From Paramuribaculum sp. (GTDB lineage Bacteria > Bacteroidota > Bacteroidia > Bacteroidales > Muribaculaceae), in the NCBI GenBank assembly GCA_029052015.1, contig JAIDJW010000033.1, positions 59 to 64,058 on the forward strand: DNA of 64,000 nucleotides. The letters are read 5' to 3'. This document shows positions 1 through 64,000 of the stretch, piece after piece; within the stretch, counting starts at the first letter, position 1, and every line of letters begins with the position of its first letter. A program made the translations under genes and the position numbers. The notes below the pieces were generated by a model. The model was not told the origin of the DNA, did no database searches, and saw nothing but the letters and a program-made list of their open reading frames with translations.

Positions 1-887
1 GCCGAGACCACCGACGAAGCGGCCGTTGCCCCGGAATTGCCGACCGCACCGACTATCCTCACGGCATTGGTATTATCGGCAAAACGCTCCATATTGCCGC
101 CTTTGAGGGTGACAAGGCTCTGCAGCGAGCCCTTGAAGAGCATTCCTGTGCCGGAAAGAGCATATCGCAGCCGTTTGTCGCCGTAGCCTCCTCCAGCCTC
201 CACTGTGCCCATTGGCTTGAAGAGAGCCTTGGACTTGAGCTTGATATTGACAGCGACGTTGTCGCTCACCTTATCCTTGTCAATCTTCAGGTCGTGATGA
301 TTGGAAATCACCTGCACGTCCTTCACATAATCGGCGGGAATGCTCCGCGTGGCTATGGAATATCTGCCGCCGAGCATATCGAGCCCCTCGACATAAAAAT
401 TGCTTATGTCCTTGCCCATGTACTTTATCACTCCGTTGTCCTCGACCGTGATACCGGGAATTTTCTTCAGCGCGTCCTCAAGCACCACATCGCCCTTGCC
501 CTTGAACATGTCGAGAAAGAAGCTCAGGGTGTCACCCCTCAGCTTTACGGACGGAGCGGCAACAACAACCTCGCGAAGCTCGCGCGACCTGGGCGTCATC
601 ACCACATCGAGAACATTGCCGGCGGGTAGCGGCTTTGTCACCTTGTCGTATGAAAGATGCTCGAATGTAACGCTGAGTGAATCGCTGCGCCGGGGCACCT
701 TCAGAGAATAGGAACCGTCGGATTTAGTGCGCGCGAATGATCGCGTGAGCCTGCCTTTCACAAGTTTTACGGTCACAGACTGCACCGGAGCGCCATCGGT
801 ATCCATAACGGCACCCGTTATGATTTCCTGCGCGTAAACGCCCGAAAACGCCGCTAACGCAAGAATAAACGCGATGATTCGTTTCAT
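1..887 (-). CDS. TonB-dependent-receptor-like outer-membrane protein with N-terminal carboxypeptidase-regulatory-like domain (5' part; runs off the window start)
   Basis: Absent from the ORF track because it is open at the edge. Manual translation from ATG at 887 gives MKRIIAFILALAAFSGVYAQEIITGAVMDTDGAPVQSVTVKL...LREVVVAAPSVKLRGDTLSF...LEDALKKIPGITVEDNGVIKYMGKDISNFYVEGLDMLGGRYSIATRSIP, i.e. signal peptide, CarboxypepD_reg-like domain and plug-like region typical of barrels encoded next to GLPGLI genes. ATGA overlap with the upstream gene. Confidence 0.85.
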   Translation of the reverse strand, partial: MKRIIAFILALAAFSGVYAQEIITGAVMDTDGAPVQSVTVKLVKGRLTRSFARTKSDGSYSLKVPRRSDSLSVTFEHLSYDKVTKPLPAGNVLDVVMTPRSRELREVVVAAPSVKLRGDTLSFFLDMFKGKGDVVLEDALKKIPGITVEDNGVIKYMGKDISNFYVEGLDMLGGRYSIATRSIPADYVKDVQVISNHHDLKIDKDKVSDNVAVNIKLKSKALFKPMGTVEAGGGYGDKRLRYALSGTGMLFKGSLQSLVTLKGGNMERFADNTNAVRIVGAVGNSGATAASSVVS

Positions 888-1801
888 TTCAGCTCAAGCG
901 GCTGATAGATATTGACCGGTGTGCGCTGCTGAATGCCGTTGACAAAAATCGAACCCCAGTCGCCGCCGTTTTTCTTCACTGAGATGTCGGTTATCATCGC
1001 AGGATTGATGGATTTCATGGGATTTTGCGCCTGGCTGTTCTTTATGCCGACGAATTTGTCGCGGTCGGTCTTTACGGTGCGCTTGTCCTTGGCTCGGAGC
1101 AGCGGCACATTGCTCTTTGTGAAACTGATGAGCTTGAATTCATGTATGCCGTCGGCATCGGAAGCCTTGACAACAAGCCCGGGGAGTCCGGCAAGTTTCC
1201 AGGGACCGTATGCGGCAGGTATCTCCTCCGTGTACCACACTGTCCACTTTCTTCCTCCGTAGCTACCTGTGGCTTTGGCTATATTGTATCCTGCAAGTGT
1301 GTCGGTCTCCTCTGTGAGAAACCATTCAATATCAGCAAACGGTTCCTCGTAGGACACGACTGTCACTGCCGACATATCATTGACAACCGTCTTGCCCATC
1401 GGAATATTCTGAGTAACTACGGGAACGAAGAAGTTTTCAGTGACGAACTGCTTGCGACGCTCCTCTTCTACAGCCTGCGCAGGTGCTCCGGCGGCGGCGA
1501 GTGAGTCAGCGCTGTAGGTGATGTAATCGGTAAAGACGGCCCCGTCATCACCGATGCGCAGAGCTGTGGCGTAGAGCTCGCTAACAGGATTGCCCTGCTT
1601 GTCCTGAGTATTGATTTTGTAGTCATAGAGAGCTGTGTATTTGCCCTCGCCGAGCTTCTCGAACTCGTTTACAATCTCCTCGCTCATTTGAGTTGCCTCA
1701 GATGTCTTCTTTACTGTTACGCCTCCGCCTTTCACTACTACCTGGGAGGACGCGCCGAGCGCGGTTGCTGCGGCAAGAATTAATGTGACTATTTTTTTCA
1801 T
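884..1801 (-). CDS. GLPGLI family exported protein
   Basis: WYTEEIPAAYGPWKLAGLPGLVVKA signature and signal peptide MKKIVTLILAAATALGASSQ. Start at 1801 preferred over the ORF-track start at 1831 because a -7 box lies at 1820-1827. Confidence 0.9.
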   Translation of the reverse strand: MKKIVTLILAAATALGASSQVVVKGGGVTVKKTSEATQMSEEIVNEFEKLGEGKYTALYDYKINTQDKQGNPVSELYATALRIGDDGAVFTDYITYSADSLAAAGAPAQAVEEERRKQFVTENFFVPVVTQNIPMGKTVVNDMSAVTVVSYEEPFADIEWFLTEETDTLAGYNIAKATGSYGGRKWTVWYTEEIPAAYGPWKLAGLPGLVVKASDADGIHEFKLISFTKSNVPLLRAKDKRTVKTDRDKFVGIKNSQAQNPMKSINPAMITDISVKKNGGDWGSIFVNGIQQRTPVNIYQPLELK

Positions 1802-1819
1802 GATCATAAGGATTTTTGG

Positions 1820-1827
1820 CAAAAGTA
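1820..1827 (-). promoter_or_regulatory. Bacteroidetes sigma-70 -7 element (TACTTTTG)
   Basis: Matches TAnnTTTG about 20 nt upstream of the GLPGLI ATG. Confidence 0.6.
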
Positions 1828-1901
1828 TCAATAAAAGCCGTCAATCTGTTACAATCTAACATTTTTTGTGCTTTATTTTGATGAGTTTCAACTAATCATC
1901 C

Positions 1902-1933
1902 TACCCCCCCTATAGTTAATTCATGTTAACACA
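1902..1933. repeat. Direct repeat copy 1: TA-C7-T-ATAGTTAATTCATGTTAACACA
   Basis: The 22-bp core at 1912-1933 is identical to 7449-7470. Both copies are preceded by TA plus a poly-C run and contain the palindrome GTTAA-N6-TTAAC. Confidence 0.9.
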
Positions 1934-1936
1934 CGC

Positions 1937-1978
1937 AAAAAAATAAAGCAGGGAGAGAAGCCCTGAGGCAACTCTCCC
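1937..1978 (-). terminator. Intrinsic terminator of the six-gene envelope operon
   Basis: GGGAGAG-TT-GCC-TCAG-GGC-TT-CTCTCCC hairpin followed by TGCTTTATTTTTTT on the minus strand, about 35 nt past the stop at 2014. Confidence 0.75.
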
Positions 1979-2013
1979 AAACTTTACATCGTATAAACCG
2001 TAAACCGTAAACC

Positions 2014-3528
2014 TTACTTTTTCTTCTTCAGGCGAAGGAAATATCCGGTGTAGTCCTTGCCTTTTTTGCCCTTGAATGCAGAAGCCATAAGACTGGCAGC
2101 ATCTTCTCTGGCGCCCTCTTCATCCTTTACCTCGGCGCCTTTGTTTTTCTCCTCTTTCTTTTCTGCGAGCTCGTCTACCGCACCATAACGGTTATCCCAA
2201 ATGCGGGTTTCATCAGGTTCTACAGTTGCGACAGCCTTGTAAGTAACGCGACCGGTTGCAGGATCCTCAATCGCTTCAAGGACTTCGTACTTGTCACCTT
2301 TCTTGAGATCTTCTTTCAGACCGATGCCCGCATATATGGTGCCGTCCTCATCACAGCGAGAGATGGGAGCGATGGTGCGGAACACCTCGTGCTTGCTCTG
2401 GAGCTTGCATATAGCGTTGTCAATAGCGCGTGCTGTAGCGCGCTCGATAAGTGTGCTCTGGGGAGTTGTGTTGAAGATGCTCTGGCGCACATTGCAACCT
2501 GCCTTGTCCTTACCCACGAAGCTGAGCTTGCACAGACCGGTGGCAACCAGGTCCTCGATACTCTTGTTCTGGTCATAGATTTTTTCAGCGAATTCTGCCG
2601 AAATCTCATCGTTCCAGTCAAGTTTGTAAAGATATGTCACAGCCTGCACCTGGAAACCCTCACCTGCAGCAGCGCTGGCAACAGCACCTGCTACTTTGCC
2701 GATGCTGCCAAACATACCCTCTGCCATAGCCTGGCTCTCTGCCACTACAGCCTGATTGCTGCGGAAGCGGAGATTTACGGCGAGAACGTATGTGTTGTTG
2801 ATTAGATCAAAGCCCTTGCCTGCGAGATTGCTTGCAAAGAAACCGCTTTCCTTTGCCTTTGCGAGATCTTCGGCCGATGCGTTCTGGAGACCGCGCTCCT
2901 GAATGAGCTTCACATCCTTGTCCCAAGCGCCGTTTTCATAACCAAACCATTTGCCGATGAGGTCGGCTGCGGTGTTGTTGCCCTGGAAACTCTTGGCGAT
3001 AACTGCGGGAAGGTAGTCTTCCATGTCGTCGGTGGAGAGCATGGCTGAATTCGATGTGCCTGCCTGAGCGGCCATAGTAGAAGCAGCCACTCCTTTTGCA
3101 AATGAGCCAAACTTCTTGCCGTTTGACTTCTTTTCAGCATACTGTGCTTTCTCCTCATCGGTAACTGTGGCTTTGACTGCATCATAGTCGATGACGCGGA
3201 GAGCAAGGTTGTGGTCGTTAAACTGTGAAGGAATGGGAATATTCGGGAATTTCAGAAGAGGTATCTCCACAACGGGAATTCCCGCCATAGAATCGTTTGC
3301 CGCTTTCTTTGCATCAGTATTTGCAAGTCCTTTGGCAATATCCATGAATTCATTGGTCTTAGTCTCGTCAATCTGTTTCTGCAGACGAGCGTTCTGCTCG
3401 TCACTCTTGACAAGAATAGTGTAAAGTGAGCTACGCATGTAGGTAGGCTCATTGTCTGCTATGGCAACTGCGGGAGCTGCAAAGCCAACGATAGTTGCGA
3501 TAGCGGCAACTTTGCTGATTAGTTTCAT
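2014..3528 (-). CDS. Exported hypothetical protein with a C-terminal region resembling FlgT/CsgG-associated beta domains
   Basis: 504 aa with signal peptide. C-terminal IYAGIGLKEDLKKGDKYEVLEAIEDPATG resembles the FlgT C-terminal pattern (by eye only). Confidence 0.7.
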   Translation of the reverse strand: MKLISKVAAIATIVGFAAPAVAIADNEPTYMRSSLYTILVKSDEQNARLQKQIDETKTNEFMDIAKGLANTDAKKAANDSMAGIPVVEIPLLKFPNIPIPSQFNDHNLALRVIDYDAVKATVTDEEKAQYAEKKSNGKKFGSFAKGVAASTMAAQAGTSNSAMLSTDDMEDYLPAVIAKSFQGNNTAADLIGKWFGYENGAWDKDVKLIQERGLQNASAEDLAKAKESGFFASNLAGKGFDLINNTYVLAVNLRFRSNQAVVAESQAMAEGMFGSIGKVAGAVASAAAGEGFQVQAVTYLYKLDWNDEISAEFAEKIYDQNKSIEDLVATGLCKLSFVGKDKAGCNVRQSIFNTTPQSTLIERATARAIDNAICKLQSKHEVFRTIAPISRCDEDGTIYAGIGLKEDLKKGDKYEVLEAIEDPATGRVTYKAVATVEPDETRIWDNRYGAVDELAEKKEEKNKGAEVKDEEGAREDAASLMASAFKGKKGKDYTGYFLRLKKKK

Positions 3529-3561
3529 AAAAGGTATATTAATAATTGGTTTCTTTGATGA

Positions 3562-4527
3562 TTAAAGCCAGTAGTGGCGGATGATAGTCTTGGGTTGGTT
3601 TTGTGCGCGAGCAACTGCAACGCTCTTGGCGGCATCGACAACTTTCATGCGAAACGCGTGGTCGTTTGCCATCCGCTTTTTTTCCATTGCAAGAGCGTCC
3701 TCATACTTCTTGACATTCTCAAAAACCCACTGCTCCTTTACGGCGCTGGACATCTTTTTAGAAAGCACATTTGCGCGAGCTTTAGCGCTTGCGCTGGGGT
3801 CGATTCGCGCAATCAGGTCAAAAGCTTTTCTCGCACCGGCGGCCGTTGGGTCAGCACCCCATTCTGCCTCTGCCTGTGCCAGTAGCTGATCTCCTTCATA
3901 CTCCGTACGGTGATTGTAAGCTTCCAGCATAAGGTCCTCTGCCTCAGCGTATGCAGGACAGCATTCAGGTATCTGTGAAGCAACATAGATAGCCTCGTCA
4001 TAGTCGCGTTGGTTCATGGCGCTACGGGCTTTTTTGAGAAGCACGGGAGCATAGTTGACATAGTAGTCAAGGATTTTTTTCTTTCCCTCCTCAACAAATG
4101 CCTTGAACTCAGCATTCTGGGCGTTGAGACGACTCATGGCATTGACATAGGCTCGTTCTTCGGATATGCCTGCGCCCTTGAGCTCAAATGACTTTGAAGC
4201 GAACACTTTCTGGTCATCACCATCGCCGATATATACCGTAAGAGTTGTTTTTACGAGGAATTTTTGTGACGGACCGGGAGTTACGTCAAGAAATCCCTTG
4301 TCAAACCGCCCTGCGAGAAAGAAACGGCTACTGTATGCGTCGCCGGCAAGACCGGCAGCGGCAGCAGCACGGGTCAGACGCATCTGAAGTTGGTTTTCTA
4401 CGGCTTTGCTCACCTCATCGCCCTGCTTGATTTCAGCTACTGCGATGTGGAGCTCACACTCAGCCATTGCAAGAGGCGAACCCAAAAGCATGGCGGCTGC
4501 AATGGCGCAAATTGATTTTCTTATCAT
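3562..4527 (-). CDS. Exported hypothetical protein: alpha/beta N-terminal domain plus TPR-like helical region
   Basis: 321 aa with signal peptide. LLKKARSAMNQRDYDEAIYVASQIP is TPR-like. Sits in the operon with short spacers. Confidence 0.7.
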   Translation of the reverse strand: MIRKSICAIAAAMLLGSPLAMAECELHIAVAEIKQGDEVSKAVENQLQMRLTRAAAAAGLAGDAYSSRFFLAGRFDKGFLDVTPGPSQKFLVKTTLTVYIGDGDDQKVFASKSFELKGAGISEERAYVNAMSRLNAQNAEFKAFVEEGKKKILDYYVNYAPVLLKKARSAMNQRDYDEAIYVASQIPECCPAYAEAEDLMLEAYNHRTEYEGDQLLAQAEAEWGADPTAAGARKAFDLIARIDPSASAKARANVLSKKMSSAVKEQWVFENVKKYEDALAMEKKRMANDHAFRMKVVDAAKSVAVARAQNQPKTIIRHYWL

Positions 4528-4545
4528 AGCATGGAGGGATTTGGT

Positions 4546-5484
4546 TTATTTTTCACCGATAGCAAGACTTCCGGAGCCAAGAGTCGAACTTGTATTTTCA
4601 GCTCTGATGCCAAGAGATTTGAGATGTGCCTGCAGACCGGCTACAAACTGCTTGGCGTTTATAGCTTTGCCGGAAGCATCGCGCATTGGCACACGCACCT
4701 GATGATACGCAAGTCGATTGCGTGTCGAACTCCTCTCTGTAAAGCGATGATCCTGAGTGTTCTCATGCATCCAGTCATAAATGATATTGCCGAGTTCCTT
4801 GCCACCGAATTCTGTGTTGAAGTTGAGACCTGAGCCATTGTCAATAATCCGGAAATTCATACGCATCTCGCGTCCGTTTGCCTGCACATCGGCAAAATGA
4901 TTCATGAGCTGGGTGCAGAATTCGTCCATATTGCTCTTCATGGCCTCTGTGATAGCGGCGCTCAGAGGAGTTGTGCGGGGCACAGGCGCACCCTCGGAAG
5001 TCACTGCGGCTATGCTCTTGTTAGAATATGAATCAAGAGCCTCGAGACGATATGAAAGACTATAATTGAAGCCTACTGAATTTTTAATCCAACCGATTTT
5101 GATGATGATGTCCGGCTTGGCGTTTGCAATGATGATATCTGAGCTGCTTTTAGCGTATGAACTACCGGTCTCAGCGCCTTCAAAAGCCTCATCCTCCATT
5201 TCATCAAGATCATCGCTTTCCTGCTCAGCGCCGAAGTCCTTCAAGGGGAATCCACGCTGTGCGAAAACAGAATTAACTCCTGTTTTTACCTGTGTGAGCT
5301 CCTGGTCAAGAAATGCTTTCTCGTAGTCCTCATACACTTTTGTTTTGCCGCCACGGTCTACCTGATTGACATAACCCTGTGCATTACACCAGGTTTTGTC
5401 TGGCAGCAGCATTATTGAGGGTGCCTCGGCGTAAACAGAAACAGCCATGACGCCGGCAGCGATAAGTGATATTATTTTCTTCAT
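4546..5484 (-). CDS. DUF6175 family exported protein
   Basis: PSIMLLPDKTWC...GFPLKD...DIIIKIGW...LEALDSYSNKSIAA...QVRVPM pattern and a signal peptide. Confidence 0.7.
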   Translation of the reverse strand: MKKIISLIAAGVMAVSVYAEAPSIMLLPDKTWCNAQGYVNQVDRGGKTKVYEDYEKAFLDQELTQVKTGVNSVFAQRGFPLKDFGAEQESDDLDEMEDEAFEGAETGSSYAKSSSDIIIANAKPDIIIKIGWIKNSVGFNYSLSYRLEALDSYSNKSIAAVTSEGAPVPRTTPLSAAITEAMKSNMDEFCTQLMNHFADVQANGREMRMNFRIIDNGSGLNFNTEFGGKELGNIIYDWMHENTQDHRFTERSSTRNRLAYHQVRVPMRDASGKAINAKQFVAGLQAHLKSLGIRAENTSSTLGSGSLAIGEK

Positions 5485-5523
5485 CGTTTTTTAGTGTGAT
5501 TGGTTTATCTGTCTGTATATTTG

Positions 5524-6024
5524 TTAAGGTTTAAGGATTCCGTCTTTTACAAGCTGATCGCGCAGCGCACGGCGGTCAACATCAAGCACCACTCCGTATC
5601 CGTCGATTGATTTAGTGGAGCCCTTCATTCGCGCTTCGCCGCTCTTGCTGTTTTCTTTCACATACTTGCGGTATTTGCCGCCATCCCTGAAGAAAGGGGC
5701 AAAATAATAATCGTAGCGCTCGCGTCCGTTTACCTCCATTACCAAAGGATGACGCTCGGCACCCTGAACCCCCTGCGAGAATCCGTTGAACAGCACGGTG
5801 GCGAGAGCATTTTTCTTTGCCTGCTCCACTGCCTCGCTCTGACTGGTGCCCCTACCCCATGCACGCACGGTGAGTGTGCCGTCACCGTTCTGACCGAGAC
5901 ACACGGTTTCCATATTGGTATAAGCGGCAGCGGGCACCACAGTGGGCTTTTTGCTGCAACCGCCTGTAGTTGTCGCTGCAACCGCGATAAGCGCGCAAAC
6001 GATTAGTCTGACAGTTTTTTTCAT
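5524..6024 (-). CDS. Hypothetical lipoprotein (LPP20/FlgT-N-like), paralog of 6761..7264
   Basis: Signal peptide ending ...TTGGC (lipobox-like). Contains AWGRGTSQSEAVEQAKKNALATVLFNG and shares LF(N/K)G, FxPFF and LRxxLxKxG motifs with the 167-aa protein. Confidence 0.7.
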   Translation of the reverse strand: MKKTVRLIVCALIAVAATTTGGCSKKPTVVPAAAYTNMETVCLGQNGDGTLTVRAWGRGTSQSEAVEQAKKNALATVLFNGFSQGVQGAERHPLVMEVNGRERYDYYFAPFFRDGGKYRKYVKENSKSGEARMKGSTKSIDGYGVVLDVDRRALRDQLVKDGILKP

Positions 6025-6032
6025 AATATGAG

Positions 6033-6761
6033 TTAGAATTCGTAGCCTAATTTGAGACCTAGAAATGATAGCACCTGACGCTTGCGCTCACCCTCTTTAT
6101 TAATTAGCGGAAGCTGCTGCGCAGTGTAATTGAGGGATACAAGGAACGACGACCGGTCGACACCGAACTTGAAGCCTATGGCAGGTCGCGCCATAAGACC
6201 GTCACGGAACGCACCGCCGAGATCAACAGAATAGTATGGAACTATGCTGCGATATGCGTGTCCGAGAAGATTGCCGCGCACATTGAAGTAAAGCGGTATA
6301 GCCCATTTTACAGAGGAGTCGCGGAAATCGGGAACCTGACTGAAGTAGTGTCGATAGCCTACTCCAAGACCGATGCGGGCATACTGGCTGCCGCGATAAC
6401 CGAACACAAAGTCTCCTTCGGCATACATTCTGTTAGTGTGGCTCACCCTTACAGAACTACCTGCCCCTATCTCAAACGCACACCAGAATCCGTGCTCCAT
6501 AGAGCGCAGCCGGGTGAGGTTGCCATCATGCCCGACTGATGGCACTTCCGGTGCCTGACGCGTGATTTTACGCACCTCAGTCATATTATAAGTATATAAC
6601 TGACCGTTTTCGCTTCGGATCGTTATACTGACATTGGGCACTTCGCTCTCGATATATCCTTTGATGACGCTACCGTTGTTGAGGTATATGTAATCGGCGC
6701 TCCTGGCGCCGGCACCGAGCGCGCACACTACCAGTGCGAGCAGCATAATCAGTTTCTTCAT
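6033..6761 (-). CDS. Small outer-membrane beta-barrel with N-terminal soluble domain
   Basis: Signal peptide, N-domain DYIYLNNGSVIKGYI, amphipathic beta strands and a C-terminal BAM-type signal LGLKLGYEF. Confidence 0.8.
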   Translation of the reverse strand: MKKLIMLLALVVCALGAGARSADYIYLNNGSVIKGYIESEVPNVSITIRSENGQLYTYNMTEVRKITRQAPEVPSVGHDGNLTRLRSMEHGFWCAFEIGAGSSVRVSHTNRMYAEGDFVFGYRGSQYARIGLGVGYRHYFSQVPDFRDSSVKWAIPLYFNVRGNLLGHAYRSIVPYYSVDLGGAFRDGLMARPAIGFKFGVDRSSFLVSLNYTAQQLPLINKEGERKRQVLSFLGLKLGYEF

Positions 6762-7264
6762 TACCAGCCGCTGTTTAGTCCGCGAATAACTCCCTGCTTC
6801 TCCAGATCCTGACGCAGGAGAGCGGTGTTGATTGTGAGCTGTACGGATACCTTGAACTGTTTGCCGTATTTCGCTACCCTGCGTGTATGCTCAACAAACT
6901 GCACATAGTTCATATAATCACCGTTTGCAAAAAACGGGGTAAAGAAGTCGGAATGCTGTGTCTTTACCGTGGGCGAGCCGGCCATCGGATTGTGACGGGT
7001 AGCTGTGCCGGAAAGAGTGTTGGTAGAATCATCATACCCTTTAAAAAGGATTGCATTGACTGCAGCTTCTGCAAGCTGTTTGTCTGTAACCTTATCGGCT
7101 TTCTTGGCTACAATAGTTACGCGCACGTTGGCGCTGCCATTGTTGCCGGCTCCGGCTCCTTCGAGATATGCCTCTGACACATCGGGTGCCTTGTCCTTGG
7201 CAAATGTGGATGGAGCGGTGACTGCCATAACAAGCAGTACTGCCATCGAGAGAAATTTACGCAT
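6761..7264 (-). CDS. Exported hypothetical protein, first gene of the operon, paralog of 5524..6024
   Basis: 167 aa with signal peptide. Motifs AAVNAILFKGY, FFTPFFANGDYMNYV, INTALLRQDLEKQGVI. Its stop overlaps the next start (TAATG). Confidence 0.75.
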   Translation of the reverse strand: MRKFLSMAVLLVMAVTAPSTFAKDKAPDVSEAYLEGAGAGNNGSANVRVTIVAKKADKVTDKQLAEAAVNAILFKGYDDSTNTLSGTATRHNPMAGSPTVKTQHSDFFTPFFANGDYMNYVQFVEHTRRVAKYGKQFKVSVQLTINTALLRQDLEKQGVIRGLNSGW

Positions 7265-7412
7265 GTCTGTGTCTTTTTATATTAATTAGTTGGTATTCTG
7301 TCCATATTATAGTCCGCAGATATTCTTTAATAAGCATCCGGGAGCTATTCACATCCTGTTGTTCGCAGATCATAACATTAATTACATTTAATTAAAATTA
7401 TGACCTCGGGTG

Positions 7413-7420
7413 CAAATTTA
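7413..7420 (-). promoter_or_regulatory. -7 element (TAAATTTG) of the six-gene operon
   Basis: TAnnTTTG match. The expected -33 position falls on the adjacent poly-G tract. Confidence 0.6.
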
Positions 7421-7437
7421 TGAAATATGGGTCAAAA

Positions 7438-7470
7438 TACCCCCCCCCATAGTTAATTCATGTTAACACA
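7438..7470. repeat. Direct repeat copy 2: TA-C9-ATAGTTAATTCATGTTAACACA
   Basis: 22-bp core at 7449-7470 is identical to copy 1. The poly-C run is 9 nt here versus 7 nt in copy 1. Confidence 0.9.
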
Positions 7471-7493
7471 ACACAAACATGCGGTTAAAAGGG

Positions 7494-8399
7494 TCATTTC
7501 ACGGCTTTTGTCGCCGATTTACTGATTGTCACGAGATATACTCCACAAAAGATAAATAAAACAGCCATACATTTGGCAGGAGTAAAAGCGTCAAGCCCAA
7601 GAGTAACACCTACTACAGAGGCCACTACAGGCTGAACATAATTGTACATACCGACGAGAGTTGGCCGCAAGTGTTTCTGACCAATCATTATGCATATATA
7701 GGCAAGAAAGGTGGCACAGCACACCACAAAAGCCACGCCTCCCCACTCTAACGCTGATATACGGGTCCACAACACAGCTTTCCACTCAGCGAGCGAGAAC
7801 GGGGTGATAGCTATCGCGGCGAAAGTGAACATCCATTTCATCAAGGTGACCACTGAATACTTTTTAATGAAATTGCGGTAAAAGGTCAGATACAACGCGT
7901 AGCTTAGCTGAGCTGTAAGCACCAGGAGGTCTCCGAGAACATGGTTTGAGCCTGACTGAGAAACGCTCTTGCCTGACAGAACAAGCAATAGAGCTCCTGC
8001 AGCGCCGAGTGCCACTCCTCCCGCCTTCTTCAGTGTAATCGGTTCGCCGAGAACTACGGCGGCAAGCACCATGACCCATAGCGGCATGGTGGTGGTTATT
8101 ATGGATGCCTCCCCGGGAGATGTCATCCCGACACCGAATATATAGCATCCCTGATTGAAAAGAATGCCGAGCATTGCGGCTCCGGCAAGCAAAAGCAAAT
8201 CAAGCGGCGCCACTTTTTCTTTTGCAGTAAATACTGATGTAGTCCAAAACAGCACAGCCGCACCGATTATGCGGAAGTCGGTAAGCAGCAGCGGAGTGAC
8301 AATGCCGCCGGCAAGAACGAGCTTCGCCACCGGAGCCATTAGTCCCCACATGGTATTGGCACCGAGCATTGCAAGATGTCCTTTCAGCTTCTCATTCAT
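7494..8399 (-). CDS. DMT/EamA family transporter
   Basis: About 10 hydrophobic segments in two EamA repeats (LGEPITLKKAGGVALG; YNYVQPVVAS). Confidence 0.9.
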   Translation of the reverse strand: MNEKLKGHLAMLGANTMWGLMAPVAKLVLAGGIVTPLLLTDFRIIGAAVLFWTTSVFTAKEKVAPLDLLLLAGAAMLGILFNQGCYIFGVGMTSPGEASIITTTMPLWVMVLAAVVLGEPITLKKAGGVALGAAGALLLVLSGKSVSQSGSNHVLGDLLVLTAQLSYALYLTFYRNFIKKYSVVTLMKWMFTFAAIAITPFSLAEWKAVLWTRISALEWGGVAFVVCCATFLAYICIMIGQKHLRPTLVGMYNYVQPVVASVVGVTLGLDAFTPAKCMAVLFIFCGVYLVTISKSATKAVK

Positions 8400-8419
8400 A
8401 ATAAAGCCTTAACGCATAA

Positions 8420-8453
8420 ATAATGCCCCCCGCGTGGTTGCAGACGGCATTAT
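8420..8453 (-). terminator. Possible terminator hairpin after the MIPS gene
   Basis: ATAATGCC...GGCATTAT inverted repeat about 40 nt after the stop. The U-tract is weak. Confidence 0.4.
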
Positions 8454-8491
8454 CGTAATTCAATCTGAATCTTGATATAAGGAAGAATCTA

Positions 8492-9835
8492 TCAGTCTAT
8501 TTCTTCATCGGCTTCGTAACCGCCCATCTCGCGGATAGCGTTTTTGAGCATGGTGTACTGCTTGAAGAGATGATTCACCGGCACCTCTCCATTTATATAA
8601 TCATGCATGGGGCTCTTCAGGAAGAAACTGAGGAAGCGCTGTATGCCATGACGGCCTGCACGGGCGGCAAGATCGCTCAGAAGCACGAGGTCAAGACACA
8701 GTGGCGCGGCAAGGATAGAATCGCGGCAGAGGAAATTAATCTTAATCTGCATGGGATAGCCCATCCAGCCGAAAATGTCGATATTGTCCCAGCCTTCCTT
8801 GCTGTCATTGCGCGGAGGATAGTAGTTGATGCGCACTTTGTGATAATAGCCCTGATGACCGCCTTCTTCAGCGCCACCGCAGTTGGCATTGTAAAGGTCG
8901 GGCTGCTCTTCTGGCACGAGGATTGATTCGAGAGTCGACAACTTCGAAACCTCCTTGGTGCGGAAGTTGGCTGGCTCGTCGAGCACAAGACCGTCACGGT
9001 TGCCGAGAATATTGGTTGAGAACCAGCCGCTGAGACCGAGACACCGTGTGCCTATTATGGGTGCAAAACCTGATTTCACAAGAGTCTGACCGGTCTTGAA
9101 GTCCTTGCCGGCGATGGGCATGCGGGTCTTTTCGCTGAGTTCCCACATTGCGGGGATGTCGACTGTAGTGTTTGGAGCGCCCATGATGAAGGGTGCGCCC
9201 TCGCTTAGTGCGGCGTAAGCATAGCACATGGAGGGAGCTATATGCTCTTTGTCGTCTGCCTGCATTGCTGCCTCGAGGGATTCGAGCGAACCATGCACTT
9301 CCTCATCAACAGGAACATATACTTCAGTAGAAGCAGCCCAGAGAACCACAACGCGCTCCACTCCGGTCTCTTTTTTAAAGCTGCGGATATCCTCGCGGAG
9401 TTGTTCTACCATTTCCCAACGGGTTTTGCCGGTCATTATATTGTCGCCATTCAGCCGCTTTGCATAATTGTGGTCGAATGCCGCCTTCATGGGCACAATC
9501 TTTTCAAGCTCGTCCTTAACCGGCTCGATATCCTTGTCATTAAGCACTTCCGCATATTTCGCGCTCTCGTACGCATTTGCGGGGTAAACATCCCATGCGC
9601 CGAACACTATATCATCAAGCTTAGCCAAGGGCACAATATCCTCATATTTCAGATATTTTTTTTCTGAGCCTCTGCCCACACGAATCTTATCATACTGGGT
9701 CATTGCGCCTACCGGCTTGGCAAGACCTTTGCGGGCCATGAGGACACCTGTCATAAATGTTGAACTGACAGCGCCGAGACCGACCACAAGAACGCCTAGT
9801 TTACCGTCTGCTGGCTTTACCGTTGCCTTGTTCAT
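8492..9835 (-). CDS. ino1: myo-inositol-1-phosphate synthase (MIPS)
   Basis: VGLGAVSST Rossmann motif, VVLWAASTE, GKDFKTGQT, NILGNRDG, CRDSILAAPL, SFFLKSP. Confidence 0.96.
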   Translation of the reverse strand: MNKATVKPADGKLGVLVVGLGAVSSTFMTGVLMARKGLAKPVGAMTQYDKIRVGRGSEKKYLKYEDIVPLAKLDDIVFGAWDVYPANAYESAKYAEVLNDKDIEPVKDELEKIVPMKAAFDHNYAKRLNGDNIMTGKTRWEMVEQLREDIRSFKKETGVERVVVLWAASTEVYVPVDEEVHGSLESLEAAMQADDKEHIAPSMCYAYAALSEGAPFIMGAPNTTVDIPAMWELSEKTRMPIAGKDFKTGQTLVKSGFAPIIGTRCLGLSGWFSTNILGNRDGLVLDEPANFRTKEVSKLSTLESILVPEEQPDLYNANCGGAEEGGHQGYYHKVRINYYPPRNDSKEGWDNIDIFGWMGYPMQIKINFLCRDSILAAPLCLDLVLLSDLAARAGRHGIQRFLSFFLKSPMHDYINGEVPVNHLFKQYTMLKNAIREMGGYEADEEID

Positions 9836-10044
9836 GGTTTGGAAATATGTTGGTTATTATTACTTCTATCATTCTGTTTTCCTACTCGTTTTTATGCACC
9901 GATGCGGAAAAAGCGTGTAAAAGTACATCTAATTTTTTGTATGCAAAATTATTTGTAATATAAACTCCACTTATTTTTGTGAATGATGTTTAATTTATCA
10001 TTGCAAATGACAACAATCAATAAATTACCTCGGAAATCACAATG

Positions 10045-10773
10045 TCAACTGTGAATATTCAATAACGGCAGGTTGCAGACCTCCGAGAGCTTGTGGATAC
10101 TCATGGCAGACACTTCCGCACTCGATTCGTCATCATCCCATCCATTACCCACAAGCCGGACAGTGTTGCACCCGAGACTCGCAGCAGGTATAATATCTTT
10201 TTTCATACTGTCGCCAACAACAAGCACCTCATGCGGGCAAAGTCCGAGATCTTCGACTCCGAGGGCAAAAATTGCGGGGTCGGGCTTGCGCACACCGACG
10301 ACCGCACTTTCTATCACAGCCTTGAAATAACTGCAAAGACCGTAGTCGGCGAGCACAGAATTTACATTGCCATAGAAATTGGAAACAAGTACCATCGGGA
10401 CACCTGCTTTGCGGAGCGTTTCAAGAGTCTGCCGCGACTCGACGGTGCATTCCCTCGCATAATCATCACAATAGGCGGCAATTTCGCCAGAATGAGATGC
10501 CGCAGTGCCCGGAGCAACCACTCCATTATCTTCAAGAAATTCGAGCTCTATGCGTATTTTTATCTCCATTAGAGCACGGAAAGTGTGGTGGGGCTCAATA
10601 TAGCGCTTCTTTGCCAAGGCTCGCTCGGCATGGACGTAGGCCTCTTTGAAGTCTTTCTCGCCGACATCCACTCCTGCTGCGCGGTAGCCCCGGCGGATAA
10701 TATGGCTCCAGTGTTCACCACGGCTGTCAAGAGTGCCGCCGTAGTCAAATATCACACCTTTTATCGCCGCCAT
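10045..10773 (-). CDS. HAD family hydrolase (candidate inositol-phosphate or phospholipid phosphatase)
   Basis: IFDYGGTLDS, LVSNF, RKPDPAIF and VVGDSMKKDI HAD motifs, within the inositol cluster. Confidence 0.88.
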   Translation of the reverse strand: MAAIKGVIFDYGGTLDSRGEHWSHIIRRGYRAAGVDVGEKDFKEAYVHAERALAKKRYIEPHHTFRALMEIKIRIELEFLEDNGVVAPGTAASHSGEIAAYCDDYARECTVESRQTLETLRKAGVPMVLVSNFYGNVNSVLADYGLCSYFKAVIESAVVGVRKPDPAIFALGVEDLGLCPHEVLVVGDSMKKDIIPAASLGCNTVRLVGNGWDDDESSAEVSAMSIHKLSEVCNLPLLNIHS

Positions 10774-11707
10774 AATCGTTGTGTTGTAGCATCGCTGTCA
10801 TGCGACGGCATATCCGTTCGTGACGGACCACCATCATGACAAGTATGAAATTGAGCACCGTCAGCTCAAAGGCGAAATAAAGCCAGGGCATCTTCACGAG
10901 CAATGCCGTGAAAAGCGCTATTGTGCGCCAATTGAACGACAGGATATTGGTATATTTCATCAGCGGCAGACTACTCTTCCGGAAATCATCACGGAATTTT
11001 TTCGGAATGTCGCCATTGGGAAAACGGCATGACAGCTCCGCTCTCAGACGCTGCATCGACTTGGCTGTAGCCTCCTGCTGAACGGTGTAGTTGGTGTATA
11101 CTGTCAGAAACAGCTTCTGCCAGAACTCTTTCTTCCAGCTCATTGACGCAAGGCGCCGCTTCAGGCTGAATGCGCGCTCAAGCTCACTGCCATCCTTACC
11201 TTTGAGAAAATAAAGATGAAACTGCCGGTAGTAATCTGCCATAGCAGCCTGCTTTGCATGACACAGTCCGGTAACTGCCGCGATAAACCATATCAGCCAC
11301 GGATGAGCCATAAAGAAGTCGGAAGTGACATTTTCGCGCAGACATATAGCTGCGTATATGCTCACAAACCACAGGTCGCCGCTGAGTCCATCAAGAATCC
11401 TGCCTAAGCGCGAATAGCTGTGGGTCATTCGGGCGAGCTGTCCGTCAGCGCTGTCAAAAGAGTTAGCCCACACAAGCAGCAGCATGCCGAGGATATTTAC
11501 CCAGTATGTATTGAAGTACATCAGTATACCGGCTCCGACACCCAGAAATATTGAGGCGATAGTGATAGCGTTGGGAGTGACACCTAACTTCATTGCCAGG
11601 CGCGCCCACATATATCCAATAGGGCGATAGAACGCAAGGTCTATCCCCTCCTCGGTGTCAAGCGATTTCAGGCTGTTTTTGTAGGACTTGTCAGCAGTCT
11701 CAGTCAT
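10745..11707 (-). CDS. CDP-alcohol phosphatidyltransferase family protein 1
   Basis: TPNAIT and DSADGQLAR...GRILDGLSGD motifs with multiple TM helices. Confidence 0.92.
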   Translation of the reverse strand: MTETADKSYKNSLKSLDTEEGIDLAFYRPIGYMWARLAMKLGVTPNAITIASIFLGVGAGILMYFNTYWVNILGMLLLVWANSFDSADGQLARMTHSYSRLGRILDGLSGDLWFVSIYAAICLRENVTSDFFMAHPWLIWFIAAVTGLCHAKQAAMADYYRQFHLYFLKGKDGSELERAFSLKRRLASMSWKKEFWQKLFLTVYTNYTVQQEATAKSMQRLRAELSCRFPNGDIPKKFRDDFRKSSLPLMKYTNILSFNWRTIALFTALLVKMPWLYFAFELTVLNFILVMMVVRHERICRRMTAMLQHNDYGGDKRCDI

Positions 11708-12558
11708 TTCAGCAAACGAAGTGCGTATGTTTTGTCACGCAAAAACTGTCCAAGTGTGGCAGGACTCTCACGATACGGGAGCTGCTGCTCAGGAGTGATG
11801 ATGTCGCCTATGCTGACATGAATCTCCTTGCCTACTTTGCGAAACACTTCTGCAGGAAGCCTCAATGATCTTGCCGGCCAGCATACATGACCGAGAAAAT
11901 TGCACCACCAACTGTTGCCTCCGTGAAAGAATATGGGTATCACAGGCACTTTCGCACGATATATTATCTGGAGCACAGAGTCCTGCCACTCTTTGTCTAT
12001 AGGCTGACCTTTCCAGTTGGTATTGCTCATAGCGCCTGCCGGAAAAAAGCCGAGCGGCTCACCATTTGCCAGCTGACGTATGGACTGACGTATACCTATA
12101 ACCGACACTGCCTTCTTGGCAGGATCTTTCTGCGCCCACGCGTCAACCGCAATGAAATTAGGTCTCATGGCCGATATCTTGTTAAGTATCATATTGACCA
12201 TGACCTTGAAATTTGGACGCCGCGAGCCGATAAGATGGATGAGAGAAATGCCGTCAAGAGCGCCGTAGGGATGATTGCTAACTGTTATGAATGATCCTTC
12301 CGGCAAATGGTCTAACACTTGCTCGTTGTCCACGCGGAGTTTAATTTTGAACTCTTCAAATAGCAATCTGCGTGTAAACTCCGGTCCGGGAGTATCACAG
12401 CACTTGCTGTGAACTGCATTCACTTTGTCTACCTGAAGAATATGGAGAAGCCAGTTGACAAGCTTCTCGTGACCGTCAAGTTTCGGAATCAGTTGTCGGA
12501 TATCCTCATAGTTCAGCACATCCGGTCTTATTTCATAATCTGGTGATATCAGGTCCAT
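11704..12558 (-). CDS. Lysophospholipid/glycerolipid acyltransferase (PlsC-like)
   Basis: NHPYGALDG, FFPAGAMS and VPVIPIFFHG acyltransferase blocks. Confidence 0.88.
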   Translation of the reverse strand: MDLISPDYEIRPDVLNYEDIRQLIPKLDGHEKLVNWLLHILQVDKVNAVHSKCCDTPGPEFTRRLLFEEFKIKLRVDNEQVLDHLPEGSFITVSNHPYGALDGISLIHLIGSRRPNFKVMVNMILNKISAMRPNFIAVDAWAQKDPAKKAVSVIGIRQSIRQLANGEPLGFFPAGAMSNTNWKGQPIDKEWQDSVLQIIYRAKVPVIPIFFHGGNSWWCNFLGHVCWPARSLRLPAEVFRKVGKEIHVSIGDIITPEQQLPYRESPATLGQFLRDKTYALRLLK

Positions 12559-12642
12559 AGTAGTGTTTTTTCCGCCGATTGAATCGAATCATTTATATAC
12601 AAGTAATTTTCCCAACAACACACCCGACTCTCCCCGAGCGAA

Positions 12643-13227
12643 TTATTGCTCATCTGCCTCCTTACACCCGTTTTCAGATGTTTTATCTTTACGTCGGGAG
12701 GTAAGAATACGGTCGATATAGAGATCCAGGCGAGTCACTTTGAACACAAAGTGGCGCTGGAGAAGAAAATTCCAAAATAAGGAGACCATAAGGGCAACAA
12801 AGAGTCGCGATGCCAAAAAGGTGCCGTTGTTGGATATCATAAACACATTCTCCTGAAGCCATAGATTATCCTTTACAAGATAATACACCACCTGGGTGCC
12901 GTAACTGTTAAGCAGCAGCGAGCCTGCCCATACCAATGAAAATTTGAACAGAGCTATACGCCAGTTCACACTATAGGCATGGAATGTGAATCTGTAGTTT
13001 ATCGCACAGTTTAGCACTCCTCCGATAAATGCTCCTATTGCCGTAGATAGAAAAGGAGTGAGATGGAGCAGAGAAAATGCAAAAAAAGCCGTGAGTGTAT
13101 CAATCCAACCGCACACCTGGGACGATACGCTTGACCTCAGCAAGGTGTAAAACAATCCGTCGCTGTGAAGTATTTGCTTCTTAGCCTTCCTGAGTTTTGA
13201 CTTTGCTTCTTGTCGCGCAGAATTCAT
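12643..13227 (-). CDS. GtrA family membrane protein (candidate lipid flippase)
   Basis: Four TM segments with NCAINYRFTF and WNFLLQRHFVF GtrA motifs. Confidence 0.88.
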   Translation of the reverse strand: MNSARQEAKSKLRKAKKQILHSDGLFYTLLRSSVSSQVCGWIDTLTAFFAFSLLHLTPFLSTAIGAFIGGVLNCAINYRFTFHAYSVNWRIALFKFSLVWAGSLLLNSYGTQVVYYLVKDNLWLQENVFMISNNGTFLASRLFVALMVSLFWNFLLQRHFVFKVTRLDLYIDRILTSRRKDKTSENGCKEADEQ

Positions 13228-13919
13228 TTATCTTTCTTCGAGGGTTTCAGCGGATCAATCTTGGCAAGAGCGCGGAGGTCTTTTACCATCGACACTATAT
13301 ATGTCAGAAACAGACCTGCCGCTATTACAGCCCCAACGCAATCATACACCGAGAACTCCTGATTACCTATTCTGAGGCTGATATCGTTGAGCGGAAGATA
13401 CATATAGAGAATAAATACCAGAATGATGATGATGCGCATCTCGGTTGGTCCGAGACTTGCGTATGTGAGCTGGAATTTGCCAAGCACTATAGTGGAAAGA
13501 TAGGTATATATTGAAAGGCACAGATAGCCGCCCATTATAAACAGCGATATGCTGAGATCCATAAGGGGTGCCAACCCGAGCCCTACGCAGATGAGACATG
13601 TTGTGAGTGCATCCAGAGAGTGGTCTATGAAAAAACCGTACTTGGGTCGCTGGGCATCACGCACGCGTGCCACCGTACCGTCAAGGCTATCACCCACCCA
13701 ATTGATTACCAGACCTACACACGCAAGCCACAAATAGCTGACATTGCACTGCGCCATCCAACAGAATGCAGCATATATCACAGCTCCCGCTACGCCTAAA
13801 TATGTGAGCATATCAGAGGTTACCCAGAGCGGCAACCTTTTGCCTGCCCAAATCAGCGCTTTTTTTTCAGCAGCGTTAAGCAAGGACGTCTGAATACGTT
13901 CTGCATTTTCATTTCCCAT
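13224..13919 (-). CDS. CDP-alcohol phosphatidyltransferase family protein 2
   Basis: Canonical DSLDGTVAR...GFFIDHSLD motif and GPTEMR. Confidence 0.92.
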   Translation of the reverse strand: MGNENAERIQTSLLNAAEKKALIWAGKRLPLWVTSDMLTYLGVAGAVIYAAFCWMAQCNVSYLWLACVGLVINWVGDSLDGTVARVRDAQRPKYGFFIDHSLDALTTCLICVGLGLAPLMDLSISLFIMGGYLCLSIYTYLSTIVLGKFQLTYASLGPTEMRIIIILVFILYMYLPLNDISLRIGNQEFSVYDCVGAVIAAGLFLTYIVSMVKDLRALAKIDPLKPSKKDK

Positions 13920-14007
13920 GATTCTTCAGATGTTTTTGTTAATAGTAGTATTAATTGGAACAAGTCCCGACACAGAGAAACCCAAGTCGCTAATACTATA
14001 ATTCTTG

Positions 14008-14015
14008 CAAAGTTA
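14008..14015 (-). promoter_or_regulatory. -7 element (TAACTTTG) for the CDP-AP2/GtrA unit
   Basis: TAnnTTTG match, with a TTTG (-33) at 14034-14037. Confidence 0.55.
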
Positions 14016-14172
14016 CATAAAAATTCCGGGAGACAAAGCCACTTGCCATTGAAAAACATCCCTGACATCTGTTCCACAAACCGCGAAAACACTGGTACTC
14101 ACACAAAAAGCGCTCTCAGGCACTCCGAACAATCGAATGCGTCAGAGTTTCGGTAATATGTCGTAGGCAGAG

Positions 14173-15054
14173 CTATCTGGCAGCAGCAGCTCCGTTACAC
14201 CTCTTTATTTCTGCCATGATAGCCTTGGCTATCTGCGGAGCAGCTTCAGCACGACATGGTGCAAAACTCGGCCAGTCGTTGAAATCTATTATTCTGATTT
14301 CTCCTTCAGGCGACACGATACAGTCACCTCCATAAATCCTCACATCCAAAGCATCAGCAGCTTCCTGACATATTTTTTTGAGATATGCCACATTAAACTT
14401 TATGCCGCTGACTTCACCGTTGACACTCTCCATGCCATACTTGCTGTGGTCAACCATAAATGGATAAAACCAGTAGAAAAAAGGAGTGCCTGAAATACCG
14501 TAGAATTTTATAAGGTCACCTACGAGATGGCGGTTTATCACAGCTCTCTTAATTCCTCTGAGAAAATATTCCTGGAGCACTTCCTGAGCCTCTTCGGCAT
14601 GACGTACATAGCTAACATCCTCCTTGTGCATGGTATGGGAGTCGCCTCTCTTGATCCAGCAGTGCTCATAGCGCGCCCTGACTAATATATCGCGCACGGC
14701 CTCATCTGTATTCACTATCAGACTGTCGGGATAAGGAATATTGCTGCCCAAAAGAATACGTGTCATTCTTTCACGGGTACAATTTTCTATTCCATATCCT
14801 GAGTTTATCACGAGACAGCCTTCGTCCTCCTTTTGCTGGAGCTTCCGGATGGAACGATATTCACGACACATATTCACAATGATTCGCTCGCTTACAGCAC
14901 CCTCGGCAAACTGATCTTCGCTATAGACATTTACCTCGCACCCGCGCTTGCGCAATTGCTCGGCCACAATATTGAGGATTGCAGTGTCGTTGCCGATATG
15001 ATTGGGCGAAAAAGCTCCGGCTCTTTTTATCGCGGCTATTTTTATCTCAGCCAT
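14173..15054 (-). CDS. ATP-grasp fold protein with ITPK1-like (inositol phosphate kinase-like) motifs; function unproven
   Basis: WIKRGD, HLVGDLIKFYG and YGGDCIV-x7-IIDFNDWPSF. The ATP-grasp call is solid; the kinase call is inference. Confidence 0.75.
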   Translation of the reverse strand: MAEIKIAAIKRAGAFSPNHIGNDTAILNIVAEQLRKRGCEVNVYSEDQFAEGAVSERIIVNMCREYRSIRKLQQKEDEGCLVINSGYGIENCTRERMTRILLGSNIPYPDSLIVNTDEAVRDILVRARYEHCWIKRGDSHTMHKEDVSYVRHAEEAQEVLQEYFLRGIKRAVINRHLVGDLIKFYGISGTPFFYWFYPFMVDHSKYGMESVNGEVSGIKFNVAYLKKICQEAADALDVRIYGGDCIVSPEGEIRIIDFNDWPSFAPCRAEAAPQIAKAIMAEIKRCNGAAAAR

Positions 15055-15066
15055 TTTATATTCCGG

Positions 15067-15780
15067 TTATGATTGGTTGTTTTTGGCAAGCATTGATTCC
15101 GCGGTTGTTATATCTGCCGCATGATCGATGTCTATAATTTTGCCCATTGGCCATGCTTTGAGTTTCAGCCCGGCCTCAACGAGCGCTCTCTGATAGTTTC
15201 TCATTCTTGAGGTGCCGTTTGCAAGACAGCGGTCAAGAACTTCAAGCGCTTTGGGACCGAGTGCATATATCCCGCCGCTGACAAATTTAGCACCCGGAGA
15301 CATATTGTCTTCAAAGGCGGTTATACGCATATCGGCATCCGTCACTACATACAGCGGTTTTTCATCATCGACATAATCGGTGACAGCCATATATCCGTCT
15401 GCGTCACCATCATTTTCAAAAGCATCGATATAGCGTTTGAATTCTTCGGGTGAAAAAACCGTATCTACCGTTGTCACGCAAAATCTGCCTTCAATCCCGG
15501 CGGTAACTTCTGCGAAACTGTGCATGGAATCCGGAGTGTTTCTGACAATCACTTTCACGGGCATTTTCGATTGTGCGGCAAGTTCGCTGGCATACTCCTC
15601 AAGTTGTGTGGTCCGTGCGTTTACAATAATGCCCACACTCTCAGCTCCGACGCTTTCAAATATGTCCAGCAGCCGTTCAAGCAGGGTTCTTCCCCCCAAC
15701 TTAACAAGAGGCTTCGGCGACTCAATACCTTCGGCGGCAAGGCGTGACCCCTCTCCAGCTGCTATGATTGCAAAGTTCAT
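15067..15780 (-). CDS. Nucleotidyltransferase (NTP_transferase family; candidate inositol-1-phosphate cytidylyltransferase)
   Basis: AIIAAGEGSRL...PKPLV motif and C-terminal IDIDHAAD, in the MIPS cluster. Confidence 0.85.
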   Translation of the reverse strand: MNFAIIAAGEGSRLAAEGIESPKPLVKLGGRTLLERLLDIFESVGAESVGIIVNARTTQLEEYASELAAQSKMPVKVIVRNTPDSMHSFAEVTAGIEGRFCVTTVDTVFSPEEFKRYIDAFENDGDADGYMAVTDYVDDEKPLYVVTDADMRITAFEDNMSPGAKFVSGGIYALGPKALEVLDRCLANGTSRMRNYQRALVEAGLKLKAWPMGKIIDIDHAADITTAESMLAKNNQS

Positions 15781-16889
15781 CAGCTTTCGTCGTTCTTGGT
15801 CAAATCGAGCACAACATTATCGCTCTTATTCTTTTCGATATACTGTTTGCGCAGAGGATTTGCATATGCTCTGTCATAGGAGACACGGCTGCGCCACACA
15901 TCTATGGCGGCAAAAATTGCCTGTCTCATTGAATCGGCATCGGCAATGCCTTTTCCGGCAATGTCGTATGCTGTGCCGTGATCTGGCGATGTGCGTACAA
16001 AAGGAAGACCGGCAGTGAAATTTACGCCGCTGTTCATAGCCATTGTCTTGAACGGGGCGAGTCCCTGGTCATGGTACATGGCAAGCACTCCGTCAAATTT
16101 TGCAAACTGACCGTTGCCGAAAAAACCGTCGGCGGCGTAAGGACCAAAACAATTTATTTTCTCTGCCTGTGCCTCTGCGATTGCCGGCTCTATAATCTCT
16201 TTCTCCTCGCTGCCGAGCAGCCCCTCCTCACCGGCGTGGGGATTGAGCGACAACACAGCTATGCGCGGACGATTCACTCCAAAATCGCGTCGAAGCGAAC
16301 GCTCAAATGCTTTTAATTTTCCGAGCACAGCCTCTTTGGTTATTGCCGCGGCTATTTTTGACACCGGCAAATGAGCGGTGACCAGCGCAACCCTCAGGGA
16401 GGTTGCCGGATTGCACATTATCATGAGTGCCTTGTCACCCGGTTCGCCAAGAGATGCCTCAAGATATTCCGTGTGGCCGGGAAACTGGAATGTATCACTT
16501 TGGATTGTGTGCTTGTCAATAGGAGCTGTGACGAGAACATCTATATCGCCGGCACGCAAGTCTGTCACCGCCCTTTCAAGTGCGGCAAAAGCCGCAGCTC
16601 CAGATTCGGACGAAGGAACACCGGGCTCAACCTTCACGTCCTCACCAACCACATTTATTATATTACACTGGTCTTCACGAGCCTCTGACGCCTGCGACAC
16701 CTGATTTATCTGCATCGGCGAAGTTATCGCACCTTTGCGATAATATGCGGCAATTTTAGCTGAGCCATAAATCACCGGTGTGCACAATTCAAGCATGCGC
16801 TCATCTTCAAGAGCCTTGAGCATGACCTCATAGCCGACACCGTTGATGTCTCCCTGGGTAATGCCAACTTTTATCTTTTTATTTTCCAT
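15780..16889 (-). CDS. pdxA: 4-hydroxythreonine-4-phosphate dehydrogenase
   Basis: GDINGVGYE, TAPIDK, FPGHTEYL, LNPHAGE, AMYHDQG, RTSPDHGTA. Confidence 0.96.
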   Translation of the reverse strand: MENKKIKVGITQGDINGVGYEVMLKALEDERMLELCTPVIYGSAKIAAYYRKGAITSPMQINQVSQASEAREDQCNIINVVGEDVKVEPGVPSSESGAAAFAALERAVTDLRAGDIDVLVTAPIDKHTIQSDTFQFPGHTEYLEASLGEPGDKALMIMCNPATSLRVALVTAHLPVSKIAAAITKEAVLGKLKAFERSLRRDFGVNRPRIAVLSLNPHAGEEGLLGSEEKEIIEPAIAEAQAEKINCFGPYAADGFFGNGQFAKFDGVLAMYHDQGLAPFKTMAMNSGVNFTAGLPFVRTSPDHGTAYDIAGKGIADADSMRQAIFAAIDVWRSRVSYDRAYANPLRKQYIEKNKSDNVVLDLTKNDES

Positions 16890-16966
16890 TTGGGATTACA
16901 AGTTATGATTTAAGGAGAGTAGAGCGGTAAAATTACGTATTTTTTTTGATATTGCGGCAATATTGC

Positions 16967-17968
16967 TCAGTAGGTCTTCTCGTTGGCGAGATTCCACAAG
17001 TTAAGATACGCTGCGCGGGTAATTTCCACTGTTTTAGAGTAATTGATACGTTCACTGTGGTCTGACGGCTGATGATAGTCGGGATGACCGTCCGTATGGT
17101 ACCAAATAATCGGAATGTCTCTTTTGGCAAACGAGCCGTTATCACCTCCTCCGACCGGCCTGTCCCAAGCGCGATAATCCGGTTTGAGATTCAACCCACG
17201 CTTTGCGATATCGTCGCGCAGCCACTTCTCAAACACCGGATGAGCTTCGGTATAGAAATAAACCACATGCTCGGGAATATCCGGCTTATTGTTCCTGCCT
17301 ATCATGTCGAAATTCAGATAACCTTTGATTTTAGAGGAATCGGCCCAGTTGAGCATAAAATACTCTGACCCGAGGAGTCCTTTTTCCTCGCCATCCCACA
17401 GTGCGAAAATCACAGTGCGCTCCGGTTGCACTCCGCTTGCCAAAAAAGCGCGCGCTATCTGAAGCACGGCTGCCACTCCTGAAGCATTGTCGTCAGCGCC
17501 GTTATAAATCTTGTCGCCGTCAAGCAGCGGATCCATGCCAATATGATCGTAGTGCGCGCCTATTATCACATACTCATCGGCGTTCTTACCGGTTATCTTG
17601 CCCATGATATTGCGGAGATTGAGCTTCTGATGCACTCCCTGCTTGAGCATTGCAATGCTGTCAGGATGCACCTGATAGCGGCCTTTTTTCTGGCGTTCTA
17701 TTCTATATGCCTCAAAGGGCTGCTCGTACGAGCTGCCGTCCCAAGGCTCAAGGCCCAAAGCTATCAAATTGGCTTTCACGTAGTTGCCTGCTATTCTTCC
17801 TGACTTATAGCCTGCTTCTCTACCCTCGAGCTCGTCTGCGGCAAGAAATCCGATATGTGCCTCTGCGCTTTCACGATTGATTGTATTATATCCCTTATCT
17901 ACAGGAGATTGCGCACAGATTACAGCCGACAGACAAAGCGCTGGTATTGCTAACAGTTTATTTTTCAT
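16967..17968 (-). CDS. M28 family exported aminopeptidase
   Basis: GAHYDH, NGADDNASG, DGEEKGLLGS, NFDMIGR and YHQPSD, plus a signal peptide. Confidence 0.92.
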   Translation of the reverse strand: MKNKLLAIPALCLSAVICAQSPVDKGYNTINRESAEAHIGFLAADELEGREAGYKSGRIAGNYVKANLIALGLEPWDGSSYEQPFEAYRIERQKKGRYQVHPDSIAMLKQGVHQKLNLRNIMGKITGKNADEYVIIGAHYDHIGMDPLLDGDKIYNGADDNASGVAAVLQIARAFLASGVQPERTVIFALWDGEEKGLLGSEYFMLNWADSSKIKGYLNFDMIGRNNKPDIPEHVVYFYTEAHPVFEKWLRDDIAKRGLNLKPDYRAWDRPVGGGDNGSFAKRDIPIIWYHTDGHPDYHQPSDHSERINYSKTVEITRAAYLNLWNLANEKTY

Positions 17969-18013
17969 GAGATTGGATATTGTATGGTTATCGCAAAGTT
18001 ACAAAATAATTTT

Positions 18014-19825
18014 CTACTCATTGTGAAAGGCGTTGAATACAATGGATGCTTTGGACGGCCCTACAACGGATGCTATCTCATCTGCATCAGCCTCCTTGAT
18101 TCTCTTGACGCTTTTAAAATTGCGCAATAGCGTGTCGCGGGTTTTCGCCCCGATTCCTGGAATAGAATCAAGAGCGGACACAACCTGACCTTTGCTGCGA
18201 CGGTTGCGATGATGAGTGATTCCAAACCTATGAGCCTCGTCGCGCAGATGCTGCACAACCCGAAGCGACTCGGAATTCTTGTCGATATACAATGGCACAC
18301 TATCTCCCGGAAAATATATTTCCTCAAGACGTTTTGCTATGCCGACAACTGCTATCGTGCCTCTGAGTCCCATGTCGTCAAGAGCCTCCACTGCCGCGCT
18401 CAACTGCCCCTTGCCACCATCCACGACTATAAGCTGCGGCAACTCCTGACCTTCGTTCACAAGCCTGGTATATCTGCGCGTCAGCACCTCTTTCATCGAA
18501 GCGAAATCATCGGGTCCTTCAACCGTCTTAATATTGAAGTGCCGATAATCCTTTTTGGAGGGTTTGCCATCACGAAACACAACGCAACTCGCAACCGGAT
18601 TAGTGCCCTGTATATTTGAGTTGTCAAAACACTCGATATGCCTGGGAAGCTCTGTCAGCCTGAAGTCGGCCTTCATGCGCTCAAGCAGTTTATCTGTTCG
18701 CTGCTCGGGGTCCTTGCGCGCCATCTGGTTAAGCATATCAATTTTGTGCTGCCGTGCGTTTCGCTCGGACACATCGAGTAATTTCGCTTTATCACCTCGC
18801 TGCGGCACCATGAAAGTAACTCCAGGCATGTCCACATCCGGTTTCTCTGCCACGAGCACCACATCATATTCCACTTCCAGATTCTTCGCGATTTCCGCCA
18901 TTGCGTAGCCCAGCAGTTGCGCACCACTCTCTTCAAGACGCCGCTTGTATTCGAGAGTCACACTCCTAACCACCGCGCCGCGCCTCACATGCATATAATT
19001 AATAAACACATCGGCTCCGCCATCGTCATCAACACCGAAGACATCCACATCGCCTATCGTCTGACTCACGATAACACTCTTGCCGCAATAGCGCTCAACA
19101 AGCTGATATTTTTCTTTCACAGCTTGCGCCTCCTCAAACCTAAGCTCAGCGCTAAGTCTGGCCATTTCTCCACGAAGATATTCAAGCAACTCGGCGAGAT
19201 CTCCGTTGAGAATCTGTTTCACCGCCTCTATCTGCTTGCCGTACTCTTCTTCGCTGACTTTACCCACACAAGGGCCGGAACACCTCTTTATATGATAGTC
19301 GAGACACAGCCTTCCCTTGCCTTTCTCTATACTCCCGTGGTCGATAAAGTGTCTGCATGACCGCAATGGATACAGCTCCCGTATAAGCTCCAGAACTGTC
19401 CGTGCAGAAGAAGCATCCGTGTAAGGACCATAGTATTTGCCCCCGTTTTTCTCCTTCTTTCTGGTCATGAACACCCTCGGATACGGCTCTTTTGTCACCA
19501 CTATCCAGGGATATGATTTATCATCCTTCAGGAGCACATTATAGCGCGGCTTGTACTCCTTTATCATGGAGTTCTCAAGATTCAGGGCATCCTGCTCGGT
19601 CGGCACCACGATATATTTCATATCGGCAATTGCACGAACCAGAAGATTCGTGCGTGTGCTGTCGTGGGTTCTATTGAAATATGACGACACCCTCCTCTTC
19701 AGATTCTTCGCCTTGCCGACATAAATCACCGTACCCTCGGAATCGAAGTACATATACACTCCGGGGGTAGACGGCAAGATGGCAATCTTGTCGGTCAGTT
19801 CCTGAGACTTTTTATGCTTTGCCAA
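18014..19825 (-). CDS. uvrC: Excinuclease ABC subunit C
   Basis: GIY-YIG (PGVY...IYVGKAKNL), ECFDNSN, DGGKGQL and C-terminal HhH. Start is uncertain: TTG at 19825 avoids the overlap with apt that the ORF-track start (19864) produces. Confidence 0.96.
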   Translation of the reverse strand: MAKHKKSQELTDKIAILPSTPGVYMYFDSEGTVIYVGKAKNLKRRVSSYFNRTHDSTRTNLLVRAIADMKYIVVPTEQDALNLENSMIKEYKPRYNVLLKDDKSYPWIVVTKEPYPRVFMTRKKEKNGGKYYGPYTDASSARTVLELIRELYPLRSCRHFIDHGSIEKGKGRLCLDYHIKRCSGPCVGKVSEEEYGKQIEAVKQILNGDLAELLEYLRGEMARLSAELRFEEAQAVKEKYQLVERYCGKSVIVSQTIGDVDVFGVDDDGGADVFINYMHVRRGAVVRSVTLEYKRRLEESGAQLLGYAMAEIAKNLEVEYDVVLVAEKPDVDMPGVTFMVPQRGDKAKLLDVSERNARQHKIDMLNQMARKDPEQRTDKLLERMKADFRLTELPRHIECFDNSNIQGTNPVASCVVFRDGKPSKKDYRHFNIKTVEGPDDFASMKEVLTRRYTRLVNEGQELPQLIVVDGGKGQLSAAVEALDDMGLRGTIAVVGIAKRLEEIYFPGDSVPLYIDKNSESLRVVQHLRDEAHRFGITHHRNRRSKGQVVSALDSIPGIGAKTRDTLLRNFKSVKRIKEADADEIASVVGPSKASIVFNAFHNE

Positions 19826-19832
19826 TGGTTTA

Positions 19833-20351
19833 TCAGTACACGATAAGCGATTCAACCGAAGCATCGGCAGGAAGCGCTTTGCGTCCGCCGAGAGCTGCGA
19901 GTTCGATTATGAAATTCACATAAATCTTTTTGGGATTCATGCTTTTCACAAGATTGTAAGCTGCAGCCATAGTGCCGCCGGTAGCAAGCACATCGTCATG
20001 AATCACCACTATATCATCCGGAGTTATGGCATCACGGTGAATCTCTATTGTGTCTGTGCCATACTCCTTGGAATATGTTGCCTTAACCGTTTCTGCCGGA
20101 AGCTTGCCCGGCTTGCGTGCCGGTACAAATCCTGCGCCGAGCTCAAATGCAAGTATAGAACCACATATAAACCCGCGTGATTCTATGCCCACTACTTTTG
20201 TCACCCCTTTGTCGCGATACAACTGCGACAAATCCCAACCGAGGATATGTAGACAGCGAGGGTCCTTAAACGCTGTCGTAAGGTCTTTAAAAACCACTCC
20301 CTTTGACGGGAAGTCGATAACATCTCTGATTTTTGATTTAATGTACTCCAT
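19833..20351 (-). CDS. apt: Adenine phosphoribosyltransferase
   Basis: DFPSKGVVFKD, ESRGF, RKPGKLP, DDVLATGGT. Confidence 0.96.
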   Translation of the reverse strand: MEYIKSKIRDVIDFPSKGVVFKDLTTAFKDPRCLHILGWDLSQLYRDKGVTKVVGIESRGFICGSILAFELGAGFVPARKPGKLPAETVKATYSKEYGTDTIEIHRDAITPDDIVVIHDDVLATGGTMAAAYNLVKSMNPKKIYVNFIIELAALGGRKALPADASVESLIVY

Positions 20352-20389
20352 TTTATTTATTAAACTATTGATTTATTATTCGCTGCGTA

Positions 20390-20405
20390 TGTTCCACGTG
20401 AAACA
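20390..20405. promoter_or_regulatory. parS centromere-like site (TGTTCCACGTGAAACA)
   Basis: 15/16 match to the parS consensus TGTTTCACGTGAAACA, intergenic and immediately after the mnmG stop. Confidence 0.85.
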
Positions 20406-20406
20406 A

Positions 20407-22287
20407 TCACCTGCCGAGAAGAACAAGCAGAATACTTATATCGCTCGGGGAAATACCGGGTATGCGCGAAGCCTGTCCGACTGTCTTGGGACGAATACGC
20501 ATAAGCTTCTGACGAGCCTCAGTAGAAAGACTCTTTACCATCTCATAATCTATCAGCCCTTCAAGCCTCACATCTTCCAGACGGCTCATTTTGTCAGCCA
20601 CGCTTCGCTCGCGTTCGATGTAGCCACCATACTTCATCAGTATTTCAACGGCCTCAACTATCTCCTGTCTTCGCAATAGCTCTATATTCTCCTCAATAAA
20701 CGATTTCAGCGCCGGCAAATGCTCCGCCAAAACAGAGACATTCAGTTTAGGGCGCAATAGCAGGTCATAGAGTTTTACACCCTGCTTCAGCGGAGAGTCA
20801 CCTATCGACGCAAGATAATCATTAATCTCATCTGGGCGAACTGTGACAGTCTTTGCATAAGCTATTATTGCATCACATTGTTTCTTCTTGTTGCTCATAA
20901 GCTCATATCTGCGTTCATCCGCAAGACCTATTGCATGACTACGCTCCGTGAGCCTCATATCCGCATTATCCTGTCTGAGAAGAATCCGGTACTCCGCGCG
21001 CGAAGTAAACATACGATATGGTTCATCCACACCCTTAGTCACCAAATCATCTATAAGCACACCAATATATGCCTCGTCTCGTGCAAGTACGAATTCCGGT
21101 TGTCCTTTCACCTTCAGAGCAGCGTTGATTCCCGCTATTATCCCCTGCCCTGCCGCCTCCTCATAGCCGGTAGTGCCGTTGACCTGTCCTGCCAAAAACA
21201 AACCTGACACAAGTTTGCTCTCGAGAGTATGATTCAACTGAGTCGGATCAAAAAAATCATATTCTATGGCATAGCCGGGGCGATAAACGCTCACATTCTC
21301 AAACGCAGGGATTGTCTGCAGAGCCTTCAGCTGCACATCGAATGGCAACGAAGAAGAAAATCCGTTAAGATAATACTCCTGAGTAAACTCTCCCTCCGGC
21401 TCGATAAAAAGCTGGTGTTCGGTCTTGTCTGCAAAAGTAACTATCTTGGTCTCTATGCTCGGGCAATATCTGGGACCAATGCTTTGGATCTGCCCGTTGT
21501 AGAGCGGGGAATCAGGCAGTCCCTTTCGAAGCTCATCATGAGTGCGCTCATTGGTATAGACTATATGACATTCGCGCTGCTTCAACTCTCTGCCAACATC
21601 AGGCAGATATGAGAATTTGTGAGAATCATTCTCAAGTTCCTGCACTGTGGTTTTGCTCCAGTCAATGCTTCGTCCGTCAATTCTCACCGGAGTGCCGGTC
21701 TTCATTCTGTCGGTACGCAGGCCAAGCTCACGGAGCTGCTCAGTCAGTCCTCTGCTTGCCGGCTCGGCAATTCTGCCTCCCTCCATCTTTACTCGCCCTA
21801 TATGCATGAGCCCGTTGAGAAAGGTGCCAGCGGTAACTATTACTGTCGGTGCATAAAAGCTCACTCCCGAGCGAGTGCGCACTCCCCTGACCGCACTGCC
21901 CTCCATAAGCAACTCCACAACATCATCCTGCCACATAGACAAAGCAGGAGTGTTTTCAAGAATATGTCTCCACTCAGCGCTGAATTTCATTCGGTCGCTC
22001 TGCGCACGTGGACTCCACATGGCAGGACCCTTTGAACTGTTGAGCATTCTGAACTGTATAGCAGTCTTGTCAGTAATAATGCCGCTCATTCCTCCAAGTG
22101 CGTCAATTTCACGAACAATCTGCCCCTTTGCAATTCCACCTATCGCCGGATTACAACTCATCTGAGCAATCTTGTTCATGTCTATTGTCACCAGAAGCGT
22201 GTTCACGCCAAGAGTTGCCGCAGCATGGGCAGCCTCGCATCCGGCGTGACCGGCACCTATAACTATAGTATCGTAATCAAACCTCAT
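20407..22287 (-). CDS. mnmG: tRNA uridine-5-carboxymethylaminomethyl(34) synthesis enzyme MnmG (GidA)
   Basis: [53 protein letters not shown]. Confidence 0.98.
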
Positions 22288-22718
22288 CTTGTCAAGTCTT
22301 TCAAAATATCAAGAGCCGCATTTTCATTTGCCTCCATTATCTCACGCTCTCCAACACCCTTGTCATCTATGCCACACAGATGCAGCAGTCCGTGCACGAT
22401 TACACGATTCAACTCTGTCTGATACTCAACGCCAAGTCCGGCGGCATTTGACTCCACTGTGTCCAGAGAAATATACATGTCACCGCTGACCATCTTTGAC
22501 CTGCTATAGTCAAACGTAATTATATCGGTATAGTAGTCGTGATTGAGATATTGACGGTTCACATCGATAATCTTCTCATCGTTGCAAAAAATGTAGTTGA
22601 GCGGTCCCACTATCCTTTGATGGGCCTGTGCTACTTTCTGAAGCCATAGCTCCGTTTTCTCAAAATCAAGACGGGGCATTTCAACCCCATCCGAGTGCCA
22701 GAATATTCTATTGCTCAT
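22284..22718 (-). CDS. ybeY: rRNA maturation RNase YbeY
   Basis: TDIITF and [11 protein letters not shown]. Confidence 0.93.
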
Positions 22719-22957
22719 GTTATGTTTTTGTAACTCACAAAATTACGCAAATCATTGTAGCTGTGCAATACACCACTGCCCCCAAATTTTTCTATGAATC
22801 ACTCGCAATCACACAACACCCTGTATATGTGCAACTTACGTGATTTTATCCGCCTGAGAATTGAATATTTGACAAGAACCCGATTAGTTACCTTGAAATA
22901 TTTTTCTCTCGTGACCTCTTTTTTACTAAATTTGCGATGCTCCATAAAAAGATTACT

Positions 22958-23716
22958 ATGAGCAAGATTTCCGCAACCATACTAACATTTAACGAGGAAG
23001 CAAGAATTGCCACCTGCATCGAATCTCTACGAGACATCGCTGACGAGATTATCGTTGTGGATTCCTTCTCCACCGATGCTACCGTGGAGATTTGCGAAGC
23101 CATGGGATGCAAAGTCACTCGACGCAGAATGTCTGGCTATGGAGCGCAACGACAATATGCCACTTCACTTACAACACATAATTATGTGCTATCGCTTGAT
23201 GCCGACGAAGAGCTCTCCCCTGCCCTGCGACAGTCACTGATAGAACTCAAAAAAAACAGGTTCACTCATCGTGGCTATTGCTTTGCCAGGCTCAATTTTT
23301 ATTGCGGCACACCTGTTCGCCACTGCGGATGGTATCCTGATATGCAATTGCGCCTTTTTGACAAGCGATATGCCAACTGGAATCTACATGATGTCGACGA
23401 GCGTGTGATCTTCCATGATAATGTCACGCCCCACAAAATAGACGGAGATATTCTACACTACCGGTGTTCCACACCTGAAGAGTATAGACACACTGAGACA
23501 AACCATGCCATGATGATGGCTAAAGACATTATAAAGACCGGCAGACACGCAGGCTTGATTTCTCCATATCTTCACGGCATAAAAAGCTTTTTTGATTGTT
23601 ATATCACAAAAGGCGGCGCTCTTGACGGCAACGTCGGCAGAGCAATAAGCCTGCAGCGTTATCATTCGACTCTTCTTGCCTGGAAAGCTGTAAGAAGAAT
23701 TATCAACAATAACTGA
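22958..23716 (+). CDS. Glycosyltransferase family 2 (WaaE/KdtX-like)
   Basis: TFNEE, VVDSFSTDAT, LDADE, GWYPD. A -7 box TAAATTTG at 22927-22934 favours the ATG at 22958. Confidence 0.9.
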   Translation: MSKISATILTFNEEARIATCIESLRDIADEIIVVDSFSTDATVEICEAMGCKVTRRRMSGYGAQRQYATSLTTHNYVLSLDADEELSPALRQSLIELKKNRFTHRGYCFARLNFYCGTPVRHCGWYPDMQLRLFDKRYANWNLHDVDERVIFHDNVTPHKIDGDILHYRCSTPEEYRHTETNHAMMMAKDIIKTGRHAGLISPYLHGIKSFFDCYITKGGALDGNVGRAISLQRYHSTLLAWKAVRRIINNN

Positions 23717-23760
23717 CTACTCATTTCATCTCCCCTCCCCTACTACACTTTTTAAATGCC

Positions 23761-25431
23761 ATGAGCGACAAACTGAAAATCTACTGCAAGAATATTGAAG
23801 AATATGTCGACTTTAACGGAGGAGAAAACCTTCTCGACATATACAACCGCATTGCCGACAGAATAGACTTCACACCGGTATGCGCGAGAGTAAATTTCAA
23901 AACCGAGGATTTGCGCTTTCCTCTCTTCTCACCCAAGCACGTGGAATACCTGCCACTTACAAGTGCAAGCGGTATGCGCACATATGTGCGGTCGCTCTGC
24001 ATGATGCTATACAAGGCGGTAGAAGAGACTTTTCCCGGCACAACACTGCGAATAGAGCACTCCATATCAAAAGGCTATTACTGCCGCCTGTCAGAACCTG
24101 TTACAGCAGATGAGACTATCGCACAAAAACTGAAGAGCAAGATGCTTGAACTTGTGGCACGAGACATTCCCTTTGAACGCAAAGAGCGACTCACCTCCGA
24201 TGTCATAAGAATATTCGAGCGTCAGGGACTTGACGACAAAGTAAAGCTCCTGCGCACTCTCCATGAGCTTTACACAACATACTATCGCCTTGAACAAACC
24301 TGCGACTGTTATTACGGTCAACTCGTACCGTCCACAGGCTATCTAAAGGTTTTCGACCTGATATATTATAAGGACGGCTTCCTGCTGATTCCGCCGGACA
24401 GCGAAAACAACACAATCCCCGCTACTCCGGTGAAACAGGAGAAAATGTTTGCAGCGTTTACCGACTACCTGCAATTTAACAAGATTGTTGGCATAAGAAA
24501 TGTCGGCGAGCTTAATGAAGCTGCCGAGAAGGGCAACTCGGCAATGGTGATAAATGTATCTGAAGCTCTGCACAACAAACGCATCGCCACGATTTCCGAC
24601 GAAATCACAAAAAGGTACAACGAAGGCGGAGCAAGGGTTGTGCTCATCGCAGGTCCGTCATCAAGCGGCAAAACTACATTTACAAAGCGGCTTTCAATCC
24701 AATTGATGACAAATCTGATGGAGCCGAAAATGATATCGCTTGACGATTATTTCGTTGACCGCCACCACACACCGCGAGATGAATCCGGAGAGTATGATTA
24801 TGAGTCACTCTACGCACTCGACATTGAGCTTTTCAACTCACATCTGAGCGCTCTTCTCAATGGTGAGGAGGTAGAGCTCCCCTACTATAATTTCGCCACA
24901 GGAGAGCGGGAATTCCGCGGCAACCGCATACGTCTCGGCAAACGTTCGGTGCTACTCATCGAAGGTATTCACGGACTCAATCCGGAGCTCACGAAAGATA
25001 TCGAGAAGCGTATGAAATATCTCATATACGTGTCTGCGCTCACAACCATCTCTATCGATGACCACAACTGGGTACCTACAACCGACAACCGATTGCTCAG
25101 ACGCATTATACGTGACCATAAATACCGCGGCACATCCGCGGTATCAACTATAAACCGCGGGCGTTGGGTGCGCCGCGTTTTGTAAAGGTGGATTTTCCCT
25201 TATCAGGAAAACGCCGACTCTACCTTCAATTCTTCATTGCTTTTCGAGCTGGGAGTGCTTAAGGACAGAGGCGAGGAAATACTACGACAAGTGCCGCGTG
25301 ACGTACCGGAATTCGGTGAAGCGTCACGTCTACGCAAATTTCTGAGCTATTTCGCATCAATCAGCGAGCAACATGTGCCGTCAACATCTCTGCTTCGAGA
25401 GTTTCTTGGCGGAAGCTCCTTCAGCTATTAG
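23761..25431 (+). pseudogene. Nucleoside (uridine) kinase with N-terminal ThrRS-like domain; in-frame TAA at 25183-25185 (probably a sequence artefact)
   Basis: AGPSSSGKTT, ISLDDYF, EGIHGLN, DNRLLRRIIRD. The same frame resumes after the TAA with WIFPYQENAD...SLLREFLGGS up to 25431. Confidence 0.8.
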
Positions 25432-25901
25432 AAACTCTTCGCAAACTCAATCATGCTGAGGGCAGTCTCCGCTGCCTCCTCACCTTTATGACCCGCCGGA
25501 CCACCTACGCGGTCAAGAGCCTGCTGTTCGCTCTCAACAGTGAGCAGACCGAATATCACCGGCACTTTACCCTTTGAGTTGAGAAGAGTTACCCCCTGCG
25601 TTACACTCTGACACACATAATCAAAGTGCGGTGTATCGCCTTTGATGACGCATCCGAGCACAATTATGGCATCGACTTCAGCCTCGTCAGCAATCTTTTT
25701 CGCCGCATAAGTCAGCTCTACAGCCCCGGGCACCTCATACACTTCTATCGAATCATCGTCAAGCCCGTGACCTTTCAGTATCTTCACGGCTCCGTCCTTG
25801 AGGCGGTCAGTAATATGACCGTTCCATTTAGCCTGCACTATCGCAACTTTGCTGTCTTTTACTTTTGAGCCTATTTCTAAGGTAAATTTGAATATGGACA
25901 T
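25428..25901 (-). CDS. ribH: 6,7-dimethyl-8-ribityllumazine synthase
   Basis: VPGAVEL, GCVIKGDTPHFDYV, PVIFGLLT, HKGEEAA. Confidence 0.96.
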   Translation of the reverse strand: MSIFKFTLEIGSKVKDSKVAIVQAKWNGHITDRLKDGAVKILKGHGLDDDSIEVYEVPGAVELTYAAKKIADEAEVDAIIVLGCVIKGDTPHFDYVCQSVTQGVTLLNSKGKVPVIFGLLTVESEQQALDRVGGPAGHKGEEAAETALSMIEFAKSF

Positions 25902-25915
25902 GATGTTTTTAATTG

Positions 25916-26932
25916 TTATCTTGGAAATATCTTATGCCAGAAACCTAAAATGTCAATGCCGCCGTTGCGGGTATTAAGCAGCACTTCCACTATGCGGCGG
26001 TGAGTATCGTCGGCATTCAGTTTGGTAGCTTTGTGAAGCATGGTGTTGAGAAGATGAATACCTTTGTCTCGTGTACCCCTCACTTCCAGCAATGCCTCTC
26101 CGAGGCTCACACTAAGTTCAAGCTGCTGAAGAGAGAAGTCCTTCTCTATTTTTGTAAGATACTTGAGAGCGCGTGTAAAATACTGCACTGCTTCACGGTG
26201 ACGACCCATTCGTGCAAGAGTTTCTCCTTCCTGCGCAAGCGAGTCCACCAGTTTTGCAGCGGCACCTTCCACACCCGCAGTGGCCATTTCCATATAGGCA
26301 CCCGTAGCCGCCTGAAAATGAGCGAGCATATTAGCCTGCTTAACACGCGAGGTGTATGCCTGAGTTGCTGCCGCGACAGCAAGCAGATGAGCCGGACCGT
26401 AACGCTCCGGCGACGTGCGTGCGAGTCTCTCGTAAATCTTTGCTGACTTTTCAATCTCGCGCTCTGCCTGGCGATGCTCTCCCCTTACGGTATGCACTCT
26501 CGCAATATCATACAATAAAGCGGCGAGAACGCTCAGAAAAGGTTCGTCCCTACGCTTTGGTTCCTGCGCGAGAATAGTCAGACACTTGGCGGCTACCCTC
26601 ATTGACTCATCAAGATTCTCAGCCTGAATGTGAAGGCCTACAAGAATCTGCATAAGCGCGGCATGAAGGTCGGCAAGAGCGCCCTCCTCCTCACCGCGCC
26701 GTGTAATGACCTCATCAAATTCTGTTATTTTCTCGATTGCTTCGGATATGCGACCGTCAATAACCATCTCACGTGCAATGCTTCGCGCAAAATCATACAC
26801 TGACTCAAATGGCAATCCTGCAAACTTCTTGCGTAATTCCGCTATCGAAAATTTATTCTCGACCATAGCCTGAGCATCGGCTATTCCCGGAGTAAGTTCG
26901 AGAAATATAGGCTGAAGGCTCTCCTGGTTCAT
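25916..26932 (-). CDS. Tetratricopeptide-repeat protein
   Basis: All-helical with TPR-like units (GETLARMGRHREAVQYFTRAL; ARVHTVRGEHRQAEREIEKS). Confidence 0.75.
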   Translation of the reverse strand: MNQESLQPIFLELTPGIADAQAMVENKFSIAELRKKFAGLPFESVYDFARSIAREMVIDGRISEAIEKITEFDEVITRRGEEEGALADLHAALMQILVGLHIQAENLDESMRVAAKCLTILAQEPKRRDEPFLSVLAALLYDIARVHTVRGEHRQAEREIEKSAKIYERLARTSPERYGPAHLLAVAAATQAYTSRVKQANMLAHFQAATGAYMEMATAGVEGAAAKLVDSLAQEGETLARMGRHREAVQYFTRALKYLTKIEKDFSLQQLELSVSLGEALLEVRGTRDKGIHLLNTMLHKATKLNADDTHRRIVEVLLNTRNGGIDILGFWHKIFPR

Positions 26933-26942
26933 GATGATTAAT

Positions 26943-27827
26943 TTATTTCACACGGTTTTTTCCAATCGCCCACTCAGAAGCTGCGGATACAATTGCTTTA
27001 AGTTCGCTCTCGGCCATGCAAGAAAGCCTGCCAAGGGTGACATCATTGTCACACATGGCAGCTACAGTTCCGGCGAGTGCCCCGGCATTTGCATGAAGTG
27101 TGTCGCAAATGCTGCTGCTTTCCTCAGTGATAAGCGAATCTCTGTAGAATATATCCAGTTTACGAGCCACCGCATCGATATTTATGAATGTGTCGCAATA
27201 AAAGCGTATATGCCTGGCATAACACAAAGCAACATCATCGGCATTGAATATCGTAGCAAGATCGCTGCTTCTGGTCATCACTACAGACGCCATCTCAAGA
27301 TTCTCAAGAATATCCGGCATAAGCTTGGTAATGCCGTGATCCGGCGCCGGCGACAGACCCGGAACATAAATTATAAGCGCCTTGCGCTCGGCGGCATGAT
27401 TAAGTAGGTCCACAACCTGAGGGCGCACACGCCGGTCAAGCGAAAAATATGTGCCGAAAACTACTATGTCGTCATTGTCAATGCGTGGCCACACCACATC
27501 AAATCTCTCTTTAGGATAGTCTCTGCTGCCAATTATAGTGTCATCCGGCTCAAAACGCAGATTAAGCGGAGTTATACCATCCGTATAGCGGTCGATAGAA
27601 CGGGTTTCAACGTTGTGACGCTTAAGAAAATCCACAAGCATATCACCGGTCAAATCGCGAGCACACTCGCTCACGTATGTGACGTTATAGCCGGCATCAC
27701 CAAGCATCGCGGCGGCATTAAGGAGCCTGCCGCCGGGAATAGCCTTGAGGTCGACTATATCAGTGTCTCTTTGTTGGGGAAACAGTATGTCGAGAGTACA
27801 CTCTCCAATAATTATGATTTTGCGCAT
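26943..27827 (-). CDS. PfkB family carbohydrate-kinase-like protein with degenerate catalytic motif
   Basis: IGECTLDI and PGGRLLNAA N-terminal motifs. C-terminal DTLHANAG replaces DTxGAGD. Confidence 0.8.
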   Translation of the reverse strand: MRKIIIIGECTLDILFPQQRDTDIVDLKAIPGGRLLNAAAMLGDAGYNVTYVSECARDLTGDMLVDFLKRHNVETRSIDRYTDGITPLNLRFEPDDTIIGSRDYPKERFDVVWPRIDNDDIVVFGTYFSLDRRVRPQVVDLLNHAAERKALIIYVPGLSPAPDHGITKLMPDILENLEMASVVMTRSSDLATIFNADDVALCYARHIRFYCDTFINIDAVARKLDIFYRDSLITEESSSICDTLHANAGALAGTVAAMCDNDVTLGRLSCMAESELKAIVSAASEWAIGKNRVK

Positions 27828-27884
27828 TGCAGTAATGTGAAACTGTATTTTCAGCAAAAATACACAAATTTAGATTCTCTCATC

Positions 27885-28355
27885 CTATAACTTGCGATTT
27901 TCATACTTCTCAACGCACTCTACCCAGTGGCGGTCAATAGCCGTGCCTTGGGCTGTTGCCGGGTCAAATCCTGCCATAACTGTGTGTCCGATACATTTTG
28001 TCTGACCGGTCGAACTGTTGACAATGCGCTGCTCCATCTTGAAACTGTGGGTGCTGACCGAGGTCACTGTGGTCCACACCTCAAGGCTTTCATTGAAATA
28101 TGAGGGGGTGTAGAAATCGCAGCTTATATGCACAACAACTGCGTTTATGCTCTTCCAGTCCATTCCCTCAGGCAACACATCGCTGAAGTAGCTCACCTTT
28201 GCAAGATCCATGAAAGTAAGGTACACATTATTGTTGAGATGCCCGAGCATATCGATATCCGTAAATCTCATCTGCACCGGCAGGCAATGATGGAATGCAT
28301 ATTGCGATACCGGCACTTTCGGGTTGTCTGACGGTAAAAAGGTTCCAGCTTCCAT
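27885..28355 (-). CDS. Acyl-CoA thioesterase (4HBT hotdog family)
   Basis: RFTDIDMLGHLNNNVYL. Confidence 0.9.
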   Translation of the reverse strand: MEAGTFLPSDNPKVPVSQYAFHHCLPVQMRFTDIDMLGHLNNNVYLTFMDLAKVSYFSDVLPEGMDWKSINAVVVHISCDFYTPSYFNESLEVWTTVTSVSTHSFKMEQRIVNSSTGQTKCIGHTVMAGFDPATAQGTAIDRHWVECVEKYENRKL

Positions 28356-28386
28356 TTATATTGACTTTAATATATCTTTCTGAAAT

Positions 28387-28677
28387 TTAGTGTATCACTA
28401 TTTCTGTAATAACATTCTTTCCCACAGCACTGTTTATAGCTTCGACTATACGCTCGCGATGAAATGACAGCTCATGCTTGAGCGGAGCCGAAGTAATGTA
28501 GACATGCAGAGTGGTCTTATCGACATAGCGGCGTGAAGTATATCTGTTCACTCCCTGCCCTACCACCTCGCTCCAGGCATAGCTCGCTCTCTGACGCGCA
28601 AGCTGGTCGGCGTTGCCGTCACGCTCAAGCACCTCCTCGATTATTTCCGCTACGCTTTTAGGGTCTCTGCGTTTCAT
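28387..28677 (-). CDS. DUF721/DciA family protein
   Basis: WSEVVG...LHVYITSAPLKHEL, coupled directly downstream of recF. Confidence 0.85.
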   Translation of the reverse strand: MKRRDPKSVAEIIEEVLERDGNADQLARQRASYAWSEVVGQGVNRYTSRRYVDKTTLHVYITSAPLKHELSFHRERIVEAINSAVGKNVITEIVIH

Positions 28678-29786
28678 ATCCTGCTGTCCTCACTGAATTT
28701 CCCGTTATCCACGCTCCACATGCGGTATTCTCCTGCAGTGCGAGCCATAATCTCGTCAAGATGCGTCCGGTTGGTGTCTGTAATGAATATCTGTCCGAAA
28801 TCATCGCCGGTAACCATGTTCATGATGCGCTCCACACGGCTTGAATCAAGCTTGTCAAATATATCGTCAAGCAGAAGCAGCGGACGCATACCGGAGGCGC
28901 GGTGAAGAAATTCGTATTGGGCAAACCGCAGGGCCGTGGTGAATGTCTTGCACTGCCCCTGCGAGGCTGTGCGTTTCATAGGCATACCGTTGAGAGTCAT
29001 CTCTATATCATCGCGGTGAGGACCCACCGAAGTGTGTCGCAGCGCAGCGTCGCGCAGCCGGTTCGCTTCTAAGAGCGAAGTCAGAGTGCCGTCATCGCTT
29101 GTGTCGAGGAAGCTGCGATATGTCAGATGCACATCCTCGCCGCTCCCTCCGGCTATCGCCGCATAGTATCTTTCAAACAGTGTCTGGAGTTCATCGACCC
29201 ATTTTATGCGCGCTTCATGCAGATAAGAGGCAGTGAAGTCCATCTGCATCTCTATCGCCTCGTAGAGCGCCCGGTCTGTCACGCCGTCGCGCAGCAGGCG
29301 GTTGCGCTGTTCAAGAGCTGTGGAGTAGCGGATAAGAGCATCGAGATAGCGTCTGTCGCCCTGCGAAATCACCATATCCATCCAACGTCTCCGCTCTTCC
29401 GACACCCCTTTTATCAGGTCAATGTCTGCCGGAGTCACCAGCACAAGGGGAAAAAGACCTATATGCTCGCTGAGGCGGCTATACTCCTTCCCTCCCCTTT
29501 TCAGACTCTTGCGCTTGCCGCGTGTCAGACCGAGAGTGAGCTCTTCGGGAGTATCTTTTCTTACATAGCAACCGCGGGCAATTGCGAAATCCTCGCCGCT
29601 TTTCAGCAGCATCTGGTCCGTAACGCCCGTAAAACTCTTGCAGAAACTCAAAAAATACACCGCATCGAGCATATTGCTCTTGCCCATGCCGTTATTGCCG
29701 AGCAGACAGTTTATTTTGGGGGAGAACTCAAGGTCTGCCTCCCCTATATTCTTGAAATTAGTAAGTGTGAGCCTATCAAGACGCAT
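28674..29786 (-). CDS. recF: DNA replication and repair protein RecF
   Basis: GNNGMGKSN, GPHRDD, SQGQ, LLLDDIFDKLD. Confidence 0.97.
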   Translation of the reverse strand: MRLDRLTLTNFKNIGEADLEFSPKINCLLGNNGMGKSNMLDAVYFLSFCKSFTGVTDQMLLKSGEDFAIARGCYVRKDTPEELTLGLTRGKRKSLKRGGKEYSRLSEHIGLFPLVLVTPADIDLIKGVSEERRRWMDMVISQGDRRYLDALIRYSTALEQRNRLLRDGVTDRALYEAIEMQMDFTASYLHEARIKWVDELQTLFERYYAAIAGGSGEDVHLTYRSFLDTSDDGTLTSLLEANRLRDAALRHTSVGPHRDDIEMTLNGMPMKRTASQGQCKTFTTALRFAQYEFLHRASGMRPLLLLDDIFDKLDSSRVERIMNMVTGDDFGQIFITDTNRTHLDEIMARTAGEYRMWSVDNGKFSEDSRI

Positions 29787-29797
29787 AGCTCTCTCCT

Positions 29798-30847
29798 CTA
29801 CTTTCTTTTAAGAAATATCTGAGTGGGGAAATGGTCGCTGTAGCCTTTGAGGAAGCGGCCGCCGGCAAATGTGCGGTGAGGATAGCCGGTGTACGGAGCC
29901 TGTTTCTGCTTCAGAAAATCGAGGTCGCAGATTTCCGCCCCTACAAAAGTAAGGGTCGAACCGTTGTCAGGCAGCAGGCTGCCGCTCACTATTATCTGGT
30001 CAAAGAGATTCCACTTGCCGCGATATGTCAGGGTGCCCCTGCCGCTGTCAAGAATGCTCCACCAGGGATTAAAAAATCCTGTGGGAGGCACATCGTATGC
30101 GTCACGCCTTGCGCCAAGAACGCTTGCACACGATTCATCCTGCGGGTCATCGTTAAGGTCACCCATTATTATTATCGGTCGAAGAGGCGACACGCTGCGG
30201 ATACTGTCGGCAATAGTCTTTGACAACTCGGCGGCAGCAACACGCATCGGTTCAGACAACTCCTGTCCTCCGAGGCGCGAAGGCCAGTGATTGACAATCA
30301 CGCTTATAGTATCAACGCCCAAAACTCCCGACACACAAAGCTGATCGCGAGTCCTGAAATCAGGATTGTCGTCGATGCACAGACGGTGGGCTTCGGCACC
30401 TGTCACGGTGAACTTGCACGGGTCATACAGCAGCGCCACATCTATGCCGCGCGGATCCGGGCTGTCGCGATGCACATATTTCAGTCCGCGGCGCGCGAGC
30501 GGAGCCGCCGAAACAAGGTCCTTGACAACCGACTCATTCTCAACCTCGGCGATGCCTATCACAGCCGGTCCGTCGGGAGTGCTGTCAGTCACAAGTCCTG
30601 CAATCGCATTAGACAGATTGTTGATTTTGAGAGTGTACTTGCGGCTATCCCACTTCCTTGCGCCCTGAGGCGAGAACTCCAGGTCATATCGCCCGTTGGA
30701 ATTGATAGTGTCAAACAGATTCTCAAGATTATAGAAAGCCACGCCGAACACCTTAGACGAATCGCCCTTGCAGCACAACTTTCCGTCAGCCTTAGCGCCG
30801 CACGCCGCAGCCGCCAATATCATAGCCAAAAATATGATTCTCTTCAT
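29798..30847 (-). CDS. Exported endonuclease/exonuclease/phosphatase family protein
   Basis: FYNLENLFD, EVEN, NHWPSR, MGDLND, FDQI, YSDHFP, plus a signal peptide. Confidence 0.9.
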   Translation of the reverse strand: MKRIIFLAMILAAAACGAKADGKLCCKGDSSKVFGVAFYNLENLFDTINSNGRYDLEFSPQGARKWDSRKYTLKINNLSNAIAGLVTDSTPDGPAVIGIAEVENESVVKDLVSAAPLARRGLKYVHRDSPDPRGIDVALLYDPCKFTVTGAEAHRLCIDDNPDFRTRDQLCVSGVLGVDTISVIVNHWPSRLGGQELSEPMRVAAAELSKTIADSIRSVSPLRPIIIMGDLNDDPQDESCASVLGARRDAYDVPPTGFFNPWWSILDSGRGTLTYRGKWNLFDQIIVSGSLLPDNGSTLTFVGAEICDLDFLKQKQAPYTGYPHRTFAGGRFLKGYSDHFPTQIFLKRK

Positions 30848-31102
30848 TTGCACAAGACTTTACTCAATTTTAAGCGTAAAATTAACCAATCTCCGCCAAT
30901 CCCCCAAAAAAAGCTGCACCTCCCCTACTAATACTCTGATGAAGATAGATAATGCAATCATTCTCCCGAAATAGAAGTAGCCGAATTTTCAGTACCGCCT
31001 GTTGCTCACTCAGAATTAATAACTAAATTTGCGCTATTGGCAAATTAGAAGGCAATGTACAATATAACTTCCGATAATGGGACTTATCGAAACAGAAACC
31101 TG

Positions 31103-31230
31103 TTAGTTGTTCTTGGTTGACGATGACTTTGACCATGGTGTCTTTTTCTTCGGTGCGGCTTTCGGCAATCATAAGGGTGAGGGCAACGAGGGTGTTGTCG
31201 GCGATGTGCTTGGTACCGTCCTTCTTATAA
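31103..31230 (-). pseudogene. C-terminal remnant of a RhuM/Fic-DOC family gene
   Basis: YKKDGTKHIADNTLVALTLMIAESRTEEKDTMVKVIVN matches the C-terminus of this family as I recall it. The N-terminal part is missing, and the terminal KNN* is shifted out of frame. Confidence 0.7.
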
Positions 31231-31386
31231 ACCGAATGCATAACGCTGTTTATTTTCAGTATATTACATCCTTAGAGGGTAGATGTAGCTATAGCAAAGC
31301 CAAACGATGCAATAGCAAAAATAATTGTCGAATGTCAATTAAGTTAAGTATATTTGCACTCGTATGCAAAAATGAGATATTTAACA

Positions 31387-32712
31387 ATGTCTACCGATTA
31401 TTCCTATCTGTCACTTAAAATATGCGTGGCTGACGGCAATTCTGAAATGACCGTGCGCTCCATTGCCGGTCAATATAGTTTCAATAATCAGCCTCGCAAT
31501 CCTGAAAATCTGTTTGTTAACGCCAACGAGATTTACACCTTTACCTCTTCGGAGGGCTTCAATGTCGTAACTCTCTGGAAGTATTCGGAGGAAGAGCCTA
31601 CTGTAAGTGCCGCGCTCGCTATTCGCTGCGGATTCAAGGCTAAGCCGCAACAAGTTATCCGTCTGCTTCGCGAGTGTATCACATTGCCGGGACTTGACGC
31701 CGAGGAGCTTTACAGTGTCTTTGGATTTCCACCACAGGCTCAGACAGTGCCGACACCAGCGCCGCGCAAAGCGACTGTGCCGGTTGCATTGCGTACATTC
31801 ACTTCTACATCTGCTCTTGCCGACATTGTGTCATCGCGATTGAGCGGTCACGACTGCAATGTAAAGGAACTTATCGCTGTTGACGCTACTACCGTTCCGG
31901 CTGTCGATGAGAAAGAATTGCCGCGTCTGCGCAACAATCCAGTGCCGGACTTCGAAATCGAGACACCTGTTGCGCCAATTGTCACTCCACCTACAGACAG
32001 CGCTCCCGCAGCAAATGTGTGGGAAGATGAGGAAGAGGAGTATGTGGCACGTCCAAAGCGAAAAAAGCGCCACAACGGACCGATATTTATAGTACTCGCA
32101 CTGGTGGCTCTCGCTGCGGGATGGGCTATTGTACACTATCTGCCGGCACTCCTGCCCGAATCCACACATTACGACAATATCGAGAGTACAGATGTTACCG
32201 AGCTAGCGCTTATGGAACAGGGGACCACACAGCAACAGCCTATTGCACCTACAGATTCTACAGATACCGTCAGCATAGTTAACCCCGACACTGTTTCTGC
32301 AGCTACCGCACCGGCACCTGAACAGGGGTTGGATAAACCGGACGTAGTGACTGACAACAATGCATCAGCAGAGAAAGCCGACATCGAATATCTCAATTCC
32401 AACAGGGTATGGAAACGGTCCGAACTCAAAAGCGACAAATACCGCAAGTTCTTTGATTCATTCTCAACCGGTACAATCACCGACATAGTAGATTCTGAAT
32501 ACTTCGCCACCGAAGGTATTGCCAAGAATAGAAACGCGATAAAAGTAGCTGATTTACTTTGGAAAGCAAAGGGAACCGACACACAGAGGTCTAACATGAG
32601 GGTGCTTTCCAAACTCAAAGGAAAGGATGAAATCGATATGCATAAACTATCGCAAACAGTTGCCAAATATCAGTCACCCAAACCAAACAAATCACCAAGA
32701 CCCAAACGCTGA
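31387..32712 (+). CDS. Hypothetical single-pass membrane protein
   Basis: N-domain, Pro-rich linker, EDEEEE-RPKRKKR, a TM segment (IFIVLALVALAAGWAIV), Thr/Pro/Asp linker and C-domain. -7 box TATATTTG at 31349-31356. Confidence 0.8.
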   Translation: MSTDYSYLSLKICVADGNSEMTVRSIAGQYSFNNQPRNPENLFVNANEIYTFTSSEGFNVVTLWKYSEEEPTVSAALAIRCGFKAKPQQVIRLLRECITLPGLDAEELYSVFGFPPQAQTVPTPAPRKATVPVALRTFTSTSALADIVSSRLSGHDCNVKELIAVDATTVPAVDEKELPRLRNNPVPDFEIETPVAPIVTPPTDSAPAANVWEDEEEEYVARPKRKKRHNGPIFIVLALVALAAGWAIVHYLPALLPESTHYDNIESTDVTELALMEQGTTQQQPIAPTDSTDTVSIVNPDTVSAATAPAPEQGLDKPDVVTDNNASAEKADIEYLNSNRVWKRSELKSDKYRKFFDSFSTGTITDIVDSEYFATEGIAKNRNAIKVADLLWKAKGTDTQRSNMRVLSKLKGKDEIDMHKLSQTVAKYQSPKPNKSPRPKR

Positions 32713-32720
32713 AGATAATC

Positions 32721-33110
32721 ATGAGCGAAAAACTCACATCATATCCGGTAAAACGCTTTGACGGACCGACAAAGCGCTATGTACGCACCCTGAAGTTGCG
32801 CGATAATGCCGACCTTATTGCCGAATACCGCAAACGTCACGCCCAAGGCAACATCTGGCCCGAAATTATTGAAGGACTCAAGGATGTGGGAGTGCTTGAA
32901 ATGGAAATATATATCAACGGCACCACGCTTACCATGATTGTCGAGACCCCAGCCGATTTTGACTGGGACGCTTCCATGAGCCGTCTCGCCACTCTTCCGC
33001 GACAGCAGGAATGGGAAGATTTCATGTCAGTGTTCCAGCAGGCCGAGCCGGGTGCCACATCCGCTGAAAAGTGGATGCCTATGGAGCGAATGTTTTATTT
33101 CTACGACTGA
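32721..33110 (+). CDS. L-rhamnose mutarotase family protein
   Basis: EYRKRHA..IWPEI, QQEWE, EKWMPMERMF. Confidence 0.85.
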   Translation: MSEKLTSYPVKRFDGPTKRYVRTLKLRDNADLIAEYRKRHAQGNIWPEIIEGLKDVGVLEMEIYINGTTLTMIVETPADFDWDASMSRLATLPRQQEWEDFMSVFQQAEPGATSAEKWMPMERMFYFYD

Positions 33111-33111
33111 T

Positions 33112-33564
33112 ATGCGAGTAGTTATTCAGAGAGTAACAGGAGCGTGTCTGAGAATAGACGGCGCTGTCCATTCCTCGATTAAAGCAGGAATGATGGTGCT
33201 CGTGGGGGTAGAGACCGGCGACACTGAGGCTGATGCACAATGGCTTGCCGCAAAAACTGCAGCCCTGCGTATTTTTTCGGACGAAGCGGGAGTGATGAAC
33301 CGCGACATAAATGCCGCCGGCGGTGAAATAATGGCAGTGAGTCAGTTTACTCTCACTGCATCGACCCGCAAGGGCAATCGTCCAAGCTACATTCGCGCAG
33401 CGGCTGGGCCTGTTGCCGAGCCAATATATGAATTATATTGCGCCGAACTTGAAAAGCTCACGGCAAAGCCGATTGCGCGCGGAGTGTTTGGAGCCGATAT
33501 GCAGATAGAGCTCGTGAATGACGGCCCTGTTACAATAATAATTGACTCAAGACTCAAAGAATGA
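33112..33564 (+). CDS. dtd: D-aminoacyl-tRNA deacylase
   Basis: MRVVIQRV, VSQFTL, KGNRPSY, FGADM, NDGPVT. Confidence 0.96.
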   Translation: MRVVIQRVTGACLRIDGAVHSSIKAGMMVLVGVETGDTEADAQWLAAKTAALRIFSDEAGVMNRDINAAGGEIMAVSQFTLTASTRKGNRPSYIRAAAGPVAEPIYELYCAELEKLTAKPIARGVFGADMQIELVNDGPVTIIIDSRLKE

Positions 33565-33920
33565 CTGACTCCCCTACTATCCAGCAGCTTCAGTCCATTG
33601 TAGACGAATGGATTACCACAGTGGGAGTAAGATACTTCTCGCCACTGACAAATATGGCTGTTCTCACCGAAGAAACCGGCGAGGTGGCCAGAGTAATGGC
33701 ACGCCTTTATGGAGATCAGTCGGCAAAACCCGGCGACAACCTTAATCTTGCCGACGAGCTGGCCGATGTGCTGTGGACAGTGGCGGCAATAGCTAACCAG
33801 ACTGGCGTCAATCTCACCGAAGCGTTAGCGAACAATCTGGCTAAGAAAAATGTCAGAGACATAGAGCGCCACAAAAACAATCCCAAACTAAGCGAGCGTT
33901 TGAATTTAACACGAAATTAA
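33561..33920 (+). CDS. MazG-like nucleotide pyrophosphohydrolase (YpjD type)
   Basis: YFSPLTNMAVLTEETGEVAR and ELADVL. Confidence 0.92.
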   Translation: MTDSPTIQQLQSIVDEWITTVGVRYFSPLTNMAVLTEETGEVARVMARLYGDQSAKPGDNLNLADELADVLWTVAAIANQTGVNLTEALANNLAKKNVRDIERHKNNPKLSERLNLTRN

Positions 33921-34116
33921 TTCTTCATATAGTATGAGTACATTCTTTCAGTCCTCACGAAGGTTCTTTCCGGTAAATTTCGCCGGATTTCATCGCTCAC
34001 GATGCCCGCATCGCTCCCTCTTCAACCTGCAAAATTTCCTCGAAAACTCCTCTTCGTGTAAACTGAAGTTAAACCCAAACACTCTCTAAACGAAAAACAA
34101 TAAAATACTATACGAT

Positions 34117-35001
34117 ATGTCAGACAAATATCACGACACTGTTGCAAAAAGCAATGTTACCACCGATGATGCCGCCGTTGCAGCTGCGGTAAAAAAAATC
34201 CTTGCGGATAATCTCGAAGCCGCACGCACCCCCGAAAACCTGAAATTCCTGTTCAACTGCATAGATCTCACCACTCTCAAATCCACCGACTCCCCTTCAA
34301 GCGTGGCAAAATTTACCGAACGGGTAAATGATTTTGAAAATGAGCATGGCGATCTGCCTAATGTAGCTGCTATCTGCGTCTATCCCAATTTCACACAGGT
34401 AGTAAGGACTGTGCTTGAGGTAAGCGAGGTGGAAATTGCCGCAGTGTCAGGAGGTTTCCCATCATCCCAGACTTTTCCTGAAGTAAAGATAGCCGAAACT
34501 GCTCTTGCTGTAGAGGGAGGAGCTGACGAAATAGATGTAGTGCTCAACCTCGGCAATTTCTTTGATGATGACTGGGAAGAGGTGTGCGATGAACTTGAGG
34601 AAATCAAACATTCATGCCGCGAAGCACGCCTGAAAGTCATTTTGGAAACAGGAGCCCTTAAAACGGCTAAGAATATCCGCGATGCTGCAATACTCGCAAT
34701 GTATTCCGGCGCTGATTTCATAAAGACATCCACAGGCAAGGAATATCCGGGTGCAAGCCTCGAAGCCGCATATATCATGGCCCAGTGTATCAAGGAATAC
34801 CATGCCGCTACAGGAACAAAAGTAGGATTCAAGGCTGCCGGAGGCATCACCACACCCGACGAAGCACTCGCATATTATTGTATAGTCAAGAGTGTGCTCG
34901 GCGAAGAATGGCTTACAAACGAATATTTCCGTATAGGCGCCAGCCGTCTTGCCAACAATCTGCTAAGTGAAATACTCGGCACCGAAACAAAATTTTTCTG
35001 A
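34117..35001 (+). CDS. deoC: Deoxyribose-phosphate aldolase
   Basis: IDLTTL, GADEIDVV, LKVILETG, FIKTSTGK, GFKAAGG, RIGAS. Confidence 0.96.
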   Translation: MSDKYHDTVAKSNVTTDDAAVAAAVKKILADNLEAARTPENLKFLFNCIDLTTLKSTDSPSSVAKFTERVNDFENEHGDLPNVAAICVYPNFTQVVRTVLEVSEVEIAAVSGGFPSSQTFPEVKIAETALAVEGGADEIDVVLNLGNFFDDDWEEVCDELEEIKHSCREARLKVILETGALKTAKNIRDAAILAMYSGADFIKTSTGKEYPGASLEAAYIMAQCIKEYHAATGTKVGFKAAGGITTPDEALAYYCIVKSVLGEEWLTNEYFRIGASRLANNLLSEILGTETKFF

Positions 35002-35528
35002 TGGAGAACAACGAAAACACTAAATACTGGGCTATAATCAATGGAGTGCGGCTAGGCCCCATGAGTCTTGACGAACTTGTGCGCCTTGCTCCTGAAAATG
35101 CAACTCCGGTGTGGCGTCAAGGACTCCCCGACTGGTGTGCCGCATCATCGCTGCCAGAGCTTGCCGGATGTATAACCACCGCTGTGCCTCCGATACCGTC
35201 GGTGCCACAGCCGCCTGTCACGCCACCGGATTATCAGCCACACATACCCCAAGTATCAGCCGCCCCGATGCCTGTCATACCAAATCCGGACAATATGCAG
35301 CCAATGCCGCCGACATATCTGGCATGGAGCATAATTACCATGCTTCTCTGCTGTCTGGTTCCCGGAATTGTGGCCCTGGTTTACTCCACAAAAGTAAGTT
35401 CACGCTTTAATATCGGTGACATAGAGGGAGCGCGCAAAGCATCTGAAAATGCTGCAATCTGGATTATAGTCACGGTAGTGTGCGGTCTGATTGCCATACC
35501 CTTTCAGTTTGTACTCGCTCTTATATGA
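35001..35528 (+). CDS. GYF_2 (DUF4339) domain plus CD225/dispanin family membrane protein
   Basis: GPMSLDEL...VWRQGLPDW, a Pro-rich linker, then PPTYLAWSIITMLLCCLVPGIVALVYS...GARKAS. Confidence 0.88.
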   Translation: MENNENTKYWAIINGVRLGPMSLDELVRLAPENATPVWRQGLPDWCAASSLPELAGCITTAVPPIPSVPQPPVTPPDYQPHIPQVSAAPMPVIPNPDNMQPMPPTYLAWSIITMLLCCLVPGIVALVYSTKVSSRFNIGDIEGARKASENAAIWIIVTVVCGLIAIPFQFVLALI

Positions 35529-35905
35529 GCCTGACGGTCAAATATGCTCTCTATGCGGCAATTGCAGCGGTGTTACTTACCGCTGTAGTGCTGTATGCCA
35601 CATTTGATCCTGCAACAAATCCATTTCCGCGCTGTATCTTCCTGCAACTTACGGGGTGGAAATGTCCCGGTTGCGGCTCGCAGCGCGCGCTCCATGCACT
35701 GCTGCATCTGGATATAGCGAAAGCATGGCGCTACAATGCCATGCTTGTTGCTGCCATACCTATAGTGAGTGTTATGTTTATGAGTCAAGCTGCTAAAGGT
35801 AAAATGCCACGCCTTTATAATTCACTCAACGGCAGAGTTGCTATCTGGACCTCTTTTGCATTGCTTACAGGATGGTGGATACTTAGAAATATATTTGACT
35901 GGTGA
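35525..35905 (+). CDS. DUF2752 domain membrane protein
   Basis: FPRCIFLQLTGWKCPGCGSQRALHALL and WILRN. Confidence 0.9.
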   Translation: MSLTVKYALYAAIAAVLLTAVVLYATFDPATNPFPRCIFLQLTGWKCPGCGSQRALHALLHLDIAKAWRYNAMLVAAIPIVSVMFMSQAAKGKMPRLYNSLNGRVAIWTSFALLTGWWILRNIFDW

Positions 35906-36462
35906 CTGTTGTAAACATACGCAATATGGTGTGCCGTCACTGTGTGGCGGCAGTAACCTCCATTCTCGAGCGGCTTAATATACCATTCGAGTCCGTTGAA
36001 ATCGGAAGCGCAATGATAGACGAAACAGCTCTTGATGCAGAGACTATAGAAAAATTAGACAAAGAGCTCGCAAAAGAGGGATTTGAACGTGTTGTCGACA
36101 ACGACAGCATGATTGTCGAGAAAATCAAGCATGCCGTGCTTCATCACGTGCGGAACGAAGAGGAATGTCATCTCAATCTGTCGGCTTGTGTCGAGGAGAG
36201 AGTGGGAATTCCATACGATACTCTAAGCCGCATTTTTTCGCAAAAAGAGGGCAGAACCATAGAAAAATATCATATTGCTCAAAAAATAGAGAGAGTGAAA
36301 GAACTTCTTGGCTACGGACAGATGAATCTCGCCGAGATAGCCGACAGGACAGGATATTCAAGCGCATCGCATCTCTCGCGCCAGTTCAAGCAGGTCACAG
36401 GCATGACACCATCTGAATATATCAGACTCACTCCAAACCGCAAGCCACTCAATGAGGTGTGA
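35902..36462 (+). CDS. AraC family regulator with N-terminal heavy-metal-binding domain
   Basis: IRNMVCRHC plus a C-terminal AraC HTH (GYSSASHLSRQFKQVTGMTPSEY). Confidence 0.92.
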   Translation: MTVVNIRNMVCRHCVAAVTSILERLNIPFESVEIGSAMIDETALDAETIEKLDKELAKEGFERVVDNDSMIVEKIKHAVLHHVRNEEECHLNLSACVEERVGIPYDTLSRIFSQKEGRTIEKYHIAQKIERVKELLGYGQMNLAEIADRTGYSSASHLSRQFKQVTGMTPSEYIRLTPNRKPLNEV

Positions 36463-36546
36463 CGGAATTATGCAATTTTTAGCCGAAAAGGTGTAACGCG
36501 AAAGCTATATATCCATCGTAATTTTGCATCATAAAAATGCACTATT

Positions 36547-37785
36547 ATGAATTTCACCCATTTCATCAACTCTTTATGGGCGATTATCTGCGAAATGTCG
36601 CCCTATATATTGCTTGGCTTTATAATAGCCGGTGCTCTCCATGTATTTGTTGCCCGGCGTACCATGAGCCGTCACCTGAGCGGCAAAGGTATCCGTCCGG
36701 TGATTAAGGCCGCACTATTTGGAATTCCCCTCCCCTTGTGTTCCTGCGGTGTTTTGCCTACTGCAATATCTCTCCGACGTCAGGGAGCGAGCAAAGGAGC
36801 CGCAACATCTTTTCTTATAGCCACTCCGCAGACCGGAGTAGACTCTATTGCTGCAACCTGGTCTCTTCTTGGACTGCCTTTTGCAATCATACGCCCGATT
36901 GCGGCACTTGTCGGAGCTATTGCCGGAGGAGCTGCGGTCAGTAAATGGGGCGGTGAAAATACCGAAGATATATTAAACTGCAACATTAATACAGAAGCAG
37001 AAGAGAAGAAATCGTTTGGAAGACGCATTCTGGATGCACTTCGGTATGGTCTTATAGATATGGTAGCAAGCGTCGGTCCCTGGCTGGTTACAGGACTTCT
37101 TATAGCAGCACTCATAACAGTTTTTGTTCCGGACACACTGTTTACCGGACTCAGTCAGTATCCTCTGCTGGCAATGCTTGCCGTGGTAGCTGTAGCAGTG
37201 CCGATGTATGTATGCGCAACCGGTTCCATACCCATTGCTCTGTCACTTATGATGAAAGGTCTTTCGCCAGGCATAGCATTTGTGCTCCTTATGGCGGGAC
37301 CGGCTGCAAACTTCGCCTCATTGATGATTCTCGGACGCACCCAAGGCTGGCGCGCTACTGCAATATATGTTGTATCGGTAGTTGTCACAGCCATACTATT
37401 CGGTCTGATGATTGACAATTTCATGCCTTCATCGTGGTTTATACCCAATTCAACAGCCGTAGTCTCCGACGCTTGTCATGCTACCATAGGCTGGTTTCCG
37501 ACATTATGCAGCATATTGCTTGCCTGTCTGTTACTTTACACATTTATAACCGGAAAAAAACATCACAACCATATTCATTCAACTGAAATGACAAGAGAAT
37601 ATAAAATCAAAGGAATGGCTTGCGCACACTGCAAGGCCAATGTAGAAAAGAGCCTCTCACACGTAGAAGGTGTTGAGGAAGTCACAGTAGACCTTGCAAA
37701 AGGCACCGCTACTGTCAGCGGCAATGCGAGCGATTCGTCAATTATAGACGCAATCAAGGTTGCCGGTTACGAATATGTACCTTGA
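36547..37785 (+). CDS. DUF318/ArsP-type metal permease with C-terminal HMA domain
   Basis: PLPLCSCGVLP, ATPQTGVDS, PMYVCATGSIP, a His-rich linker and GMACAHC. Confidence 0.9.
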   Translation: MNFTHFINSLWAIICEMSPYILLGFIIAGALHVFVARRTMSRHLSGKGIRPVIKAALFGIPLPLCSCGVLPTAISLRRQGASKGAATSFLIATPQTGVDSIAATWSLLGLPFAIIRPIAALVGAIAGGAAVSKWGGENTEDILNCNINTEAEEKKSFGRRILDALRYGLIDMVASVGPWLVTGLLIAALITVFVPDTLFTGLSQYPLLAMLAVVAVAVPMYVCATGSIPIALSLMMKGLSPGIAFVLLMAGPAANFASLMILGRTQGWRATAIYVVSVVVTAILFGLMIDNFMPSSWFIPNSTAVVSDACHATIGWFPTLCSILLACLLLYTFITGKKHHNHIHSTEMTREYKIKGMACAHCKANVEKSLSHVEGVEEVTVDLAKGTATVSGNASDSSIIDAIKVAGYEYVP

Positions 37786-37794
37786 AGCAAACTA

Positions 37795-38628
37795 TTAATA
37801 TTCACTGAAAAGAGTCGGTTTTATCACAATTCCGACTCTTAATTGTGAATGATACTCCTTATAAGCAAGAAGCCCCTCGCCATAACCATTGTAAAACTGC
37901 ATGAACAGATACTGGTTATCGCGTTGAAATATTCTGTAATTCAGCTCTACGACAGTATTATAGTTAAGCTCCCAACCCCTGCGCTTGGTAAGAATCACAG
38001 AAGCTCCGAATCGTTTGTTCGGGCTTGAAAATGATATTCCCGCCTGATATATACCGCAATAGTCAAGTATATCCTGATTGAACACACCATCGACAATAGG
38101 AATCCAGGCTTTGCCGTGGACTATGAAATTGGGGTCAATCATTATGCTTCCGCCGAATGAAATTTTGTTCCATGATCGCGAAGCTGTGCCGTCACGTCCA
38201 TTACTCTCATGCTCGAGAAGAAGCAACAATTTGCCTATAAACCTGTTTTTCACAAACAAAGGCTTTGCCAGCCCTATGCCCGGATTGAAGTTTAGGTCAG
38301 TCATAGGCATTGACCTTTCAAGAACATTCCAGAAGCACTTTTGGGTATAGAACAGGAAGAGATATGAATTCCACGGGAGAACAGACTTAGTCAACCTCTG
38401 CGCTATCGAAACCTGAAATTTTATGTTGGTGTTCTGCTTTGTCGGCCGCTGACCCACTGAGGTTCCGAAAATAAAGTAATTATCCTTGTACAGTCCAAAA
38501 TACGGGCCATTGTCCATAGCCCGCCTGATGCTGTCGCTATTGACCTTGCCTTCTGAAACAGTCACTATCTGTGCATCTGCATCAATAACAGCCACAACTG
38601 CAGCTATTACTGAAAGCAGTACCTTCAT
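37795..38628 (-). CDS. pldA: Outer-membrane phospholipase A1
   Basis: KFQVS, YTQKCFW, HESNGRDG..SRSWN catalytic motif and GYGEGL. Start is uncertain (38628-38679). Confidence 0.9.
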   Translation of the reverse strand: MKVLLSVIAAVVAVIDADAQIVTVSEGKVNSDSIRRAMDNGPYFGLYKDNYFIFGTSVGQRPTKQNTNIKFQVSIAQRLTKSVLPWNSYLFLFYTQKCFWNVLERSMPMTDLNFNPGIGLAKPLFVKNRFIGKLLLLLEHESNGRDGTASRSWNKISFGGSIMIDPNFIVHGKAWIPIVDGVFNQDILDYCGIYQAGISFSSPNKRFGASVILTKRRGWELNYNTVVELNYRIFQRDNQYLFMQFYNGYGEGLLAYKEYHSQLRVGIVIKPTLFSEY

Positions 38629-38829
38629 AAAGTGATTGCGCATAAGTGATGACATCAGATGTTTTTCGCGAGTTATCAATATGTTTTTTGCAAAGGTACA
38701 TTAATTTTTCAACGTGTATATGAATAATTCTCGGGGAAATTGTGAATAAGTTCCATAATAATGGTATCGCTGTACGACAGTCTCTATCTATTTTTGCGTA
38801 ATTTTGTAACCACTTAAAGATTACTCTTT

Positions 38830-39672
38830 ATGAAAACCATCAGAAATGAAGAATTCGGGGGAGAACGTCCCTTATTCGCTTCTCATTACCTTAATCTTGA
38901 AAATGTCACGATTCATGCCGGTGAGTCAGCATTAAAGGAATGTAGTGACATAATCGCTACAAACTGCCGGTTTGAAGGCAAATATCCTTTCTGGCATGTC
39001 GACCGCTTTGTAGTAAAGCACTGCATTTTCACTCCCGGTGCCAGAGCAGCCTTGTGGTATTCCAATGACCTTGAAATGAGCGACACACTTGTGGAAGCTC
39101 CCAAAATGTTCAGGGAAATGACAGGCATAAAACTTCGTAACGTAACTATTCCGGACGCACAGGAAACACTATGGCATTGCCGGTCGATTGACTGTGAGGA
39201 TGTTGAAGTAAAAAATGCCGATTACCTCTTCATGCATTGTACCGACATAAAAATAAACAGATGGAAGCAGCAGGGCAACTATTCCTTCCAGTATTGCCGC
39301 AATGTTGAGATAAGCAATGCGGTGATTGACTCAAAGGATGCTTTCTGGAATACCGAGAACGTAACAGTGACTGATTCGAAACTCACAGGCGAATATCTCG
39401 GATGGCACTCATGCAATCTGAAACTTGTCCGGTGTCACATATCCGGCACTCAGCCTTTATGCTATGCCAAGGGGCTTATACTTGAAGACTGCACATTCGA
39501 CCCCGACTGCGACCTCGCTTTTGAGGAAAGCGAGCTTAATGCCACAGTCAACAGCGTCATCACAAGCGTCAAGAATCCCACTTCCGGTATAATAAGAGCC
39601 AAAGGCTACGGTGATATAATACTTGATGTGAATATAAAGCAGCCTGCTGACTGTATTATCGAGACTATATGA
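38830..39672 (+). CDS. DUF3737 family beta-helix protein
   Basis: GERPLF, GESALKE, GKYPFWH, SKDAFW, GEYLGW, GTQPLCY, SVKNP. Confidence 0.9.
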   Translation: MKTIRNEEFGGERPLFASHYLNLENVTIHAGESALKECSDIIATNCRFEGKYPFWHVDRFVVKHCIFTPGARAALWYSNDLEMSDTLVEAPKMFREMTGIKLRNVTIPDAQETLWHCRSIDCEDVEVKNADYLFMHCTDIKINRWKQQGNYSFQYCRNVEISNAVIDSKDAFWNTENVTVTDSKLTGEYLGWHSCNLKLVRCHISGTQPLCYAKGLILEDCTFDPDCDLAFEESELNATVNSVITSVKNPTSGIIRAKGYGDIILDVNIKQPADCIIETI

Positions 39673-40838
39673 GCGAATTTGACATATATATCGACCGTTG
39701 CAAAAGTGGAAGTTACAAATGGGATTCATGCACTGACTCCGAAGTACTGCCGCTATGGGTAGCAGATATGGATTTCAAAACAGCTCCCGTTGTAATAGAC
39801 GCTATGCGTCAGAGAGTAGACCACGGTGTTTTCGGATATACTCTCATTGACGACACATATTACGATGCATTAATAAACTGGTTTGAAAACCGTCACGGAT
39901 ATCATATAGATAGAGGACAAGTCATTTACACCTCCGGAGTGGTTCCAGCCATTTCAGCTATAATCAAGGCTCTTGCTCCTGCCGGAAGTACAGTAGTTGT
40001 ACAGACCCCGGTTTACAATTGCTTTTTCTCTTCTATCCGCAACAATGGATGCACTATTGCAGAATCTCCGCTAAAAAGAGTGGAGATTGACAGCCATTCG
40101 TTCACATATACTATGGATTTTGATTCCTTGGAGAGAATTTGCTCTGAAGATTCAACCAAACTAATGCTGCTCTGCAATCCTCACAATCCCGCTGGCAAAT
40201 GCTGGAGCAGGGAAGAGCTGCAAAGAGTTGCCGAGATATGCAATACTAACGGAGTTACAGTAGTGAGCGACGAGATACATTGCGAACTCACCATGCCCGG
40301 ACACACATACACACCATACGGCACCTTAGATCCAAAAGCTGTTGTGTGTGTTTCGCCTTCAAAGGCTTTCAATACTGCCGGACTTCAGATTGCTAATATA
40401 ATATGTCCTGACGAAGCTGTCAGAAAAGCTGTTGACAGAGCCATTAATATCAATGAGGTATGCGATGTCAATCCTTTCGGACCTGTAGCCCTTATCGCAT
40501 CATACAGCCAAAAGGGAGCCGAATGGCTTGAGAAACTTAAAGAATATCTGCATGAAAACTGGCTTTATGCTAAGGATGTTCTCAGCCGTAGGCTGCCTGA
40601 CTGTCCTGTAGCCGAACTTGAAGCAACTTATCTGCTTTGGATGGATGTAAGCGTATTTGGCATAAACTCCACAGATATGGAGGATGAGTTGCTGCAAAAA
40701 GCAAAAGTATGGCTCAATTGCGGAGATATGTACGGTAAGGACGGATATATGCGCATCAACCTGGCTTGTCAGCGCGAAACCCTTGTAACGGCACTTGACC
40801 GCGTATGCTCGTATCTTGAAAAAAAGCCCCGCAGATGA
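39669..40838 (+). CDS. MalY/PatB family PLP-dependent C-S lyase
   Basis: PLWVADMDF, CNPHNP, SDEIH, SPSKAFN. Confidence 0.93.
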   Translation: MSEFDIYIDRCKSGSYKWDSCTDSEVLPLWVADMDFKTAPVVIDAMRQRVDHGVFGYTLIDDTYYDALINWFENRHGYHIDRGQVIYTSGVVPAISAIIKALAPAGSTVVVQTPVYNCFFSSIRNNGCTIAESPLKRVEIDSHSFTYTMDFDSLERICSEDSTKLMLLCNPHNPAGKCWSREELQRVAEICNTNGVTVVSDEIHCELTMPGHTYTPYGTLDPKAVVCVSPSKAFNTAGLQIANIICPDEAVRKAVDRAININEVCDVNPFGPVALIASYSQKGAEWLEKLKEYLHENWLYAKDVLSRRLPDCPVAELEATYLLWMDVSVFGINSTDMEDELLQKAKVWLNCGDMYGKDGYMRINLACQRETLVTALDRVCSYLEKKPRR

Positions 40839-42307
40839 TTGAACTGATACAGTCCGGCAAACCGCTGTCTTTAAGACAAAAAATAGCCCTTACGGCAAAA
40901 CTGTCGTGGCCTGCAATCATGGCACAGCTATCAAGTATACTCATGCAGTATATCGATGCGGCTATGGTTGGCAGACTCGGAGCGGACGACAGTGCTTCAG
41001 TCGGACTTGTATCAACAAGCCTATGGCTTTTCTGGGGTATTTGCTCCGCAGCAACAGTAGGTTTTTCCGTGCAGATAGCTCATAGAGTGGGAGCGGGAGA
41101 TTATAAAACTGCAAGATCAGTGCTTCGTCAGGCAATTCCTTCGGCGTTTTGCTTCGGACTGTTTATGGCTATTATAGGTGTAGCAATTTCACCATTCTTA
41201 CCCCTGTGGCTTGGCGGAGAAGGATATGTAGCCGAGCAATCTACTGTATATTTCATGATATTTGTGGCGGCTCTACCCCTTCTTACCATGAACTATCTCG
41301 GATGTGCATCTCTGAGAGCATCAGGCAATATGAAAATTCCCGGAGGAATGAATATACTCATGTGTGTTCTTGACGTTATTTTCAATTTCCTTCTTATTTT
41401 TCCATCTCATACCTTTGATGTTTTTGGATTCGTTATAACTATTCCGGGCGCCAATCTCGGAGTGCTCGGCGCCGCTGTGGGCACTGTAGCCGCCGAAACT
41501 GTATGTGCTTCACTCGTTATGTTATATCTCTGCAGGTATGAAAAAGGCTTGGCTATATGGGGCAAACTGTGTGAAGACGTCAAGTCTGTTTCATCCAGAA
41601 TGTTTCGGCCTACACGCAAAGTGCTGTCTAATGCACTTAAAGTATCGGCTCCGATGACTCTCGAACACGCTGTAATATGCGGCGCCCAGATTATGGTTAC
41701 GGTAATAGTAGCTCCATTGGGCGTGATGGCTATAGCTGCAAACTCTTTTGCCGTAACAGCCGAGGCCCTGTGCTACATGCCCGGCTATGGTATAGCCGAT
41801 GCTGCTACTACACTTACCGGTCAGAGTTACGGTGCAGGACGTAAGGACCTTGCAAAAAGTTTCGGATACATTACTGTGGTGAGCGGTATGATTATAATGA
41901 CTCTTATGGGAGTGATAATGTGGATTTTCGCGCCAGCAGTCATGCAGCTGTTCACTCCGATAGAACAGATAGCCGAGTTGGGAATCCATTCGCTCCGCAT
42001 CGAAGCATGGGCTGAACCTATGTTCGCAGCCTCGATAGTTGCCTACGGGGTAATGATAGGAGTAGGTGACACCATAGTTCCTGCAATTATGAATTTCGGA
42101 AGCATCTGGCTCGTAAGACTACCCCTTGCCGCTATTCTTGCCCCGACTATGGGACTTGCGGGAGTATGGACAGCAATGTGTATAGAACTTTGCTTCAGAG
42201 GATTCATATTTTTATGGCGCCTCATAAAAGGCTCATGGCTCAAACATGGTCTTGACACCTCGTCACTTAGCAATATAGCTGATTCTCAAACTAATCCTGA
42301 TGTATAA
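40835..42307 (+). CDS. MATE family efflux transporter
   Basis: About 12 TM segments with IDAAMVGRLG, GQSYGAG and IGVGDT motifs. Confidence 0.92.
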   Translation: MIELIQSGKPLSLRQKIALTAKLSWPAIMAQLSSILMQYIDAAMVGRLGADDSASVGLVSTSLWLFWGICSAATVGFSVQIAHRVGAGDYKTARSVLRQAIPSAFCFGLFMAIIGVAISPFLPLWLGGEGYVAEQSTVYFMIFVAALPLLTMNYLGCASLRASGNMKIPGGMNILMCVLDVIFNFLLIFPSHTFDVFGFVITIPGANLGVLGAAVGTVAAETVCASLVMLYLCRYEKGLAIWGKLCEDVKSVSSRMFRPTRKVLSNALKVSAPMTLEHAVICGAQIMVTVIVAPLGVMAIAANSFAVTAEALCYMPGYGIADAATTLTGQSYGAGRKDLAKSFGYITVVSGMIIMTLMGVIMWIFAPAVMQLFTPIEQIAELGIHSLRIEAWAEPMFAASIVAYGVMIGVGDTIVPAIMNFGSIWLVRLPLAAILAPTMGLAGVWTAMCIELCFRGFIFLWRLIKGSWLKHGLDTSSLSNIADSQTNPDV

Positions 42308-42327
42308 CTATATACAATGTACCTAAT

Positions 42328-42981
42328 ATGGAAATAATTAATTTTGACGATACTCAGTCTGTTGTCAGCCAATATATGGCAGAACTACGCGATGTTACAG
42401 TGCAGCGCGACATGATGAGATTTCGCCGCAATCTTGAGAGAATAGGTGAAATCATGGCATACGAAATAAGCAAAACTCTTCATTATGCCAAGAAAGATAT
42501 ATCTACTCCACTCGGAATCTCGCATTGCGATGTAATTGACACGCGTGTTGTTCTCGCTACTATATTTCGGGCTGGAGTGCCTTTCCATCAAGGCTTCCTC
42601 TCATTTTTTGACAACGCTGAAAATGCTTTCGTTTCAGCCTACAGAAAATATAAGGAAAAAGAAAACTTCGATGTATTCATCGAGTATCTTGCATCCCCGC
42701 GTCTCGATGGTAAAACCCTTGTAATCGCAGACCCTATGCTTGCTACCGGCGCATCCATGGAGCTGAGCTATCGCGCTCTTCTCACTAAAGGAGAGCCCGC
42801 CCACATTCATGTAGCTTCTGTTATAGCCTCAAAAGTGGCGATAGACTATATTAAATCCACATTCCCATCCGATAAGACTACTATATGGGTCGGAGCCATT
42901 GATAATGAGATAAACAGCCACTCATACATAGTGCCCGGTCTTGGTGATGCCGGTGACCTTGCATACGGAATAAAAGAGTAA
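42328..42981 (+). CDS. upp: Uracil phosphoribosyltransferase
   Basis: IFRAG, DPMLATG, YIVPGLGDAGD. Confidence 0.96.
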   Translation: MEIINFDDTQSVVSQYMAELRDVTVQRDMMRFRRNLERIGEIMAYEISKTLHYAKKDISTPLGISHCDVIDTRVVLATIFRAGVPFHQGFLSFFDNAENAFVSAYRKYKEKENFDVFIEYLASPRLDGKTLVIADPMLATGASMELSYRALLTKGEPAHIHVASVIASKVAIDYIKSTFPSDKTTIWVGAIDNEINSHSYIVPGLGDAGDLAYGIKE

Positions 42982-43384
42982 TGTTTATAACAGTGTTGAA
43001 AACCCTTCAAAACTACCTTACAAAAATCCATAACTTTATTTGCATTTCATATATGACAGGCTATATAGCCACCTGCAACCATCCTCAAAATAAGTTGGCA
43101 ATCTTTTATAAAAGGGTTGCCAACCTGTTTTTAGAGGGTTATTAAATTGTAATGCCAACTAAAGTTACTAACTTTGCAGTTTATAAACAATATGTGGATA
43201 ACTTACATAAGTGCATTGATTGTCATGGTGTTGCAATGTTGATAAAGTTTAAACAACGGATTATCACACATCAACAACTTAATATGCAAGCTTTACAACC
43301 AAAAGTTATGACAGATATCTACATAGCTTATTATTCTTCTTGAAAATTAATTTTTTAAGACTTTAAAATTTTAAATAATAATAT
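42982..43384. other. Probable chromosomal replication origin (oriC)
   Basis: AT-rich 403-bp intergenic region. It has a perfect DnaA box TGTGGATAA (43193-43201), near-matches at 42982, 42994, 43181 and 43237, a trinucleotide-periodic tract and a very AT-rich stretch at 43328-43384. GC skew appears to switch across it. Confidence 0.72.
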
Positions 43385-44344
43385 ATGGCTGTTGAAACCT
43401 CATCCATAGCCTCGCTCAAGGAGGAGATAGACGCCCTGAAGAAAAACAGGGGTGCTGTCATCATGGCTCATTACTATACTCGGCCGGAAATTCAGGATAT
43501 AGCCGATTATATTGGAGATTCACTGGCACTCGCAAGGATTGCCGCCACTCTCAAAGAGGATGTGATAGTGATGTGCGGAGTTCATTTTATGGCTGAGACA
43601 GCTAAAATTCTTTGCCCGGACAAGATTGTCCTCGAACCGGATCCGCAGGCTGGTTGCTCGCTTGCCGACAGTTGTCCTGCAGAAGAATTCACAGCGTTTA
43701 TAAAAGAGCATCCGGGTCACACCGTTATAAGCTATGTCAATACTTCGGCTGCTGTAAAGGCTCATACTGATGTAGTTGTCACTTCAGGCAATGCGCGTGA
43801 GATAGTTGAAAGCTTTCCTGCTGACGAAAAAATTATATTTGGTCCCGACCGTAATCTCGGCAACTATATAAACAGTATCACAGGACGCAGCATGGTGCTT
43901 TGGGACGGTGCCTGCCATGTGCATGAAAAATTCTCTGTTGAGAGGACAGCTGAACTTAAAAAGCAATATCCTCATGCAAAGGTACTTGTTCATCCCGAAT
44001 GTACCGCTCCTCTGCGTATTCTCGGCGACTGTGTGGGCTCCACAGCTGTTTTGCTAAAATATGCTATTGAAAGCGATGCGGATACGTTCATAGTAGCTAC
44101 TGAGAGCGGTATTTTGCATCAGATGCAGGAAAAATGTTCCTCAAAGAAGTTTATTCCCGCTCCTCCGGCTGACTCCACATGTGCCTGCAACGAATGTGCC
44201 TACATGAAGCTCAACACTCTTGAAAAACTTCGCGAATGCCTGGCTAATCTTGCTCCGAGGGTGGAGGTAGCAGCCGAGACTGCAGCAAAAGCGCGCAAAC
44301 CTATCGAGAGAATGCTCGAACTTTCCGAAAAACTGAATAAATAA
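43385..44344 (+). CDS. nadA: Quinolinate synthase
   Basis: [36 protein letters not shown]. Confidence 0.96.
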
Positions 44345-44358
44345 ATCATCTATTATAT

Positions 44359-47130
44359 ATGGAATACAATCATAAAAATATCGAAGCCAAGTGGCAGAAA
44401 TATTGGAAAGAAAACAAGACATACAAAACGGAGACAAAACCGGGCACCAAGAAATTCTATGTGCTTGATATGTTCCCTTATCCTTCCGGAGCGGGACTCC
44501 ATGTTGGTCATCCGTTAGGCTATATAGCATCCGACATATATTCACGCTATAAGCGTCTTCAGGGATTCAATGTGCTTCATCCGATGGGATATGACGCATA
44601 CGGACTCCCTGCCGAGCAATATGCCATCCAGACAGGTCAGCATCCCGAAATAACTACAAAAGTAAATATTGACCGCTACCGCAGTCAGCTCGACAAGATT
44701 GGTTTCTGCTACGACTGGGACCGTGAGGTGCGCACCTGCAATCCCGACTATTACAAATGGACTCAGTGGGCATTCATTCAGATGTTCAATTCATATTACG
44801 ACACCAAAGAATGTAAAGCAAAGCCTATATCCGACCTTGAGAGCCACTTTGCAGCCAAAGGAAGTGAAGGCATATATGCTGCTTGCTCAAAGGATTTGAC
44901 ATTTACCGCTGCCGAATGGAAGGCTATGGATGAAAAGCAGAAGAGTGACACTCTTATGAACTACCGCATAGCTTATCTCGGCAACACTATGGTTAACTGG
45001 TGTCCCAAACTCGGCACAGTGCTTGCCAATGACGAGGTGAGCGAGGGTGTGTCTATTCGCGGAGGTTATCCGGTAGAGCAGAAACTCATGTATCAGTGGT
45101 GTCTGAGAGTATCTGCATACGCCCAGCGTCTTCTTGACGGACTGGACACTGTTGACTGGACAGATTCTCTTAAAGAGACACAGCGCAACTGGATAGGACG
45201 CTCAGAGGGTGCGGAAATGATATTCAAGATGGCTGACAGCGATGTTGAGCTTGAGATATTCACTACCCGCGCCGATACTGTGTTTGGAGTAACATTCATG
45301 GTGCTCGCTCCGGAGAGCGCATACGTGGATATGATAACCGTTCCGGAAAAGAAAGCTGAGGTTGACGCATATATTGCAGCAATAAAGCACAAGACAGAGC
45401 GAGAGAGAATGATTGACAAAAAGGTTACCGGTGTGTTTACCGGAGCATACGCTGTCAATCCTCTTACAGGAGACAAAATACCGGTGTGGGTGAGCGACTA
45501 TGTGCTTGCCGGCTACGGCACAGGCGCTATTATGGCTGTGCCTGCTCATGACAGCCGCGACTACGCTTTCGCCCGCCATTTCAATCTCCCTGTAATTCCT
45601 CTTATCGAAGGAGCCGATGTGAGTGAGGAGAGTTTTGATGCCAAGAGCGGCAAAATGATTAATTCCAAGGGACCGGAGCTTGATCTCAACGGGCTTGAAG
45701 TAAAGGACGCCATTGCTGCCGCAAAGAAATTCATCAGCGAGAAAGGTATAGGCAAAGTGAAGGTGAACTATCGTCTTCGCGACGCCATTTTCAGCCGTCA
45801 GCGCTATTGGGGCGAACCTTTCCCTGTATATTATAAGGAGGGTATTGCCCGGATGATGGATGAAAGCAAACTGCCGCTTCTTCTTCCGGAAGTTGACAAG
45901 TTTCTCCCCACCGAAAGCGGCGAGCCGCCCCTGGGCAGAGCTAAGGACTGGAAAACCGAGGAAGGTTATCCTATAGAGCTGTGCACCATGCCCGGCTTTG
46001 CCGGTTCGTCCGCCTACTATCTGCGCTACATGGATCCCAAGAATGACAAAGCGCTTGTAAGCCCCGAAGCAAACTCCTACTGGAGAAATGTAGACTTATA
46101 TATAGGAGGTACCGAGCATGCAACAGGTCATCTAATCTACAGCCGATTCTGGAACAAATTCCTGTATGATCTCGGCATAGTGTGTGAGGAAGAGCCTTTC
46201 CGCAAGCTCATCAACCAGGGCATGATTCAGGGACGTAGCAACTTCGTGTATCGTATAAAGGATACGAACACCTTTGTAAGCTACGGTCTCAAAGGCAACT
46301 ATGATGTGACTCCCATACATGTGGATGTTAACATTGTGAGCAACGATATTCTTGATATTGATGCTTTCCGCGCATGGCGTCCGGAATTCAAGGATGCAGA
46401 ATTCATTCTGGAGGAAGGCAAGTATGTGTGCGGATATGCTGTTGAGAAGATGTCAAAGTCGATGTTCAACGTAGTCAATCCCGACGATATTGTTGAGCGT
46501 TACGGTGCCGACACTCTCCGTCTCTATGAAATGTTCCTCGGACCTCTGGAGCAGAGTAAGCCTTGGGATACCAACGGTATTGACGGTGTGAACCGCTTTA
46601 TCCGCAAGATGTGGAACCTTTTTTATAAAGGTGACGAGTTTATTGTGACAGATGGCGAACCTACTGCTGACAATCTCAAATCCATCCACAAACTCATAAA
46701 GAAGATTACCGCTGACATAGAGAATTTCTCATTCAATACCTCTATCAGCGCCTTCATGATATGTGTGAACGAACTCACGCAGCAGAAGTGTCATAACCGC
46801 GAGGTGCTTACTCAGCTCGTCATACTTCTTGCTCCTTTTGCTCCCCATGTGTGCGAGGAGCTGTGGCATGCGCTCGGAAACGAAATCACCGTGTGTGACG
46901 CTCAGTGGCCTGTCCACAATGAGGAATATCTGAAGGAAAGCAATGTAACATACGCAGTGTCGTTCAACGGCAAGGCACGCTTCAATATCGAGGTGCCTGC
47001 CGAAATGTCCTCTGACGATGTGCAGAAAGTGGCACTTGCCAATGAAAATGCGGCAAAATGGACCGAAGGCAAACAGATTGTCAAGGTTATAGTTGTGCCG
47101 CGCAAGATTGTCAATGTAGTTGTAAAATAG
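44359..47130 (+). CDS. leuS: Leucine--tRNA ligase
   Basis: [40 protein letters not shown]. Confidence 0.98.
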
Positions 47131-47160
47131 AATACCTGTTTTTCACGTTATACATAAAGT

Positions 47161-47739
47161 ATGACCAAAGAAATAGTATTTGCTACAAACAATAGCCATA
47201 AGCTCAGTGAACTCCGGCGTATAGCCGGAGATTCCTGGCACATATTGTCGCTTGCCGACATCGGCTGCCACGATGATATAGAGGAAACTGCCGACACTCT
47301 CGAAGGTAATGCCATAATCAAGGCACGTTATGTGAAGGAGCATTACGGTTATGACTGCTTTGCCGACGATACCGGCCTCATGGTTGATGCTCTTGGCGGA
47401 GAGCCGGGAGTGTATTCTGCACGGTATGCGGGCAATAATCATGATTCCGCCGCAAATATGAAGTTGCTTCTGGAGAAAATGAAAGGTGTAAAGAATCGTA
47501 CCGCACGCTTCCGCACCGTCATAGCTCTTGCGCAGGGCAGTGATATAAAGATATTTGAAGGCACTGTCGAGGGTGAGATTACCGAAACTCCCGCCGGTTG
47601 CGGAGGATTCGGCTATGATCCTGTGTTCAGACCTCTGGAGAGTGACCGCACATTCGCCGAAATGGATGGTGATGCCAAGAATGCCATTAGTCACCGCGGC
47701 AGAGCCACTGCCGCTCTGATGAAATATCTTCTTGCATGA
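47161..47739 (+). CDS. rdgB: Non-canonical purine NTP pyrophosphatase (RdgB/HAM1)
   Basis: FATNNSHK, ADDTGL, PGVYSARY, GFGYDPVF, KNAISHR. Confidence 0.96.
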   Translation: MTKEIVFATNNSHKLSELRRIAGDSWHILSLADIGCHDDIEETADTLEGNAIIKARYVKEHYGYDCFADDTGLMVDALGGEPGVYSARYAGNNHDSAANMKLLLEKMKGVKNRTARFRTVIALAQGSDIKIFEGTVEGEITETPAGCGGFGYDPVFRPLESDRTFAEMDGDAKNAISHRGRATAALMKYLLA

Positions 47740-50111
47740 GACGTCTTGTAGTTTTTTTTGCGGCAATTATGACTATAGTTGCTGTATGTGCGCAGATTCC
47801 TGTAGGAAGCTGGAAGATTTATCCGTCTTTTACGCGTCCGGCAGGGCAAGTGGTTGAAACATCCGCTAAAGTTTTCTATACAAGCGGAGGAAGCCTCTTT
47901 TCTTACGATAAGGAAACTCAAGAGAATCTAGCCCATACGGTGGACAACGGACTAAGTGATTATAAGATAGGTAAAATTCTCGTTCATCCCGATTTCAATC
48001 GTCTGGCTGTGTGCTATGAAAACGGTAATATAGACATTTTAGGCGATGATGGCTCGGTTGTAAACCTTAGCGACATAAAGGATGCATCTGTAAGCGGTGA
48101 CAAGAATATAAATGATGTATCGTTTGACGGAGAGGCGATGTATATTGCCACACAGTTCGGTATATTGATATACGATATCAAGGCAAAAAAAGTAATTGAC
48201 AGTGTTGTTTTCGGTTATCCTGTGCCGGCCATAGCTGTTTGTGACGGATATATATATGTTTCAGCTGAAAATCAGCTCAGAAGTCTGCCTATAGGCTCAA
48301 AACTGAAAAATAATGATGCCTGGAAAGTCATGGATGATGTTCAAGGCATCATAGAGCTTGCAAGAGCCGCTGACGGATTATTATACGGACGTGACAGCAG
48401 TATGGCTTATAAAATAAGCACCGATAATGGAAATATAGTGTCGGTTGACAAATATGGCTATTGCTCTATGCCTTTTATTTATGGCAGTGACAAAGTGTAT
48501 TTGTCAAACGGTATCAGTGTGTATTCTGACGGTGCTTATAAAACAGTGCCGGAAAGTGTCTATTATAACATATTCGGAGGTCTTGACCCGGCTTCATGTC
48601 TGTGGACTCTTGACAACGACGGTATAAGCTGTTTGGTCAACAATAATAATGATTGGACAATAGTTACGGAGCGTTTTCTTCCATACTCCCTTACCGTGCG
48701 TGAGGCAGCTTTTATTATTCCAGATAGAAGCGGTGAAAAGATATATTTTACTAATCTCGGACCAACTGTATACAGAAATATAGCAGGTACTGAAGAAATA
48801 GGATTGCATACATTTCAGATGACTTCAAGGCTTTATGACGGAGAAATCGAAGATGTTGCGGCAAAAAATGTAGTTCCCGGCGAAATATCCAAATACTACC
48901 AGCCCGGGCGCGATGGAAGAGCTGCGGCTACCACGCGTGTTGCCGAGGATCCTGAAGATGCTGCTACATATTTTATAGGTACCGGCAATGACGGACTATA
49001 CAAAGTCACTGCAGGAGAGTATATGGGACGTTATGATGCCTCAAATGCCCCTATGGGCACACCTTATGGAAGTCGTGTATATGAAGTGGTCACAGACCGT
49101 GCAGGCAACCTGTGGGTAGGCGCTGACGGATTGGATGAAAATCATTGTGTGATGGTGCTTCCGGCAGCAAAAAGAAAACTGGCACCGGCAGAGATAAAAC
49201 GCGAGGACTGGATTGTGCTTAATCTTGACGGATTTACAAATTCAGCCGACATACGCATATATCCATGTACAAAATCCGATTTTGTATTTATATTTTCCGG
49301 ACTATATCAAGGAGGTCTTGTGTGCTACGATACATCAGGCACATACGACACATTTAATGATGACCGGGTAATATTTCATCAGAGACTTACAGACACTGAC
49401 AGCAAAACATACAATCCCATCCGTATATCATCGATAGCCGAGGATGCAGAGGGCAAAGTGTGGATAGGCACAAGCGAGGGTATATTTGAAATATATGACC
49501 CGACTCGTGCCATATCGCCTGAAATGACTGTCAAACATCTGAAAATAAATCATGACGACGGCACCGGTCTTGCCGATTACCTTGCCGGCACAGATCTTGT
49601 GCTTGATATCTGCGTTGACGGCGCAAACCGCAAATGGATTGCGACTGAAGGCTCCGGAGTCTATCTTGTAAACGCTGCAGGCAATGAAATACTCAAACAT
49701 TTTACTTCATCCAATTCTCCTCTGCCTTCGCAGAGAGTGAATGCCGTGTATGCGTCAAAAACAAGCAATTCGGTATTCTTAGCTACTCCTCAGGGAGTGA
49801 TGGAATATGGCGGAGACTCTTCGCAACCTGCCCAGGATTACAACTCATTGCGTGTTTATCCCAATCCGGTCACTCCTGATTATGGCGGTGACGTCACTAT
49901 CGACGGTCTTATGGAAGCGTCACTTGTCAAGATTGCCGACTCGGCCGGAGCTGTTGTATGGCAGGGTAGGGCAGAAGGTGGAATGTTAGTGTGGAATGTG
50001 ACAAACAGCGCCGGGAAGAGGGTTAAAACCGGAGTTTATTATATCTTTGCATCGCCGTCGCATGGCGATGGTGGAAAGGGAGCTGTTGCGAAGGTCATGG
50101 TAGTGAACTGA
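47736..50111 (+). CDS. porZ: T9SS attachment-complex component PorZ-like beta-propeller protein
   Basis: Signal peptide, QIPVGSW start, propeller repeats (GNLWVG, GKVWIGT, NRKWIAT) and a CTD (VYPNPV...GKRVKTGVY...KVMVV). Confidence 0.82.
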   Translation: MRRLVVFFAAIMTIVAVCAQIPVGSWKIYPSFTRPAGQVVETSAKVFYTSGGSLFSYDKETQENLAHTVDNGLSDYKIGKILVHPDFNRLAVCYENGNIDILGDDGSVVNLSDIKDASVSGDKNINDVSFDGEAMYIATQFGILIYDIKAKKVIDSVVFGYPVPAIAVCDGYIYVSAENQLRSLPIGSKLKNNDAWKVMDDVQGIIELARAADGLLYGRDSSMAYKISTDNGNIVSVDKYGYCSMPFIYGSDKVYLSNGISVYSDGAYKTVPESVYYNIFGGLDPASCLWTLDNDGISCLVNNNNDWTIVTERFLPYSLTVREAAFIIPDRSGEKIYFTNLGPTVYRNIAGTEEIGLHTFQMTSRLYDGEIEDVAAKNVVPGEISKYYQPGRDGRAAATTRVAEDPEDAATYFIGTGNDGLYKVTAGEYMGRYDASNAPMGTPYGSRVYEVVTDRAGNLWVGADGLDENHCVMVLPAAKRKLAPAEIKREDWIVLNLDGFTNSADIRIYPCTKSDFVFIFSGLYQGGLVCYDTSGTYDTFNDDRVIFHQRLTDTDSKTYNPIRISSIAEDAEGKVWIGTSEGIFEIYDPTRAISPEMTVKHLKINHDDGTGLADYLAGTDLVLDICVDGANRKWIATEGSGVYLVNAAGNEILKHFTSSNSPLPSQRVNAVYASKTSNSVFLATPQGVMEYGGDSSQPAQDYNSLRVYPNPVTPDYGGDVTIDGLMEASLVKIADSAGAVVWQGRAEGGMLVWNVTNSAGKRVKTGVYYIFASPSHGDGGKGAVAKVMVVN

Positions 50112-50137
50112 ACGGTCCTTTATAAGGTTTTAAAAAT

Positions 50138-50665
50138 ATGGAAAACGGACTTTCTTATAGAAATGAGGATGACAGATGCTATGGTGTAACAGGCATGGCA
50201 GTAGGCATTTTGGTGTTTAACGGTGAGGACATGCTCAGTTCGGTTTGTCTTGACGCCGAGCCTCACAGCATGATTGAAATGGAGGATATGTTTTATTTCA
50301 ATGGTAATCCCGGATTGTCGGCAAAATCTGCCTGGAATCGCATAAAAGCCAATTTTGACCTCAGTGTGGCAATGCTTATATCAAACATGATGTGTCGCAG
50401 CATGGTGCTTGATCATGAGACCATAGCGCCCGATAAGCGAAAGATTGTCCATGATATAGTGGCCGAGGAGGGCAAAGAGACCTGCGGCCTCGATGATGAC
50501 GAGATAAATAAGATTTTTGATAAGGAATACACTATTCTGTTCCGTGTATTCAATCATCAGGGAGTCCATAGCGTTGTCCATGACTTTGCCGATACTCTCA
50601 AGCGCCGCCGCCGCATGAGCCGTCTCGAGATTCTTGAGCAGCTTCGTGCATTGTCACTGCTCTGA
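50138..50665 (+). CDS. Hypothetical protein resembling an FtsH (M41) protease domain lacking HExxH
   Basis: 175-aa ORF downstream of porZ. The helical pattern similarity is described under findings. Confidence 0.7.
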   Translation: MENGLSYRNEDDRCYGVTGMAVGILVFNGEDMLSSVCLDAEPHSMIEMEDMFYFNGNPGLSAKSAWNRIKANFDLSVAMLISNMMCRSMVLDHETIAPDKRKIVHDIVAEEGKETCGLDDDEINKIFDKEYTILFRVFNHQGVHSVVHDFADTLKRRRRMSRLEILEQLRALSLL

Positions 50666-51319
50666 TTATTTCAGTCCGTCAATAACTCTTCTCAGATATA
50701 CCGGTGATTCGGGGCCGAGATTGAAAAGCAGGTCAAGAATACTAAGATTTGAAATAAAGCCCAATTCTGAGGCTCTGACCTGATAGTAAGGTGTCACTTC
50801 AGCCAGTGATGAGAAATTGCATCTACGATGGTCTAAAACACCTTCAGGCAGTTCCTGTGATTCAATATACATCACTTCGCTGTCGATTCCTAAAAGTGTG
50901 CGCACTCTCAAGTCTATTGCCGCATTGTGAGTTGTCAGACTTGTACCGCAAACATTTTTCTTGAAAAAATCAGCGAAGGAATCGATATAAAACTCAAAAA
51001 AGGGTGTGCGTCCGTATGCCGATTCAAGAGCCGTGAGCTGTATGTTCCACCAGTTGCCGTGGTCGGATACGGTTATATCGTTCCATGAGGCAGCTGACGA
51101 TGATTCAGGTTTTGAAACAGGCATAGTGAGTTCAAGCACGCCTCTTGTGTCGGCTATAGACATACGGTGGGTCGACTTGAAGCGTTTGTCATACTTCATG
51201 CCGTTGTGGATAAGCACATGCGAATGCGCAGCAAGCACCGCATAGTATGATATGCTGCCGAAATATTGTGTAGGCAGCGCTATAGTGCGGTCAGTGTAGC
51301 GGATAAGGGGTGAAGGCAT
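50666..51319 (-). CDS. WbqC family protein
   Basis: LESAYGRTPFFEFY, YYQV and NLSILDLLFNLGPE; usual lepB neighbour. Confidence 0.9.
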   Translation of the reverse strand: MPSPLIRYTDRTIALPTQYFGSISYYAVLAAHSHVLIHNGMKYDKRFKSTHRMSIADTRGVLELTMPVSKPESSSAASWNDITVSDHGNWWNIQLTALESAYGRTPFFEFYIDSFADFFKKNVCGTSLTTHNAAIDLRVRTLLGIDSEVMYIESQELPEGVLDHRRCNFSSLAEVTPYYQVRASELGFISNLSILDLLFNLGPESPVYLRRVIDGLK

Positions 51320-52791
51320 CAGAAACCAGAGTTGGCGTCTTTGAGTATTCGGTTCCAGCGTATTCCTCCGCTGAAAATACCTTTGTCCTTGTCAAATGAC
51401 ACAAGCACTCTCATAGGTTTGCCCACTATATGGTCTTCCGGAACAAAACCCCAGTAGCGCGAATCAAGCGAATTGTCGCGGTTGTCGCCCATCATGAAGT
51501 AATAGTCCATCTTGAAGGTGTATTCATCAGCGGCTTTTCCGTCAATATAGACTGTGCCGTCTGCTCCGATATATGAGTCAGGATGTCCCTCGTAATTTCG
51601 TATGGCTCGGTTATACACAGCCCAGGTGTACCAGTCAAGTTTTATAGACTCACCCTTTTTGGGTATCCATAGTTCGCCGTAATTTTCACGGGTCCAGTTG
51701 CGGGCTATACCTTCAGGGAAAAGAAATTCGTCATTTTTGACAGGTGCCTTGGTAGCAGCTATGACAATAGGGCTCTCCTTTATATTTGCGAGCATGGCAG
51801 GGGTAAGCGGAGCGCCATAAATAGGCTGATTGCTATAGATATCGAATCCTGCAGCACGGAGCATTGCGGTATCTTCCGGCTCAATATCTGCCATTCTGCG
51901 GTCATCAACAGCAATCTCGAATTCCTCCCATTGCTGGTCGAGCAGGGGATATTTGGTCTGGAACCAGTATTTGAACTGCACATTCTCAGGCAGTGGCTGC
52001 GCAACTCCGTTTATATATATAATGCCGTCTTTTATCGCCAATCGCTCTCCAGGGAGCCCGACTGCACGCTTTACATAGTTTTCGCGACGGTCAACGGGAC
52101 GATACATCGGTTCGCCGAATTCTTTAACGTTCTGTTTTATAAACTCTTCGCCAAATAGTTTTTTTACCGTATAATAATCGGCACCTTTGAGCTGTGAGGT
52201 GCTGCCAGGCAGCATAAGTTTGGGCAGAATGGTGTCGCCTGCCGGAAAGTTGAACACCACAATATCGCCGGTCTTTACATTACCGAATCCTTTGAGACGT
52301 TTGTATTTCCATTGCGGATTGTCAAGATAGCTCTTGGTGTTTATTATAGGAAAGGTGTTCTGAACCAGTGGAAAATGCACCGGAGTCATTGGCACACGCG
52401 GACCATACGCCATTTTATTTACCCACAGATAGTCGCCTACAAGCAATGATTTTTCAAGCGATGAGGTTGGAATCTGATAGTTCTGTCCAACGAAAGTGAA
52501 CACGAAGTACACGAGAATCAGGGCATATACAATGGCATCTACCCAGCTCATTATTGATTTGGTGACCTTGCTTTTGCTCTTTTTCCACCAGGTGAAGGGA
52601 ATATATCCGGTGATGTATATATCAAAGAGAAGAATCAGAAAAATGGCTACCCACCAGCTTCCGAGCCACGCCACCCATGCGAGAAATATTGCGGCGACGA
52701 TGCCGAAACGTATCCAGCGTGTAGTCTTTACTTCGGATAAGCGTTTTTTTAAATCTTCCTTGAAATTGAATTTTTTTGAGGTCGGAGTCAT
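51319..52791 (-). CDS. lepB: Signal peptidase I
   Basis: IPTSSLEKSLLVGD, GDIVVFN, YVKRAVG, MMGDNRDNSLDSRYWGFVP. Confidence 0.96.
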   Translation of the reverse strand: MTPTSKKFNFKEDLKKRLSEVKTTRWIRFGIVAAIFLAWVAWLGSWWVAIFLILLFDIYITGYIPFTWWKKSKSKVTKSIMSWVDAIVYALILVYFVFTFVGQNYQIPTSSLEKSLLVGDYLWVNKMAYGPRVPMTPVHFPLVQNTFPIINTKSYLDNPQWKYKRLKGFGNVKTGDIVVFNFPAGDTILPKLMLPGSTSQLKGADYYTVKKLFGEEFIKQNVKEFGEPMYRPVDRRENYVKRAVGLPGERLAIKDGIIYINGVAQPLPENVQFKYWFQTKYPLLDQQWEEFEIAVDDRRMADIEPEDTAMLRAAGFDIYSNQPIYGAPLTPAMLANIKESPIVIAATKAPVKNDEFLFPEGIARNWTRENYGELWIPKKGESIKLDWYTWAVYNRAIRNYEGHPDSYIGADGTVYIDGKAADEYTFKMDYYFMMGDNRDNSLDSRYWGFVPEDHIVGKPMRVLVSFDKDKGIFSGGIRWNRILKDANSGF

Positions 52792-53552
52792 TTTTTTTCA
52801 GGATTAAGTATATCAAGCAGAGCGGTGTTTTTGATAAAAGAGTGCATGAGATTATCCATTGTCAGGAATCCCTGGCGGTCTTTTATCCATTCTGCAGCTA
52901 TGACGGCTCCGAGAGCAAATCCTTCGCGGCTCTTGGCGCAGTGTTCTATCGTTATGGTGTCAACCGATGAATCCCATTTTATTATATGGGTTCCGGGCAC
53001 TTCTCCTTCGCGTTTGTGATTTATAATAAGCGAGCCTGCGGGAGCAGCGGGGTTTTCGGTCCATGCAGTAACTGTGGGGTCGCTTTGTATTATACCTTCT
53101 GCAAGTGAGATAGCGGTGCCGCTCGGATGGTCGAGTTTGTGTATGTGGTGTATCTCGGTCATTTCAGGGGTGTACTGCGGAAATCCCGACATAATGGTGG
53201 CGAGATAGCGGTTTACGGCAAAGAAAACATTTACGCCGAGGCTGTAGTTGGAGCTCCAGAAGAAAGTTGCGCCTTGATTTTCACATATATTCTTTATTTC
53301 AGGGAGTCTGTCAGCCCAGGCAGTGGTGCCGCTCACAACCTTTACTCCGCGGTCAAGAGCGGCGGAGCAGTTGTTAAAAGCAGTAGAGGGTGTGGAAAAT
53401 TCTATGGCTACATCGGCGCTTGCAAAAGCCGGTGAATCGAAATTGGCGGTATTGTCCGCATCTATTATGCTTACAATCTCGTGACCTCTCTCGCGGGCTA
53501 TGCGTTCAATAACATGACCCATCTTGCCATATCCTATTATAGCGATTTTCAT
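52788..53552 (-). CDS. dapB: 4-hydroxy-tetrahydrodipicolinate reductase
   Basis: GYGKMG, VSGTT, EIHHIHKLDHPSGTA, FALGA. Confidence 0.96.
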   Translation of the reverse strand: MKIAIIGYGKMGHVIERIARERGHEIVSIIDADNTANFDSPAFASADVAIEFSTPSTAFNNCSAALDRGVKVVSGTTAWADRLPEIKNICENQGATFFWSSNYSLGVNVFFAVNRYLATIMSGFPQYTPEMTEIHHIHKLDHPSGTAISLAEGIIQSDPTVTAWTENPAAPAGSLIINHKREGEVPGTHIIKWDSSVDTITIEHCAKSREGFALGAVIAAEWIKDRQGFLTMDNLMHSFIKNTALLDILNPEKK

Positions 53553-53613
53553 TGCAGTATGCTGTCTTTAATATATTTGTAGCACAAAGGTACTAAATAG
53601 TTACTTATCGCCG

Positions 53614-54519
53614 CTATTTTTGAGAAATCATAACATTTTCGTCAGTAACGTTCAGACTTACCGGTGCGCTTTCCACAAGCGGTATGTTATGGTCGACATG
53701 ACCCACGGGCACCCCGAAGGCTACCGGATAATCATAATCTTTTACCATATCCGCTATCATCTCCTCCATGCTCATACCGTCGACATCGAGGTTATATTCT
53801 GTAAATGCGCCTACAATCAGCCCTCCGAGCTGTCCGAGCGCTCCGCTCAGCCGTAATTGATAGAGTATTCGCTGAGTTTTGTATATAGGTTCGGATATAT
53901 CTTCGATAAAAAGAATATTTCCCGGTTTAAACACATCGAATGGAGTTGAGATAAGATCAGCAATCACAGCCAGATTGCCTCCTACAAGAGTGCCGCTGAC
54001 GCTTCCGGTATGATTGAGTGGATTAGGCTCAATCTGATATTCTGGCATATTGCCGCGCAAAATATCGAAAAGAGTCTGCGAATCCTCGTCTTCGCCCTCA
54101 AAGGTTGATATATGTTTTGCCATCGGCGAGTGAATGCTGGCAATGCCGTGCTTGTGCATCAGAGCATGAAGTGCTGATATGTCGCTGTAGCCGATAATCC
54201 ACTTTGCGTTGTCGCGCAGCGGCAGCGAGTCAAGCTGTTCGAGCAGATGCACCGCGCCATATCCTCCGCGGTTGCAAAATATAGCCTTGACACTTTTGTC
54301 AGTTATTGCCGCCTCAAGGTCAGCATAGCGTTTCGGAGCGGTGGCGCTGTAGGTTTTCCACTTGCCGAGTGCGTGAGGCGCTATCTCTGTCACCCAACCC
54401 TGATTCTGAAGAATAATTGCGGCATTTTCCACAAATTCGGCCTTAACAGTTCCTGACGGCGACAAAAGAACTATTTTGTCACCGCTTTTGAGTGGCGCCG
54501 GTATAATAAGTTTGTCCAT
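53614..54519 (-). CDS. S66 family LD-carboxypeptidase
   Basis: RGGYGA, GYSDIS, GGNL, LFIEDI, PVGH. Confidence 0.93.
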   Translation of the reverse strand: MDKLIIPAPLKSGDKIVLLSPSGTVKAEFVENAAIILQNQGWVTEIAPHALGKWKTYSATAPKRYADLEAAITDKSVKAIFCNRGGYGAVHLLEQLDSLPLRDNAKWIIGYSDISALHALMHKHGIASIHSPMAKHISTFEGEDEDSQTLFDILRGNMPEYQIEPNPLNHTGSVSGTLVGGNLAVIADLISTPFDVFKPGNILFIEDISEPIYKTQRILYQLRLSGALGQLGGLIVGAFTEYNLDVDGMSMEEMIADMVKDYDYPVAFGVPVGHVDHNIPLVESAPVSLNVTDENVMISQK

Positions 54520-54522
54520 AGT

Positions 54523-55299
54523 TCAGCTAACCTGTACCTTTATGTCATAGCTTCGTATTCTGTCAGCTATCCTATCAAGCTCTTCTTTCTCGACTTTGAC
54601 AAGATTCTGTTCCGGTGTCTTGCGGTCAATAGAGTAGAGCATTACCTCGGCGGGATTTATTATCTTATACGCTTTGATGAGTGCGTCAATCTCGGCATCG
54701 GTAGTGTTGTCAATCTCCACACCATCGTGAGTGCCGCGAAGCATCATAGTCTGAATAATGCACTGCTTACCGAACTGTTCCAGTTGACCGATTACATTTT
54801 CGGCGGTAAACTCCGGTGAATTTGGTCGGTCAATAAGTCTTATGGTTTCGGTAATGGCCGAGTCGAGTTTGAGAATATTGTTGTCAACCTTGCGCAATGC
54901 GTTGCACACTCCTTGCTCCGCAAGTCTTGTGGAGTTGCTGAGCACACTAATTTTCACATGTGGAAAATATTTGTCTCTAAGCTCGATGGTGTCGTCTATC
55001 ACTCCTTCAAAATCGGGATGAAGGGTAGGCTCGCCGTTGCCGGAAAAGGTAATTACATCCAGTTTTTCTCCTTTACTTTTCATTTCGGAGAGCTTTTGTT
55101 CGAGTAGTAGCTTCACGTTAGCCCTGGGCGGCAGTCCGGTGGTGCCGGGGCCCTGGGCATTGTATCCAGCCTCGCAGTAGAGACAGTCAAACGAACATAT
55201 CTTTCCGTCGTTTGGCGACAGATTCACCCCGAGCGATGCCCCGAGGCGTCTGCTGTGGATAGGACCGAATATAGTGGAATGGAAGAGTACAGTCTGCAT
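54523..55299 (-). CDS. Radical SAM protein
   Basis: GPIHSRRLG.SLGVNL, CSFDCLYC, FSGNGEPTLHP. Confidence 0.92.
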   Translation of the reverse strand: MQTVLFHSTIFGPIHSRRLGASLGVNLSPNDGKICSFDCLYCEAGYNAQGPGTTGLPPRANVKLLLEQKLSEMKSKGEKLDVITFSGNGEPTLHPDFEGVIDDTIELRDKYFPHVKISVLSNSTRLAEQGVCNALRKVDNNILKLDSAITETIRLIDRPNSPEFTAENVIGQLEQFGKQCIIQTMMLRGTHDGVEIDNTTDAEIDALIKAYKIINPAEVMLYSIDRKTPEQNLVKVEKEELDRIADRIRSYDIKVQVS

Positions 55300-56552
55300 T
55301 ATTTTTTAGAGTTTGTTATTTCATCAAACAGTTCGATATATCTGCGCGCAACCTCAGAGGAGGCAAATCTCTCTCTCACGCTCTCGTGAAGCGCTTTTTT
55401 GTCAGGCTCCTGAGCAAGCGCCCAGCACAATCCTTTGGCAATATCCTCAACAGATTTGTACTCTGCAATATATCCATCCTTAAGATGGGTCACTATATCG
55501 CTCTGACCTCCGCGTCCGAAAGTAACCGGCAGACATCCCGCAGCCTGACCCTCGATGAGTGTTCCCGGCAAGGTTTCATAAAGCGAAGTCGACAGCACCA
55601 CTTTTGCGGCGGCGTAAAGACCTCTCACTGTCGTAGGGTCATTTATGCGGCCAACCCATGTGTAGGGAAATCTGAGTCTGTCAAAGGCTGCTGAATTACG
55701 CATATCTCCAAAGAATACCGCTGTGGTTTTCTTTGCTACGGCAGGATTGTTGTCAAAAATGAAATTGAGAGCATCTATCGCATAGTCGAGACCTTTAATA
55801 GGGTCGTCAAGCCGGGCGGCACCCATTACTATCAGATCTCTGTTGAAGTCGATGTTGAGCATAGGGGAGTCGCCGGAAAGCTCTGTGCTGAACGTATCCA
55901 CCGGGAAGGCATTTGGAATTACCCTCACATCGCGCCCGGACAGCAGACCGCTTTTAGCGCACTGTCCGGCAAGCCAGTTGCTGACAGCCACAAAATGAAT
56001 AGGCACTTTGTCATAAAGTGCTTTTTTCTTGAACCACACTTTGCGCGACAGGTCATTTTCCTTAACGGCACCGAGCAGCGGACACATTCCGCACTCATCT
56101 TCATAGCGGGGACATTCGTAGGCATGGTGACAGATGCCGGTGCAATTCCACATATCATGCATAGTCCAGACTATGGGTTTGCCTGTCGAGGCAAGCGATT
56201 CCACACCTTTCAGCGACATCAGACCCTGGTTGACCCAGTTGAGCGCCACTACATCAGCCTCCTTGACCCACGGATGGAGGTGGAGCGGATAGCCTGTATT
56301 GGCAATAGACACCTTGAACAGGTTGTCATATTTAAGACCGTTTGAAAGAAAAATCTTGAGACGCTCGGTCATGAACTTTATGCCGCGCACAAAGCGTGAG
56401 CCGACAAGTATCACATTGTCATCGTCGCTGAGTCGTGAATACACTATCATACGTGCGTCAACTCCGCGATGACGCAGAGCCTGCATGAGCCTGTAGGTTA
56501 CTACTGATGCTCCTCCGAGCAGGTCGCTGTGACAGACAAGAGCTACTTTCAT
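55299..56552 (-). CDS. Glycosyltransferase family 4 (WcaC-like)
   Basis: GGASVV, VWTMHDMWNCTGICH, ETLPGTLIEGQAAG. Confidence 0.9.
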   Translation of the reverse strand: MKVALVCHSDLLGGASVVTYRLMQALRHRGVDARMIVYSRLSDDDNVILVGSRFVRGIKFMTERLKIFLSNGLKYDNLFKVSIANTGYPLHLHPWVKEADVVALNWVNQGLMSLKGVESLASTGKPIVWTMHDMWNCTGICHHAYECPRYEDECGMCPLLGAVKENDLSRKVWFKKKALYDKVPIHFVAVSNWLAGQCAKSGLLSGRDVRVIPNAFPVDTFSTELSGDSPMLNIDFNRDLIVMGAARLDDPIKGLDYAIDALNFIFDNNPAVAKKTTAVFFGDMRNSAAFDRLRFPYTWVGRINDPTTVRGLYAAAKVVLSTSLYETLPGTLIEGQAAGCLPVTFGRGGQSDIVTHLKDGYIAEYKSVEDIAKGLCWALAQEPDKKALHESVRERFASSEVARRYIELFDEITNSKK

Positions 56553-56555
56553 CGG

Positions 56556-57941
56556 CTACTGTATTTTTTTATTTTTGTCAAGAATACCGCTGCCAACCTC
56601 CACTATGCTGACATTGTCGAGTGAAAGGCGAGCCTTGAGATACTCCTTGAATTTTTCGGTCTGCTGCAAGGGCATACGCGAGGAGAACCTGACCAGAGCA
56701 ACGTTTACGGTATCAAGAGTTGCACTGTCTACCGCGGCAAATATGGGGTGGGTGATGGCTATGTCCTCCACCTGCGGGAAAAGCACTTTGAGCTCGGGAG
56801 ATATAGTCATGGCTATTGATCGCGACGCCGCCGCATCCTGCGCAATCTCTCGCAAAGAGTCTATCTCGCTTTGCTGGCGCGTGATAGTGGCCTGGGCAAG
56901 CTGATAAATCTCGCTTGCCGATGATGCCACGGATGAACCGGTATTCACCGCATCGCCCTGCACTATTATCAGTTTGGTGCCATTGAGATTATAGAATCCT
57001 AAGCGTGAGCTCAGAGCGGAGTTGAGCGAATCGGCGGGAAGCACTTTGCCCATAAGCGCTATGCGGATATAGCGCTCGCCGTTCTTCTTATACGCGTCCA
57101 TGCTCAGCACCTGGGTAGAGGGAAAGCTACACTCCTTTTCAACAAATCTGTCGGCGTTCATAATAAACTTGTTTTCCTGCAGCATGGTATATGTAAGCCA
57201 TATACTCGGAAGCATTGTCAGCACTGCGAGAGTATAGACAACCTTGCGAACCTTTTTGGCGCGTGAATTGTCGGTGACGCTTTCACCTTTGTATTTAAAC
57301 AGCTTTACGCCTATGAATGTGGCAAAAGCGATATAAATCGAGTTGATGAGAAAAAGATAGCTCGCTCCGAAAAAATAGTTGAGCTGCCAGGTGGCGATGC
57401 CGTAGCCGGCGGTGCAGAGGGGAGGCATGAGCGCGGTGGCTATCGCCACACCCGGTATCACATTGCCTTTGTTTTTACTTCCGAGCCCGATGATTCCGGC
57501 CGCTCCGCCAAAAAATCCTATAAGCACATCATAGATTGTCGGCGATGTGCGGGCAAGCAGTTCGCTGTGGTTTTCGTTTACGGGAGATATGAGAAAAAAA
57601 ATCGTGCTTGCAAGCACACTGAATCCCGCTGCCATTACCAGATTGCGCATACACCTCTTTATCAGGTCGAAGTCATGCACGCCCACCCCGAGTCCGAGCC
57701 CGATGATAGGACCCATGAGAGGCGATATGAGCATGGCGCCTATGATTACGGCTGTGGAGTTGGTGTTAAGTCCCAGCGATGCTATGAGTATTGCTATGAT
57801 AAGAATCAATATGTTGGTGCCGCGAAACGACACTCCTTCGCGTATGGCTTCCTCCGCCTCGCTCTGAGGCACCAGATCGGATGTGAGAGTGAAATAATTT
57901 ACAAAGAAATTTGTCACCCGGTTTGCAAAATTAGGATTCAT
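56556..57941 (-). CDS. DUF389/TIGR00341 family membrane protein
   Basis: GLNTNSTAVIIGAMLISPLMGPI and PGVAIATALMPPL. Confidence 0.92.
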   Translation of the reverse strand: MNPNFANRVTNFFVNYFTLTSDLVPQSEAEEAIREGVSFRGTNILILIIAILIASLGLNTNSTAVIIGAMLISPLMGPIIGLGLGVGVHDFDLIKRCMRNLVMAAGFSVLASTIFFLISPVNENHSELLARTSPTIYDVLIGFFGGAAGIIGLGSKNKGNVIPGVAIATALMPPLCTAGYGIATWQLNYFFGASYLFLINSIYIAFATFIGVKLFKYKGESVTDNSRAKKVRKVVYTLAVLTMLPSIWLTYTMLQENKFIMNADRFVEKECSFPSTQVLSMDAYKKNGERYIRIALMGKVLPADSLNSALSSRLGFYNLNGTKLIIVQGDAVNTGSSVASSASEIYQLAQATITRQQSEIDSLREIAQDAAASRSIAMTISPELKVLFPQVEDIAITHPIFAAVDSATLDTVNVALVRFSSRMPLQQTEKFKEYLKARLSLDNVSIVEVGSGILDKNKKIQ

Positions 57942-57945
57942 AGCG

Positions 57946-59436
57946 TCAGTGTTTTAGTTTAGGCAACAGCTGCTTGATACTAAGATGCTCGCGTTTTATC
58001 GCGAAAACTATGAATGCCGCAAGCAGCAGAGTGCGCACAGGCAGATTTACTGCCTCGTATGGAGTGGTTATGAGCACCGCGAGGGCATACAGCGCCATTG
58101 CGGTAAAAAAGTATATCAGTATTGATTTCACGTCATAGCCTATCGGATGCTTGGCTTTGCCTATGAAATACGACAGCAGCATCATGGTGCCGTAGCAGCA
58201 CAAGGCAGCCCAGGCGCAACCCATATAGCCGAAATAAGGCACAAGGATAATGTTGAGCGACACTGTTATAGCCACACCTATCAGCGAGAACCAGGTGCCC
58301 CATATTGTACGGTCGGTGAGCTTGTACCATAGCGACAGATTGAAAAACACCCCGAAAAAGAATTCTGCAATCATCACCACCGGCACCACTTTCAGTCCGC
58401 TGAAATATTCCGGGGCGATAAACCAGCGCAGGAGATCGAGATAGTACATCACCCCCAGAAAGATTACGAGCGAAAAAATCACGAAATACTTCATCGCGTC
58501 CCTGAAAGCCTGGTTGCTCTCGCCCCCGCGTGCCTTGTTTTGCGCGAATATGAAAGGCTCGTAAGCGAAGCGGAATGCCTGGATAAACATCACCATAACC
58601 ACCGCTATCTTGTAGTTTGCCGCATATATGCCCAGCTCAGCCATTGCTATGCTCTTGTCGGCGATAAGCCACGGAAGCATGATTTTGTCAACTGTCTGGT
58701 TCATCACGCCGGCAACTCCGAGAATCAGCAGCGGATAGGAGTACACCAGCATCTCGCGCCAGAGAGTCCTGTTCCATTTCCATCTGAAGCCGGTGTACTC
58801 CGGTATCAGAAGCAGCAGCATTGCCGCCGAGCTTATGAAATTGGCAAGGAAAATATAGCCGATGCCGTAAGTAGGGTCATAAAACCACGCAATTGTGCCG
58901 GGAGCCTCCTCCCATAACCACGGACATATCAGTATGAAGAAAATATTCAAGCCGATATTAATCGCTATGCTTATGAGTTTGAGCGCAGCGAAGCGCATCG
59001 AGCGGTTGCGGAAGCGCAGATAGGAGAAAGGCAGCGCCGTAAACGCATCTATGGCTACAGTGGCAGCCATAAGCAAGGCGAATGACTCATGCCCGGGGCA
59101 TTTGAGAGCTTCGCTCACAGGGCCTATGAATGCGAAAACCAGAGCAAGGAAAGCGGTGGAGCTTACAGCCAGCGAGGTCATGGCGGTGGAGTACACCTCC
59201 ATCGGGTCGCCGTAGCGTTCATGGTTGGCAAAGCGGAAAAATCCGGTTTCCAGACCGTAGGTGAGCACTATCAGTGCAACAGCCACTATCGCATAAATAT
59301 ATGACACCACTCCGTACTCGGAGTCGGCAAACACGTTGGTGTACAGCGGCACAAGCAGCCAGTTCAGAAATCGTCCGATTATGCTGCTCAGACCATATAC
59401 CGCAGTATCCTTTGCAAGACTTTTTACTGAAGCCAT
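57946..59436 (-). CDS. Polysaccharide/oligosaccharide flippase (Wzx-like)
   Basis: LAKDTAVYGLSSIIGR, YGLETGFFRF, FRFAYEPF, with many TM segments. Confidence 0.9.
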   Translation of the reverse strand: MASVKSLAKDTAVYGLSSIIGRFLNWLLVPLYTNVFADSEYGVVSYIYAIVAVALIVLTYGLETGFFRFANHERYGDPMEVYSTAMTSLAVSSTAFLALVFAFIGPVSEALKCPGHESFALLMAATVAIDAFTALPFSYLRFRNRSMRFAALKLISIAINIGLNIFFILICPWLWEEAPGTIAWFYDPTYGIGYIFLANFISSAAMLLLLIPEYTGFRWKWNRTLWREMLVYSYPLLILGVAGVMNQTVDKIMLPWLIADKSIAMAELGIYAANYKIAVVMVMFIQAFRFAYEPFIFAQNKARGGESNQAFRDAMKYFVIFSLVIFLGVMYYLDLLRWFIAPEYFSGLKVVPVVMIAEFFFGVFFNLSLWYKLTDRTIWGTWFSLIGVAITVSLNIILVPYFGYMGCAWAALCCYGTMMLLSYFIGKAKHPIGYDVKSILIYFFTAMALYALAVLITTPYEAVNLPVRTLLLAAFIVFAIKREHLSIKQLLPKLKH

Positions 59437-59448
59437 TTTTGTTATCGT

Positions 59449-60474
59449 TCAAAACAGGGAGCCTGTCGCAGCCTGAGGATTATGACCGAGATGCACGTAT
59501 GCCAGCTCTGTCACCTCGCGTCCGCGGGGCGTACGCTTTATAAAGCCCTCTTTGATAAGGAAAGGCTCATACACCTCCTCTATGGTGCCGGAATCCTCGC
59601 CGAGTGCTGTAGCAATAGTGCCCAGACCAACGGGACCTCCCTTGAACTTTGTTATTATCGTTGTGAGAATCTTGTTGTCAATCTCGTCAAGACCGTATTT
59701 GTCGATATTCAGCGCTTCAAGGGCGAAGCGTGCTATCGGCGGGTCGATAGTGCCGCTGCCCTTCACCTGGGCGAAGTCGCGCACGCGCCTCAGAAGCGCG
59801 TTGGCAATTCGGGGAGTGCCGCGGCTGCGCAGGGCTATCTCGCGTGCTGCCGATTCAGTGCACTCCACTCCCAGCAGACGGGCCGAGCGCAGGATAATGC
59901 GCTGCAGCACCTCATGGTCGTAGTACTCCAGGTGGCAGTTTATGCCGAAGCGCGCTCGCAGCGGCGATGTCAGCAGTCCGCTGCGGGTAGTCGCACCGAT
60001 GAGGGTGAAAGGCGACAGGGTGAGCTGCACCGACCGCGCTCCCGGACCCTTGTCAATCATTATGTCTATGCGGTAGTCCTCCATAGCCGAGTAGAGATAC
60101 TCCTCTACTACCGGACTCAGGCGGTGAATCTCGTCTATAAACAGCACATCGTTCTCCTCAAGCGAGGTCAGAATGCCTGCAAGGTCGCCCGGCTTGTCGA
60201 GCACCGGACCGCTTGTAACCTTGAATCCCACACCAAGCTCGTTGGCGATTATGCCGCTCAGAGTGGTCTTGCCAAGGCCGGGAGGACCGTGCAGCAGCAG
60301 ATGGTCAAGCGCCTCGCCTCTCATGCGGGCGGCTGCAACAAACACCTTCAGATTCTCGACAATCTTCTCCTGTCCGCTGAAAGAGTCGAATTCCGAAGGA
60401 CGCAGCGCCTTTTCTATATCCTTGTCGCGCTCCGCTCCCTCACGAGCCGCGCGTATGTCAAAATCGTCTGTCAT
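59449..60474 (-). CDS. ruvB: Holliday junction branch migration helicase RuvB
   Basis: [38 protein letters not shown]. Start at 60474 gives an ATGA overlap with the upstream gene. Confidence 0.97.
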
Positions 60475-60938
60475 TTTTTCTTGCGATATTCTTCCTCCAG
60501 GGCTGTCATCTCCGCCGTCAGGCGCTCGCGCTCGCCGAGCAGATTCCTGAGCTTTCCGCGACACTCCTCTACATACTCCGGTGAAGCGTCGCCACGCCTC
60601 ACCTCGCAGTCTGTCACAAATATGTCCAGAGCTACAGCCGACAGCCTGTCGATGGCAGCCACAACAAGCGCCGCCTCATTGCACTCCTTTGCAAGGCATC
60701 TCTCCAAAGCTTCTGTGAGTGCCCCGCACTCCGCCTTCAGCTCCTTTATCCGGGCGCTATATGACGCCTCGTTGCCATGAAGCCTAATGGCTGTCTCTAT
60801 CAGGTGGCGCTCAAAGAGGATATTCTCAGCCGACCCATCGTCAAAAGGATTGACAGGCTTGAAATCAATATCATCGTTGGAGCGAAACATCTGTTCCGTG
60901 TTCCAGAATATGCGGTTGCATTTTTCGGCAAAATCCAT
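60471..60938 (-). CDS. Divergent, shortened DUF4254-like protein
   Basis: FAEKCNRIF start, NPF and AIDRLS motifs; coupled to ruvB. Confidence 0.6.
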
Positions 60939-61020
60939 TATCAGCCACTTTTATCATGTTAGAGAACCACAAAAATAATCACAATAATCCACAAATCAAA
61001 ACCTCGCATTCCAATTAGCC

Positions 61021-61060
61021 AAAAGCAAAGAGGCGGGGGCGCCCAGTGCGCCTCCGCCTC
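61021..61060 (-). terminator. Intrinsic terminator of the T9SS cargo gene
   Basis: GAGGCGGAGGCGC-ACTGG-GCGCCCCCGCCTC followed by TTTGCTTTT on the minus strand. Confidence 0.8.
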
Positions 61061-61126
61061 GAAACTTATGTGTCGGCGGTTTATCATCGCGAAGCGCTTT
61101 GCTTGCAAAGAAACCGCCGCTCCATA

Positions 61127-64000
61127 TCAGATTCTAACTTTAACAGCTTTGCCTTCGGGAGTGCGTACGATGTACACACCGCCTGCAAGGCCGGTGGGGT
61201 TGACTCTGCGGCCGTTGATGTCGAACACCTCGCTGCCTTCGGGAGCGACGATGCTGTCGCCGTCAACACGGACTGCATTCTCACTGCTGCCCTCGATGCC
61301 GTCGATGCCGGTGGTCACTGGCACAACCCAAACGGTTGTCTCGTAAGCCTGGCTTGCGGGATGGCCCTCGATGGTCATGATGGCGATGATGACGCCGCTC
61401 TCCTTCATTACTACGGGAGCCTCGTACTTGATTCCCTCGCCGGGGAGCTTCTTGCCTGCCTCGGTGGTGTAGTAGATGGTGCCGCCCTCAACCGGGGTAA
61501 CAGGTTCGATGGTGACTACTGCCCATCCCTCTTCGGTGATTGTCTGGCTGAAGCGCAGGCTGTTGCCGTTGGTCTCGATATCCTTCGGAGCTTCCGGCTT
61601 GGCGGGTACGATGACAAGGCTGTGGCACAATGCTCCGTCCGCAGCGTTTTCGCCGCCACGGATGCGTGCATACACTATTGCAGTCTTATCCAGAGTGAAC
61701 GGATTGTCATATTTCTCCATATTGTCGGGTGTGTCGACCGAATACCATATCTCGGCGTCTGAGCCGTCCTTGGCTGCGAGTGTCACAGTAGATGTGCCTT
61801 CTTTATCGTCGTCAACCTGTGCGAACACTACATCACCTGCAGGTGTGAGCAGAGTGAGGTTGACATGTGTCTCTGCGCTGGTTTTGCCCTGGGCGTTAAG
61901 CGCGCGCACATGTATGTGGCAGCTTTCGGTAATCACGAGCGGATGGCCGGCGTAGTATTCATACCAACGTGTATTTTCGTCGGTTTCGTTGTCGCCGATG
62001 AAATACTGTATTGTAGCGCGCGGGTCCTCATGAGTGAACGCAACCGATGCGGTCGGATAGAATGAAGCGGTGTATTCGTTACCGTTTTCCTTCACGGCGA
62101 GTGCATTTACCTCAGCTTTGACAGGCGCCGGAGTGGGGATTACAGTCAGGTTCATGGGCCAGAACTCTATGGCGTCGCTGTTTTCTGCCACCATAACATA
62201 TCCTGTAACAGCGTAGTTGGTGTTGGCGCGCACTTCGCTCATGTCAATTCCTGTTGCTTCAGCATTGACAGCCACCGGGGTAGCCTCTCCGGAGTGAGCG
62301 AGCATCAGCCATGCGGCGTCATTTCCTTCCGGATGTGCAAACATCACATTGGTGAGGCTCACCTTGCGGCGGATATTGTTGGCTCCGACTTCGGTCACCT
62401 CAGGAGTATTGCTGATGTCGATATCAGGAAGATTGCTGCCGGTGAGGGGAGTATCGAATTTCGACTCGAATCCGGGGGTCACCTCTGCGGCGCGAAGCAC
62501 CTTGTTTTCATCCTTGCCTGCAAACAGCGGGTTGATGAGGAAGTCGGTGAGATAGTCGCCGGCGCTGAGGGCATTGCTTTCCCAGCCGCCTTCGAGGTAA
62601 ATCGGCATATAGTGACCTGCCACACCGCGCACAAACATATAGTTGCCCACTATGTCGACAACTCTGACTGTGCCGTTGAAGTGATAGTCGGTGCCCTCTT
62701 CCGCGCGGTTGATGAAGTTGAGCAGCAGCGAGAGCTCGCGGCTGTTCTTGACGAATGTGCGGGTAACGGTGGCGCTCGGAGTCATTCCGGCCTCTACGGC
62801 AAATGCCTTGACAACCACGCGGTCCTGACCCTCAGCCAGGTCAAGTTTCACAGGGCCGGTGTAGTGTTGGCGTGAATCGATATTGTTGCGCGGGTCTGTG
62901 CCGTCGGTGGTGAACCAAATCTCTGCATTGGTTCCGGCTGTCATCTCGAATGTGAGTGTGTGGGTGAAGTTCTGCACCTCAGCGCTCTTGTCCTCGCTGT
63001 CGGCGACGAACACTTCGGGAGTTTCGGTCAGACCTGTGCCGTAGAAGTTGATCAGGGCGAGAGAATAGCCGCCGATTTCATCGTTTTTCACAAGCACACC
63101 CGTTATGTCATATTCAGCATCCTCCTTGTATGCGAGGCGCCAGCCGCCCACACGGTGCTCGAAAATAGACAGGTTCAGGCTCACGGGTTTGTGGTCAGAG
63201 GCGTCTGTGTCGCCTATGCGCAGTATATATTCGTCGTTGCCGCTGATGTTCTTAACGTCAACCTTCACATTCTTGAGGGTAAACATCATCATGCGGTTAT
63301 CCTCGTCAAAAGCTATATTCTTGAAATAGTGCTCCGCATCCGCGGGATTCTCATAATTTATCCTGATTATTGTGGAGTCAGTCTTCTCGCTGCTTGTTTC
63401 GAGATATTTCACCGTGCGGGCAAAACCGGTGTTGGCGCTCACGAGGTTGCCGAGGCTTGTGCTTGCGGGAATCATCGCAAAGCCGGTGATTATATCGCCG
63501 GGGCGCAGTGCGCGCTCTCCGCCCTCGGCGGTAGCGTCGGGTATGCGCGGGCTTTCCCACCCGTTGGTGTTGTTGAGCATCAGGAAGTTATTGCTTGTGG
63601 CGTCAGCTCCGGCAGTGAGGTCGCGCACATAGAGCCAGTTGGGAGTGGTTTCGATTACCAGTGCCTTGGCCTCGGCTCCCTCAGTGTCGTCGAGCTTGCT
63701 GTAATGTGTCGCGGCAAAGTTGTCGCTGCCGAGTGTGGGCAGGTCGGTGCTTTCGAGATACTTGGTCTTGAATGCTGCTATGCTGCCTTCAACATCAGCT
63801 TTGTGGCGGCGCAGCGTAAGGGTTGTAGTATCACCAAATACATCGACATAGTTGCTTCCGTGGCAGGCCTGGTAGGACAGGCTGCCGCTTATCTCCATCT
63901 TTATCTCGTTGGCGGCTCCGAAAAGCTTATCCATTGCCAGTGTCACCGCGTTTTCTCGTCCTATGCCGACAGGAGTGTTGATAAAGTTTTCGTCAGAATT
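61127..64000 (-). CDS. Large T9SS-sorted surface protein with repeated Fn3-associated/CHB_HEX_C-like and OB-fold-like modules (3' part; runs off the window end)
   Basis: IWFTTDGTDP, IQYFIGD, IWYSVD and IYYTTE repeats; C-terminal TTGIDGI...VFDINGRRV...GVYIVR...KVRI CTD. The frame stays open to 64000. Confidence 0.88.
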   Translation of the reverse strand, partial: NSDENFINTPVGIGRENAVTLAMDKLFGAANEIKMEISGSLSYQACHGSNYVDVFGDTTTLTLRRHKADVEGSIAAFKTKYLESTDLPTLGSDNFAATHYSKLDDTEGAEAKALVIETTPNWLYVRDLTAGADATSNNFLMLNNTNGWESPRIPDATAEGGERALRPGDIITGFAMIPASTSLGNLVSANTGFARTVKYLETSSEKTDSTIIRINYENPADAEHYFKNIAFDEDNRMMMFTLKNVKVDVKNISGNDEYILRIGDTDASDHKPVSLNLSIFEHRVGGWRLAYKEDAEYDITGVLVKNDEIGGYSLALINFYGTGLTETPEVFVADSEDKSAEVQNFTHTLTFEMTAGTNAEIWFTTDGTDPRNNIDSRQHYTGPVKLDLAEGQDRVVVKAFAVEAGMTPSATVTRTFVKNSRELSLLLNFINRAEEGTDYHFNGTVRVVDIVGNYMFVRGVAGHYMPIYLEGGWESNALSAGDYLTDFLINPLFAGKDENKVLRAAEVTPGFESKFDTPLTGSNLPDIDISNTPEVTEVGANNIRRKVSLTNVMFAHPEGNDAAWLMLAHSGEATPVAVNAEATGIDMSEVRANTNYAVTGYVMVAENSDAIEFWPMNLTVIPTPAPVKAEVNALAVKENGNEYTASFYPTASVAFTHEDPRATIQYFIGDNETDENTRWYEYYAGHPLVITESCHIHVRALNAQGKTSAETHVNLTLLTPAGDVVFAQVDDDKEGTSTVTLAAKDGSDAEIWYSVDTPDNMEKYDNPFTLDKTAIVYARIRGGENAADGALCHSLVIVPAKPEAPKDIETNGNSLRFSQTITEEGWAVVTIEPVTPVEGGTIYYTTEAGKKLPGEGIKYEAPVVMKESGVIIAIMTIEGHPASQAYETTVWVVPVTTGIDGIEGSSENAVRVDGDSIVAPEGSEVFDINGRRVNPTGLAGGVYIVRTPEGKAVKVRI

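What the first reader, a model, noticed from the sequence alone, without database searches (positions are those of the whole stretch)
1902..7470. The envelope operon is exactly bracketed by a direct repeat (poly-C + GTTAA-N6-TTAAC palindrome)
Seen: ATAGTTAATTCATGTTAACACA (22 bp, identical) at 1912-1933 and 7449-7470, in the same orientation and each preceded by TA-Cn. The interval holds the whole operon with its promoter and terminator. The core has inverted arms around a 6-bp spacer. Established: that geometry fits both tyrosine-recombinase sites and dimeric transcription-factor operators. Two alternative inferences: (a) an att-like duplication marking a ~5.5-kb integrase-less cassette that could excise or amplify; (b) a shared operator co-regulating the operon and the downstream GLPGLI/TonB-receptor pair, since each copy lies upstream of a minus-strand -7 box (about 30 and 85 bp away). 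No recombinase gene is present in the window.
Basis: partly seen in the sequence, partly recalled or inferred. Interest (0 to 1): 0.72.

Follow-up and report, generated by a model that had tools for sequence, protein, structure and literature searches.

The report
Duplicated poly-G promoter module, not att site
The repeat that brackets the envelope operon is two copies of a promoter module (two TTAAC half-sites plus a slippage-prone run of G's) that one Bacteroidales family places in front of pilus, outer-membrane-receptor and envelope operons; it is not the scar of a mobile cassette.

Summary
The 22-mer occurs exactly twice in the window and twice in the 2.35-Mb genome.

On the gene (minus) strand it reads TTAAC-N5-TTAAC, short linker, poly-G. 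This module is widespread in the family:
- 22 of 24 other genomes of the genus.
- 94 of 150 other genomes of the family.
- 0 of 119 genomes from 119 other families of the order.
- The reversed-pattern control gave 0 everywhere.

In 32 of 42 modules read, a Bacteroidetes -7 box (TAnnTTTG) lies 30-33 nt after the proximal TTAAC, so the G run fills the -33 position.

Copy 2 (7438-7470) fits this design. It is conserved upstream of the orthologous operon in 5 of 8 relatives, so it is the operon's own promoter. Copy 1 (1902-1933) is a 32-nt copy just after the operon's terminator. It has no -7 box at the required distance.

Relatives carry BlaI/BlaR1 genes at this place instead of EamA plus the operon, and no single-site 'empty' allele was found.

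Best reading: an activator-dependent promoter whose G tract sets the spacing, as in Bordetella fim promoters. Slippage itself was not shown. The scan noted a similar poly-G promoter in another Bacteroidales family (e1-4227135).

The parts
7438..7470 (-). Copy 2: complete upstream promoter module of the operon. Gene strand: TGTG-TTAAC-ATGAA-TTAAC-TAT-G9-TA. Half-sites on the + strand are GTTAA at 7462-7466 and 7452-7456; the G9/C9 tract is 7440-7448.
   Evidence: The same architecture is found upstream of orthologous op1 in 5 of 8 relatives. TTAAC end to -7 box is 31 nt.
7413..7420 (-). -7 box TAAATTTG of the operon promoter, 19 nt after the G9 tract
   Evidence: TAnnTTTG as the Bacteroidetes -7 consensus is recalled knowledge.
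2014..7264 (-). Six-gene envelope operon: 167 aa (6761-7264), 242 aa (6033-6761), 166 aa lipoprotein (5524-6024), 312 aa DUF6175 (4546-5484), 321 aa (3562-4527), 504 aa (2014-3528). All six have N-terminal signal sequences.
   Evidence: Same gene order in G049, G021 and G065. No PDB sequence relatives for three of the proteins.
1937..1986 (-). Intrinsic terminator of the operon (GGGAGAG...CTCTCCC stem, then a T run). It ends 3 nt before copy 1.
1902..1933 (-). Copy 1: 32-nt orphan copy of the module. Gene strand: TGTG-TTAAC-ATGAA-TTAAC-TAT-A-G7-TA. The tract is interrupted and shortened, and there is no -7 box 17-22 nt downstream.
1820..1827 (-). TACTTTTG -7 box, 76 nt after the G7 tract and 12 nt before the ATG at 1807. 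Probably the GLPGLI gene's own promoter.
884..1807 (-). GLPGLI family protein (TIGR01200, 128.8 bits)
3..887 (-). N-terminal part of a CarboxypepD_reg TonB-dependent receptor; the gene runs off the window
7494..8399 (-). EamA-family transporter. Its stop codon lies 23 nt from copy 2. It is not at this locus in relatives.

Best explanation
The two 22-mers are two copies of the upstream half of a promoter module specific to this Bacteroidales family. On the gene strand the module is TTAAC-N5-TTAAC (two direct half-sites one helical turn apart), a 0-5 nt linker, a run of 7-11 G usually followed by TA, then 17-22 nt and a TAnnTTTG -7 box.

Inferred mechanism. A transcription activator binds the two TTAAC half-sites head to tail; an OmpR/PhoB-type response regulator is the obvious candidate. 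It recruits RNA polymerase to a core promoter that has a -7 box but no -33 TTTG. The G tract is the spacer between activator and core, so gain or loss of one G by replication slippage changes both distance and helical phase. That would switch or dial expression of the operon in a heritable, reversible way.

Copy 2 is the envelope operon's own ancestral promoter of this type. Copy 1 is a secondary 32-nt copy of the module alone. It was made by local copying (short-patch gene conversion or a duplication/recombination event) into the intergenic region ahead of GLPGLI/TonB receptor, at the point where this genome's gene order departs from its relatives. It lacks a correctly spaced -7 box and its tract is interrupted, so it is probably not a working promoter. 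At most it is a distal or decoy binding site.

Shown: the architecture, the spacing constraint, the phylogenetic range, conservation upstream of orthologous operons, and the kinds of downstream genes.
Inferred: activator binding, slippage-driven switching, and how copy 1 arose.
For: Distribution.
- C7+ N2-5 GTTAA N6 TTAA is in 22 of 24 other genus genomes and 0 of 16 genomes of other families.
- TTAAC N5 TTAAC N0-5 G7 is in 94 of 150 other family genomes and in 28 of 35 genera counted.
- It is in 0 of 119 genomes of 119 other families of the order.
- The reversed-pattern control is 0 in every genome.

Fixed geometry.
- A -7 box lies 17-22 nt after the tract in 23 of 30 modules.
- TTAAC end to -7 box is 30-33 nt in 32 of 42 modules.
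- This holds although the linker (0-5), tract (7-11) and spacer (17-22) vary. Variance of the sum is 2.4 against 7.0 for the summed parts; permutation p = 5e-5, n = 34, and the sequences are not independent.

Within this genome.
- Only 9 TTAAC-N5-TTAAC occur, and 7 are followed by a -7 box at 27-35 nt.
- A C-tract control with the same geometry gives 0.

Orthology.
- op1 orthologues are in 8 of 68 other genus genomes.
- 5 of the 8 have the two half-sites 29-33 nt from a -7 box.
- Their tracts are G7, G6, G9, G9 and, in G077, only GGG at the same total spacing.

Downstream genes.
- DUF3575, the first gene of type V pilus operons, follows 6 of 24 modules; CarbopepD_reg+Plug TonB receptors follow 3 of 24; RHS/DUF4595 follows 1.
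- In this genome, module to DUF3575/DUF3868 on C167.
- On C177 a G-less TTAAC-N5-TTAAC lies 33 nt from a -7 box ahead of a second DUF3575.

Tract instability (indirect).
- Both differences between copies 1 and 2 lie in the tract.
- G172 and G194 are identical over the 50 nt before and 75 nt after the module that were printed, and differ only by G9 versus GTG8.
- The G017 paralogue pair has G8 versus G7.
- An in-frame G9 sits just after the signal peptide of a SusC-like gene on C187.

Local copying recurs.
- G014 has two modules 2.5 kb apart, identical over 26 nt with unrelated flanks.
- G012 has two modules 14.6 kb apart, identical over 31 nt. They bracket a pilus operon, and the second sits 53 nt from its -7 box.
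Against: - No length polymorphism between strains of one species could be examined. The 22-mer is absent from metagenome contigs and genome contigs, and no close relative of the DUF6175 protein was found in metagenomes. Slippage is therefore inferred, not seen.
- Tract lengths cluster at 8-9 (27 of 34). This would also fit a fixed structural element.
- Two orthologous or paralogous pairs with conserved flanks show no tract difference: G135/G224 both G7, and the G213 and G217 pairs all G8.
- No regulator was identified. The genome has 5 Trans_reg_C matches, none next to a module.
- 10 of 42 modules lack a -7 box at 30-33 nt, although two of these are cut by an N gap or a contig end.
- In G172, G194 and G149 the module lies about 30 nt before the ATG of a membrane protein with no -7 box between.
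- Identity of copies 1 and 2 confined to about 32 nt is also what a site-specific recombination site would show.
- TonB receptors are module-driven in relatives, so copy 1 may be functional after all.
Confidence: 0.55

Rival explanations
1. Regulon reading, the reader's model (b) taken literally. Both copies are working binding sites of one regulator, which co-regulates the envelope operon (from copy 2) and the GLPGLI/TonB-receptor pair (from copy 1, acting at a distance on the TACTTTTG promoter 76 nt downstream).
For: - Copy 1 lies where a promoter should be: after the terminator and 96 nt before the GLPGLI ATG.
- CarbopepD_reg TonB receptors are the first gene after 3 of 24 modules in relatives.
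- Two DUF3575 modules work, if at all, from 63-64 nt, so the distance is not always 30-33.
- In this genome GLPGLI/TonB has lost the BlaI/BlaR1 genes that precede it in relatives, so it needs new control.
Against: - 87 nt from half-site to -7 box is an outlier among the 42 modules.
- None of 9 loci with GLPGLI relatives has a module in the gene's orientation upstream of the gene.
- Copy 1's tract is interrupted (A-G7).
- No expression data.
Confidence: 0.2
2. Static-promoter reading. The module is a real family-wide promoter element, but the G tract is a fixed structural or recognition element (for instance contacted by sigma or by the activator) and does not act as a slippage switch.
For: - Tract length is narrowly distributed: 8 or 9 in 27 of 34.
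- TA follows the tract in 21 of 29 modules.
- Several pairs with conserved flanks have equal tracts.
- No strain-level polymorphism was seen here.
Against: - Total spacing spreads evenly over 30-33 nt (8, 11, 7 and 6 modules). This is wide for a fixed activator-promoter geometry.
- G077 and the C177 pilus promoter keep half-sites and spacing without any tract, so the G's themselves are dispensable.
- Differences between otherwise identical copies fall in the tract.
- Runs of 8 or more G are intrinsically unstable (established knowledge).
- Earlier scan note e1-4227135 reports tract-length differences between near-identical strains in another Bacteroidales family; this was not checked here.
Confidence: 0.15
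3. Cassette reading, the reader's model (a). The module doubles as a recombination site. The operon entered, or can leave, by site-specific recombination between two modules, carried out by a recombinase encoded elsewhere. This left the direct repeat.
For: - Identity is confined to about 32 nt and brackets exactly -7 box, operon and terminator.
- The operon is accessory (8 of 68 other genus genomes) and sits among different housekeeping genes in each species.
- At this locus, seven related genomes carry a 127-132-aa and a 349-403-aa gene directly before GLPGLI in place of EamA plus the operon. In five of them this follows the inositol-1-phosphate synthase gene. Pfam confirms BlaI/BlaR1 in two.
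- Module pairs with module-limited identity recur in G012 and G014.
- The genome has 7 tyrosine-recombinase matches on other contigs.
Against: - The site is a promoter part at fixed distance from -7 boxes in 32 of 42 modules.
- It is present in 94 of 150 family genomes, usually as single copies.
- The orthologous operon has one module and none downstream in G049, G021 and G065.
- No single-site allele was found next to EamA (0 of 7) or GLPGLI (0 of 9).
- No recombinase or other mobility gene is in the 64-kb window.
- The operon's GC content equals the genome's.
- In G012 and G014 both members of the pair head their own operons.
- Excision would leave GLPGLI behind a module without a -7 box.
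Confidence: 0.1

Closest known systems
Bordetella pertussis fim2/fim3/fimX promoters (C-stretch plus 'fim box', BvgA-dependent)
   Same: A homopolymeric C/G tract lies inside the promoter of fimbrial genes, between an activator-binding region and the core -10-type element. Tract length sets the distance and the transcript level. Several paralogous surface-structure genes carry the same module (PMC1891110, passages read).
   Different: - Different phylum and promoter grammar: Bacteroidetes -7 box, with no -35/-10.
- Shorter tracts (7-11 against 10-19).
- Half-sites are direct TTAAC repeats.
- The set of genes goes beyond pili to TonB receptors and an envelope operon.
- Length-dependent expression is not shown here.
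Neisseria meningitidis porA, opc and fetA promoters (poly-G/C in the spacer between -35 and -10)
   Same: Slippage-prone G/C tract inside a promoter of outer-membrane protein genes (recalled; also named in earlier scan notes).
   Different: There the tract lies between two sigma-70 hexamers. Here it occupies the -33 position and separates an upstream repeat element from the -7 box.
Invertible promoters of gut Bacteroidales (fimbriae, capsules, outer surface proteins)
   Same: Same biological role proposed (phase-variable synthesis of pili and surface proteins) and the same order of bacteria (abstract of PMC7641763 in the listing).
   Different: Those switches use inverted repeats and a site-specific invertase. 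This module has no flanking inverted repeats and no recombinase. It would switch by tract length.
Porphyromonas gingivalis FimS/FimR control of fimbrial operons
   Same: In a Bacteroidales species a response regulator binds directly to promoters of fimbrial gene clusters (mfa1, pg2130) and activates them (PMC1974823, passages read).
   Different: The passages read contain none of the words consensus, motif, direct repeat or inverted repeat, and no poly-G tract came up. Whether a FimR relative binds TTAAC-N5-TTAAC was not tested.
Xer-dependent integrated elements (IMEX) and pdif modules: integrase-less cassettes flanked by repeated about 28-bp sites with a 6-bp spacer (recalled)
   Same: Direct repeat of a short site with inverted arms around a 6-bp spacer, bracketing genes without a recombinase gene.
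   Different: - The inverted-arm feature is not conserved across the family (G present in 9 of 29).
- The site is part of a promoter at dozens of loci.
- No empty site was found.
Earlier scan finding e1-4227135 (poly-G 7-9 in transporter promoters of a Tenuifilaceae-like Bacteroidales genome)
   Same: Poly-G tract in promoters of outer-membrane transporter clusters in the same order, read as a slippage switch.
   Different: Different family. No TTAAC repeat is mentioned. The TTAAC-plus-poly-G pattern was not found in 119 other families of the order, so the two are probably independent inventions.

Membership tests
Homopolymeric-tract (slipped-strand) phase-variable promoter | Mononucleotide run of about 7 or more inside the promoter, between functional elements | tested here: met
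   G9 lies between the TTAAC half-sites and the -7 box at copy 2. The same holds in 32 of 42 modules.
Homopolymeric-tract (slipped-strand) phase-variable promoter | Tract length differs between clonal or near-identical genomes while the flanks do not | tested here: inconclusive
   - G172 versus G194: G9 versus GTG8, with the 50 + 75 flanking nt printed identical.
- Window copies differ only in the tract.
- G135/G224 and the G213 and G217 pairs have equal tracts.
- No same-species genomes were available.
Homopolymeric-tract (slipped-strand) phase-variable promoter | Expression changes with tract length | not testable with these tools
   Needs reporter or transcript data.
Homopolymeric-tract (slipped-strand) phase-variable promoter | Controls surface or envelope genes | tested here: met
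   DUF3575 pilus operons, TonB receptors, RHS/DUF4595, and an operon of six exported proteins.
Bacteroidetes primary-sigma promoter (-33 TTTG / -7 TAnnTTTG; consensus recalled) | -7 box TAnnTTTG upstream of the gene | tested here: met
   TAAATTTG at 7413-7420, 148 nt before the op1 ATG. Copy 1 has none at 17-22 nt.
Bacteroidetes primary-sigma promoter (-33 TTTG / -7 TAnnTTTG; consensus recalled) | -33 TTTG about 19-21 nt upstream of the -7 box | tested here: not met
   That position is occupied by the 3' end of the G tract. The TTTG after the tract is only 12 nt from the box.
Tandem binding site of an OmpR/PhoB-type response regulator | Two direct repeats with 10-11 bp periodicity next to the core promoter | tested here: met
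   TTAAC-N5-TTAAC. C follows the distal TTAA in 23 of 29 modules at a position the search left free.
Tandem binding site of an OmpR/PhoB-type response regulator | A cognate regulator that binds the site | not testable with these tools
   5 Trans_reg_C matches in the genome, none linked to a module.
att/dif-like recombination site flanking a mobile cassette | Direct repeats at both ends of the inserted segment | tested here: met
att/dif-like recombination site flanking a mobile cassette | Recombinase encoded in or next to the element | tested here: not met
   None among the 61 window ORFs scanned. The 7 Phage_integrase matches are on other contigs.
att/dif-like recombination site flanking a mobile cassette | Empty site with a single copy in relatives | tested here: not met
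   0 of 7 EamA loci and 0 of 9 GLPGLI loci have a module in the gene's orientation. Relatives have BlaI/BlaR1 there instead. This is a weak test, because the relatives are other species.
att/dif-like recombination site flanking a mobile cassette | Site found at element boundaries rather than at a functional position of ordinary genes | tested here: not met
   Fixed 30-33 nt from -7 boxes in 32 of 42 modules. Conserved upstream of orthologous operons.

The most novel reading that the evidence does not exclude
One family of gut Bacteroidales has evolved its own phase-variation system that needs no DNA invertase. A family-specific activator site (TTAAC-N5-TTAAC) is coupled to a poly-G spacer in place of the -33 element, so that slippage randomly switches type V pilus operons, SusC-like receptors and envelope operons. 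In addition, the 25-33-nt module is itself copied locally to new intergenic sites (G000, G012, G014). This would be a way of bringing neighbouring operons under, or out of, the switch.
Probability: 0.4. Interest if true: 0.8.

Novelty: new variant of a known kind. Interest (0 to 1): 0.6.

Why it matters
Phase variation in gut Bacteroidales is known almost entirely as promoter inversion by site-specific recombinases. The papers returned by my three literature searches describe only that mechanism for this order, and I found none on poly-G promoters there.

A family-wide, recombinase-free promoter class would add a second route to surface variation in an abundant group of gut bacteria. It carries a slippage-prone tract in front of pili, nutrient receptors and envelope proteins. 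It also gives a simple sequence signature for predicting variable surface genes from genomes and for reading ON/OFF states from metagenomic reads. The TTAAC direct repeat defines a regulon whose regulator is unknown.

For the finding as given, the practical message is that a short exact repeat bracketing an operon need not be an att site.

Tried and rejected
- **Chance or assembly artefact: rejected.** 0 of 100 shuffles gave a match. The longest exact shared run is 22 nt, which I judge too short to mis-join contigs (my inference; the assembler and its settings are unknown to me). The module recurs in over 90 genomes.
- **Palindromic operator: rejected as the conserved feature**.
- **Other copies of the 22-mer elsewhere:** none in metagenome contigs or genome contigs.
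- **Close relatives of the DUF6175 protein in metagenomes:** 76 pattern matches, none confirmed.
- **DNA search of 600-8600 in 60 genus genomes:** too divergent (65-70%) to follow intergenic regions. I switched to protein searches.
- **Remnants of BlaI/BlaR1 at the two junctions:** only noise (best E 0.05).
- **Helical-phase idea (distances of 32, 64 and 96 nt):** dropped. Copy 1 is at 87 nt, not 96.
- **Compositional sign of horizontal transfer:** none.
- **Rfam families in 1-10000:** none at E up to 0.1.
- **Function of the operon:**
  - no PDB sequence relatives for the 167-, 312- and 504-aa proteins;
  - the Atlas gives only unnamed Bacteroidota clusters for the 504-aa protein, with LysM, FlgT_C and LpoB/CsgG leads all below 0.85;
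  - beyond the DUF6175 hit on the 312-aa protein, the only Pfam/NCBIfam hit among the six proteins is a sub-threshold NCBIfam domain match (24.8 bits against a cut-off of 43) on the 242-aa protein.
- **Intragenic G9 on C187:** I first misread it as out of frame. Translation shows it is in frame.
- **Earlier scan notes on this genome:** none.

Full report
**1. The observation**

The 22-mer ATAGTTAATTCATGTTAACACA is at 1912-1933 and 7449-7470 in the same orientation. No further match appears with up to three mismatches, and none in 100 shuffles. The assembly that holds the window (2.35 Mb, 210 contigs, 87% complete) has only these two copies.

With the preceding run the repeat is 30 nt at 97% identity. 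Copy 1 is TA-C7-T-22mer and copy 2 is TA-C9-22mer, so both differences lie in the homopolymer. Outside these roughly 32 nt the two intergenic regions share nothing.

All genes here are on the minus strand:
- a TonB-dependent receptor (3-887, partial);
- GLPGLI (884-1807);
- six genes for exported proteins (2014-7264, one of them DUF6175);
- EamA (7494-8399);
- an inositol-lipid cluster that starts with myo-inositol-1-phosphate synthase (8492-9835).

A strong terminator (about 1937-1986; -30.3 kcal/mol, z -4.2) ends 3 nt before copy 1.

**2. What the element is**

On the gene strand, copy 2 reads TGTG-TTAAC-ATGAA-TTAAC-TAT-G9-TA, then 19 nt, then TAAATTTG. The last is a Bacteroidetes -7 box (consensus TAnnTTTG, recalled).

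A scan of the genome for poly-G/C runs and for the palindrome found two more sites with the same layout:
- C167: G9, then 19 nt, then TAAATTTG.
- C118: G9, then 17 nt, then TAATTTTG.

A pattern search showed how widespread it is:

| Group searched | Pattern | Genomes with a match |
|---|---|---|
| Other genomes of the genus | C7+ N2-5 GTTAA N6 TTAA | 22 of 24 |
| One genome from each of 16 other families | same | 0 of 16 |
| Other genomes of the family | TTAAC N5 TTAAC N0-5 G7 | 94 of 150 (28 of 35 genera counted) |
| One genome from each of 119 other families of the order | same | 0 of 119 |

The reversed-pattern control was zero in every genome.

Geometry of the modules I could read:
- 23 of 30 have a -7 box 17-22 nt after the tract.
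- Over 42 modules, the distance from the proximal TTAAC to the -7 box is 30-33 nt in 32.
- It is 18, 26 or 27 nt in three, 63-64 nt in two, and 87 nt in one (window copy 1).
- No box was found in four, of which one is cut by an N gap and one by a contig end.

The parts vary (linker 0-5, tract 7-11, spacer 17-22), but their sum does not. Variance of the sum is 2.4 against 7.0 for the summed parts; permutation p = 5e-5, n = 34, with related sequences that are not independent.

With a canonical gap of about 20 nt, the -33 position falls in the G tract, so these promoters have no -33 TTTG.

The upstream element is better described as a direct repeat than as a palindrome:
- The base after the distal TTAA, which my pattern left free, is C in 23 of 29 modules.
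- The G that the palindrome requires is present in 9 of 29.

In this genome only nine TTAAC-N5-TTAAC exist, and seven are followed by a -7 box at 27-35 nt.

**3. Which genes it drives**

First ORFs after 24 modules in relatives:
- DUF3575 in 6;
- CarbopepD_reg+Plug TonB receptors in 3;
- RHS/DUF4595 in 1;
- no family above the curated cut-off in 14.

In G012 the DUF3575 gene heads a full type V pilus operon: DUF3868, Fimbrillin_C, Mfa2 and further genes.

In the window's own genome:
- The C167 module precedes DUF3575 and DUF3868.
- A second DUF3575 operon on C177 has the two half-sites 33 nt from a -7 box but no G tract.

The half-sites and the spacing are thus the constant features, and the G tract is an optional filling of the spacer.

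**4. Copy 2 is the operon's own promoter**

The first gene of the operon has orthologues in 8 of 68 other genus genomes. Five of the eight have the two half-sites 29-33 nt upstream of a -7 box:

| Genome | Tract |
|---|---|
| G049 | G7 |
| G080 | G6 |
| G065 | G9 |
| G021 | G9 |
| G077 | GGG only, at a total distance of 32 nt |

The three most divergent orthologues (35-40% identity) have no module.

The whole six-gene order is kept in G049, G021 and G065. None of these three has a second module after the last gene. The flanking genes are ordinary and differ in each species.

**5. Copy 1 and the locus history**

Copy 1 has the half-sites, the linker and an interrupted, shorter tract (A-G7), but nothing like a -7 box 17-22 nt downstream. 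The next box (TACTTTTG, 1820-1827) is 76 nt after the tract and 12 nt before the GLPGLI start codon.

In five relatives (G070, G016, G052, G044, G002) the order is: inositol-lipid genes, a gene of about 128 aa, a gene of about 357 aa, GLPGLI, TonB receptor.
- Pfam identifies the pair as BlaI (Penicillinase_R) and a BlaR1-like M56 protein in the two genomes tested.
- Same-sized ORF pairs precede GLPGLI in five more genomes (three of these five, plus G018 and G064).
- The window's genome has only a distant BlaI/BlaR pair, on C112.

EamA is elsewhere in seven relatives, without a module next to it. None of the nine loci with GLPGLI relatives has a module in the gene's orientation.

So EamA plus the operon stand where relatives have BlaI/BlaR1, and copy 1 sits at the downstream edge of that difference. 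No remnant of BlaI/BlaR1 is left. The operon's GC content matches the genome's.

**6. How the pair arose**

The N5, the linker and the four bases upstream all differ between modules of one genome but are identical in copies 1 and 2. The two are therefore related by copying, not by convergence.

Module pairs in the same orientation a few kb apart, with identity limited to the module, also occur elsewhere:
- G014: 26 nt identical, 2.5 kb apart, both with -7 boxes.
- G012: 31 nt identical, 14.6 kb apart. They bracket a pilus operon. The second heads another DUF3575 operon, with its -7 box 53 nt away.

Other pairs (G213, G217, G017) are ordinary longer duplications, with similar flanks.

I therefore favour local copying between modules, by short-patch conversion or by a duplication/recombination by-product. 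I cannot exclude recombination at the module.

Points against the att reading:
- the fixed promoter geometry;
- the conservation upstream of orthologues;
- single modules in relatives;
- no empty site;
- no recombinase among 61 window ORFs.

The seven tyrosine recombinases of the genome lie on other contigs.

**7. Mechanism proposed**

Two direct half-sites 10 bp apart, abutting a core promoter that lacks its upstream hexamer, are the classical layout of an activator-dependent promoter. A homopolymer as spacer makes the distance mutable.

This is how the Bordetella fim2/fim3/fimX promoters are described: a C-stretch plus a conserved fim box, with activity depending on the distance between activator region and -10 (PMC1891110, passages read). 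In Porphyromonas gingivalis a response regulator, FimR, binds fimbrial promoters directly (PMC1974823, passages read).

Indirect signs of tract instability:
- Differences between copies 1 and 2 are confined to the tract.
- G172 and G194 are identical over the 50 + 75 flanking nt printed and differ only by G9 versus GTG8. The 692 nt downstream differ at 16 positions.
- The G017 paralogues have G8 versus G7.
- Total spacing spreads evenly over 30-33 nt.

Against this:
- Tracts cluster at 8-9.
- Several conserved pairs have equal tracts.
- No same-species comparison was possible.

Slippage-driven switching is therefore an inference. I put it at about 0.6 given the architecture.

**8. Comparison and novelty**

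This works like the Bordetella fim and Neisseria porA/opc promoters. It is not a member of any described Bacteroidales switch: those are invertible promoters (the papers listed; I saw only listings and abstracts).

Three full-text searches for homopolymeric or poly-G promoter phase variation in Bacteroidales/Bacteroidetes found no such report. Subscription-only papers are not covered by that library.

The scan itself has noted a variable poly-G tract in transporter promoters of another Bacteroidales family (e1-4227135; not checked by me). The combination with TTAAC repeats appears restricted to the present family.

I rate this a new variant of a known kind.

**9. Verdict**

- Observation: confirmed.
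- Cassette reading: not supported.
- Regulon reading: supported in a modified form.

The finding's main value is that it exposes a family-wide promoter class. The bracketing itself is most likely a by-product of module copying.

Noticed in passing
G000 contig C187:4138-4146 (locus L111 239-247): A G9 run inside the coding region of a SusC-like TonB receptor (CarbopepD_reg + Plug). It lies just after the signal peptide and encodes GGG, in frame in this assembly. It is a candidate translational on/off switch.
   Followed up: partly
G000 contigs C134:2338-2346 and C152:5925-5933: Two further G9 runs followed by TAGA. Each is preceded by the same roughly 25-nt hairpin-like sequence (…CGAGGTTATCTCGCTGTCTGT…). 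They have no TTAAC repeats and no -7 box at 17-22 nt, so they form a second, unexplained class of poly-G site.
   Followed up: no
G000 contigs C4, C96, C179 (about 130 nt from contig ends): Three near-identical copies of TTAACACACGTTAAC, then 31 nt, then TAATTTTG, preceded by GTAACAG repeats. They lie at the start of a multi-copy element that breaks the assembly. The element was not identified.
   Followed up: no
window 884-1807 and relatives L085-L091: In relatives, GLPGLI and the TonB receptor follow a BlaI-like repressor and a BlaR1-like M56 protein in one same-strand cluster. This genome has lost that pair at the locus and keeps only a distant pair on C112.
   Followed up: partly
L095 (G023:C80) 3634-3671: A back-to-back double module: poly-C8, AGAT, TTAACATAATTTAAC, G10. 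One repeat element is flanked by tracts on both sides, possibly serving divergent promoters.
   Followed up: no
L113, L116, L122 (G172, G194, G149): The module lies only about 30 nt before the ATG of a multi-pass membrane protein. By recall the protein resembles a polyprenyl glycosylphosphotransferase. No -7 box lies between, which is an unexplained use of the module.
   Followed up: no
window 5524-6024 and 6761-7264: The first and third proteins of the operon (167 and 166 aa) are distant paralogues (cross-hits of 25-29% identity in relatives).
   Followed up: no
G000 contig ends (C69, C16, C147, C15, C33, C142, and C138:36-47, just before the window): Long poly-C/G runs of 12-19 nt at contig ends. 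These are probably sequencing or assembly artefacts, not biology.
   Followed up: no

Follow-up and report, generated by a model that had tools for sequence, protein, structure and literature searches.

A six-gene operon of exported proteins in a gut Bacteroidales bacterium, possibly encoding an outer-membrane-tethered periplasmic scaffold

The six genes and their candidate control sites

The window analysed here is a 64,000-nucleotide stretch of DNA from a mouse-gut Bacteroidales bacterium, and an ORF listing of it places six co-oriented minus-strand genes, referred to as g1 to g6, between positions 7264 and 2014. The first two genes overlap by 1 nt, the later gaps are of 8, 39, 18 and 33 nt, and all six products carry a signal-peptide-like N-terminus, basic and then hydrophobic, as an initial annotation of tightly spaced, co-oriented genes for exported proteins had described. 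From upstream to downstream, the features are:

7441..7470, no strand assigned: upstream copy of a 30-nt direct repeat that bounds the cassette (sequence read and repeat search)
7413..7420, minus strand: candidate Bacteroidetes-type -7 box TAAATTTG, about 150 nt 5' of the g1 start codon (sequence read)
6761..7264, minus strand: g1, 167-aa exported small subunit with a cleavable signal peptide and no lipobox, of an unnamed Bacteroidota family
6033..6761, minus strand: g2, 242 aa, a small periplasmic domain at the N-terminus, then a probable small beta-barrel of the outer membrane (from sequence)
5524..6024, minus strand: g3, 166-aa lipoprotein paralogous to g1, its lipobox (..TGGC) preceding SKKP
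4546..5484, minus strand: g4, 312-aa DUF6175 protein (Pfam PF19672, E 1.3e-85)
3562..4527, minus strand: g5, 321-aa exported protein, predicted N-terminal alpha/beta domain and helical TPR-like C-terminal part (family alignment)
2014..3528, minus strand: g6, 504-aa exported protein (AF2 model)
1949..1965, minus strand: terminator-like hairpin and T-run, 49 nt past the g6 stop (terminator scan and sequence read)
1904..1933, no strand assigned: downstream copy of the direct repeat, just beyond the terminator and kept in an operon-less allele

The repeat is made up of a poly-C/G run and a GTTAA-N6-TTAAC palindrome. The window, and likewise the full 2.35-Mb assembly, contains only two copies, identical at 29 of 30 nt; the upstream copy begins 24 nt past the stop of the adjoining gene for a 301-aa membrane protein (7494-8399). 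The candidate box TAAATTTG at 7420..7413 is of the type TAnnTTTG, the Bacteroidetes -7 consensus, and may be the operon's promoter. A terminator scan of the window found no minus-strand terminator-like site inside the operon, and the best explanation is that all six are transcribed as a single unit. The single terminator first proposed is matched by the one hairpin after g6, while for the single promoter a box is present to which we would assign that role.

Searches of Pfam, NCBIfam, PADLOC and PHROGs returned nothing enzymatic, and no family linked to defence or phages, for any of the six products, in keeping with the earlier statement that no enzyme motif is recognisable. The sole product with a Pfam family is g4, which scores 287.6 bits against PF19672 (cut-off 23) over profile positions 2-292 of 293. 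It has a cleavable signal peptide and no lipobox, so that the window's DUF6175 would be unlipidated, and the only lipobox among the six products is that of g3 (..TGGC, then SKK).

The two small proteins, g1 and g3, are true paralogues (25% identity in a pairwise comparison, E 8e-10), and the description of a ~166-aa pair with one lipoprotein stands. Pfam has no match for g1, which belongs to a family of 1,703 cluster representatives in a profile search at E<=1e-3 (g1 against the family profile, E 2e-33). In g2, residues ~90-242 read as amphipathic beta segments, about 8-9 of them strand-like, and the protein ends in the aromatic sequence ..LGYEF. An aromatic C-terminus is typical of outer-membrane barrel proteins, and g2 is a probable small outer-membrane beta-barrel; its match to NCBIfam Lepto_7_Nterm is sub-threshold (1.3e-5). 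The label of TPR-bearing protein, given to g5, finds support in its family, where 14 of 30 members have a TPR/ARM-like Pfam match, but the window copy itself is sub-threshold (TPR_6, E 0.08).

Distribution, synteny and strain variation

Among 401 sampled Bacteroidales genomes, DUF6175 with the small protein is found in 85 and the g6 family in 73, with both in 72, and thus DUF6175 is present in 72 of the 73 genomes that carry g6. The small protein lies beside DUF6175 or is fused to it in 30 of 30 loci, 26 of which also have g5. In 19 wider DUF6175 loci g5 is always present and always immediately downstream of DUF6175, the small protein is present in 16 and g6 in 14, and many families keep the genes in the same order. 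Natural fusions of the small protein to DUF6175 (473-479 aa, L027-L034), entirely without a lipobox, occur in at least eight genomes of the order and are found again in other classes of the phylum. The expectation, set down beforehand, that these genes would co-occur in other genomes is thus borne out. It could be argued that the operon merely co-transcribes unrelated exported proteins that share no common structure; the fusions, the retained gene order and the near-complete accompaniment of g6 by DUF6175 all speak against this, and we consider it highly improbable.

The barrel candidate behaves differently from the core families. Close orthologues of g2 lie within the DUF6175 clusters of G021, G302, G409, G418 and MT836698.1, and outside those clusters there is no genome-level association, g2 and DUF6175 sharing 16 genomes where about 15 are expected. 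It is an accessory of a few lineages and not a core part; the small barrel of the initial annotation is retained as a strand-rich protein with the appropriate C-terminus, but not as a member of the core.

One metagenome contig (run X6) joins position 1933 to position 7475, so that the flanks meet with just one repeat copy between them. This makes the operon a strain-variable cassette, present or absent between closely related strains. At a larger scale DUF6175 is also patchy, being found in 10 of 24 sampled species genomes of the genus and in 62 of 237 genera of the order, and some genomes have two clusters. This patchy, strain-variable distribution shows that the assembly is dispensable. It could also mean that the operon is a module for interaction with host, phage or competitors, similar to HpaA or TraT, which alters the envelope and is gained, lost or switched under selection. 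Presence and absence among close strains, the patchiness and the doubled clusters would suit such a role, and HpaA (Z 8.6-8.9) and TraT (Z 6.4) are among the VIA fold matches of the model described below. A G-run at the candidate promoter, varying in length between samples, would suit it too, although these differences come from assembled contigs only and may be assembly errors. The surface-export signal of Bacteroidetes is acidic, however, whereas the lipidated Cys of g3, the sole lipoprotein, is followed by Lys-Lys, and PADLOC and PHROGs gave no match; we regard this role as unlikely.

The small paralogues had been likened by eye to the LPP20 family (PF02169), which includes Lpp20 of H. pylori and FlgP. 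Neither g1 nor g3 matches PF02169 at E<=1, and nor do any of 115 small-family members even at E<=0.1, while hhalign of the small family against a phylum-built LPP20 alignment gives 31% probability over 16 columns, which cover the 'A..QAKKNA' helix only. In 10 of 10 genomes from other classes, a true LPP20-domain match lies within ~1.5 kb of a fusion of the small protein to the DUF6175 N-subdomain, the domains being confirmed by profile in six loci and by Pfam in four, and in six loci examined this LPP20 protein terminates in the N-domain of the g5 family. The small domain and LPP20 thus stand side by side in these distant modules as different domains, which makes LPP20 a partner of the small proteins and not what they themselves are; by sequence, g1 and g3 are not members of LPP20. 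Bacteroidales DUF6175 clusters hold divergent LPP20-like lipoproteins where those of other classes hold true Pfam LPP20, and LPP20 finds no match in the genome from which the window comes, so the partner set differs among lineages. LPP20 as a separate partner of the fusion and the operon as a strain-variable cassette are the new observations made here.

Predicted folds and a proposed assembly

The fold of DUF6175 was taken from a model of a homologous fusion with the small protein (pLDDT 90.4). Foldseek places FlgT at the top for this model (E 4e-6, prob 1.0), with CsgG also at prob 1.0. Using VIA, the DUF6175 N-subdomain aligns with CsgG at Z 10.1-10.4 over 130-143 residues and with PelC at Z 9.5-9.8 (rmsd 2.6-3.0 Å, 106-121 of 131-154 residues), the best PelC case being 9h80_C from the PelBC complex (Z 9.8, rmsd 3.0 Å, 121 of 154 residues); LptE, TolB-N and GNA1162 are matched as well. 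In the model the N-subdomain has a CsgG/PelC/LptE/TolB-N-like fold, and the alpha/beta domain of CsgG/TolB-N type initially proposed for DUF6175 is upheld by the fusion-model scores (CsgG, Z 10.2-10.4). The C-subdomain is modelled as a generic alpha/beta sandwich, and the small domain (residues ~40-160) as beta-beta-alpha ... beta-beta-beta-alpha.

The same fold is found in LpoB, LptE, TolB-N and ribosome hibernation factors, none of which forms a ring, and so no function follows from the fold alone. LpoB is an activator of peptidoglycan synthase, and LptE and PqiC are partners in LPS or lipid transport. As LptE, LpoB, PqiC and DUF330 proteins match the fusion model at Z 6.6-9.1, the operon could encode a regulatory or transport accessory lipoprotein set of this type and not a scaffold of its own. 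However, the cluster has no conserved neighbour that encodes a penicillin-binding protein or is of LptD-like or MCE type, its accessory distribution is unlike that of core envelope biogenesis factors, and four to six co-inherited exported subunits with fusions point to a self-contained assembly, which leaves the accessory set very unlikely.

The AF2 model of g6 (pLDDT 84, pTM 0.84) shows an alpha/beta core at ~residues 30-385 with helical insertions, followed by a C-terminal beta domain and ending in a conserved basic tail, ..LRLKKKK. FlgT is again the top Foldseek match (E 1.6e-3, prob 0.90), and the top fold group of FlgT, CsgG, PelC, TolB-N and LptE is that of the fusion model. The match is weak, however, with Z 5.5-5.8 for FlgT M+C and CsgG, below the level that VIA calls distinctive, and the 230 residues aligned with FlgT M+C (Z 5.6-5.8) have an rmsd of ~12 Å. 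The suggested resemblance of the g6 C-terminus to FlgT-C therefore keeps FlgT as nearest match but only at this weak level, and 59 g6 relatives have no consistent Pfam family.

We propose, as a model with about an even chance of being right, that the operon encodes a non-enzymatic exported assembly, an outer-membrane-tethered periplasmic scaffold that is possibly ring-like. The self-contained envelope assembly of the initial annotation is still the best reading of exported, non-enzymatic products that co-occur and are in part fused. The six products would be subunits of a physical periplasmic complex attached to the outer membrane from the inside, with a conserved core of four families, namely the small subunit (g1 and g3), DUF6175 (g4), g5 and g6. 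Oligomeric rings beneath the outer membrane are built from the CsgG/PelC/FlgT-M-like fold in curli, Pel and the Vibrio H-ring, and DUF6175 would contribute an alpha/beta domain of this kind, perhaps in a ring. The small subunit would bind DUF6175 directly, since in some genomes the two are one polypeptide, and lipidated g3 is the probable anchor of the complex at the outer membrane. Layers or adaptors may be added by g5, with its alpha/beta and TPR-like parts, and by the FlgT-M/C-like g6, and the g2 barrel may have been recruited in this lineage as an extra membrane partner for anchoring. The role is most likely structural, as an envelope scaffold, tether or collar, and not that of an enzyme or transporter. 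Against the scaffold, CsgG, PelC, FlgP and FlgO are lipidated whereas DUF6175 in the window is not, and the lack of any lipobox in the fusions, the weak g6 scores and the varying partner set count against it too.

If the proteins do assemble, the envelope of dominant gut bacteria would contain a structure so far undescribed. This four-to-six-gene set is present in about one in five of the sampled Bacteroidales genomes and also elsewhere in the phylum. Three of the four core families lack a Pfam model, and no mention of DUF6175 or PF19672 was found in the literature searched. Strains that naturally carry or lack the cassette exist in mouse-gut samples, which offers a ready comparison for fitness, vesicle production, permeability or phage sensitivity.

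Comparison with known systems

CsgG, the curli secretion channel (4UV2, 4UV3, 6LQH), has the top VIA score for DUF6175. Unlike CsgG, DUF6175 has no lipobox and no predicted transmembrane beta hairpins, both the model and the alignment showing the insertion region as an acidic helical hairpin in place of an amphipathic beta one. The CsgG family (PF03783) has no match in the six products or the genome, nor among the first 25 of 29 families listed for 32 DUF6175 relatives, and unlike curli the locus has no csgE/F/A/B-like genes.

PelC forms a dodecameric lipoprotein ring under the PelB barrel (5T10, 5T0Z, 9H80), and the DUF6175 N-subdomain superposes on nearly the whole of it, although DUF6175 is twice as large and, in the window, not lipidated. 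As in Pel, a TPR-like protein is part of the operon, to which this lineage adds a probable outer-membrane barrel. These likenesses, with CsgG and PelC of the PelBC complex as best structural matches, would allow an export gate of PelBC/curli type, in which a DUF6175 ring funnels a polymer or protein into the g2 barrel and g5 is a PelB-like TPR scaffold. However, g2 is missing from most clusters, its barrel part of only ~150 residues is too small for a polymer channel, and the helical insertion and the genome without a Pfam CsgG match also tell against a gate. Across 20 wider loci there is no conserved gene for a synthase, a glycosyltransferase or an amyloid-like substrate and no extra gene recurs beside the clusters, a Pfam scan of ten accessory neighbours gave no pel-like families, and no pel synthesis genes are linked. 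An export gate is accordingly quite unlikely.

The Vibrio H-ring consists of FlgT with the lipoproteins FlgP and FlgO (3W1E, 8Z5N), and FlgP builds it with FlgT and FlgO (bioRxiv 10.64898/2025.12.02.691832). Foldseek ranks FlgT first for both our models, and the FlgT N+M domains align in order with the fusion model over 199 residues (Z 8.7, rmsd 17 Å), the small domain lying on FlgT-N in this two-domain alignment. The counterpart of FlgT N-M-C appears to be split here, with the small protein and DUF6175-N resembling N+M and g6 resembling M+C. Departures from FlgT include the additional C-subdomain of DUF6175 and the large helical insertions of g6, and the domains are also oriented differently, whole chains superposing at rmsd 12-17 Å; no H-ring counterpart is shown for g5. 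By sequence there is no membership of the FlgT, FlgO or LPP20 Pfam families, and FlgT_N, together with FlgT_M and FlgT_C, matches none of the six products (Pfam, E<=1) or 59 g6 relatives, nor are FlgT families among the first 25 of 29 listed for the 32 DUF6175 relatives. The expected lack of flagella is supported in that FlgI and flagellin have no match in the 87%-complete genome, and there would thus be no LP-ring to encircle.

Like the H-ring, the operon's parts are all exported, non-enzymatic and in some cases lipid-anchored, relatives' clusters hold LPP20-type partners, and the LPP20 helix aligns with the 'A..QAKKNA' helix of the small family. It is possible, though doubtful, that the cluster is related to the FlgT/FlgP/FlgO module without being flagellar, forming a stand-alone ring or collar beneath the outer membrane in a flagella-less phylum, whose deeper-branching form would be two genes, the fusion of small protein and DUF6175 beside the protein that joins LPP20 to the g5 N-domain. 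If so, it would be either an undescribed envelope organelle or a representative of the stock that yielded flagellar outer rings and basal disks. The link between DUF6175 and true LPP20 offers a testable evolutionary bridge to the proteins of the flagellar H-ring and basal disk.

Gene content and organisation of the operon

The six genes (g1 to g6) are co-oriented open reading frames on the minus strand, running from position 7264 to 2014 and separated from g1 to g6 by gaps of -1, 8, 39, 18 and 33 nt. Each product has a signal-peptide-like N-terminus, and a lipobox is present in g3 alone. No minus-strand terminator-like site was found inside the block, and its sequence suggests the boundaries listed below.

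Features of the operon and its flanks
7441-7470, no strand: 30-nt direct repeat, upstream copy, just upstream of the promoter region
7420..7413, minus strand: Bacteroidetes-type -7 box (TAAATTTG), candidate promoter read from the sequence
7264 to 2014, minus strand: g1 (167 aa), g2 (242 aa), g3 (166 aa), g4 (312 aa), g5 (321 aa) and g6 (504 aa), from the ORF listing
1965..1949, minus strand: terminator-like hairpin and T-run, 3' of g6, read from the sequence
1904-1933, no strand: 30-nt direct repeat, downstream copy, just outside the terminator

The g1 and g3 proteins are paralogous (25% identity, E 8e-10) and define what we call the small family. Only g4 is recognised by Pfam, as DUF6175 (PF19672; E 1.3e-85), and searches of the six products against NCBIfam, PADLOC and PHROGs gave nothing except a sub-threshold N-terminal domain match in g2, a probable small outer-membrane barrel protein. 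Homologues with a named source come from Muribaculaceae, and the DNA of the window is present in mouse-gut metagenome runs, so the source is probably a member of the Muribaculaceae living in the mouse gut.

A 17-member profile of the small family retrieved 1,703 representatives at E<=1e-3 and 1,219 at E<=1e-10 (50%-identity clusters), for which there is no Pfam model; two of them, P0129 and P0130 (~300 aa), hold tandem double copies of the domain. There are ~124 detectable relatives of g6, and no consistent Pfam match among 59 of these. In relatives of g5 an N-terminal alpha/beta domain is combined with a helical part, and for 14 out of 30 family members this helical part matches a model of the TPR/ARM type; g5 of the window itself has only a sub-threshold TPR_6 match (E 0.08). 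When g2, g4, g6, the small family and the g5 family were searched against the PDB by sequence and by profile, no meaningful match appeared, NCBIfam returned nothing for distant relatives of the operon proteins, and ESM Atlas matches were unnamed Bacteroidota clusters only. We found no paper in the literature searched on DUF6175, PF19672 or CsgG-like Bacteroidetes lipoproteins, and no DUF6175 relatives on plasmids. No significant homology emerged between the different families of the operon: profile-profile comparisons of the small family with g6, DUF6175 and g5, and of g5 with g6, were all non-significant, and g5 and DUF6175 shared just one hairpin of 26 columns (54% probability).

A separate 152-aa exported ORF elsewhere in the genome, on a different contig (G000:C100:13247-13519; L026:8146-8604, minus strand), matches the C-terminal part of DUF6175. 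It aligns with profile positions 183-275 only (E 4.7e-12) and is a stand-alone copy of the C-terminal subdomain.

Conservation of the gene neighbourhood

The genes of the operon belong together. The initial annotation had made co-occurrence in other genomes a check on its proposal of a self-contained envelope assembly, and the genes do recur elsewhere. The small, DUF6175 and g5 genes were adjacent in all nine of the first loci, and all six genes are found again in one genome of the genus, at 39-49% identity. Across the order, DUF6175 and the small family were present in 85 of 401 sampled genomes and 62 of 237 genera. Every one of the 30 best loci has a small gene next to DUF6175 or fused with it (8 are true fusions of 473-479 aa), and g5 comes next in 26. 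Of these 401 genomes, 73 match the g6 profile, and DUF6175 is present in 72 of the 73, a co-occurrence for which we claim no statistic because related genomes are not independent. In 20 loci with 9-kb flanks the genes usually run in the order g6, one or two small genes, DUF6175 and g5, and a pair of divergent LPP20-like genes often comes next; g6 stands last in the window and in genomes G021 and G051. The g2 family behaves differently, since it occurs in 71 of the 401 genomes and overlaps with DUF6175 in 16 genomes against ~15 expected, which is no association; within clusters, only the closest orthologues of g2 are found (G302, G409, G418, G021 and record MT836698.1).

Three of the loci have further features. 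The 9-kb record MT836698.1 (L170, 2003-8510) carries g6, small, a g2-like barrel, small, DUF6175 and g5; it is filed as unverified 'Bacteriophage sp.' from human faeces, its other ORFs match no cluster profile, and it probably represents bacterial DNA that was carried into a virome sample. The cluster of G051, which shares the gene order of the window, has between g5 and g6 a 564-aa protein with nine WG-containing beta repeats (L161:7054-8748; PF14903, E 8e-77). At L165 (G174:C52, 8355-10553) a lipobox is present in the DUF6175 homologue as well as in the g5 homologue, and a small-family gene is absent, a hint that in other clusters the small lipoprotein is the membrane anchor.

The small paralogues had also been likened by eye to LPP20. 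When the small-family profile was compared with an LPP20 alignment of sequences from this phylum, only the helix on which this rested aligned (16 columns, 31% probability), and none of 115 small-family members matches Pfam LPP20, even at E 0.1. A different relationship is suggested by more distant genomes. Of 201 genomes sampled across the phylum, 13 have DUF6175; one genome from another order of the window's class carries the canonical four genes consecutively (L148), and in all ten hits from other classes a true LPP20 match lies, by coordinates, within ~1.5 kb of DUF6175. Six of these other-class loci were checked by profile and four of those also by Pfam. In one gene (411-446 aa) the small domain is joined to the N-terminal part of DUF6175 (38-58 bits against a DUF6175 cut-off of 23); the product of the adjacent gene (438-468 aa) opens with an LPP20 domain (29-40 bits against a Pfam cut-off of 25.9) and ends with a domain that matches g5 profile positions 47-155 (E 1e-5 to 1e-10). 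In these loci, then, the small family and LPP20 are distinct components of a single module, and the piece common to g5 and the LPP20 proteins is the g5 N-domain. The window's own genome gave no match to LPP20, FlgI, flagellin or CsgG, and a Pfam search for FlgO gave a chance-level match elsewhere only.

Direct repeats and a probable operon-less allele

The two repeat copies are identical at 29 of 30 nt, exactly bracket the operon and are the only two in the 2.35-Mb assembly; there is no recombinase gene inside the cassette so formed. Contigs of four gut metagenome runs were compared with window positions 500-9000 at a 90% identity threshold. One contig of run X6 (1,117 nt, depth 10.7) connects position 1933 with position 7475 through five other letters, so that the operon and one repeat copy are missing; it shows 27 differences in 1,066 nt and its short side measures 46 nt, and the operon is also present in X6 at depth 4-7. 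The case for a closely related strain having an allele that lacks the operon is good but not conclusive, given a single contig from one run, the 90% threshold and the 46-nt short side.

The six exact metagenome-contig matches to the repeat's 19-nt core all have unrelated flanks and are thus chance matches; the repeat is not a widespread element. Synteny did not yield an empty site: in 14 genomes of the genus, the gene orthologous to that for the 301-aa membrane protein upstream has other neighbours and lacks the repeat. The G/C homopolymer that ends each copy (7440-7448 and 1904-1910) is one base shorter in contigs of X2 and X4; the run beside the promoter may truly vary in length, or the contigs may be misassembled at this point. 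A gene for an exported protein of ~307-315 aa (884-1831) begins ~75-100 nt beyond the downstream copy and, given this spacing, the repeat palindrome could double as an operator common to two transcription units.

Predicted folds and comparison with the flagellar H-ring

A monomer prediction for g6 from a 59-sequence alignment (pLDDT 84.4, pTM 0.84) found FlgT as its best Foldseek match, both as 3W1E (E 1.6e-3, prob 0.90) and in the LPHT-ring structure. VIA aligned it with the M and C domains of FlgT (Z 5.6-5.8, 230 residues, rmsd ~12 Å), CsgG (5.5), CT253 (5.1-5.4), PelC (4.6), and TolB-N and LptE (~4), all scores below the level that the tool calls distinctive. Even so, the g6 matches all fall in one alpha/beta fold group of outer-membrane-associated proteins.

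The second model was a natural small-DUF6175 fusion of 473 aa from another genome of the order (L027:1498-2919:-), chosen because it gives two folds from one prediction (81-row alignment spanning both halves; pLDDT 90.4). Foldseek matched it to FlgT in the LPHT ring (E 4e-6, prob 1.0, 435 columns), the FlgT crystal structure (5.8e-6), GNA1162 (4e-4) and CsgG (8e-4, prob 1.0). VIA gave CsgG (Z 10.1-10.4), PelC (9.5-9.8, rmsd 2.6-3.0 Å, covering almost all of PelC), DUF330 (9.1), HpaA (8.6-8.9), LptE (~8) and TolB-N (~7.5), all located on the DUF6175 N-subdomain, while the C-subdomain had generic alpha/beta matches only (Z 6-7). The searches covered whole models, in which the CsgG-like domain dominates; the small domain, the C-subdomain of DUF6175 and the C-domain of g6 were compared as parts of these.

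The best-supported reading is a non-enzymatic, multi-subunit periplasmic assembly tied to the outer membrane, and complex formation, ring shape and function are what we infer. The periplasmic assembly would be built around a CsgG/PelC/FlgT-like protein and might be ring-shaped. Less probable rival readings are an export gate for a polymer, a module for interactions that varies between strains, and a regulator acting on envelope enzymes. In VIA, FlgT is collinear with the small domain followed by DUF6175-N of the fusion model (199 residues, Z 8.7), with FlgT domain limits taken from the work that describes the H-ring as 26 FlgT, 58 FlgP and 58 FlgO subunits, of which FlgP and FlgO are lipid-anchored (bioRxiv 10.64898/2025.12.02.691832).

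Follow-up and report, generated by a model that had tools for sequence, protein, structure and literature searches.

A conserved ATP-grasp enzyme of the inositol-lipid gene cluster of gut Bacteroidales, possibly a kinase of head-group activation

In gut Bacteroidota, inositol-containing sphingolipids and phospholipids influence the capsule, the ability to withstand host defences, and fitness within the gut (PMC9246714). Heaver et al. (2022) described in Bacteroides (Phocaeicola) vulgatus and Prevotella a putative, unconfirmed "alternative" inositol-lipid cluster, in which an NTP transferase, a CDP-alcohol phosphatidyltransferase and a HAD protein are encoded next to MIPS; the text and model of that paper name three genes, with zero occurrences of ATP-grasp, and give the HAD protein a role in ceramide transfer (PMC9246714). 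The Rhodothermus/Thermotoga-type CDP-inositol route (MIPS, IPCT, BEPIS or DIPPS; 4O6M, AF2299) likewise has a cytidylyltransferase and a CDP-alcohol transferase next to MIPS. In the nucleotide-heptose pathway, a kinase (HldE/HddA), a HAD phosphatase (GmhB) and a nucleotidyltransferase (HddC/HldE) move a phosphate to the position that is activated by the nucleotide, and kinase-transferase fusions are common. Among ATP-grasp enzymes, two described groups serve for comparison: the ITPK1 family (PF05770; 2QB5, 1Z2N, 7PUP, 8OXE), and the alpha-L-glutamate and amino-group-carrier ligases RimK, LysX, ArgX and MptN (PF08443; 4IWX, 3VPB, 5K2M).

We analyzed a window of 64,000 nucleotides from a Paramuribaculum genome (contig JAIDJW010000033.1), which contains the following genes:

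8492..9835, minus strand: MIPS (Pfam)
10045..10773, minus strand: HAD subfamily IA hydrolase, passing the TIGR01549 and TIGR01509 cut-offs
10745..11707, minus strand: core CDP-alcohol phosphatidyltransferase, 320 aa (Pfam), with AF2299 as best solved relative
11704..12558, minus strand: OlsF/GlsA-like lyso-lipid acyltransferase, within a lineage-specific insert
12643..13227, minus strand: GtrA-like membrane protein, within the same insert
13224..13919, minus strand: second, shorter CDP-alcohol phosphatidyltransferase, 231 aa
14173..15054, minus strand: ATP-grasp enzyme, 293 aa, of a family without a Pfam model, assigned by its fold model
15067..15780, minus strand: NTP transferase (MobA-like/NTP_transferase; Pfam), a putative cyclitol-phosphate cytidylyltransferase

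The ATP-grasp gene starts with ATG, 12 nt downstream of the NTP transferase gene. MIPS, the HAD gene and both CDP-alcohol phosphatidyltransferase genes lie on its strand between 8492 and 13919, and the start of the HAD gene overlaps the end of the 320-aa transferase gene by 29 nt. A preliminary description of this stretch had already reported the 293-aa frame with its motifs, its distance to the nucleotidyltransferase and its location within a MIPS cluster, and our analysis agreed on each point; the description gave no strand, which is the minus strand. The two conserved strings are HLVGDLIKFYGISG (residues 176-189) and DVRIYGGDCIVSPEGEIRIIDFNDWPSF (residues 237-264). The frame is a genuine gene and not a chance frame, because it has thousands of homologues, invariant columns and a confident fold model: searches returned 5569 homologues at E<=1e-3 in one sequence collection and 1009 representative clusters in a second, 12 columns were invariant in an alignment of 110 diverse sequences, and the AlphaFold2 model reached a mean pLDDT of 96.7 and a pTM of 0.92. 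Thousands of these homologues are annotated as "hypothetical".

The genes for the NTP transferase, the ATP-grasp enzyme, the CDP-alcohol transferase and the HAD protein, mostly together with MIPS, recurred in 23 diverse loci from Bacteroidales, Chitinophagales, Cytophagales and Ignavibacteria, with all five present in 20. This layout was also the commonest among 80 Muribaculaceae-type loci, most of which share the gene order. A transferase of the 320-aa type adjoined the ATP-grasp gene in 23/23 diverse loci, and the 231-aa one fell outside their core set. The HAD gene, which nearly always adjoins MIPS, was present in 22 of these loci; in the 23rd genome (G031), where the cluster is split, it lies beside MIPS on another contig. 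The ATP-grasp domain is also fused to its partners: to the NTP transferase in several lineages (two Atlas clusters, with 127 and 92 members), to the HAD protein (a cluster of 418) and to the CDP-alcohol transferase (a cluster of 60). Eight MIPS-positive loci negative for the ATP-grasp gene, either IPCT/BEPIS-like (CDP-alcohol transferase, MIPS, NTP transferase) or with MIPS only, lacked both it and the HAD gene.

By their Pfam matches, the NTP transferase, CDP-alcohol phosphatidyltransferase and HAD genes next to MIPS belong to the "alternative" cluster, of which the ATP-grasp gene is a constant core member. In Phocaeicola vulgatus, gene order suggests that the orthologue is probably the gene flanked by BVU_RS13095 and BVU_RS13105. 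Unlike this set, the Rhodothermus/Thermotoga-type clusters lack ATP-grasp and HAD genes, and their NTP transferase is only distantly related (E about 1e-5). The best solved relative of the NTP transferase is the heptose-1-phosphate guanylyltransferase HddC. Clusters of the Ignavibacteria/Melioribacter type have a duplicated ATP-grasp gene beside a class-III aminotransferase and a GFO/IDH/MocA oxidoreductase.

Across Bacteroidales genomes, MIPS was present in 49/53 of those with the ATP-grasp gene, and the ATP-grasp gene in 49/61 of those with MIPS. In a sample of the phylum, 22 of 23 carriers had MIPS, and in 20 of the 23 it lay on the same contig within about 8 kb of the ATP-grasp gene. Linkage of the enzyme to MIPS thus amounts to 92-96% in the two genome samples, and the co-occurrence that the preliminary description had proposed to check was found, homologues lying mostly in genomes with MIPS. 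Two weak profile matches (G565 and G680) turned out to be an unrelated RLAN-RimK protein; they were rejected as family members and left out of the carrier counts. Since 49 of the 61 MIPS-positive Bacteroidales genomes carry the cluster, the ATP-grasp pathway, and not the characterized one of B. thetaiotaomicron, is the commonest route among the species sampled.

Four MIPS-less genomes keep the HAD, CDP-alcohol transferase, ATP-grasp and NTP transferase genes together. In Runella, the position of MIPS beside the HAD gene is occupied by a PfkB kinase, which among proteins of solved structure is closest to the myo-inositol kinase TM0415 (E 4e-26). TM0415-like PfkB kinases occur in 4/5 MIPS-less carriers, and orthologues also in 3/10 MIPS-positive carriers and 1/5 MIPS-positive non-carriers. 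The pattern is suggestive of PfkB replacing MIPS; the distribution is not cleanly complementary, and the replacement amounts to adjacency in one genus, Runella, which weakens the argument. In the MIPS-less Bacteroidales loci the flanking genes were unrelated (shikimate kinase, BadF-type ATPase, FeoB and others).

Members of the ATP-grasp superfamily have three domains and hold ATP between the central one and the C-terminal one; two Lys/Arg residues are conserved, and the metal site reads acidic...acidic-x-Asn. The model has this three-domain topology, its VIA-align alignments to more than 25 entries of the superfamily span about 250-270 residues (Z 17-22), and the hallmark residues K135, K183, D244, D257 and N259 are invariant or nearly so in the family; the ATP-grasp identity proposed earlier therefore stands. 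Within the superfamily, RimK, LysX, Ddl, ITPK1 and PPIP5K2 were almost level as matches to the full model (Z 21.9 to 17.9). RimK and ArgX/LysX, which resemble the protein in size and domain order, gave the best global matches (Z 21.4-21.9; RimK 21.9, ArgX 21.5), and members of the ITPK1 family, with the same three-domain fold, scored 17.9-19.7 over 250-265 residues (human ITPK1 19.7). The best 50 Foldseek matches in the PDB were all ligases (TM 0.57-0.72), a result that does not discriminate kinase from ligase. A full-length family profile against PDB sequences was led by PsnB (5.5e-7) and RimK (1e-4), followed by EhITPK1 (2.8e-4). The expectation that ITPK1 would rank above RimK, LysX and Ddl thus failed, and overall similarity, with PsnB and RimK ahead of ITPK, slightly favours the ligases over a kinase. 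With the catalytic half alone, ITPKs led the PDB sequence matches, weakly (7.8e-4 and 2.7e-3; PsnB 0.18), and the fold search placed Ddl and ITPK1 in a tie (Z 9.7 and 9.0), with RimK at 7.4. Both for the full model and for the catalytic half, kinases and ligases lie within 1-2 Z units of each other, and such model comparison cannot decide between them.

Domain models gave a similar picture. The protein matched no Pfam family at E<=0.01, PF05770 and PF17927 included, and a PF05770 search of the whole genome returned no match; among 110 relatives, nine matched PF05770 at E<=1 only (best E 3.6e-3, none significant), and 51% of the members of one fused cluster touched it. The similarity to ITPKs is marginal, E about 1e-3 at best, and comes mainly from one beta-hairpin. 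Scores for the RimK/LysX side (PF08443) were also below the Pfam/NCBIfam cut-offs (TIGR00768, 25.8 bits vs 143; NF040720, 29.3 vs 350), with weak matches in 13 of the 110 relatives; the sub-threshold NCBIfam matches to MptN, RimK and LysX involve the N-terminal half (residues 54-124). An Atlas feature search scored RimK-type clusters and Asgard ITPK clusters alike (0.97), and a profile of residues 128-200 found among PDB sequences only designed proteins and CBS domains, and no ATP-grasp chain.

Conserved in the family are R11, S16-P17, D23, R64, N84, R94, W133-x-K135, D146, H176, G179, K183-F-Y, G242-G-D244 and D257-x-N259-D260-W-P-S-F264. The Mg-binding strand reads D257-x-N259, as in the human, Entamoeba and Arabidopsis ITPKs, whereas RimK and PsnB have E-x-N. 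In HMM alignments to 7QYR and 7DRM, K183 occupies the position of the Arg in the D-x-R of RimK and PsnB; the strands are GADIRCFVV and VMEVNSSPGL in RimK, GDDVRVYVI and VLELNASAMF in PsnB, and GDLVKFYGV and IIDFNDWPSF in the family. The corresponding ITPK strands are VIDINAFPGY (human), VVDVNVFPSY (Entamoeba) and IVDLNYLPSF (AtITPK4), and the segment GGD244...IID257-F-N259-D-W-P-S-F aligns with the FGID, CGID and FGFD segments of these three enzymes. R94 aligns with the Arg of the S-R-E of Entamoeba ITPK1, a position taken in RimK by the Lys of D-K. The family lacks the glycine-rich loop (G-x-G-x-G) where RimK has EG-TQGIGV (alignment to 7QYR).

The protein thus shows the metal-ligand pattern of ITPKs (D...D-x-N, then aromatic-P-(G/S)-aromatic), together with their strand Lys, their Arg where the central domain begins and their lack of a glycine-rich lid, and it does not have the residue set of the RimK/LysX ligases (E-x-N, the Arg of D-x-R, the Lys of D-K, a glycine-rich lid). 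Judged by these residues, its catalytic half is ITPK-like at four positions, Lys183 and D-x-N among them. Of the earlier proposal of an ITPK1-like inositol-phosphate kinase, this part held, the contrast of Lys, D-x-N and aromatic-P-small-aromatic ending with the E-x-N and D-x-R of ligases being visible in the alignments; the global fold and profile ranking and a PF05770 match did not follow. The family also has invariant residues of its own (R11, S16-P17, D23, W133, D260) that set it apart from ITPK1. In HsITPK1 the inositol phosphate is contacted by H167, K199 and R212, and distally by K18, K59, H162 and G301 (PMC6900528). S263 matches the position of G301, and R11 and R64 could plausibly play the parts of K18 and K59. 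For H167 and R212 the family alignment has no evident conserved His/Arg counterpart, and K183 would correspond to K199 only by way of the alignment to RimK and PsnB; both points weaken the case for a kinase.

The gene context bears on the substrate. The operon linkage, and the fusions to the NTP transferase, CDP-alcohol transferase and HAD protein, point to a step in plain inositol-lipid biosynthesis. Capped HAD proteins of subfamily IA act on small soluble phosphoesters, and the one in this cluster looks like a small-molecule phosphatase. Such a partner would fit an added phosphate; the path from Ins3P through CDP-inositol to lipid has otherwise none to remove. For species with the cluster, the reported lipid is plain inositol-phosphoryl dihydroceramide (PMC9246714), so there is no extra acyl or aminoacyl group to explain.

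We consider it not far short of an even chance that the ATP-grasp enzyme acts as a kinase and, together with the HAD phosphatase, shifts the phosphate on the MIPS-derived inositol phosphate to another position before CDP activation. The kinase would add a second phosphate from ATP to D-Ins3P, the MIPS product, probably giving an inositol bisphosphate. Once the HAD-IA phosphatase had taken off the original phosphate, the NTP transferase would turn the remaining monophosphate into CDP-inositol, from which the 320-aa CDP-alcohol transferase would transfer phospho-inositol to ceramide or diacylglycerol. The kinase and phosphatase pair would in this way move the phosphate to the ring position due for activation. 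The logic resembles that of the nucleotide-heptose pathway in combining a kinase, a HAD phosphatase and a nucleotidyltransferase, HddC being the nearest solved relative of ours; unlike there, the kinase fold is ATP-grasp instead of PfkB or GHMP, and the HAD subfamily and the substrate differ. We take the parallel as a likeness of mechanism, and no family assignment is meant. Like ITPK1, the enzyme would act downstream of MIPS; unlike ITPK1, it is a bacterial enzyme encoded in an operon for lipid head groups, and it would probably add one phosphate only. Fold, conserved catalytic residues, gene order, fusions and co-occurrence are direct observations; we infer the kinase chemistry from four residue positions and the gene context, and the choice of substrate, the ring positions involved and a kinase acting ahead of the phosphatase are likewise conjectural.

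The enzyme could instead be a carboxylate-amine or carboxylate-hydroxyl ligase of the RimK/LysX/PsnB kind, linking an amino acid or another acid, through an acyl-phosphate intermediate, to a head group of inositol or amino-inositol or to the precursor of that head group. The full-length profile, the sub-threshold NCBIfam matches and the top fold matches given above lean this way, as does a public name of the family, "glutathione synthase/RimK-type ligase". The aminotransferase and oxidoreductase of Melioribacter-type clusters could make the amine nucleophile, and the duplicated ATP-grasp gene beside that aminotransferase would suit an amide-forming ligase. We nevertheless regard a ligase as unlikely: its marker residues are replaced (Asp for the Glu of E-x-N, Lys for the Arg of D-x-R, Arg for the Lys of D-K), a glycine-rich loop is lacking, no peptide or carrier-protein partner is encoded near the gene, the Bacteroidales clusters keep the enzyme with no aminotransferase or carboxylate-supplying gene, the lipids reported from cluster-bearing species are unmodified, and the conserved HAD phosphatase is left unexplained.

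It is less probable still that the enzyme is a myo-inositol kinase acting on free inositol, supplied by import or by prior dephosphorylation of the MIPS product by the HAD protein, to yield the isomer that the NTP transferase accepts. The position of the HAD gene next to MIPS, maintained in the split cluster of G031, would fit a HAD protein acting first, as an inositol monophosphatase, and so speaks against the order of steps that we prefer. Some genomes have the cluster without MIPS and must use outside inositol, and Tannerella forsythia makes inositol ceramides from exogenous inositol only, with no inositol kinase found (PMC4587543); D260 and D23, both invariant, are candidates for binding or deprotonating hydroxyls of the ring. 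On the other hand, MIPS-less genomes keep the HAD gene, which such a route would not need, and the PfkB kinase present in most of them would make the enzyme redundant, or create a futile cycle with the HAD protein. The tight linkage to MIPS is unlike that of a salvage enzyme. Retention of the four-gene set in MIPS-less genomes, and the PfkB gene in the place of MIPS in Runella, suggest that the enzyme is more than a salvage kinase.

Finally, a true ITPK1-type multi-kinase that starts from the MIPS product, makes soluble higher inositol phosphates or phosphorylated inositol lipids and might affect the host, as the preliminary description had suggested, is very improbable: the catalytic motifs, the action of ITPK1 and its Asgard homologues on Ins3P, which they phosphorylate onward (PMC6900528; PMC8024741), and several conserved basic residues (R11, R64, R94, R136, K205, R268) would agree with it, but the fusions and strict operon linkage to cytidylyltransferase, CDP-alcohol transferase and phosphatase indicate lipid head-group synthesis and fit it poorly, PF05770 and PF17927 do not match, H167 and R212 are not evidently conserved, and the loci examined contain no IPK1/IPMK-type partner gene.

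The protein represents an uncharacterized ATP-grasp family fixed in the CDP-activated inositol-lipid pathway of Bacteroidota, and its gene, though unreported, belongs constantly to the main inositol-lipid cluster of gut Bacteroidales; our literature searches found no characterized ATP-grasp enzyme in Bacteroides inositol or sphingolipid metabolism. The pathway that contains it has never been reconstituted, and the published model omits the gene and assigns the HAD protein an unlikely role. A required ATP-dependent step with a paired phosphatase gives a concrete order of enzymes and predicts an inositol bisphosphate intermediate. We tentatively propose, with somewhat less than even confidence, that the ATP-dependent step missing from this dominant pathway is carried out by a bacterial inositol-phosphate kinase of the ATP-grasp fold, distantly related to ITPK1 of eukaryotes and Asgard archaea, and that trimming of the bisphosphate by the HAD phosphatase fixes the CDP-activated ring position and hence the stereoisomer placed on ceramide. 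Such a scheme may explain the stereochemistry of the head group and the use of host or dietary inositol by MIPS-less species. If the kinase reading is true, the ITPK-style active site extends beyond eukaryotes and Asgard archaea, and this would be the first inositol-phosphate kinase of ITPK1 type described in Bacteria, revising the published three-gene model.

The preliminary description had placed a 293-aa ATP-grasp protein (P0001 here) in the window, encoded 12 nt downstream of a nucleotidyltransferase gene. We found the ORF on the minus strand, with both quoted peptide strings inside it and with the spacing correct:

14173-15054, minus strand: P0001 ATP-grasp gene, 293-aa ORF
15067-15780, minus strand: NTP transferase gene, 237 aa, upstream of the P0001 gene

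Downstream of P0001, the same strand carries a second CDP-alcohol phosphatidyltransferase (231 aa), a GtrA-like protein and an OlsF/GlsA-like acyltransferase, and then the core genes: a 320-aa CDP-alcohol phosphatidyltransferase (the core transferase), a HAD hydrolase and MIPS. The upstream neighbour of the cluster is pdxA (window 15780-16889, minus strand), whose stop shares base 15780 with the start of the NTP transferase gene; this adjacency, functional or merely syntenic, is kept in two other Bacteroidales families and in the majority of 80 related loci. Overlaps of 29 nt between the core transferase and HAD genes (10745-10773) and of 4 nt between the acyltransferase and core transferase genes (11704-11707) suggest translational coupling within the operon. 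The P0001 ORF is a real, conserved gene. At E<=1e-3 it has 5569 homologues, mainly from Muribaculaceae and other Bacteroidales and almost all annotated as "hypothetical protein"; a second library holds 1009 clusters of the family at 50% identity, and 12 columns are invariant among 110 diverse sequences.

The three genes that separate the ATP-grasp gene from the core transferase form an insert (window 11704-13919, minus strand), preceded by a 253-nt gap (13920-14172). Of the 80 related Muribaculaceae-type loci, about 17 have GtrA and/or the acyltransferase here, a count made for these two genes, and in most of the 80 the core transferase directly follows ATP-grasp. In this lineage, a second head-group or acylation step may come with the insert.

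At the level of sequence, the P0001 family is covered by no existing model. A Pfam search of P0001 gave no match, NCBIfam returned RimK-group matches below threshold (residues 54-124), and a Pfam scan of 110 relatives at E<=1 yielded RimK in 13, ATPgrasp_ST in 13 and Ins134_P3_kin in 9. The AlphaFold2 model (pLDDT 96.7) predicts a complete three-domain ATP-grasp fold, and its best 50 Foldseek matches were Ddl, ArgX, PsnB and RimK. The preliminary description had asked whether ITPK1 ranks above RimK, LysX and Ddl by structure. In an exhaustive VIA-align fold search it did not: the ligases lead (RimK, Z 21.9; ArgX, 21.5; LysX, 21.4; Ddl, 20.7), followed by human ITPK1 (19.7), PPIP5K2 (19.5), potato ITPK1 (19.1), AtITPK4 (18.6) and Entamoeba ITPK1 (17.9). 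This spread is too narrow to rule out either kinase or ligase chemistry. When the catalytic half was modelled separately (residues 125-270, pLDDT 93.8), the fold search gave a tie between Ddl (9.7), VanA (9.4) and human ITPK1 (9.0), with RimK down to 7.4.

The full-length profile matched PsnB (E 5.5e-7), RimK (1e-4), Entamoeba ITPK1 (2.8e-4), AtITPK4 (3.9e-4) and human ITPK1 (3e-3), and these alignments revealed four systematic differences between the family and the RimK/PsnB ligases. The metal site is D257-x-N259, against E-x-N in RimK/PsnB and D-x-N in all three ITPKs. The ending is P-S-F, compared with P-G-L in RimK, P-S-Y in Entamoeba, P-S-F in AtITPK4 and P-G-Y in the human enzyme. K183 (109/110 sequences) takes the place of the Arg of D-x-R on a RimK/PsnB strand, and R94 opens the central domain, where RimK has the Lys of D-K and Entamoeba the Arg of S-R-E. 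The glycine-rich lid is absent from the stretch after K135. With a profile of residues 125-270, ITPKs came first (AtITPK4, 7.8e-4; human ITPK1, 2.7e-3), PsnB fell to 0.18 and RimK was no longer among the matches; the ITPK-like signal is confined to this catalytic half. The conserved inositol-phosphate contacts of HsITPK1 are H167, K199 and R212, with K18, K59, H162 and G301 more distal (Desfougeres et al., PMC6900528). K183 and S263 fit K199 and G301, the central region having yielded no direct alignment, and R11 and R64 are plausible counterparts of K18 and K59; none was seen for H167 or R212 among the family's conserved residues. Invariant residues specific to the family are R11, S16-P17, D23, W133 and D260. 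We regard P0001 as an ITPK-like catalytic core on a RimK-like scaffold, and its family as distinct, with no demonstrable ITPK1 membership.

The window's cluster matches what Heaver et al. 2022 (PMC9246714) call the "putative alternative inositol lipid cluster", by their own account unconfirmed, in which an NTP transferase, a CDP-alcohol phosphatidyltransferase and a HAD lie beside MIPS. However, the ATP-grasp gene is nowhere mentioned in the text of that paper and is absent from the published pathway model. The proposed co-occurrence with ino1, which encodes MIPS, held in two descriptive counts, in which related genomes are not independent: 22 of the 23 carriers among 401 Bacteroidota genomes and 49 of the 53 among 401 Bacteroidales genomes were MIPS-positive. 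MIPS lay about 3-8 kb from the ATP-grasp gene on the same contig in 20 of the 23, and the family was found in 49/61 MIPS-positive Bacteroidales genomes. Across 23 diverse loci, including Parabacteroides, Ferruginibacter, Runella and Melioribacter (protein look-up), the NTP transferase, ATP-grasp, 320-aa transferase and HAD genes recur, mostly with MIPS, and all five are together in 20. The commonest layout of the 80 Muribaculaceae-type loci is PdxA, NTP transferase, ATP-grasp, transferase, HAD, MIPS.

One locus, L135 (genome G712, 6269-10514), is rearranged: a gene for a DUF5686/CarboxypepD_reg protein, which corresponds to the BT_1527-like gene in the B. thetaiotaomicron cluster, stands between the ATP-grasp and NTP transferase genes, and no transferase, HAD or MIPS is present in the locus in view. 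Many non-Muribaculaceae clusters have an LPG_synthase_TM-only protein (MprF flippase-like) between the core transferase and HAD, possibly a flippase of the finished lipid, which was not found in the related Muribaculaceae loci or the window's cluster:

L112, 7625-8617: LPG_synthase_TM-only protein
L113, 7637-8671: LPG_synthase_TM-only protein
L133, 11401-12357: LPG_synthase_TM-only protein
L136, 11349-12338: LPG_synthase_TM-only protein

In several representative clusters and sampled genomes, the ATP-grasp domain is the C-terminal half of an NTP-transferase protein. Fusions found in an Atlas structure search involved NTP transferase in two clusters (127 and 92 members; in the smaller, 51% of members carry PF05770), HAD (418 members) and CDP-alcohol transferase (60 members). 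The partners cover all three other non-MIPS core enzymes, and the fusions link the ATP-grasp enzyme to head-group activation.

A HAD is present in 22/23 ATP-grasp loci; the exception (G031) has one beside MIPS on another contig. We compared 20 MIPS-positive genomes without the ATP-grasp gene: five had an IPCT/BEPIS-like arrangement (MIPS and NTP transferase, with a CDP-OH transferase too in three), five a B. thetaiotaomicron-type cluster and three MIPS alone, the remainder being other or partial. None of the 20 had a HAD of the operon type within 10 kb, and the ATP-using enzyme and the phosphatase are therefore paired. A kinase adding a phosphate would supply the missing logic, since the route from Ins3P through CDP-inositol to lipid has none to remove. 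The operon HAD passes HAD-IA cut-offs; because capped HADs of this type act on small soluble phosphoesters, a soluble bisphosphate is favoured over a lipid as substrate. The arrangement parallels nucleotide-heptose synthesis, with its kinase, HAD phosphatase GmhB and nucleotidyltransferase; the NTP transferase has its best solved relative in the heptose-1-phosphate guanylyltransferase HddC, and the 320-aa transferase its closest in AF2299. We infer that P0001 acts in a lipid head-group pathway through a "phosphate walk", whose ring positions and step order are likewise putative: D-Ins3P would be phosphorylated, its 3-phosphate removed and the new phosphate CMP-activated, giving a D-1-linked head group as from the PIP-synthase route.

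It is unlikely, though it deserves weighing, that the enzyme is instead a RimK/PsnB-like ligase, acylating for example an amino-inositol. Overall similarity is slightly in favour of this, RimK, ArgX, LysX and Ddl standing above the ITPKs, and so is the Melioribacter-type operon, whose class-III aminotransferase could provide such a substrate. However, Bacteroidales clusters without an aminotransferase keep the ATP-grasp enzyme, ligase-type residues are replaced in the family, the lipid reported from cluster-bearing species is unmodified, and the HAD would be left unexplained. The Ignavibacteria-type operon (L115, Melioribacter sp. genome G381, 4265-18596; similar in L117, L119 and L121) also encodes MlaEFD, Omp85, PagL and a GFO/IDH/MocA oxidoreductase, and its ATP-grasp gene is tandemly duplicated, both copies with all catalytic residues. 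An MprF-type LPG_synthase_TM protein is encoded there too, and the operon as a whole appears to be a route to an amino-inositol lipid of the outer membrane.

MIPS is absent from five carriers, namely Runella aurantiaca, Parabacteroides chinchillae and three MAGs, as might be expected if the ATP-grasp enzyme were a salvage kinase on free inositol, which we consider improbable. In four of the five, the HAD, transferase, ATP-grasp and NTP transferase genes remain clustered, and in Runella a PfkB kinase adjoins the HAD at the usual MIPS position:

L113 (Runella aurantiaca, G371), 5814-6749, minus strand: PfkB kinase beside HAD, genome without MIPS

Its best solved relative (E 4e-26) is TM0415, a characterised pyrophosphate-dependent myo-inositol kinase whose homologues yield different inositol monophosphates (PMC5931981). 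Orthologues (E<=1e-20) occurred in 4/5 MIPS-less carriers, 3/10 MIPS-positive carriers, 1/5 MIPS-positive non-carriers and 0/5 genomes with neither, small numbers in which PfkB and MIPS are not complementary. Orthologues with 45-58% identity lie elsewhere in several Bacteroidales genomes. This distribution and the MIPS-less clusters with HAD lower the free-inositol variant; they suggest that inositol enters via another kinase, the ATP-grasp enzyme and HAD being needed whatever the inositol phosphate source.

That the enzyme makes soluble higher inositol phosphates or phosphoinositides, as the preliminary description had proposed, is very improbable: we found no argument for it, the loci examined hold no further inositol-phosphate kinase genes, and the fusions point to head-group activation.

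Publicly, members of the family are named "hypothetical", "ATP-grasp domain-containing" or "RimK-type ligase", and no description of a P0001-type ATP-grasp enzyme was found in the literature searched. New here are the limitation of the ITPK-like signal to the catalytic half, the MIPS-less cluster forms, including the TM0415-like PfkB in Runella, the heptose-pathway parallel, and the pairing of ATP-grasp and HAD, as against the HAD-less clusters of IPCT/BEPIS type.

Follow-up and report, generated by a model that had tools for sequence, protein, structure and literature searches.

A stand-alone, zinc-less relative of the FtsH protease domain is a candidate pseudo-protease conserved in the Muribaculaceae

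The window analyzed here, a stretch of 64,000 nucleotides from Paramuribaculum sp. (JAIDJW010000033.1:59-64058), carries directly downstream of porZ a short open reading frame (ORF) that an earlier note on this sequence had read, by eye, as a stand-alone and catalytically dead counterpart of the FtsH protease domain, possibly serving as an adaptor or inhibitor of FtsH. FtsH, a membrane-bound protease in charge of quality control, is universal in bacteria and organelles, and its known regulators (HflKC, YccA, small peptides) are, to our knowledge, unrelated to it in fold. The question raised by this locus is whether the ORF encodes a relative of the M41 protease domain of FtsH, whether such a protein could still cleave anything and what it might do in the cell. 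The features referred to below are the following.

44359-47130, + strand: leuS, in the same-strand row with the ORF
47161-47739, + strand: Ham1/RdgB gene, in the same-strand row
47736..50111, + strand: porZ (type IX secretion), upstream neighbour, context only (NF052228 2e-136, PF21544)
50138..50665, + strand: coding sequence of the stand-alone M41-like protein, stop codon included (ORF listing, homologues, dN/dS, AlphaFold model)
50165..50215, + strand: residues 10-26, helix 1, putative counterpart of the FtsH active-site helix, with conserved E10, D11, D12, C14, Y15, G16, T18, G19 and M20 (model, conservation, extended hhalign)
50183..50197, + strand: residues 16-20, G-V-T-G-M, at the putative position of the zinc/catalytic motif HEAGH (hhalign extension, conservation)
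50234..50281, + strand: residues 33-48, small beta hairpin, putative counterpart of the FtsH edge strand 'KVTIVPRG...' (model strands 33-37 and 46-48, alignment)
50306..50335, + strand: residues 57-66, N-P-G-L-S-A-K-S-A-W, conserved loop and helix start, placed on FtsH 'LGGRAAE' (conservation, low-confidence hhalign)
50456..50647, + strand: residues 107-170, three C-terminal helices and a short strand, similar to the M41 C-terminal subdomain (hhalign, controls)
50600..50623, + strand: residues 155-162, K-R-R-R-R-M-S-R, conserved basic patch at the position of FtsH 'LLEKETL' (conservation, charge)
50666..51319, - strand: WbqC-like gene, convergent, its stop codon abutting that of the ORF, context only (PF08889 6.4e-21)

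The ORF listing confirmed the reading frame, which opens with ATG and encodes 175 amino acids. Its 20-kDa product is acidic (pI 5.1), with the exception of a basic C-terminal segment evident from the charge by segment, and shows neither a signal peptide nor a hydrophobic stretch of membrane length (the maximal 19-residue Kyte-Doolittle mean is 1.39). No AAA+ module and no other Pfam family scored above threshold in the 175 residues, and the protein starts and ends at the boundaries of an M41 domain. The description in the earlier note of a stand-alone protein devoid of AAA+ and transmembrane regions is borne out by these data, and the TIGR01241-type layout of the FtsH holoenzyme, in which N-terminal transmembrane segments and an AAA+ module share one polypeptide, is absent from the ORF. 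The two stretches on which that note had based its comparison correspond to residues 10-26 (EDDRCYGVTGMAVGILV) and residues 120-169 (DDEINKIFDKEY...LEILEQL).

Homologues of the protein form a compact family. A word-seeded search returned 67 of them, nearly all 172-180 aa long; none of the 67 carries a Pfam domain, and the sole names given to them, in Paramuribaculum and similar records, are 'hypothetical protein'. A profile search against 1.84 billion representative proteins of any length yielded 214 proteins at E <=1e-3, and among the best 150 of these 214 relatives, with lengths of 62-238 aa, no fused forms occurred. When the word-seeded search was repeated with a more diverse profile, it recovered 83 proteins, which keep the length of about 175 aa and again have no precomputed Pfam domain (0/83). 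The family is sharply bounded, as the weakest of these 83 matches has an E value of 5.8e-36 and the range from there to 0.01 is empty.

Within a sample of genomes from its own family, the profile matched 176/201 genomes, 137 of the 151 high-quality ones and 33 of the 35 genera. Each matched genome holds a single match, and a stop codon lies inside only two of the matches. By contrast to these own-family genomes, none of 297 sampled genomes from 136 other families of the same order gave a hit in the profile search. The family name Muribaculaceae is taken from record titles, several of the labels of metagenome-assembled genomes being clearly loose; the titles of 76 species-level loci in public contigs read Muribaculaceae, Paramuribaculum, Duncaniella and Muribaculum, and the genome of the window itself is 87% complete. 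The ORF represents a single-copy gene present in nearly all sampled members of one family and undetected outside it. Pairwise dN/dS values were 0.07-0.10 for the closest pairs, with a median of 0.19 and a maximum of 0.33, a range that refers to the 43 of 120 pairs with dS below 2.5. Purifying selection acts on the gene, and we regard the ORF as a real gene under selection that encodes a soluble acidic protein.

The single match to the ORF protein in a phage collection was MT838335.1 (38.5% identity), an 'UNVERIFIED' scaffold of 5.4 kb. A phage origin was rejected, since the other ORFs of this scaffold are of the housekeeping type (aminotransferase, PfkB, SIS, thioesterase, tRNA synthetase) and it reads as a bacterial fragment. 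As a side observation, the FtsH domain gave 33 matches in the phage collection, covering the full domain at 37-74% identity; those listed are annotated as ftsH or metalloprotease, or are unannotated, and are tentatively read as host-like DNA.

The structural relationship of the protein was assessed on predicted models. An AlphaFold2 model built from a 31-sequence family alignment (A1) reached a pLDDT of 91.9 and a pTM of 0.88. It shows, in this order, a helix at residues 10-26, strands at 33-37 and 46-48, helices at 62-91, 98-116, 120-139 and 141-157, a strand at 159-161 and a C-terminal helix. In a Foldseek search of the PDB, 26 of the 27 matches listed were FtsH, chloroplast FtsHi, YME1 or AFG3L2 (probability 0.72-1.00, query TM 0.42-0.62, best E 1.4e-2); the one non-FtsH row listed had a probability of 0.06, and no match reached E <=1e-3. 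VIA-align, which does not depend on Foldseek, was run against 48,161 representative chains, and its top eight rows were all FtsH or FtsHi protease domains, with Z scores of 9.3-12.0, rmsd values of 4.0-5.0 Å and 137-156 of 175 residues aligned, extending from model residues 1-8 to 170-175; the ninth row had a Z of 6.4. A second model (pLDDT 91.4) was computed for a member that shares only 26% identity with the window protein, from a 40-sequence alignment (A4) in which neither that protein nor its close relatives took part. It brought the same eight chains to the top at Z 9.9-13.3, followed by a next row at Z 8.0, values to be read with the aligner's own note that helical models can reach a Z of about 13 without kinship.

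Further libraries pointed in the same direction. A library of viral structures contained eight rows at a probability of at least 0.97, six of them named M41/FtsH, and one of these six is a 214-aa phage 'Peptidase M41 domain-containing protein'. Language-model neighbours in the ESM Atlas were clusters of short proteins (184 and 158 aa) with PF01434 on 15% and 56% of their members. The ten best named Atlas clusters all belong to the M41 family or clan, which is only a lead, as a third of shuffled proteins reach this score too. The M41 fold, with its active-site helix, hairpin and helical C-terminal subdomain, is thus a property of predicted structures, and the M41-like fold foreseen in the earlier note agrees with both models and with the top ranks of FtsH/FtsHi protease domains in Foldseek and VIA-align.

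At the sequence level, the relationship is far less apparent. Pfam and NCBIfam gave no M41 match, PF01434 being absent even at E values up to 1; the same profile detects the true FtsH of this genome at 1.2e-59. PDB sequence searches with the single sequence and with the A1 profile returned no M41 match either, and rows for NPHI_C, dynein and CHD1 at E 0.08-1 were dismissed as noise. With the shallow A1 alignment, hhalign comparisons to one FtsH sequence or to an M41 alignment were insignificant (Prob 0.5-0.8%). A deeper alignment (A2), whose 35 members go down to 24% identity, was compared with 20 FtsH M41 domains (A3), one from the same genome (contig 62) and 19 from other genomes of the phylum. 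This comparison gave a Prob of 79.5% with E = P = 1.5e-5 over 61 columns, placing ORF residues 108-170 on M41 positions 133-193. The score of 38.6 exceeded all 92 controls, which comprised a reversed template (14.0), a reversed query (14.5), 45 single-column shuffles (maximum 21.0) and 45 ten-column block shuffles (maximum 31.6). The A2 profile against the single FtsH sequence of this genome yielded P 0.001.

In the matched core, L118-D-D-D-E122-I-x-x-I-F-x-x-x-Y aligns with L-I-D-E-E-V-x-x-I-I-x-x-x-Y, and A-D-T-L-K-R-R-R-R-M-S-R-L-E-I aligns with A-D-T-L-I-E-R-E-V-I-F-T-E-D-V. Only L118 and E122 are invariant across the wide family (A2, A4), and among the M41 columns paired with them are the invariant D and E of the 'IDxEV' motif. 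This significant core reproduces the C-terminal alignment that the earlier note had drawn by eye. Significant sequence similarity to M41 is limited to these C-terminal 61 columns, the N-terminal two thirds being without significant support; detectable M41 homology concerns this part of the protein, which as a whole stays below the curated PF01434 cut-off.

What has become of the catalytic site can be followed in an extended hhalign run at lower stringency, which is colinear through the whole domain. In this low-confidence extension, C14-Y15-G16-V17-T18-G19-M20-A21 is placed on A-V/Y-H-E-A-G-H-A, with G16 and M20 at the two His positions of HEAGH. The strand S-S-V-C-L-D-A falls on K-V-T-I-V-P-R and L60-S-A-K-S-A-W66 on L-G-G-R-A-A-E, the invariant Trp W66 taking the position of the Glu. 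In VIA-align, the partners of model residue 7 are residue 409 in the A. aeolicus chain and residue 414 in 7tdo_A; by the published ligand numbering, G16 would presumably stand on the first zinc histidine. The mapping of G-V-T-G-M on HEAGH is read from the alignment extension and the structural match ranges. Of the N-terminal alignment proposed by eye, the register reappears in the extended hhalign and agrees with the structural ranges, while its standing is that of a low-confidence extension only.

HEXXH occurs at this place in no member of the family alignments A1 (31 sequences), A2 (35) and A4 (40). The family consensus reads Y-G-x-A/T-G-M-A, and in all three alignments G16 and G19 show no or almost no variation. 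The FtsH segment with the invariant 'T-G-A-x-N-D', the Asp of which is the third zinc ligand, falls in a gap of the alignment, and in the model the single long helix 62-91 replaces the two FtsH helices flanking that segment. Judged from the aligned sequences, nothing is left of the two zinc histidines, the catalytic glutamate or the third ligand. The loss of HEXXH from all 31 and 35 aligned members sustains the view of a catalytically dead protein in which GVTGM, by the extended alignment, takes the place of HEAGH. We infer that FtsH-type zinc protease activity is impossible for the ORF protein and that it probably acts by binding.

The strongest conservation is seen in the former active-site helix (E10-M20), in the loop and helix start F54-W66 and in the C-terminal helices, which include the K-R-R-R-R-x-S-R patch and a Leu-rich end. 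R158 and R162 of the patch are invariant in A1 and 'RR.LS' is kept in A2, and D39 of the hairpin is likewise invariant in A1. The region of the former active site is the best conserved one and is not decaying; it is therefore probably still a binding site. A replacement metal site of the Cys3-His type (C14, C86, C116, H140) was considered and dropped, as these residues are conserved in A1 and not in the wider family. Because two models and the fold searches, the profile-profile match and the missing HEXXH all lead to the same reading, the ORF protein is very probably a strongly diverged, M41-derived pseudo-protease.

As a further line of evidence, we looked at the genomic surroundings of the gene. 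In the window, the ORF closes a same-strand row of leuS, the Ham1/RdgB gene and porZ, from which it is separated by 26 bases. The assignment of the upstream gene as porZ, made in the earlier note, is correct by NF052228 and PF21544. Across 76 loci, the direct upstream same-strand neighbour is porZ in 58, a Bax1-I (YccA-type) gene in 6 and another gene in 12 cases; the downstream side is variable, with the convergent WbqC-like gene in 19/76 loci. In a quick maximum-likelihood tree, which carries SH-aLRT support only and in which row L073 was entered at 690 aa as a read-through ORF, the porZ arrangement is found on all deep branches, and departures from it occur in at least five places with the gene retained.

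PorZ itself is found in 200/201 own-family genomes, including genera without or nearly without the gene (g22 0/8, g34 0/2, g21 1/8). In 10 gene-lacking genomes no relative of the ORF follows porZ, the best HMM E value being no better than 1.5, and in 30 porZ loci of other families no HMM match was better than E 1.5. Sequence beyond porZ is available for 26 of these 30 loci, and in 17 of the 26, from other families of the order, the next same-strand ORF measures 229-250 aa. Two of these post-porZ ORFs were scanned and are RecO. A diverged RecO was nevertheless rejected as an identity for our ORF, as hhalign against the RecO of this genome gave a Prob of 0.12% and P 0.48, and the genome has its own recO elsewhere, on another contig. 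The post-porZ position looks like a slot in a mixed housekeeping operon, because leuS and the Ham1/RdgB gene share it, and adjacency says little about function. We conclude that the gene arose or landed after porZ in the family ancestor.

Several alternative explanations have to be weighed against an M41-derived pseudo-protease. The resemblance could reflect a common helical arrangement or a modelling artefact without any M41 kinship, a reading that would be consistent with the absence of M41 matches from the sequence libraries, with Foldseek E values of 1e-2 or worse and with the aligner's caution about helical models. However, two models of members sharing 26% identity retrieved the same eight FtsH/FtsHi chains, 3-5 Z units above the next row, and the secondary-structure elements follow one another in the same order throughout the domain. 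The profile-profile match (P 1.5e-5) lies above every control and in register with the structural match, and the language-model neighbours point independently to PF01434, which makes the absence of kinship very improbable. A new enzyme on the M41 scaffold, with E10, D11, D12, D39, D121, E122 and H140 forming a metal or hydrolytic site, also appears improbable. These residues are invariant or nearly so in A1, and E122 is invariant even at 25% identity, but E122 and D120 fall on the 'IDxEV' motif of M41, which is just as invariant without being catalytic, so that the fold explains their conservation, and H140, together with C14, C86 and C116, is not kept in the wider family. Quite improbable, finally, is a role for the protein as an accessory factor in the cytoplasm, co-transcribed with porZ and serving type IX secretion or the handling of A-LPS. 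Such a role would be suggested by the direct porZ neighbourhood in 58 loci, the deepest branches at 33-35% identity included, and by the narrow gap in the window without a terminator-like site between the two genes. Against it stand the nearly universal presence of PorZ, also in genera that have no such gene, the absence of anything related behind porZ in the 10 gene-lacking genomes and the repeated loss of adjacency on the tree with the gene retained. In addition, an ORF of about 240 aa, RecO in the two cases checked, follows porZ on the same strand in 17/26 loci of other families, the operon is mixed in content, and no signal peptide is seen in the protein, whereas the cell surface is where PorZ acts.

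A more serious competitor accepts the M41 origin and supposes that the scaffold is by now unrelated to FtsH, the protein being a monomeric or homo-oligomeric binder of another partner. This partner may be a nucleic acid or acidic ligand at the K-R-R-R-R-x-S-R patch, or a peptide in the remodelled cleft. The sharp isolation of the family in sequence space fits such a long independent history, and the conservation of a basic patch within an acidic protein is in its favour. Moreover, five own-family genomes without the gene each have one ordinary FtsH, which indicates that FtsH does not need the ORF protein, and no linkage to ftsH was seen in 76 loci. On the other hand, no nucleic-acid-binding fold or family ranks above the FtsH group in our searches and the protein is acidic overall. 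Furthermore, a 2024 review describes dead paralogues as commonly acting on their active relatives (PMC11266112). On this balance we consider an FtsH-independent binder a tentative possibility, about as likely as an action on FtsH or its substrates.

With regard to function, an M41-derived pseudo-protease that acts by binding, with FtsH or its substrates as the most plausible partner, is the best explanation overall, and we hold it with about even confidence. FtsH is placed first among the candidate partners because dead paralogues often regulate their active cousins. A genomic hint comes from the Bax1-I gene, which lies directly upstream in 6 loci and, with an intervening ORF, in one more. These seven rows form one clade with a support of 100, and the arrangement therefore represents one evolutionary event. 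According to PMC9379554, E. coli YccA binds FtsH and inhibits the degradation of other substrates, and the mitochondrial YccA relative TMBIM5 does likewise to AFG3L2. In view of this inhibition of FtsH by YccA, the Bax1-I neighbourhood is suggestive, and it may be taken as a weak hint towards FtsH by analogy. In the window genome, FtsH and Bax1-I are located on other contigs than the ORF. A complex prediction of the FtsH M41 domain of this genome (A3) with the ORF protein (A1) scored 0.00, which weighs neither way. That the partner is FtsH or its pathway, with the protein as modulator, decoy or adaptor, would by analogy with other dead paralogues be a tentative possibility.

How such a protein might work can be outlined. 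The remodelled cleft, lined by Gly, Met and Trp where FtsH has His, His and Glu, and/or M41-type subunit contacts probably engage the partner. The M41 domain is the part of FtsH that forms the hexameric disc, so that a bare copy could assemble with itself or bind to the FtsH ring. One possible mode is that of a soluble decoy subunit, which would use retained subunit contacts to dock on the M41 disc of FtsH or to insert into it; alternatively, the ORF protein could hold FtsH substrates in its zinc-free cleft. Either mode would tune the proteolysis of membrane and envelope proteins (LPS, T9SS cargo) specifically in the Muribaculaceae. We regard this tuning of FtsH proteolysis by a decoy subunit or by substrate holding as unlikely in its specifics. 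If it were true, the Muribaculaceae would provide the first case in bacteria of an AAA protease controlled by a dead, motor-less version of its own protease domain.

Altogether, a family of bacteria abundant in the mammalian gut appears to retain, among its core genes, one for a motor-less and zinc-less M41-like domain. If the protein acts on FtsH, it would offer a new, simple principle of AAA-protease regulation and a handle on envelope proteostasis in the Muribaculaceae; if it does not, the M41 scaffold would be reusable for another binding function. In either case, the family, currently annotated as 'hypothetical protein', merits a profile of its own.

Among the titles listed in our literature search, no paper on a bacterial, AAA-less M41 protein was found. 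Comparison with known systems nevertheless places the family in a recognizable setting. With the protease domain of FtsH, YME1 and AFG3L2 (MEROPS M41, PF01434), the ORF protein shares the predicted fold over 137-163 residues (Z 9.3-13.3) and the order of active-site helix, small hairpin, helices, short strand and C-terminal helix. It also shares the 'L-x-D-x-E-V/I ... Y' motif and similar C-terminal helices (E 1.5e-5). Unlike FtsH, it lacks HEXXH, the third-ligand segment, the AAA+ module and transmembrane segments, has no Pfam match, is about 30 residues shorter and carries the K-R-R-R-R patch where FtsH has LLEKETL.

Regulators of FtsH such as YccA/Bax inhibitor-1 and HflKC resemble it only in the proposed role, that of binding FtsH and changing what is degraded. 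Phage lambda CIII is a further FtsH modulator. YccA, HflKC and CIII are membrane proteins or short peptides without an M41 fold and without homology to the ORF protein.

The closest parallel in the loss of catalytic residues is found in the chloroplast proteins FtsHi1-5 and the Ycf2-FtsHi system, in which M41 domains without zinc or catalytic residues work without proteolysis. In the portions of the 2024 review covered here (PMC11266112), FtsHi proteins are the only M41 pseudopeptidases listed. Their protease-like domains (8xkv_F, 8xqw_B, 8xks_B) are among the top structural matches to our two models, within 1-2 Z units of true FtsH. FtsHi proteins, however, keep the AAA+ ATPase and a membrane anchor and form an ATP-driven import motor as a hetero-hexamer, whereas the ORF protein is a bare, soluble, bacterial domain, in which the inactive M41-like part is present and the AAA+ motor absent. 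Solo M41 proteins of about 150-270 aa without an AAA+ module, such as the 214-aa phage protein from the viral fold search and the short PF01434 clusters of the Atlas, are alike in domain layout. Motor-less M41 domains are hence not unique, and what sets this family apart is the loss of the entire site, its invisibility to PF01434 and its near-universal status as a core gene among the members of one family of gut Bacteroidales.

In the other families of the order, the next same-strand ORF after porZ encodes 229-250 aa at 17 of the 26 loci with downstream sequence (L126, L129-L131, L133, L136-L141, L143, L144, L146, L148, L149 and L152), and both of the ORFs scanned among these 17 loci were identified as RecO. 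Therefore, a porZ-recO pairing seems to be widespread in the order, whereas in the Muribaculaceae porZ appears to be paired with the M41-like gene instead. In one clade of this family, the place of the porZ context is taken by the gene row argS, a Bax1-I gene (YccA-type, PF01027) and the M41-like gene (loci L028, L029, L031, L035, L043 and L062; L069 likewise, but with an intervening ORF). The Bax1-I gene of the window's own genome is located on another contig (G000:C134:10889-11515). As a separate observation on porZ, several genomes of the family and the order carry a tandem pair of full-length PorZ-like genes (locus L121 on G120:C112; also genomes G112, G133, G154, G161, G098 and G201).

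Within the window, the stop of the M41-like ORF directly abuts the stop of the convergent WbqC-like gene with 0 intergenic bases, and a scan of positions 47000-52000 found no terminator-like hairpin between the two. Upstream, a minus-strand ORF spans an entire gene and is most likely a shadow frame. The positions are as follows:

47143-47766, minus strand, 207-aa ORF covering the whole Ham1/RdgB gene
47161-47739, plus strand, Ham1/RdgB gene
50663-50668, junction of the M41-like ORF (plus strand, ending at 50665) and the WbqC-like gene (minus strand, beginning at 50666)

At one of the 76 related loci, on a public contig of an uncultured relative, the homologue lacks a stop, so that its reading frame carries on into a gene of the GH3 family (acyl-adenylate amido-synthetase-like):

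L073:4986-7073, 695-aa ORF, M41-like homologue reading through into the GH3-family gene

Because the GH3 part begins with its own Met, this long ORF probably reflects either loss of the stop codon or faulty assembly. A profile search revealed no form of this length among the best 150 of 214 relatives.

Some homologue-bearing contigs carry odd titles ('uncultured Staphylococcus sp.', 'Prevotella sp. CAG:1031', 'Firmicutes bacterium'; L044, L051, L061, L068 and P0043). All five present the family's M41-like gene in a Muribaculaceae-type context and are probably mislabelled bins. A further homologue, 38.5% identical to the M41-like protein, is located on a human faeces scaffold titled 'UNVERIFIED: Bacteriophage sp.' (L155, MT838335.1). 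The genes surrounding it have housekeeping roles (aminotransferase, PfkB kinase, SIS, thioesterase, FMN_bind and tRNA synthetase), and the scaffold looks bacterial rather than viral.

In the fold searches, the first non-FtsH row obtained with the model of the window protein was PDB 5iqj_A, a functionally uncharacterised Vibrio cholerae protein of 131 aa, which matched both models with Z 6.4 over residues 6/7-154. 5iqj_A could be another reduced relative of the fold of the M41-like protein.
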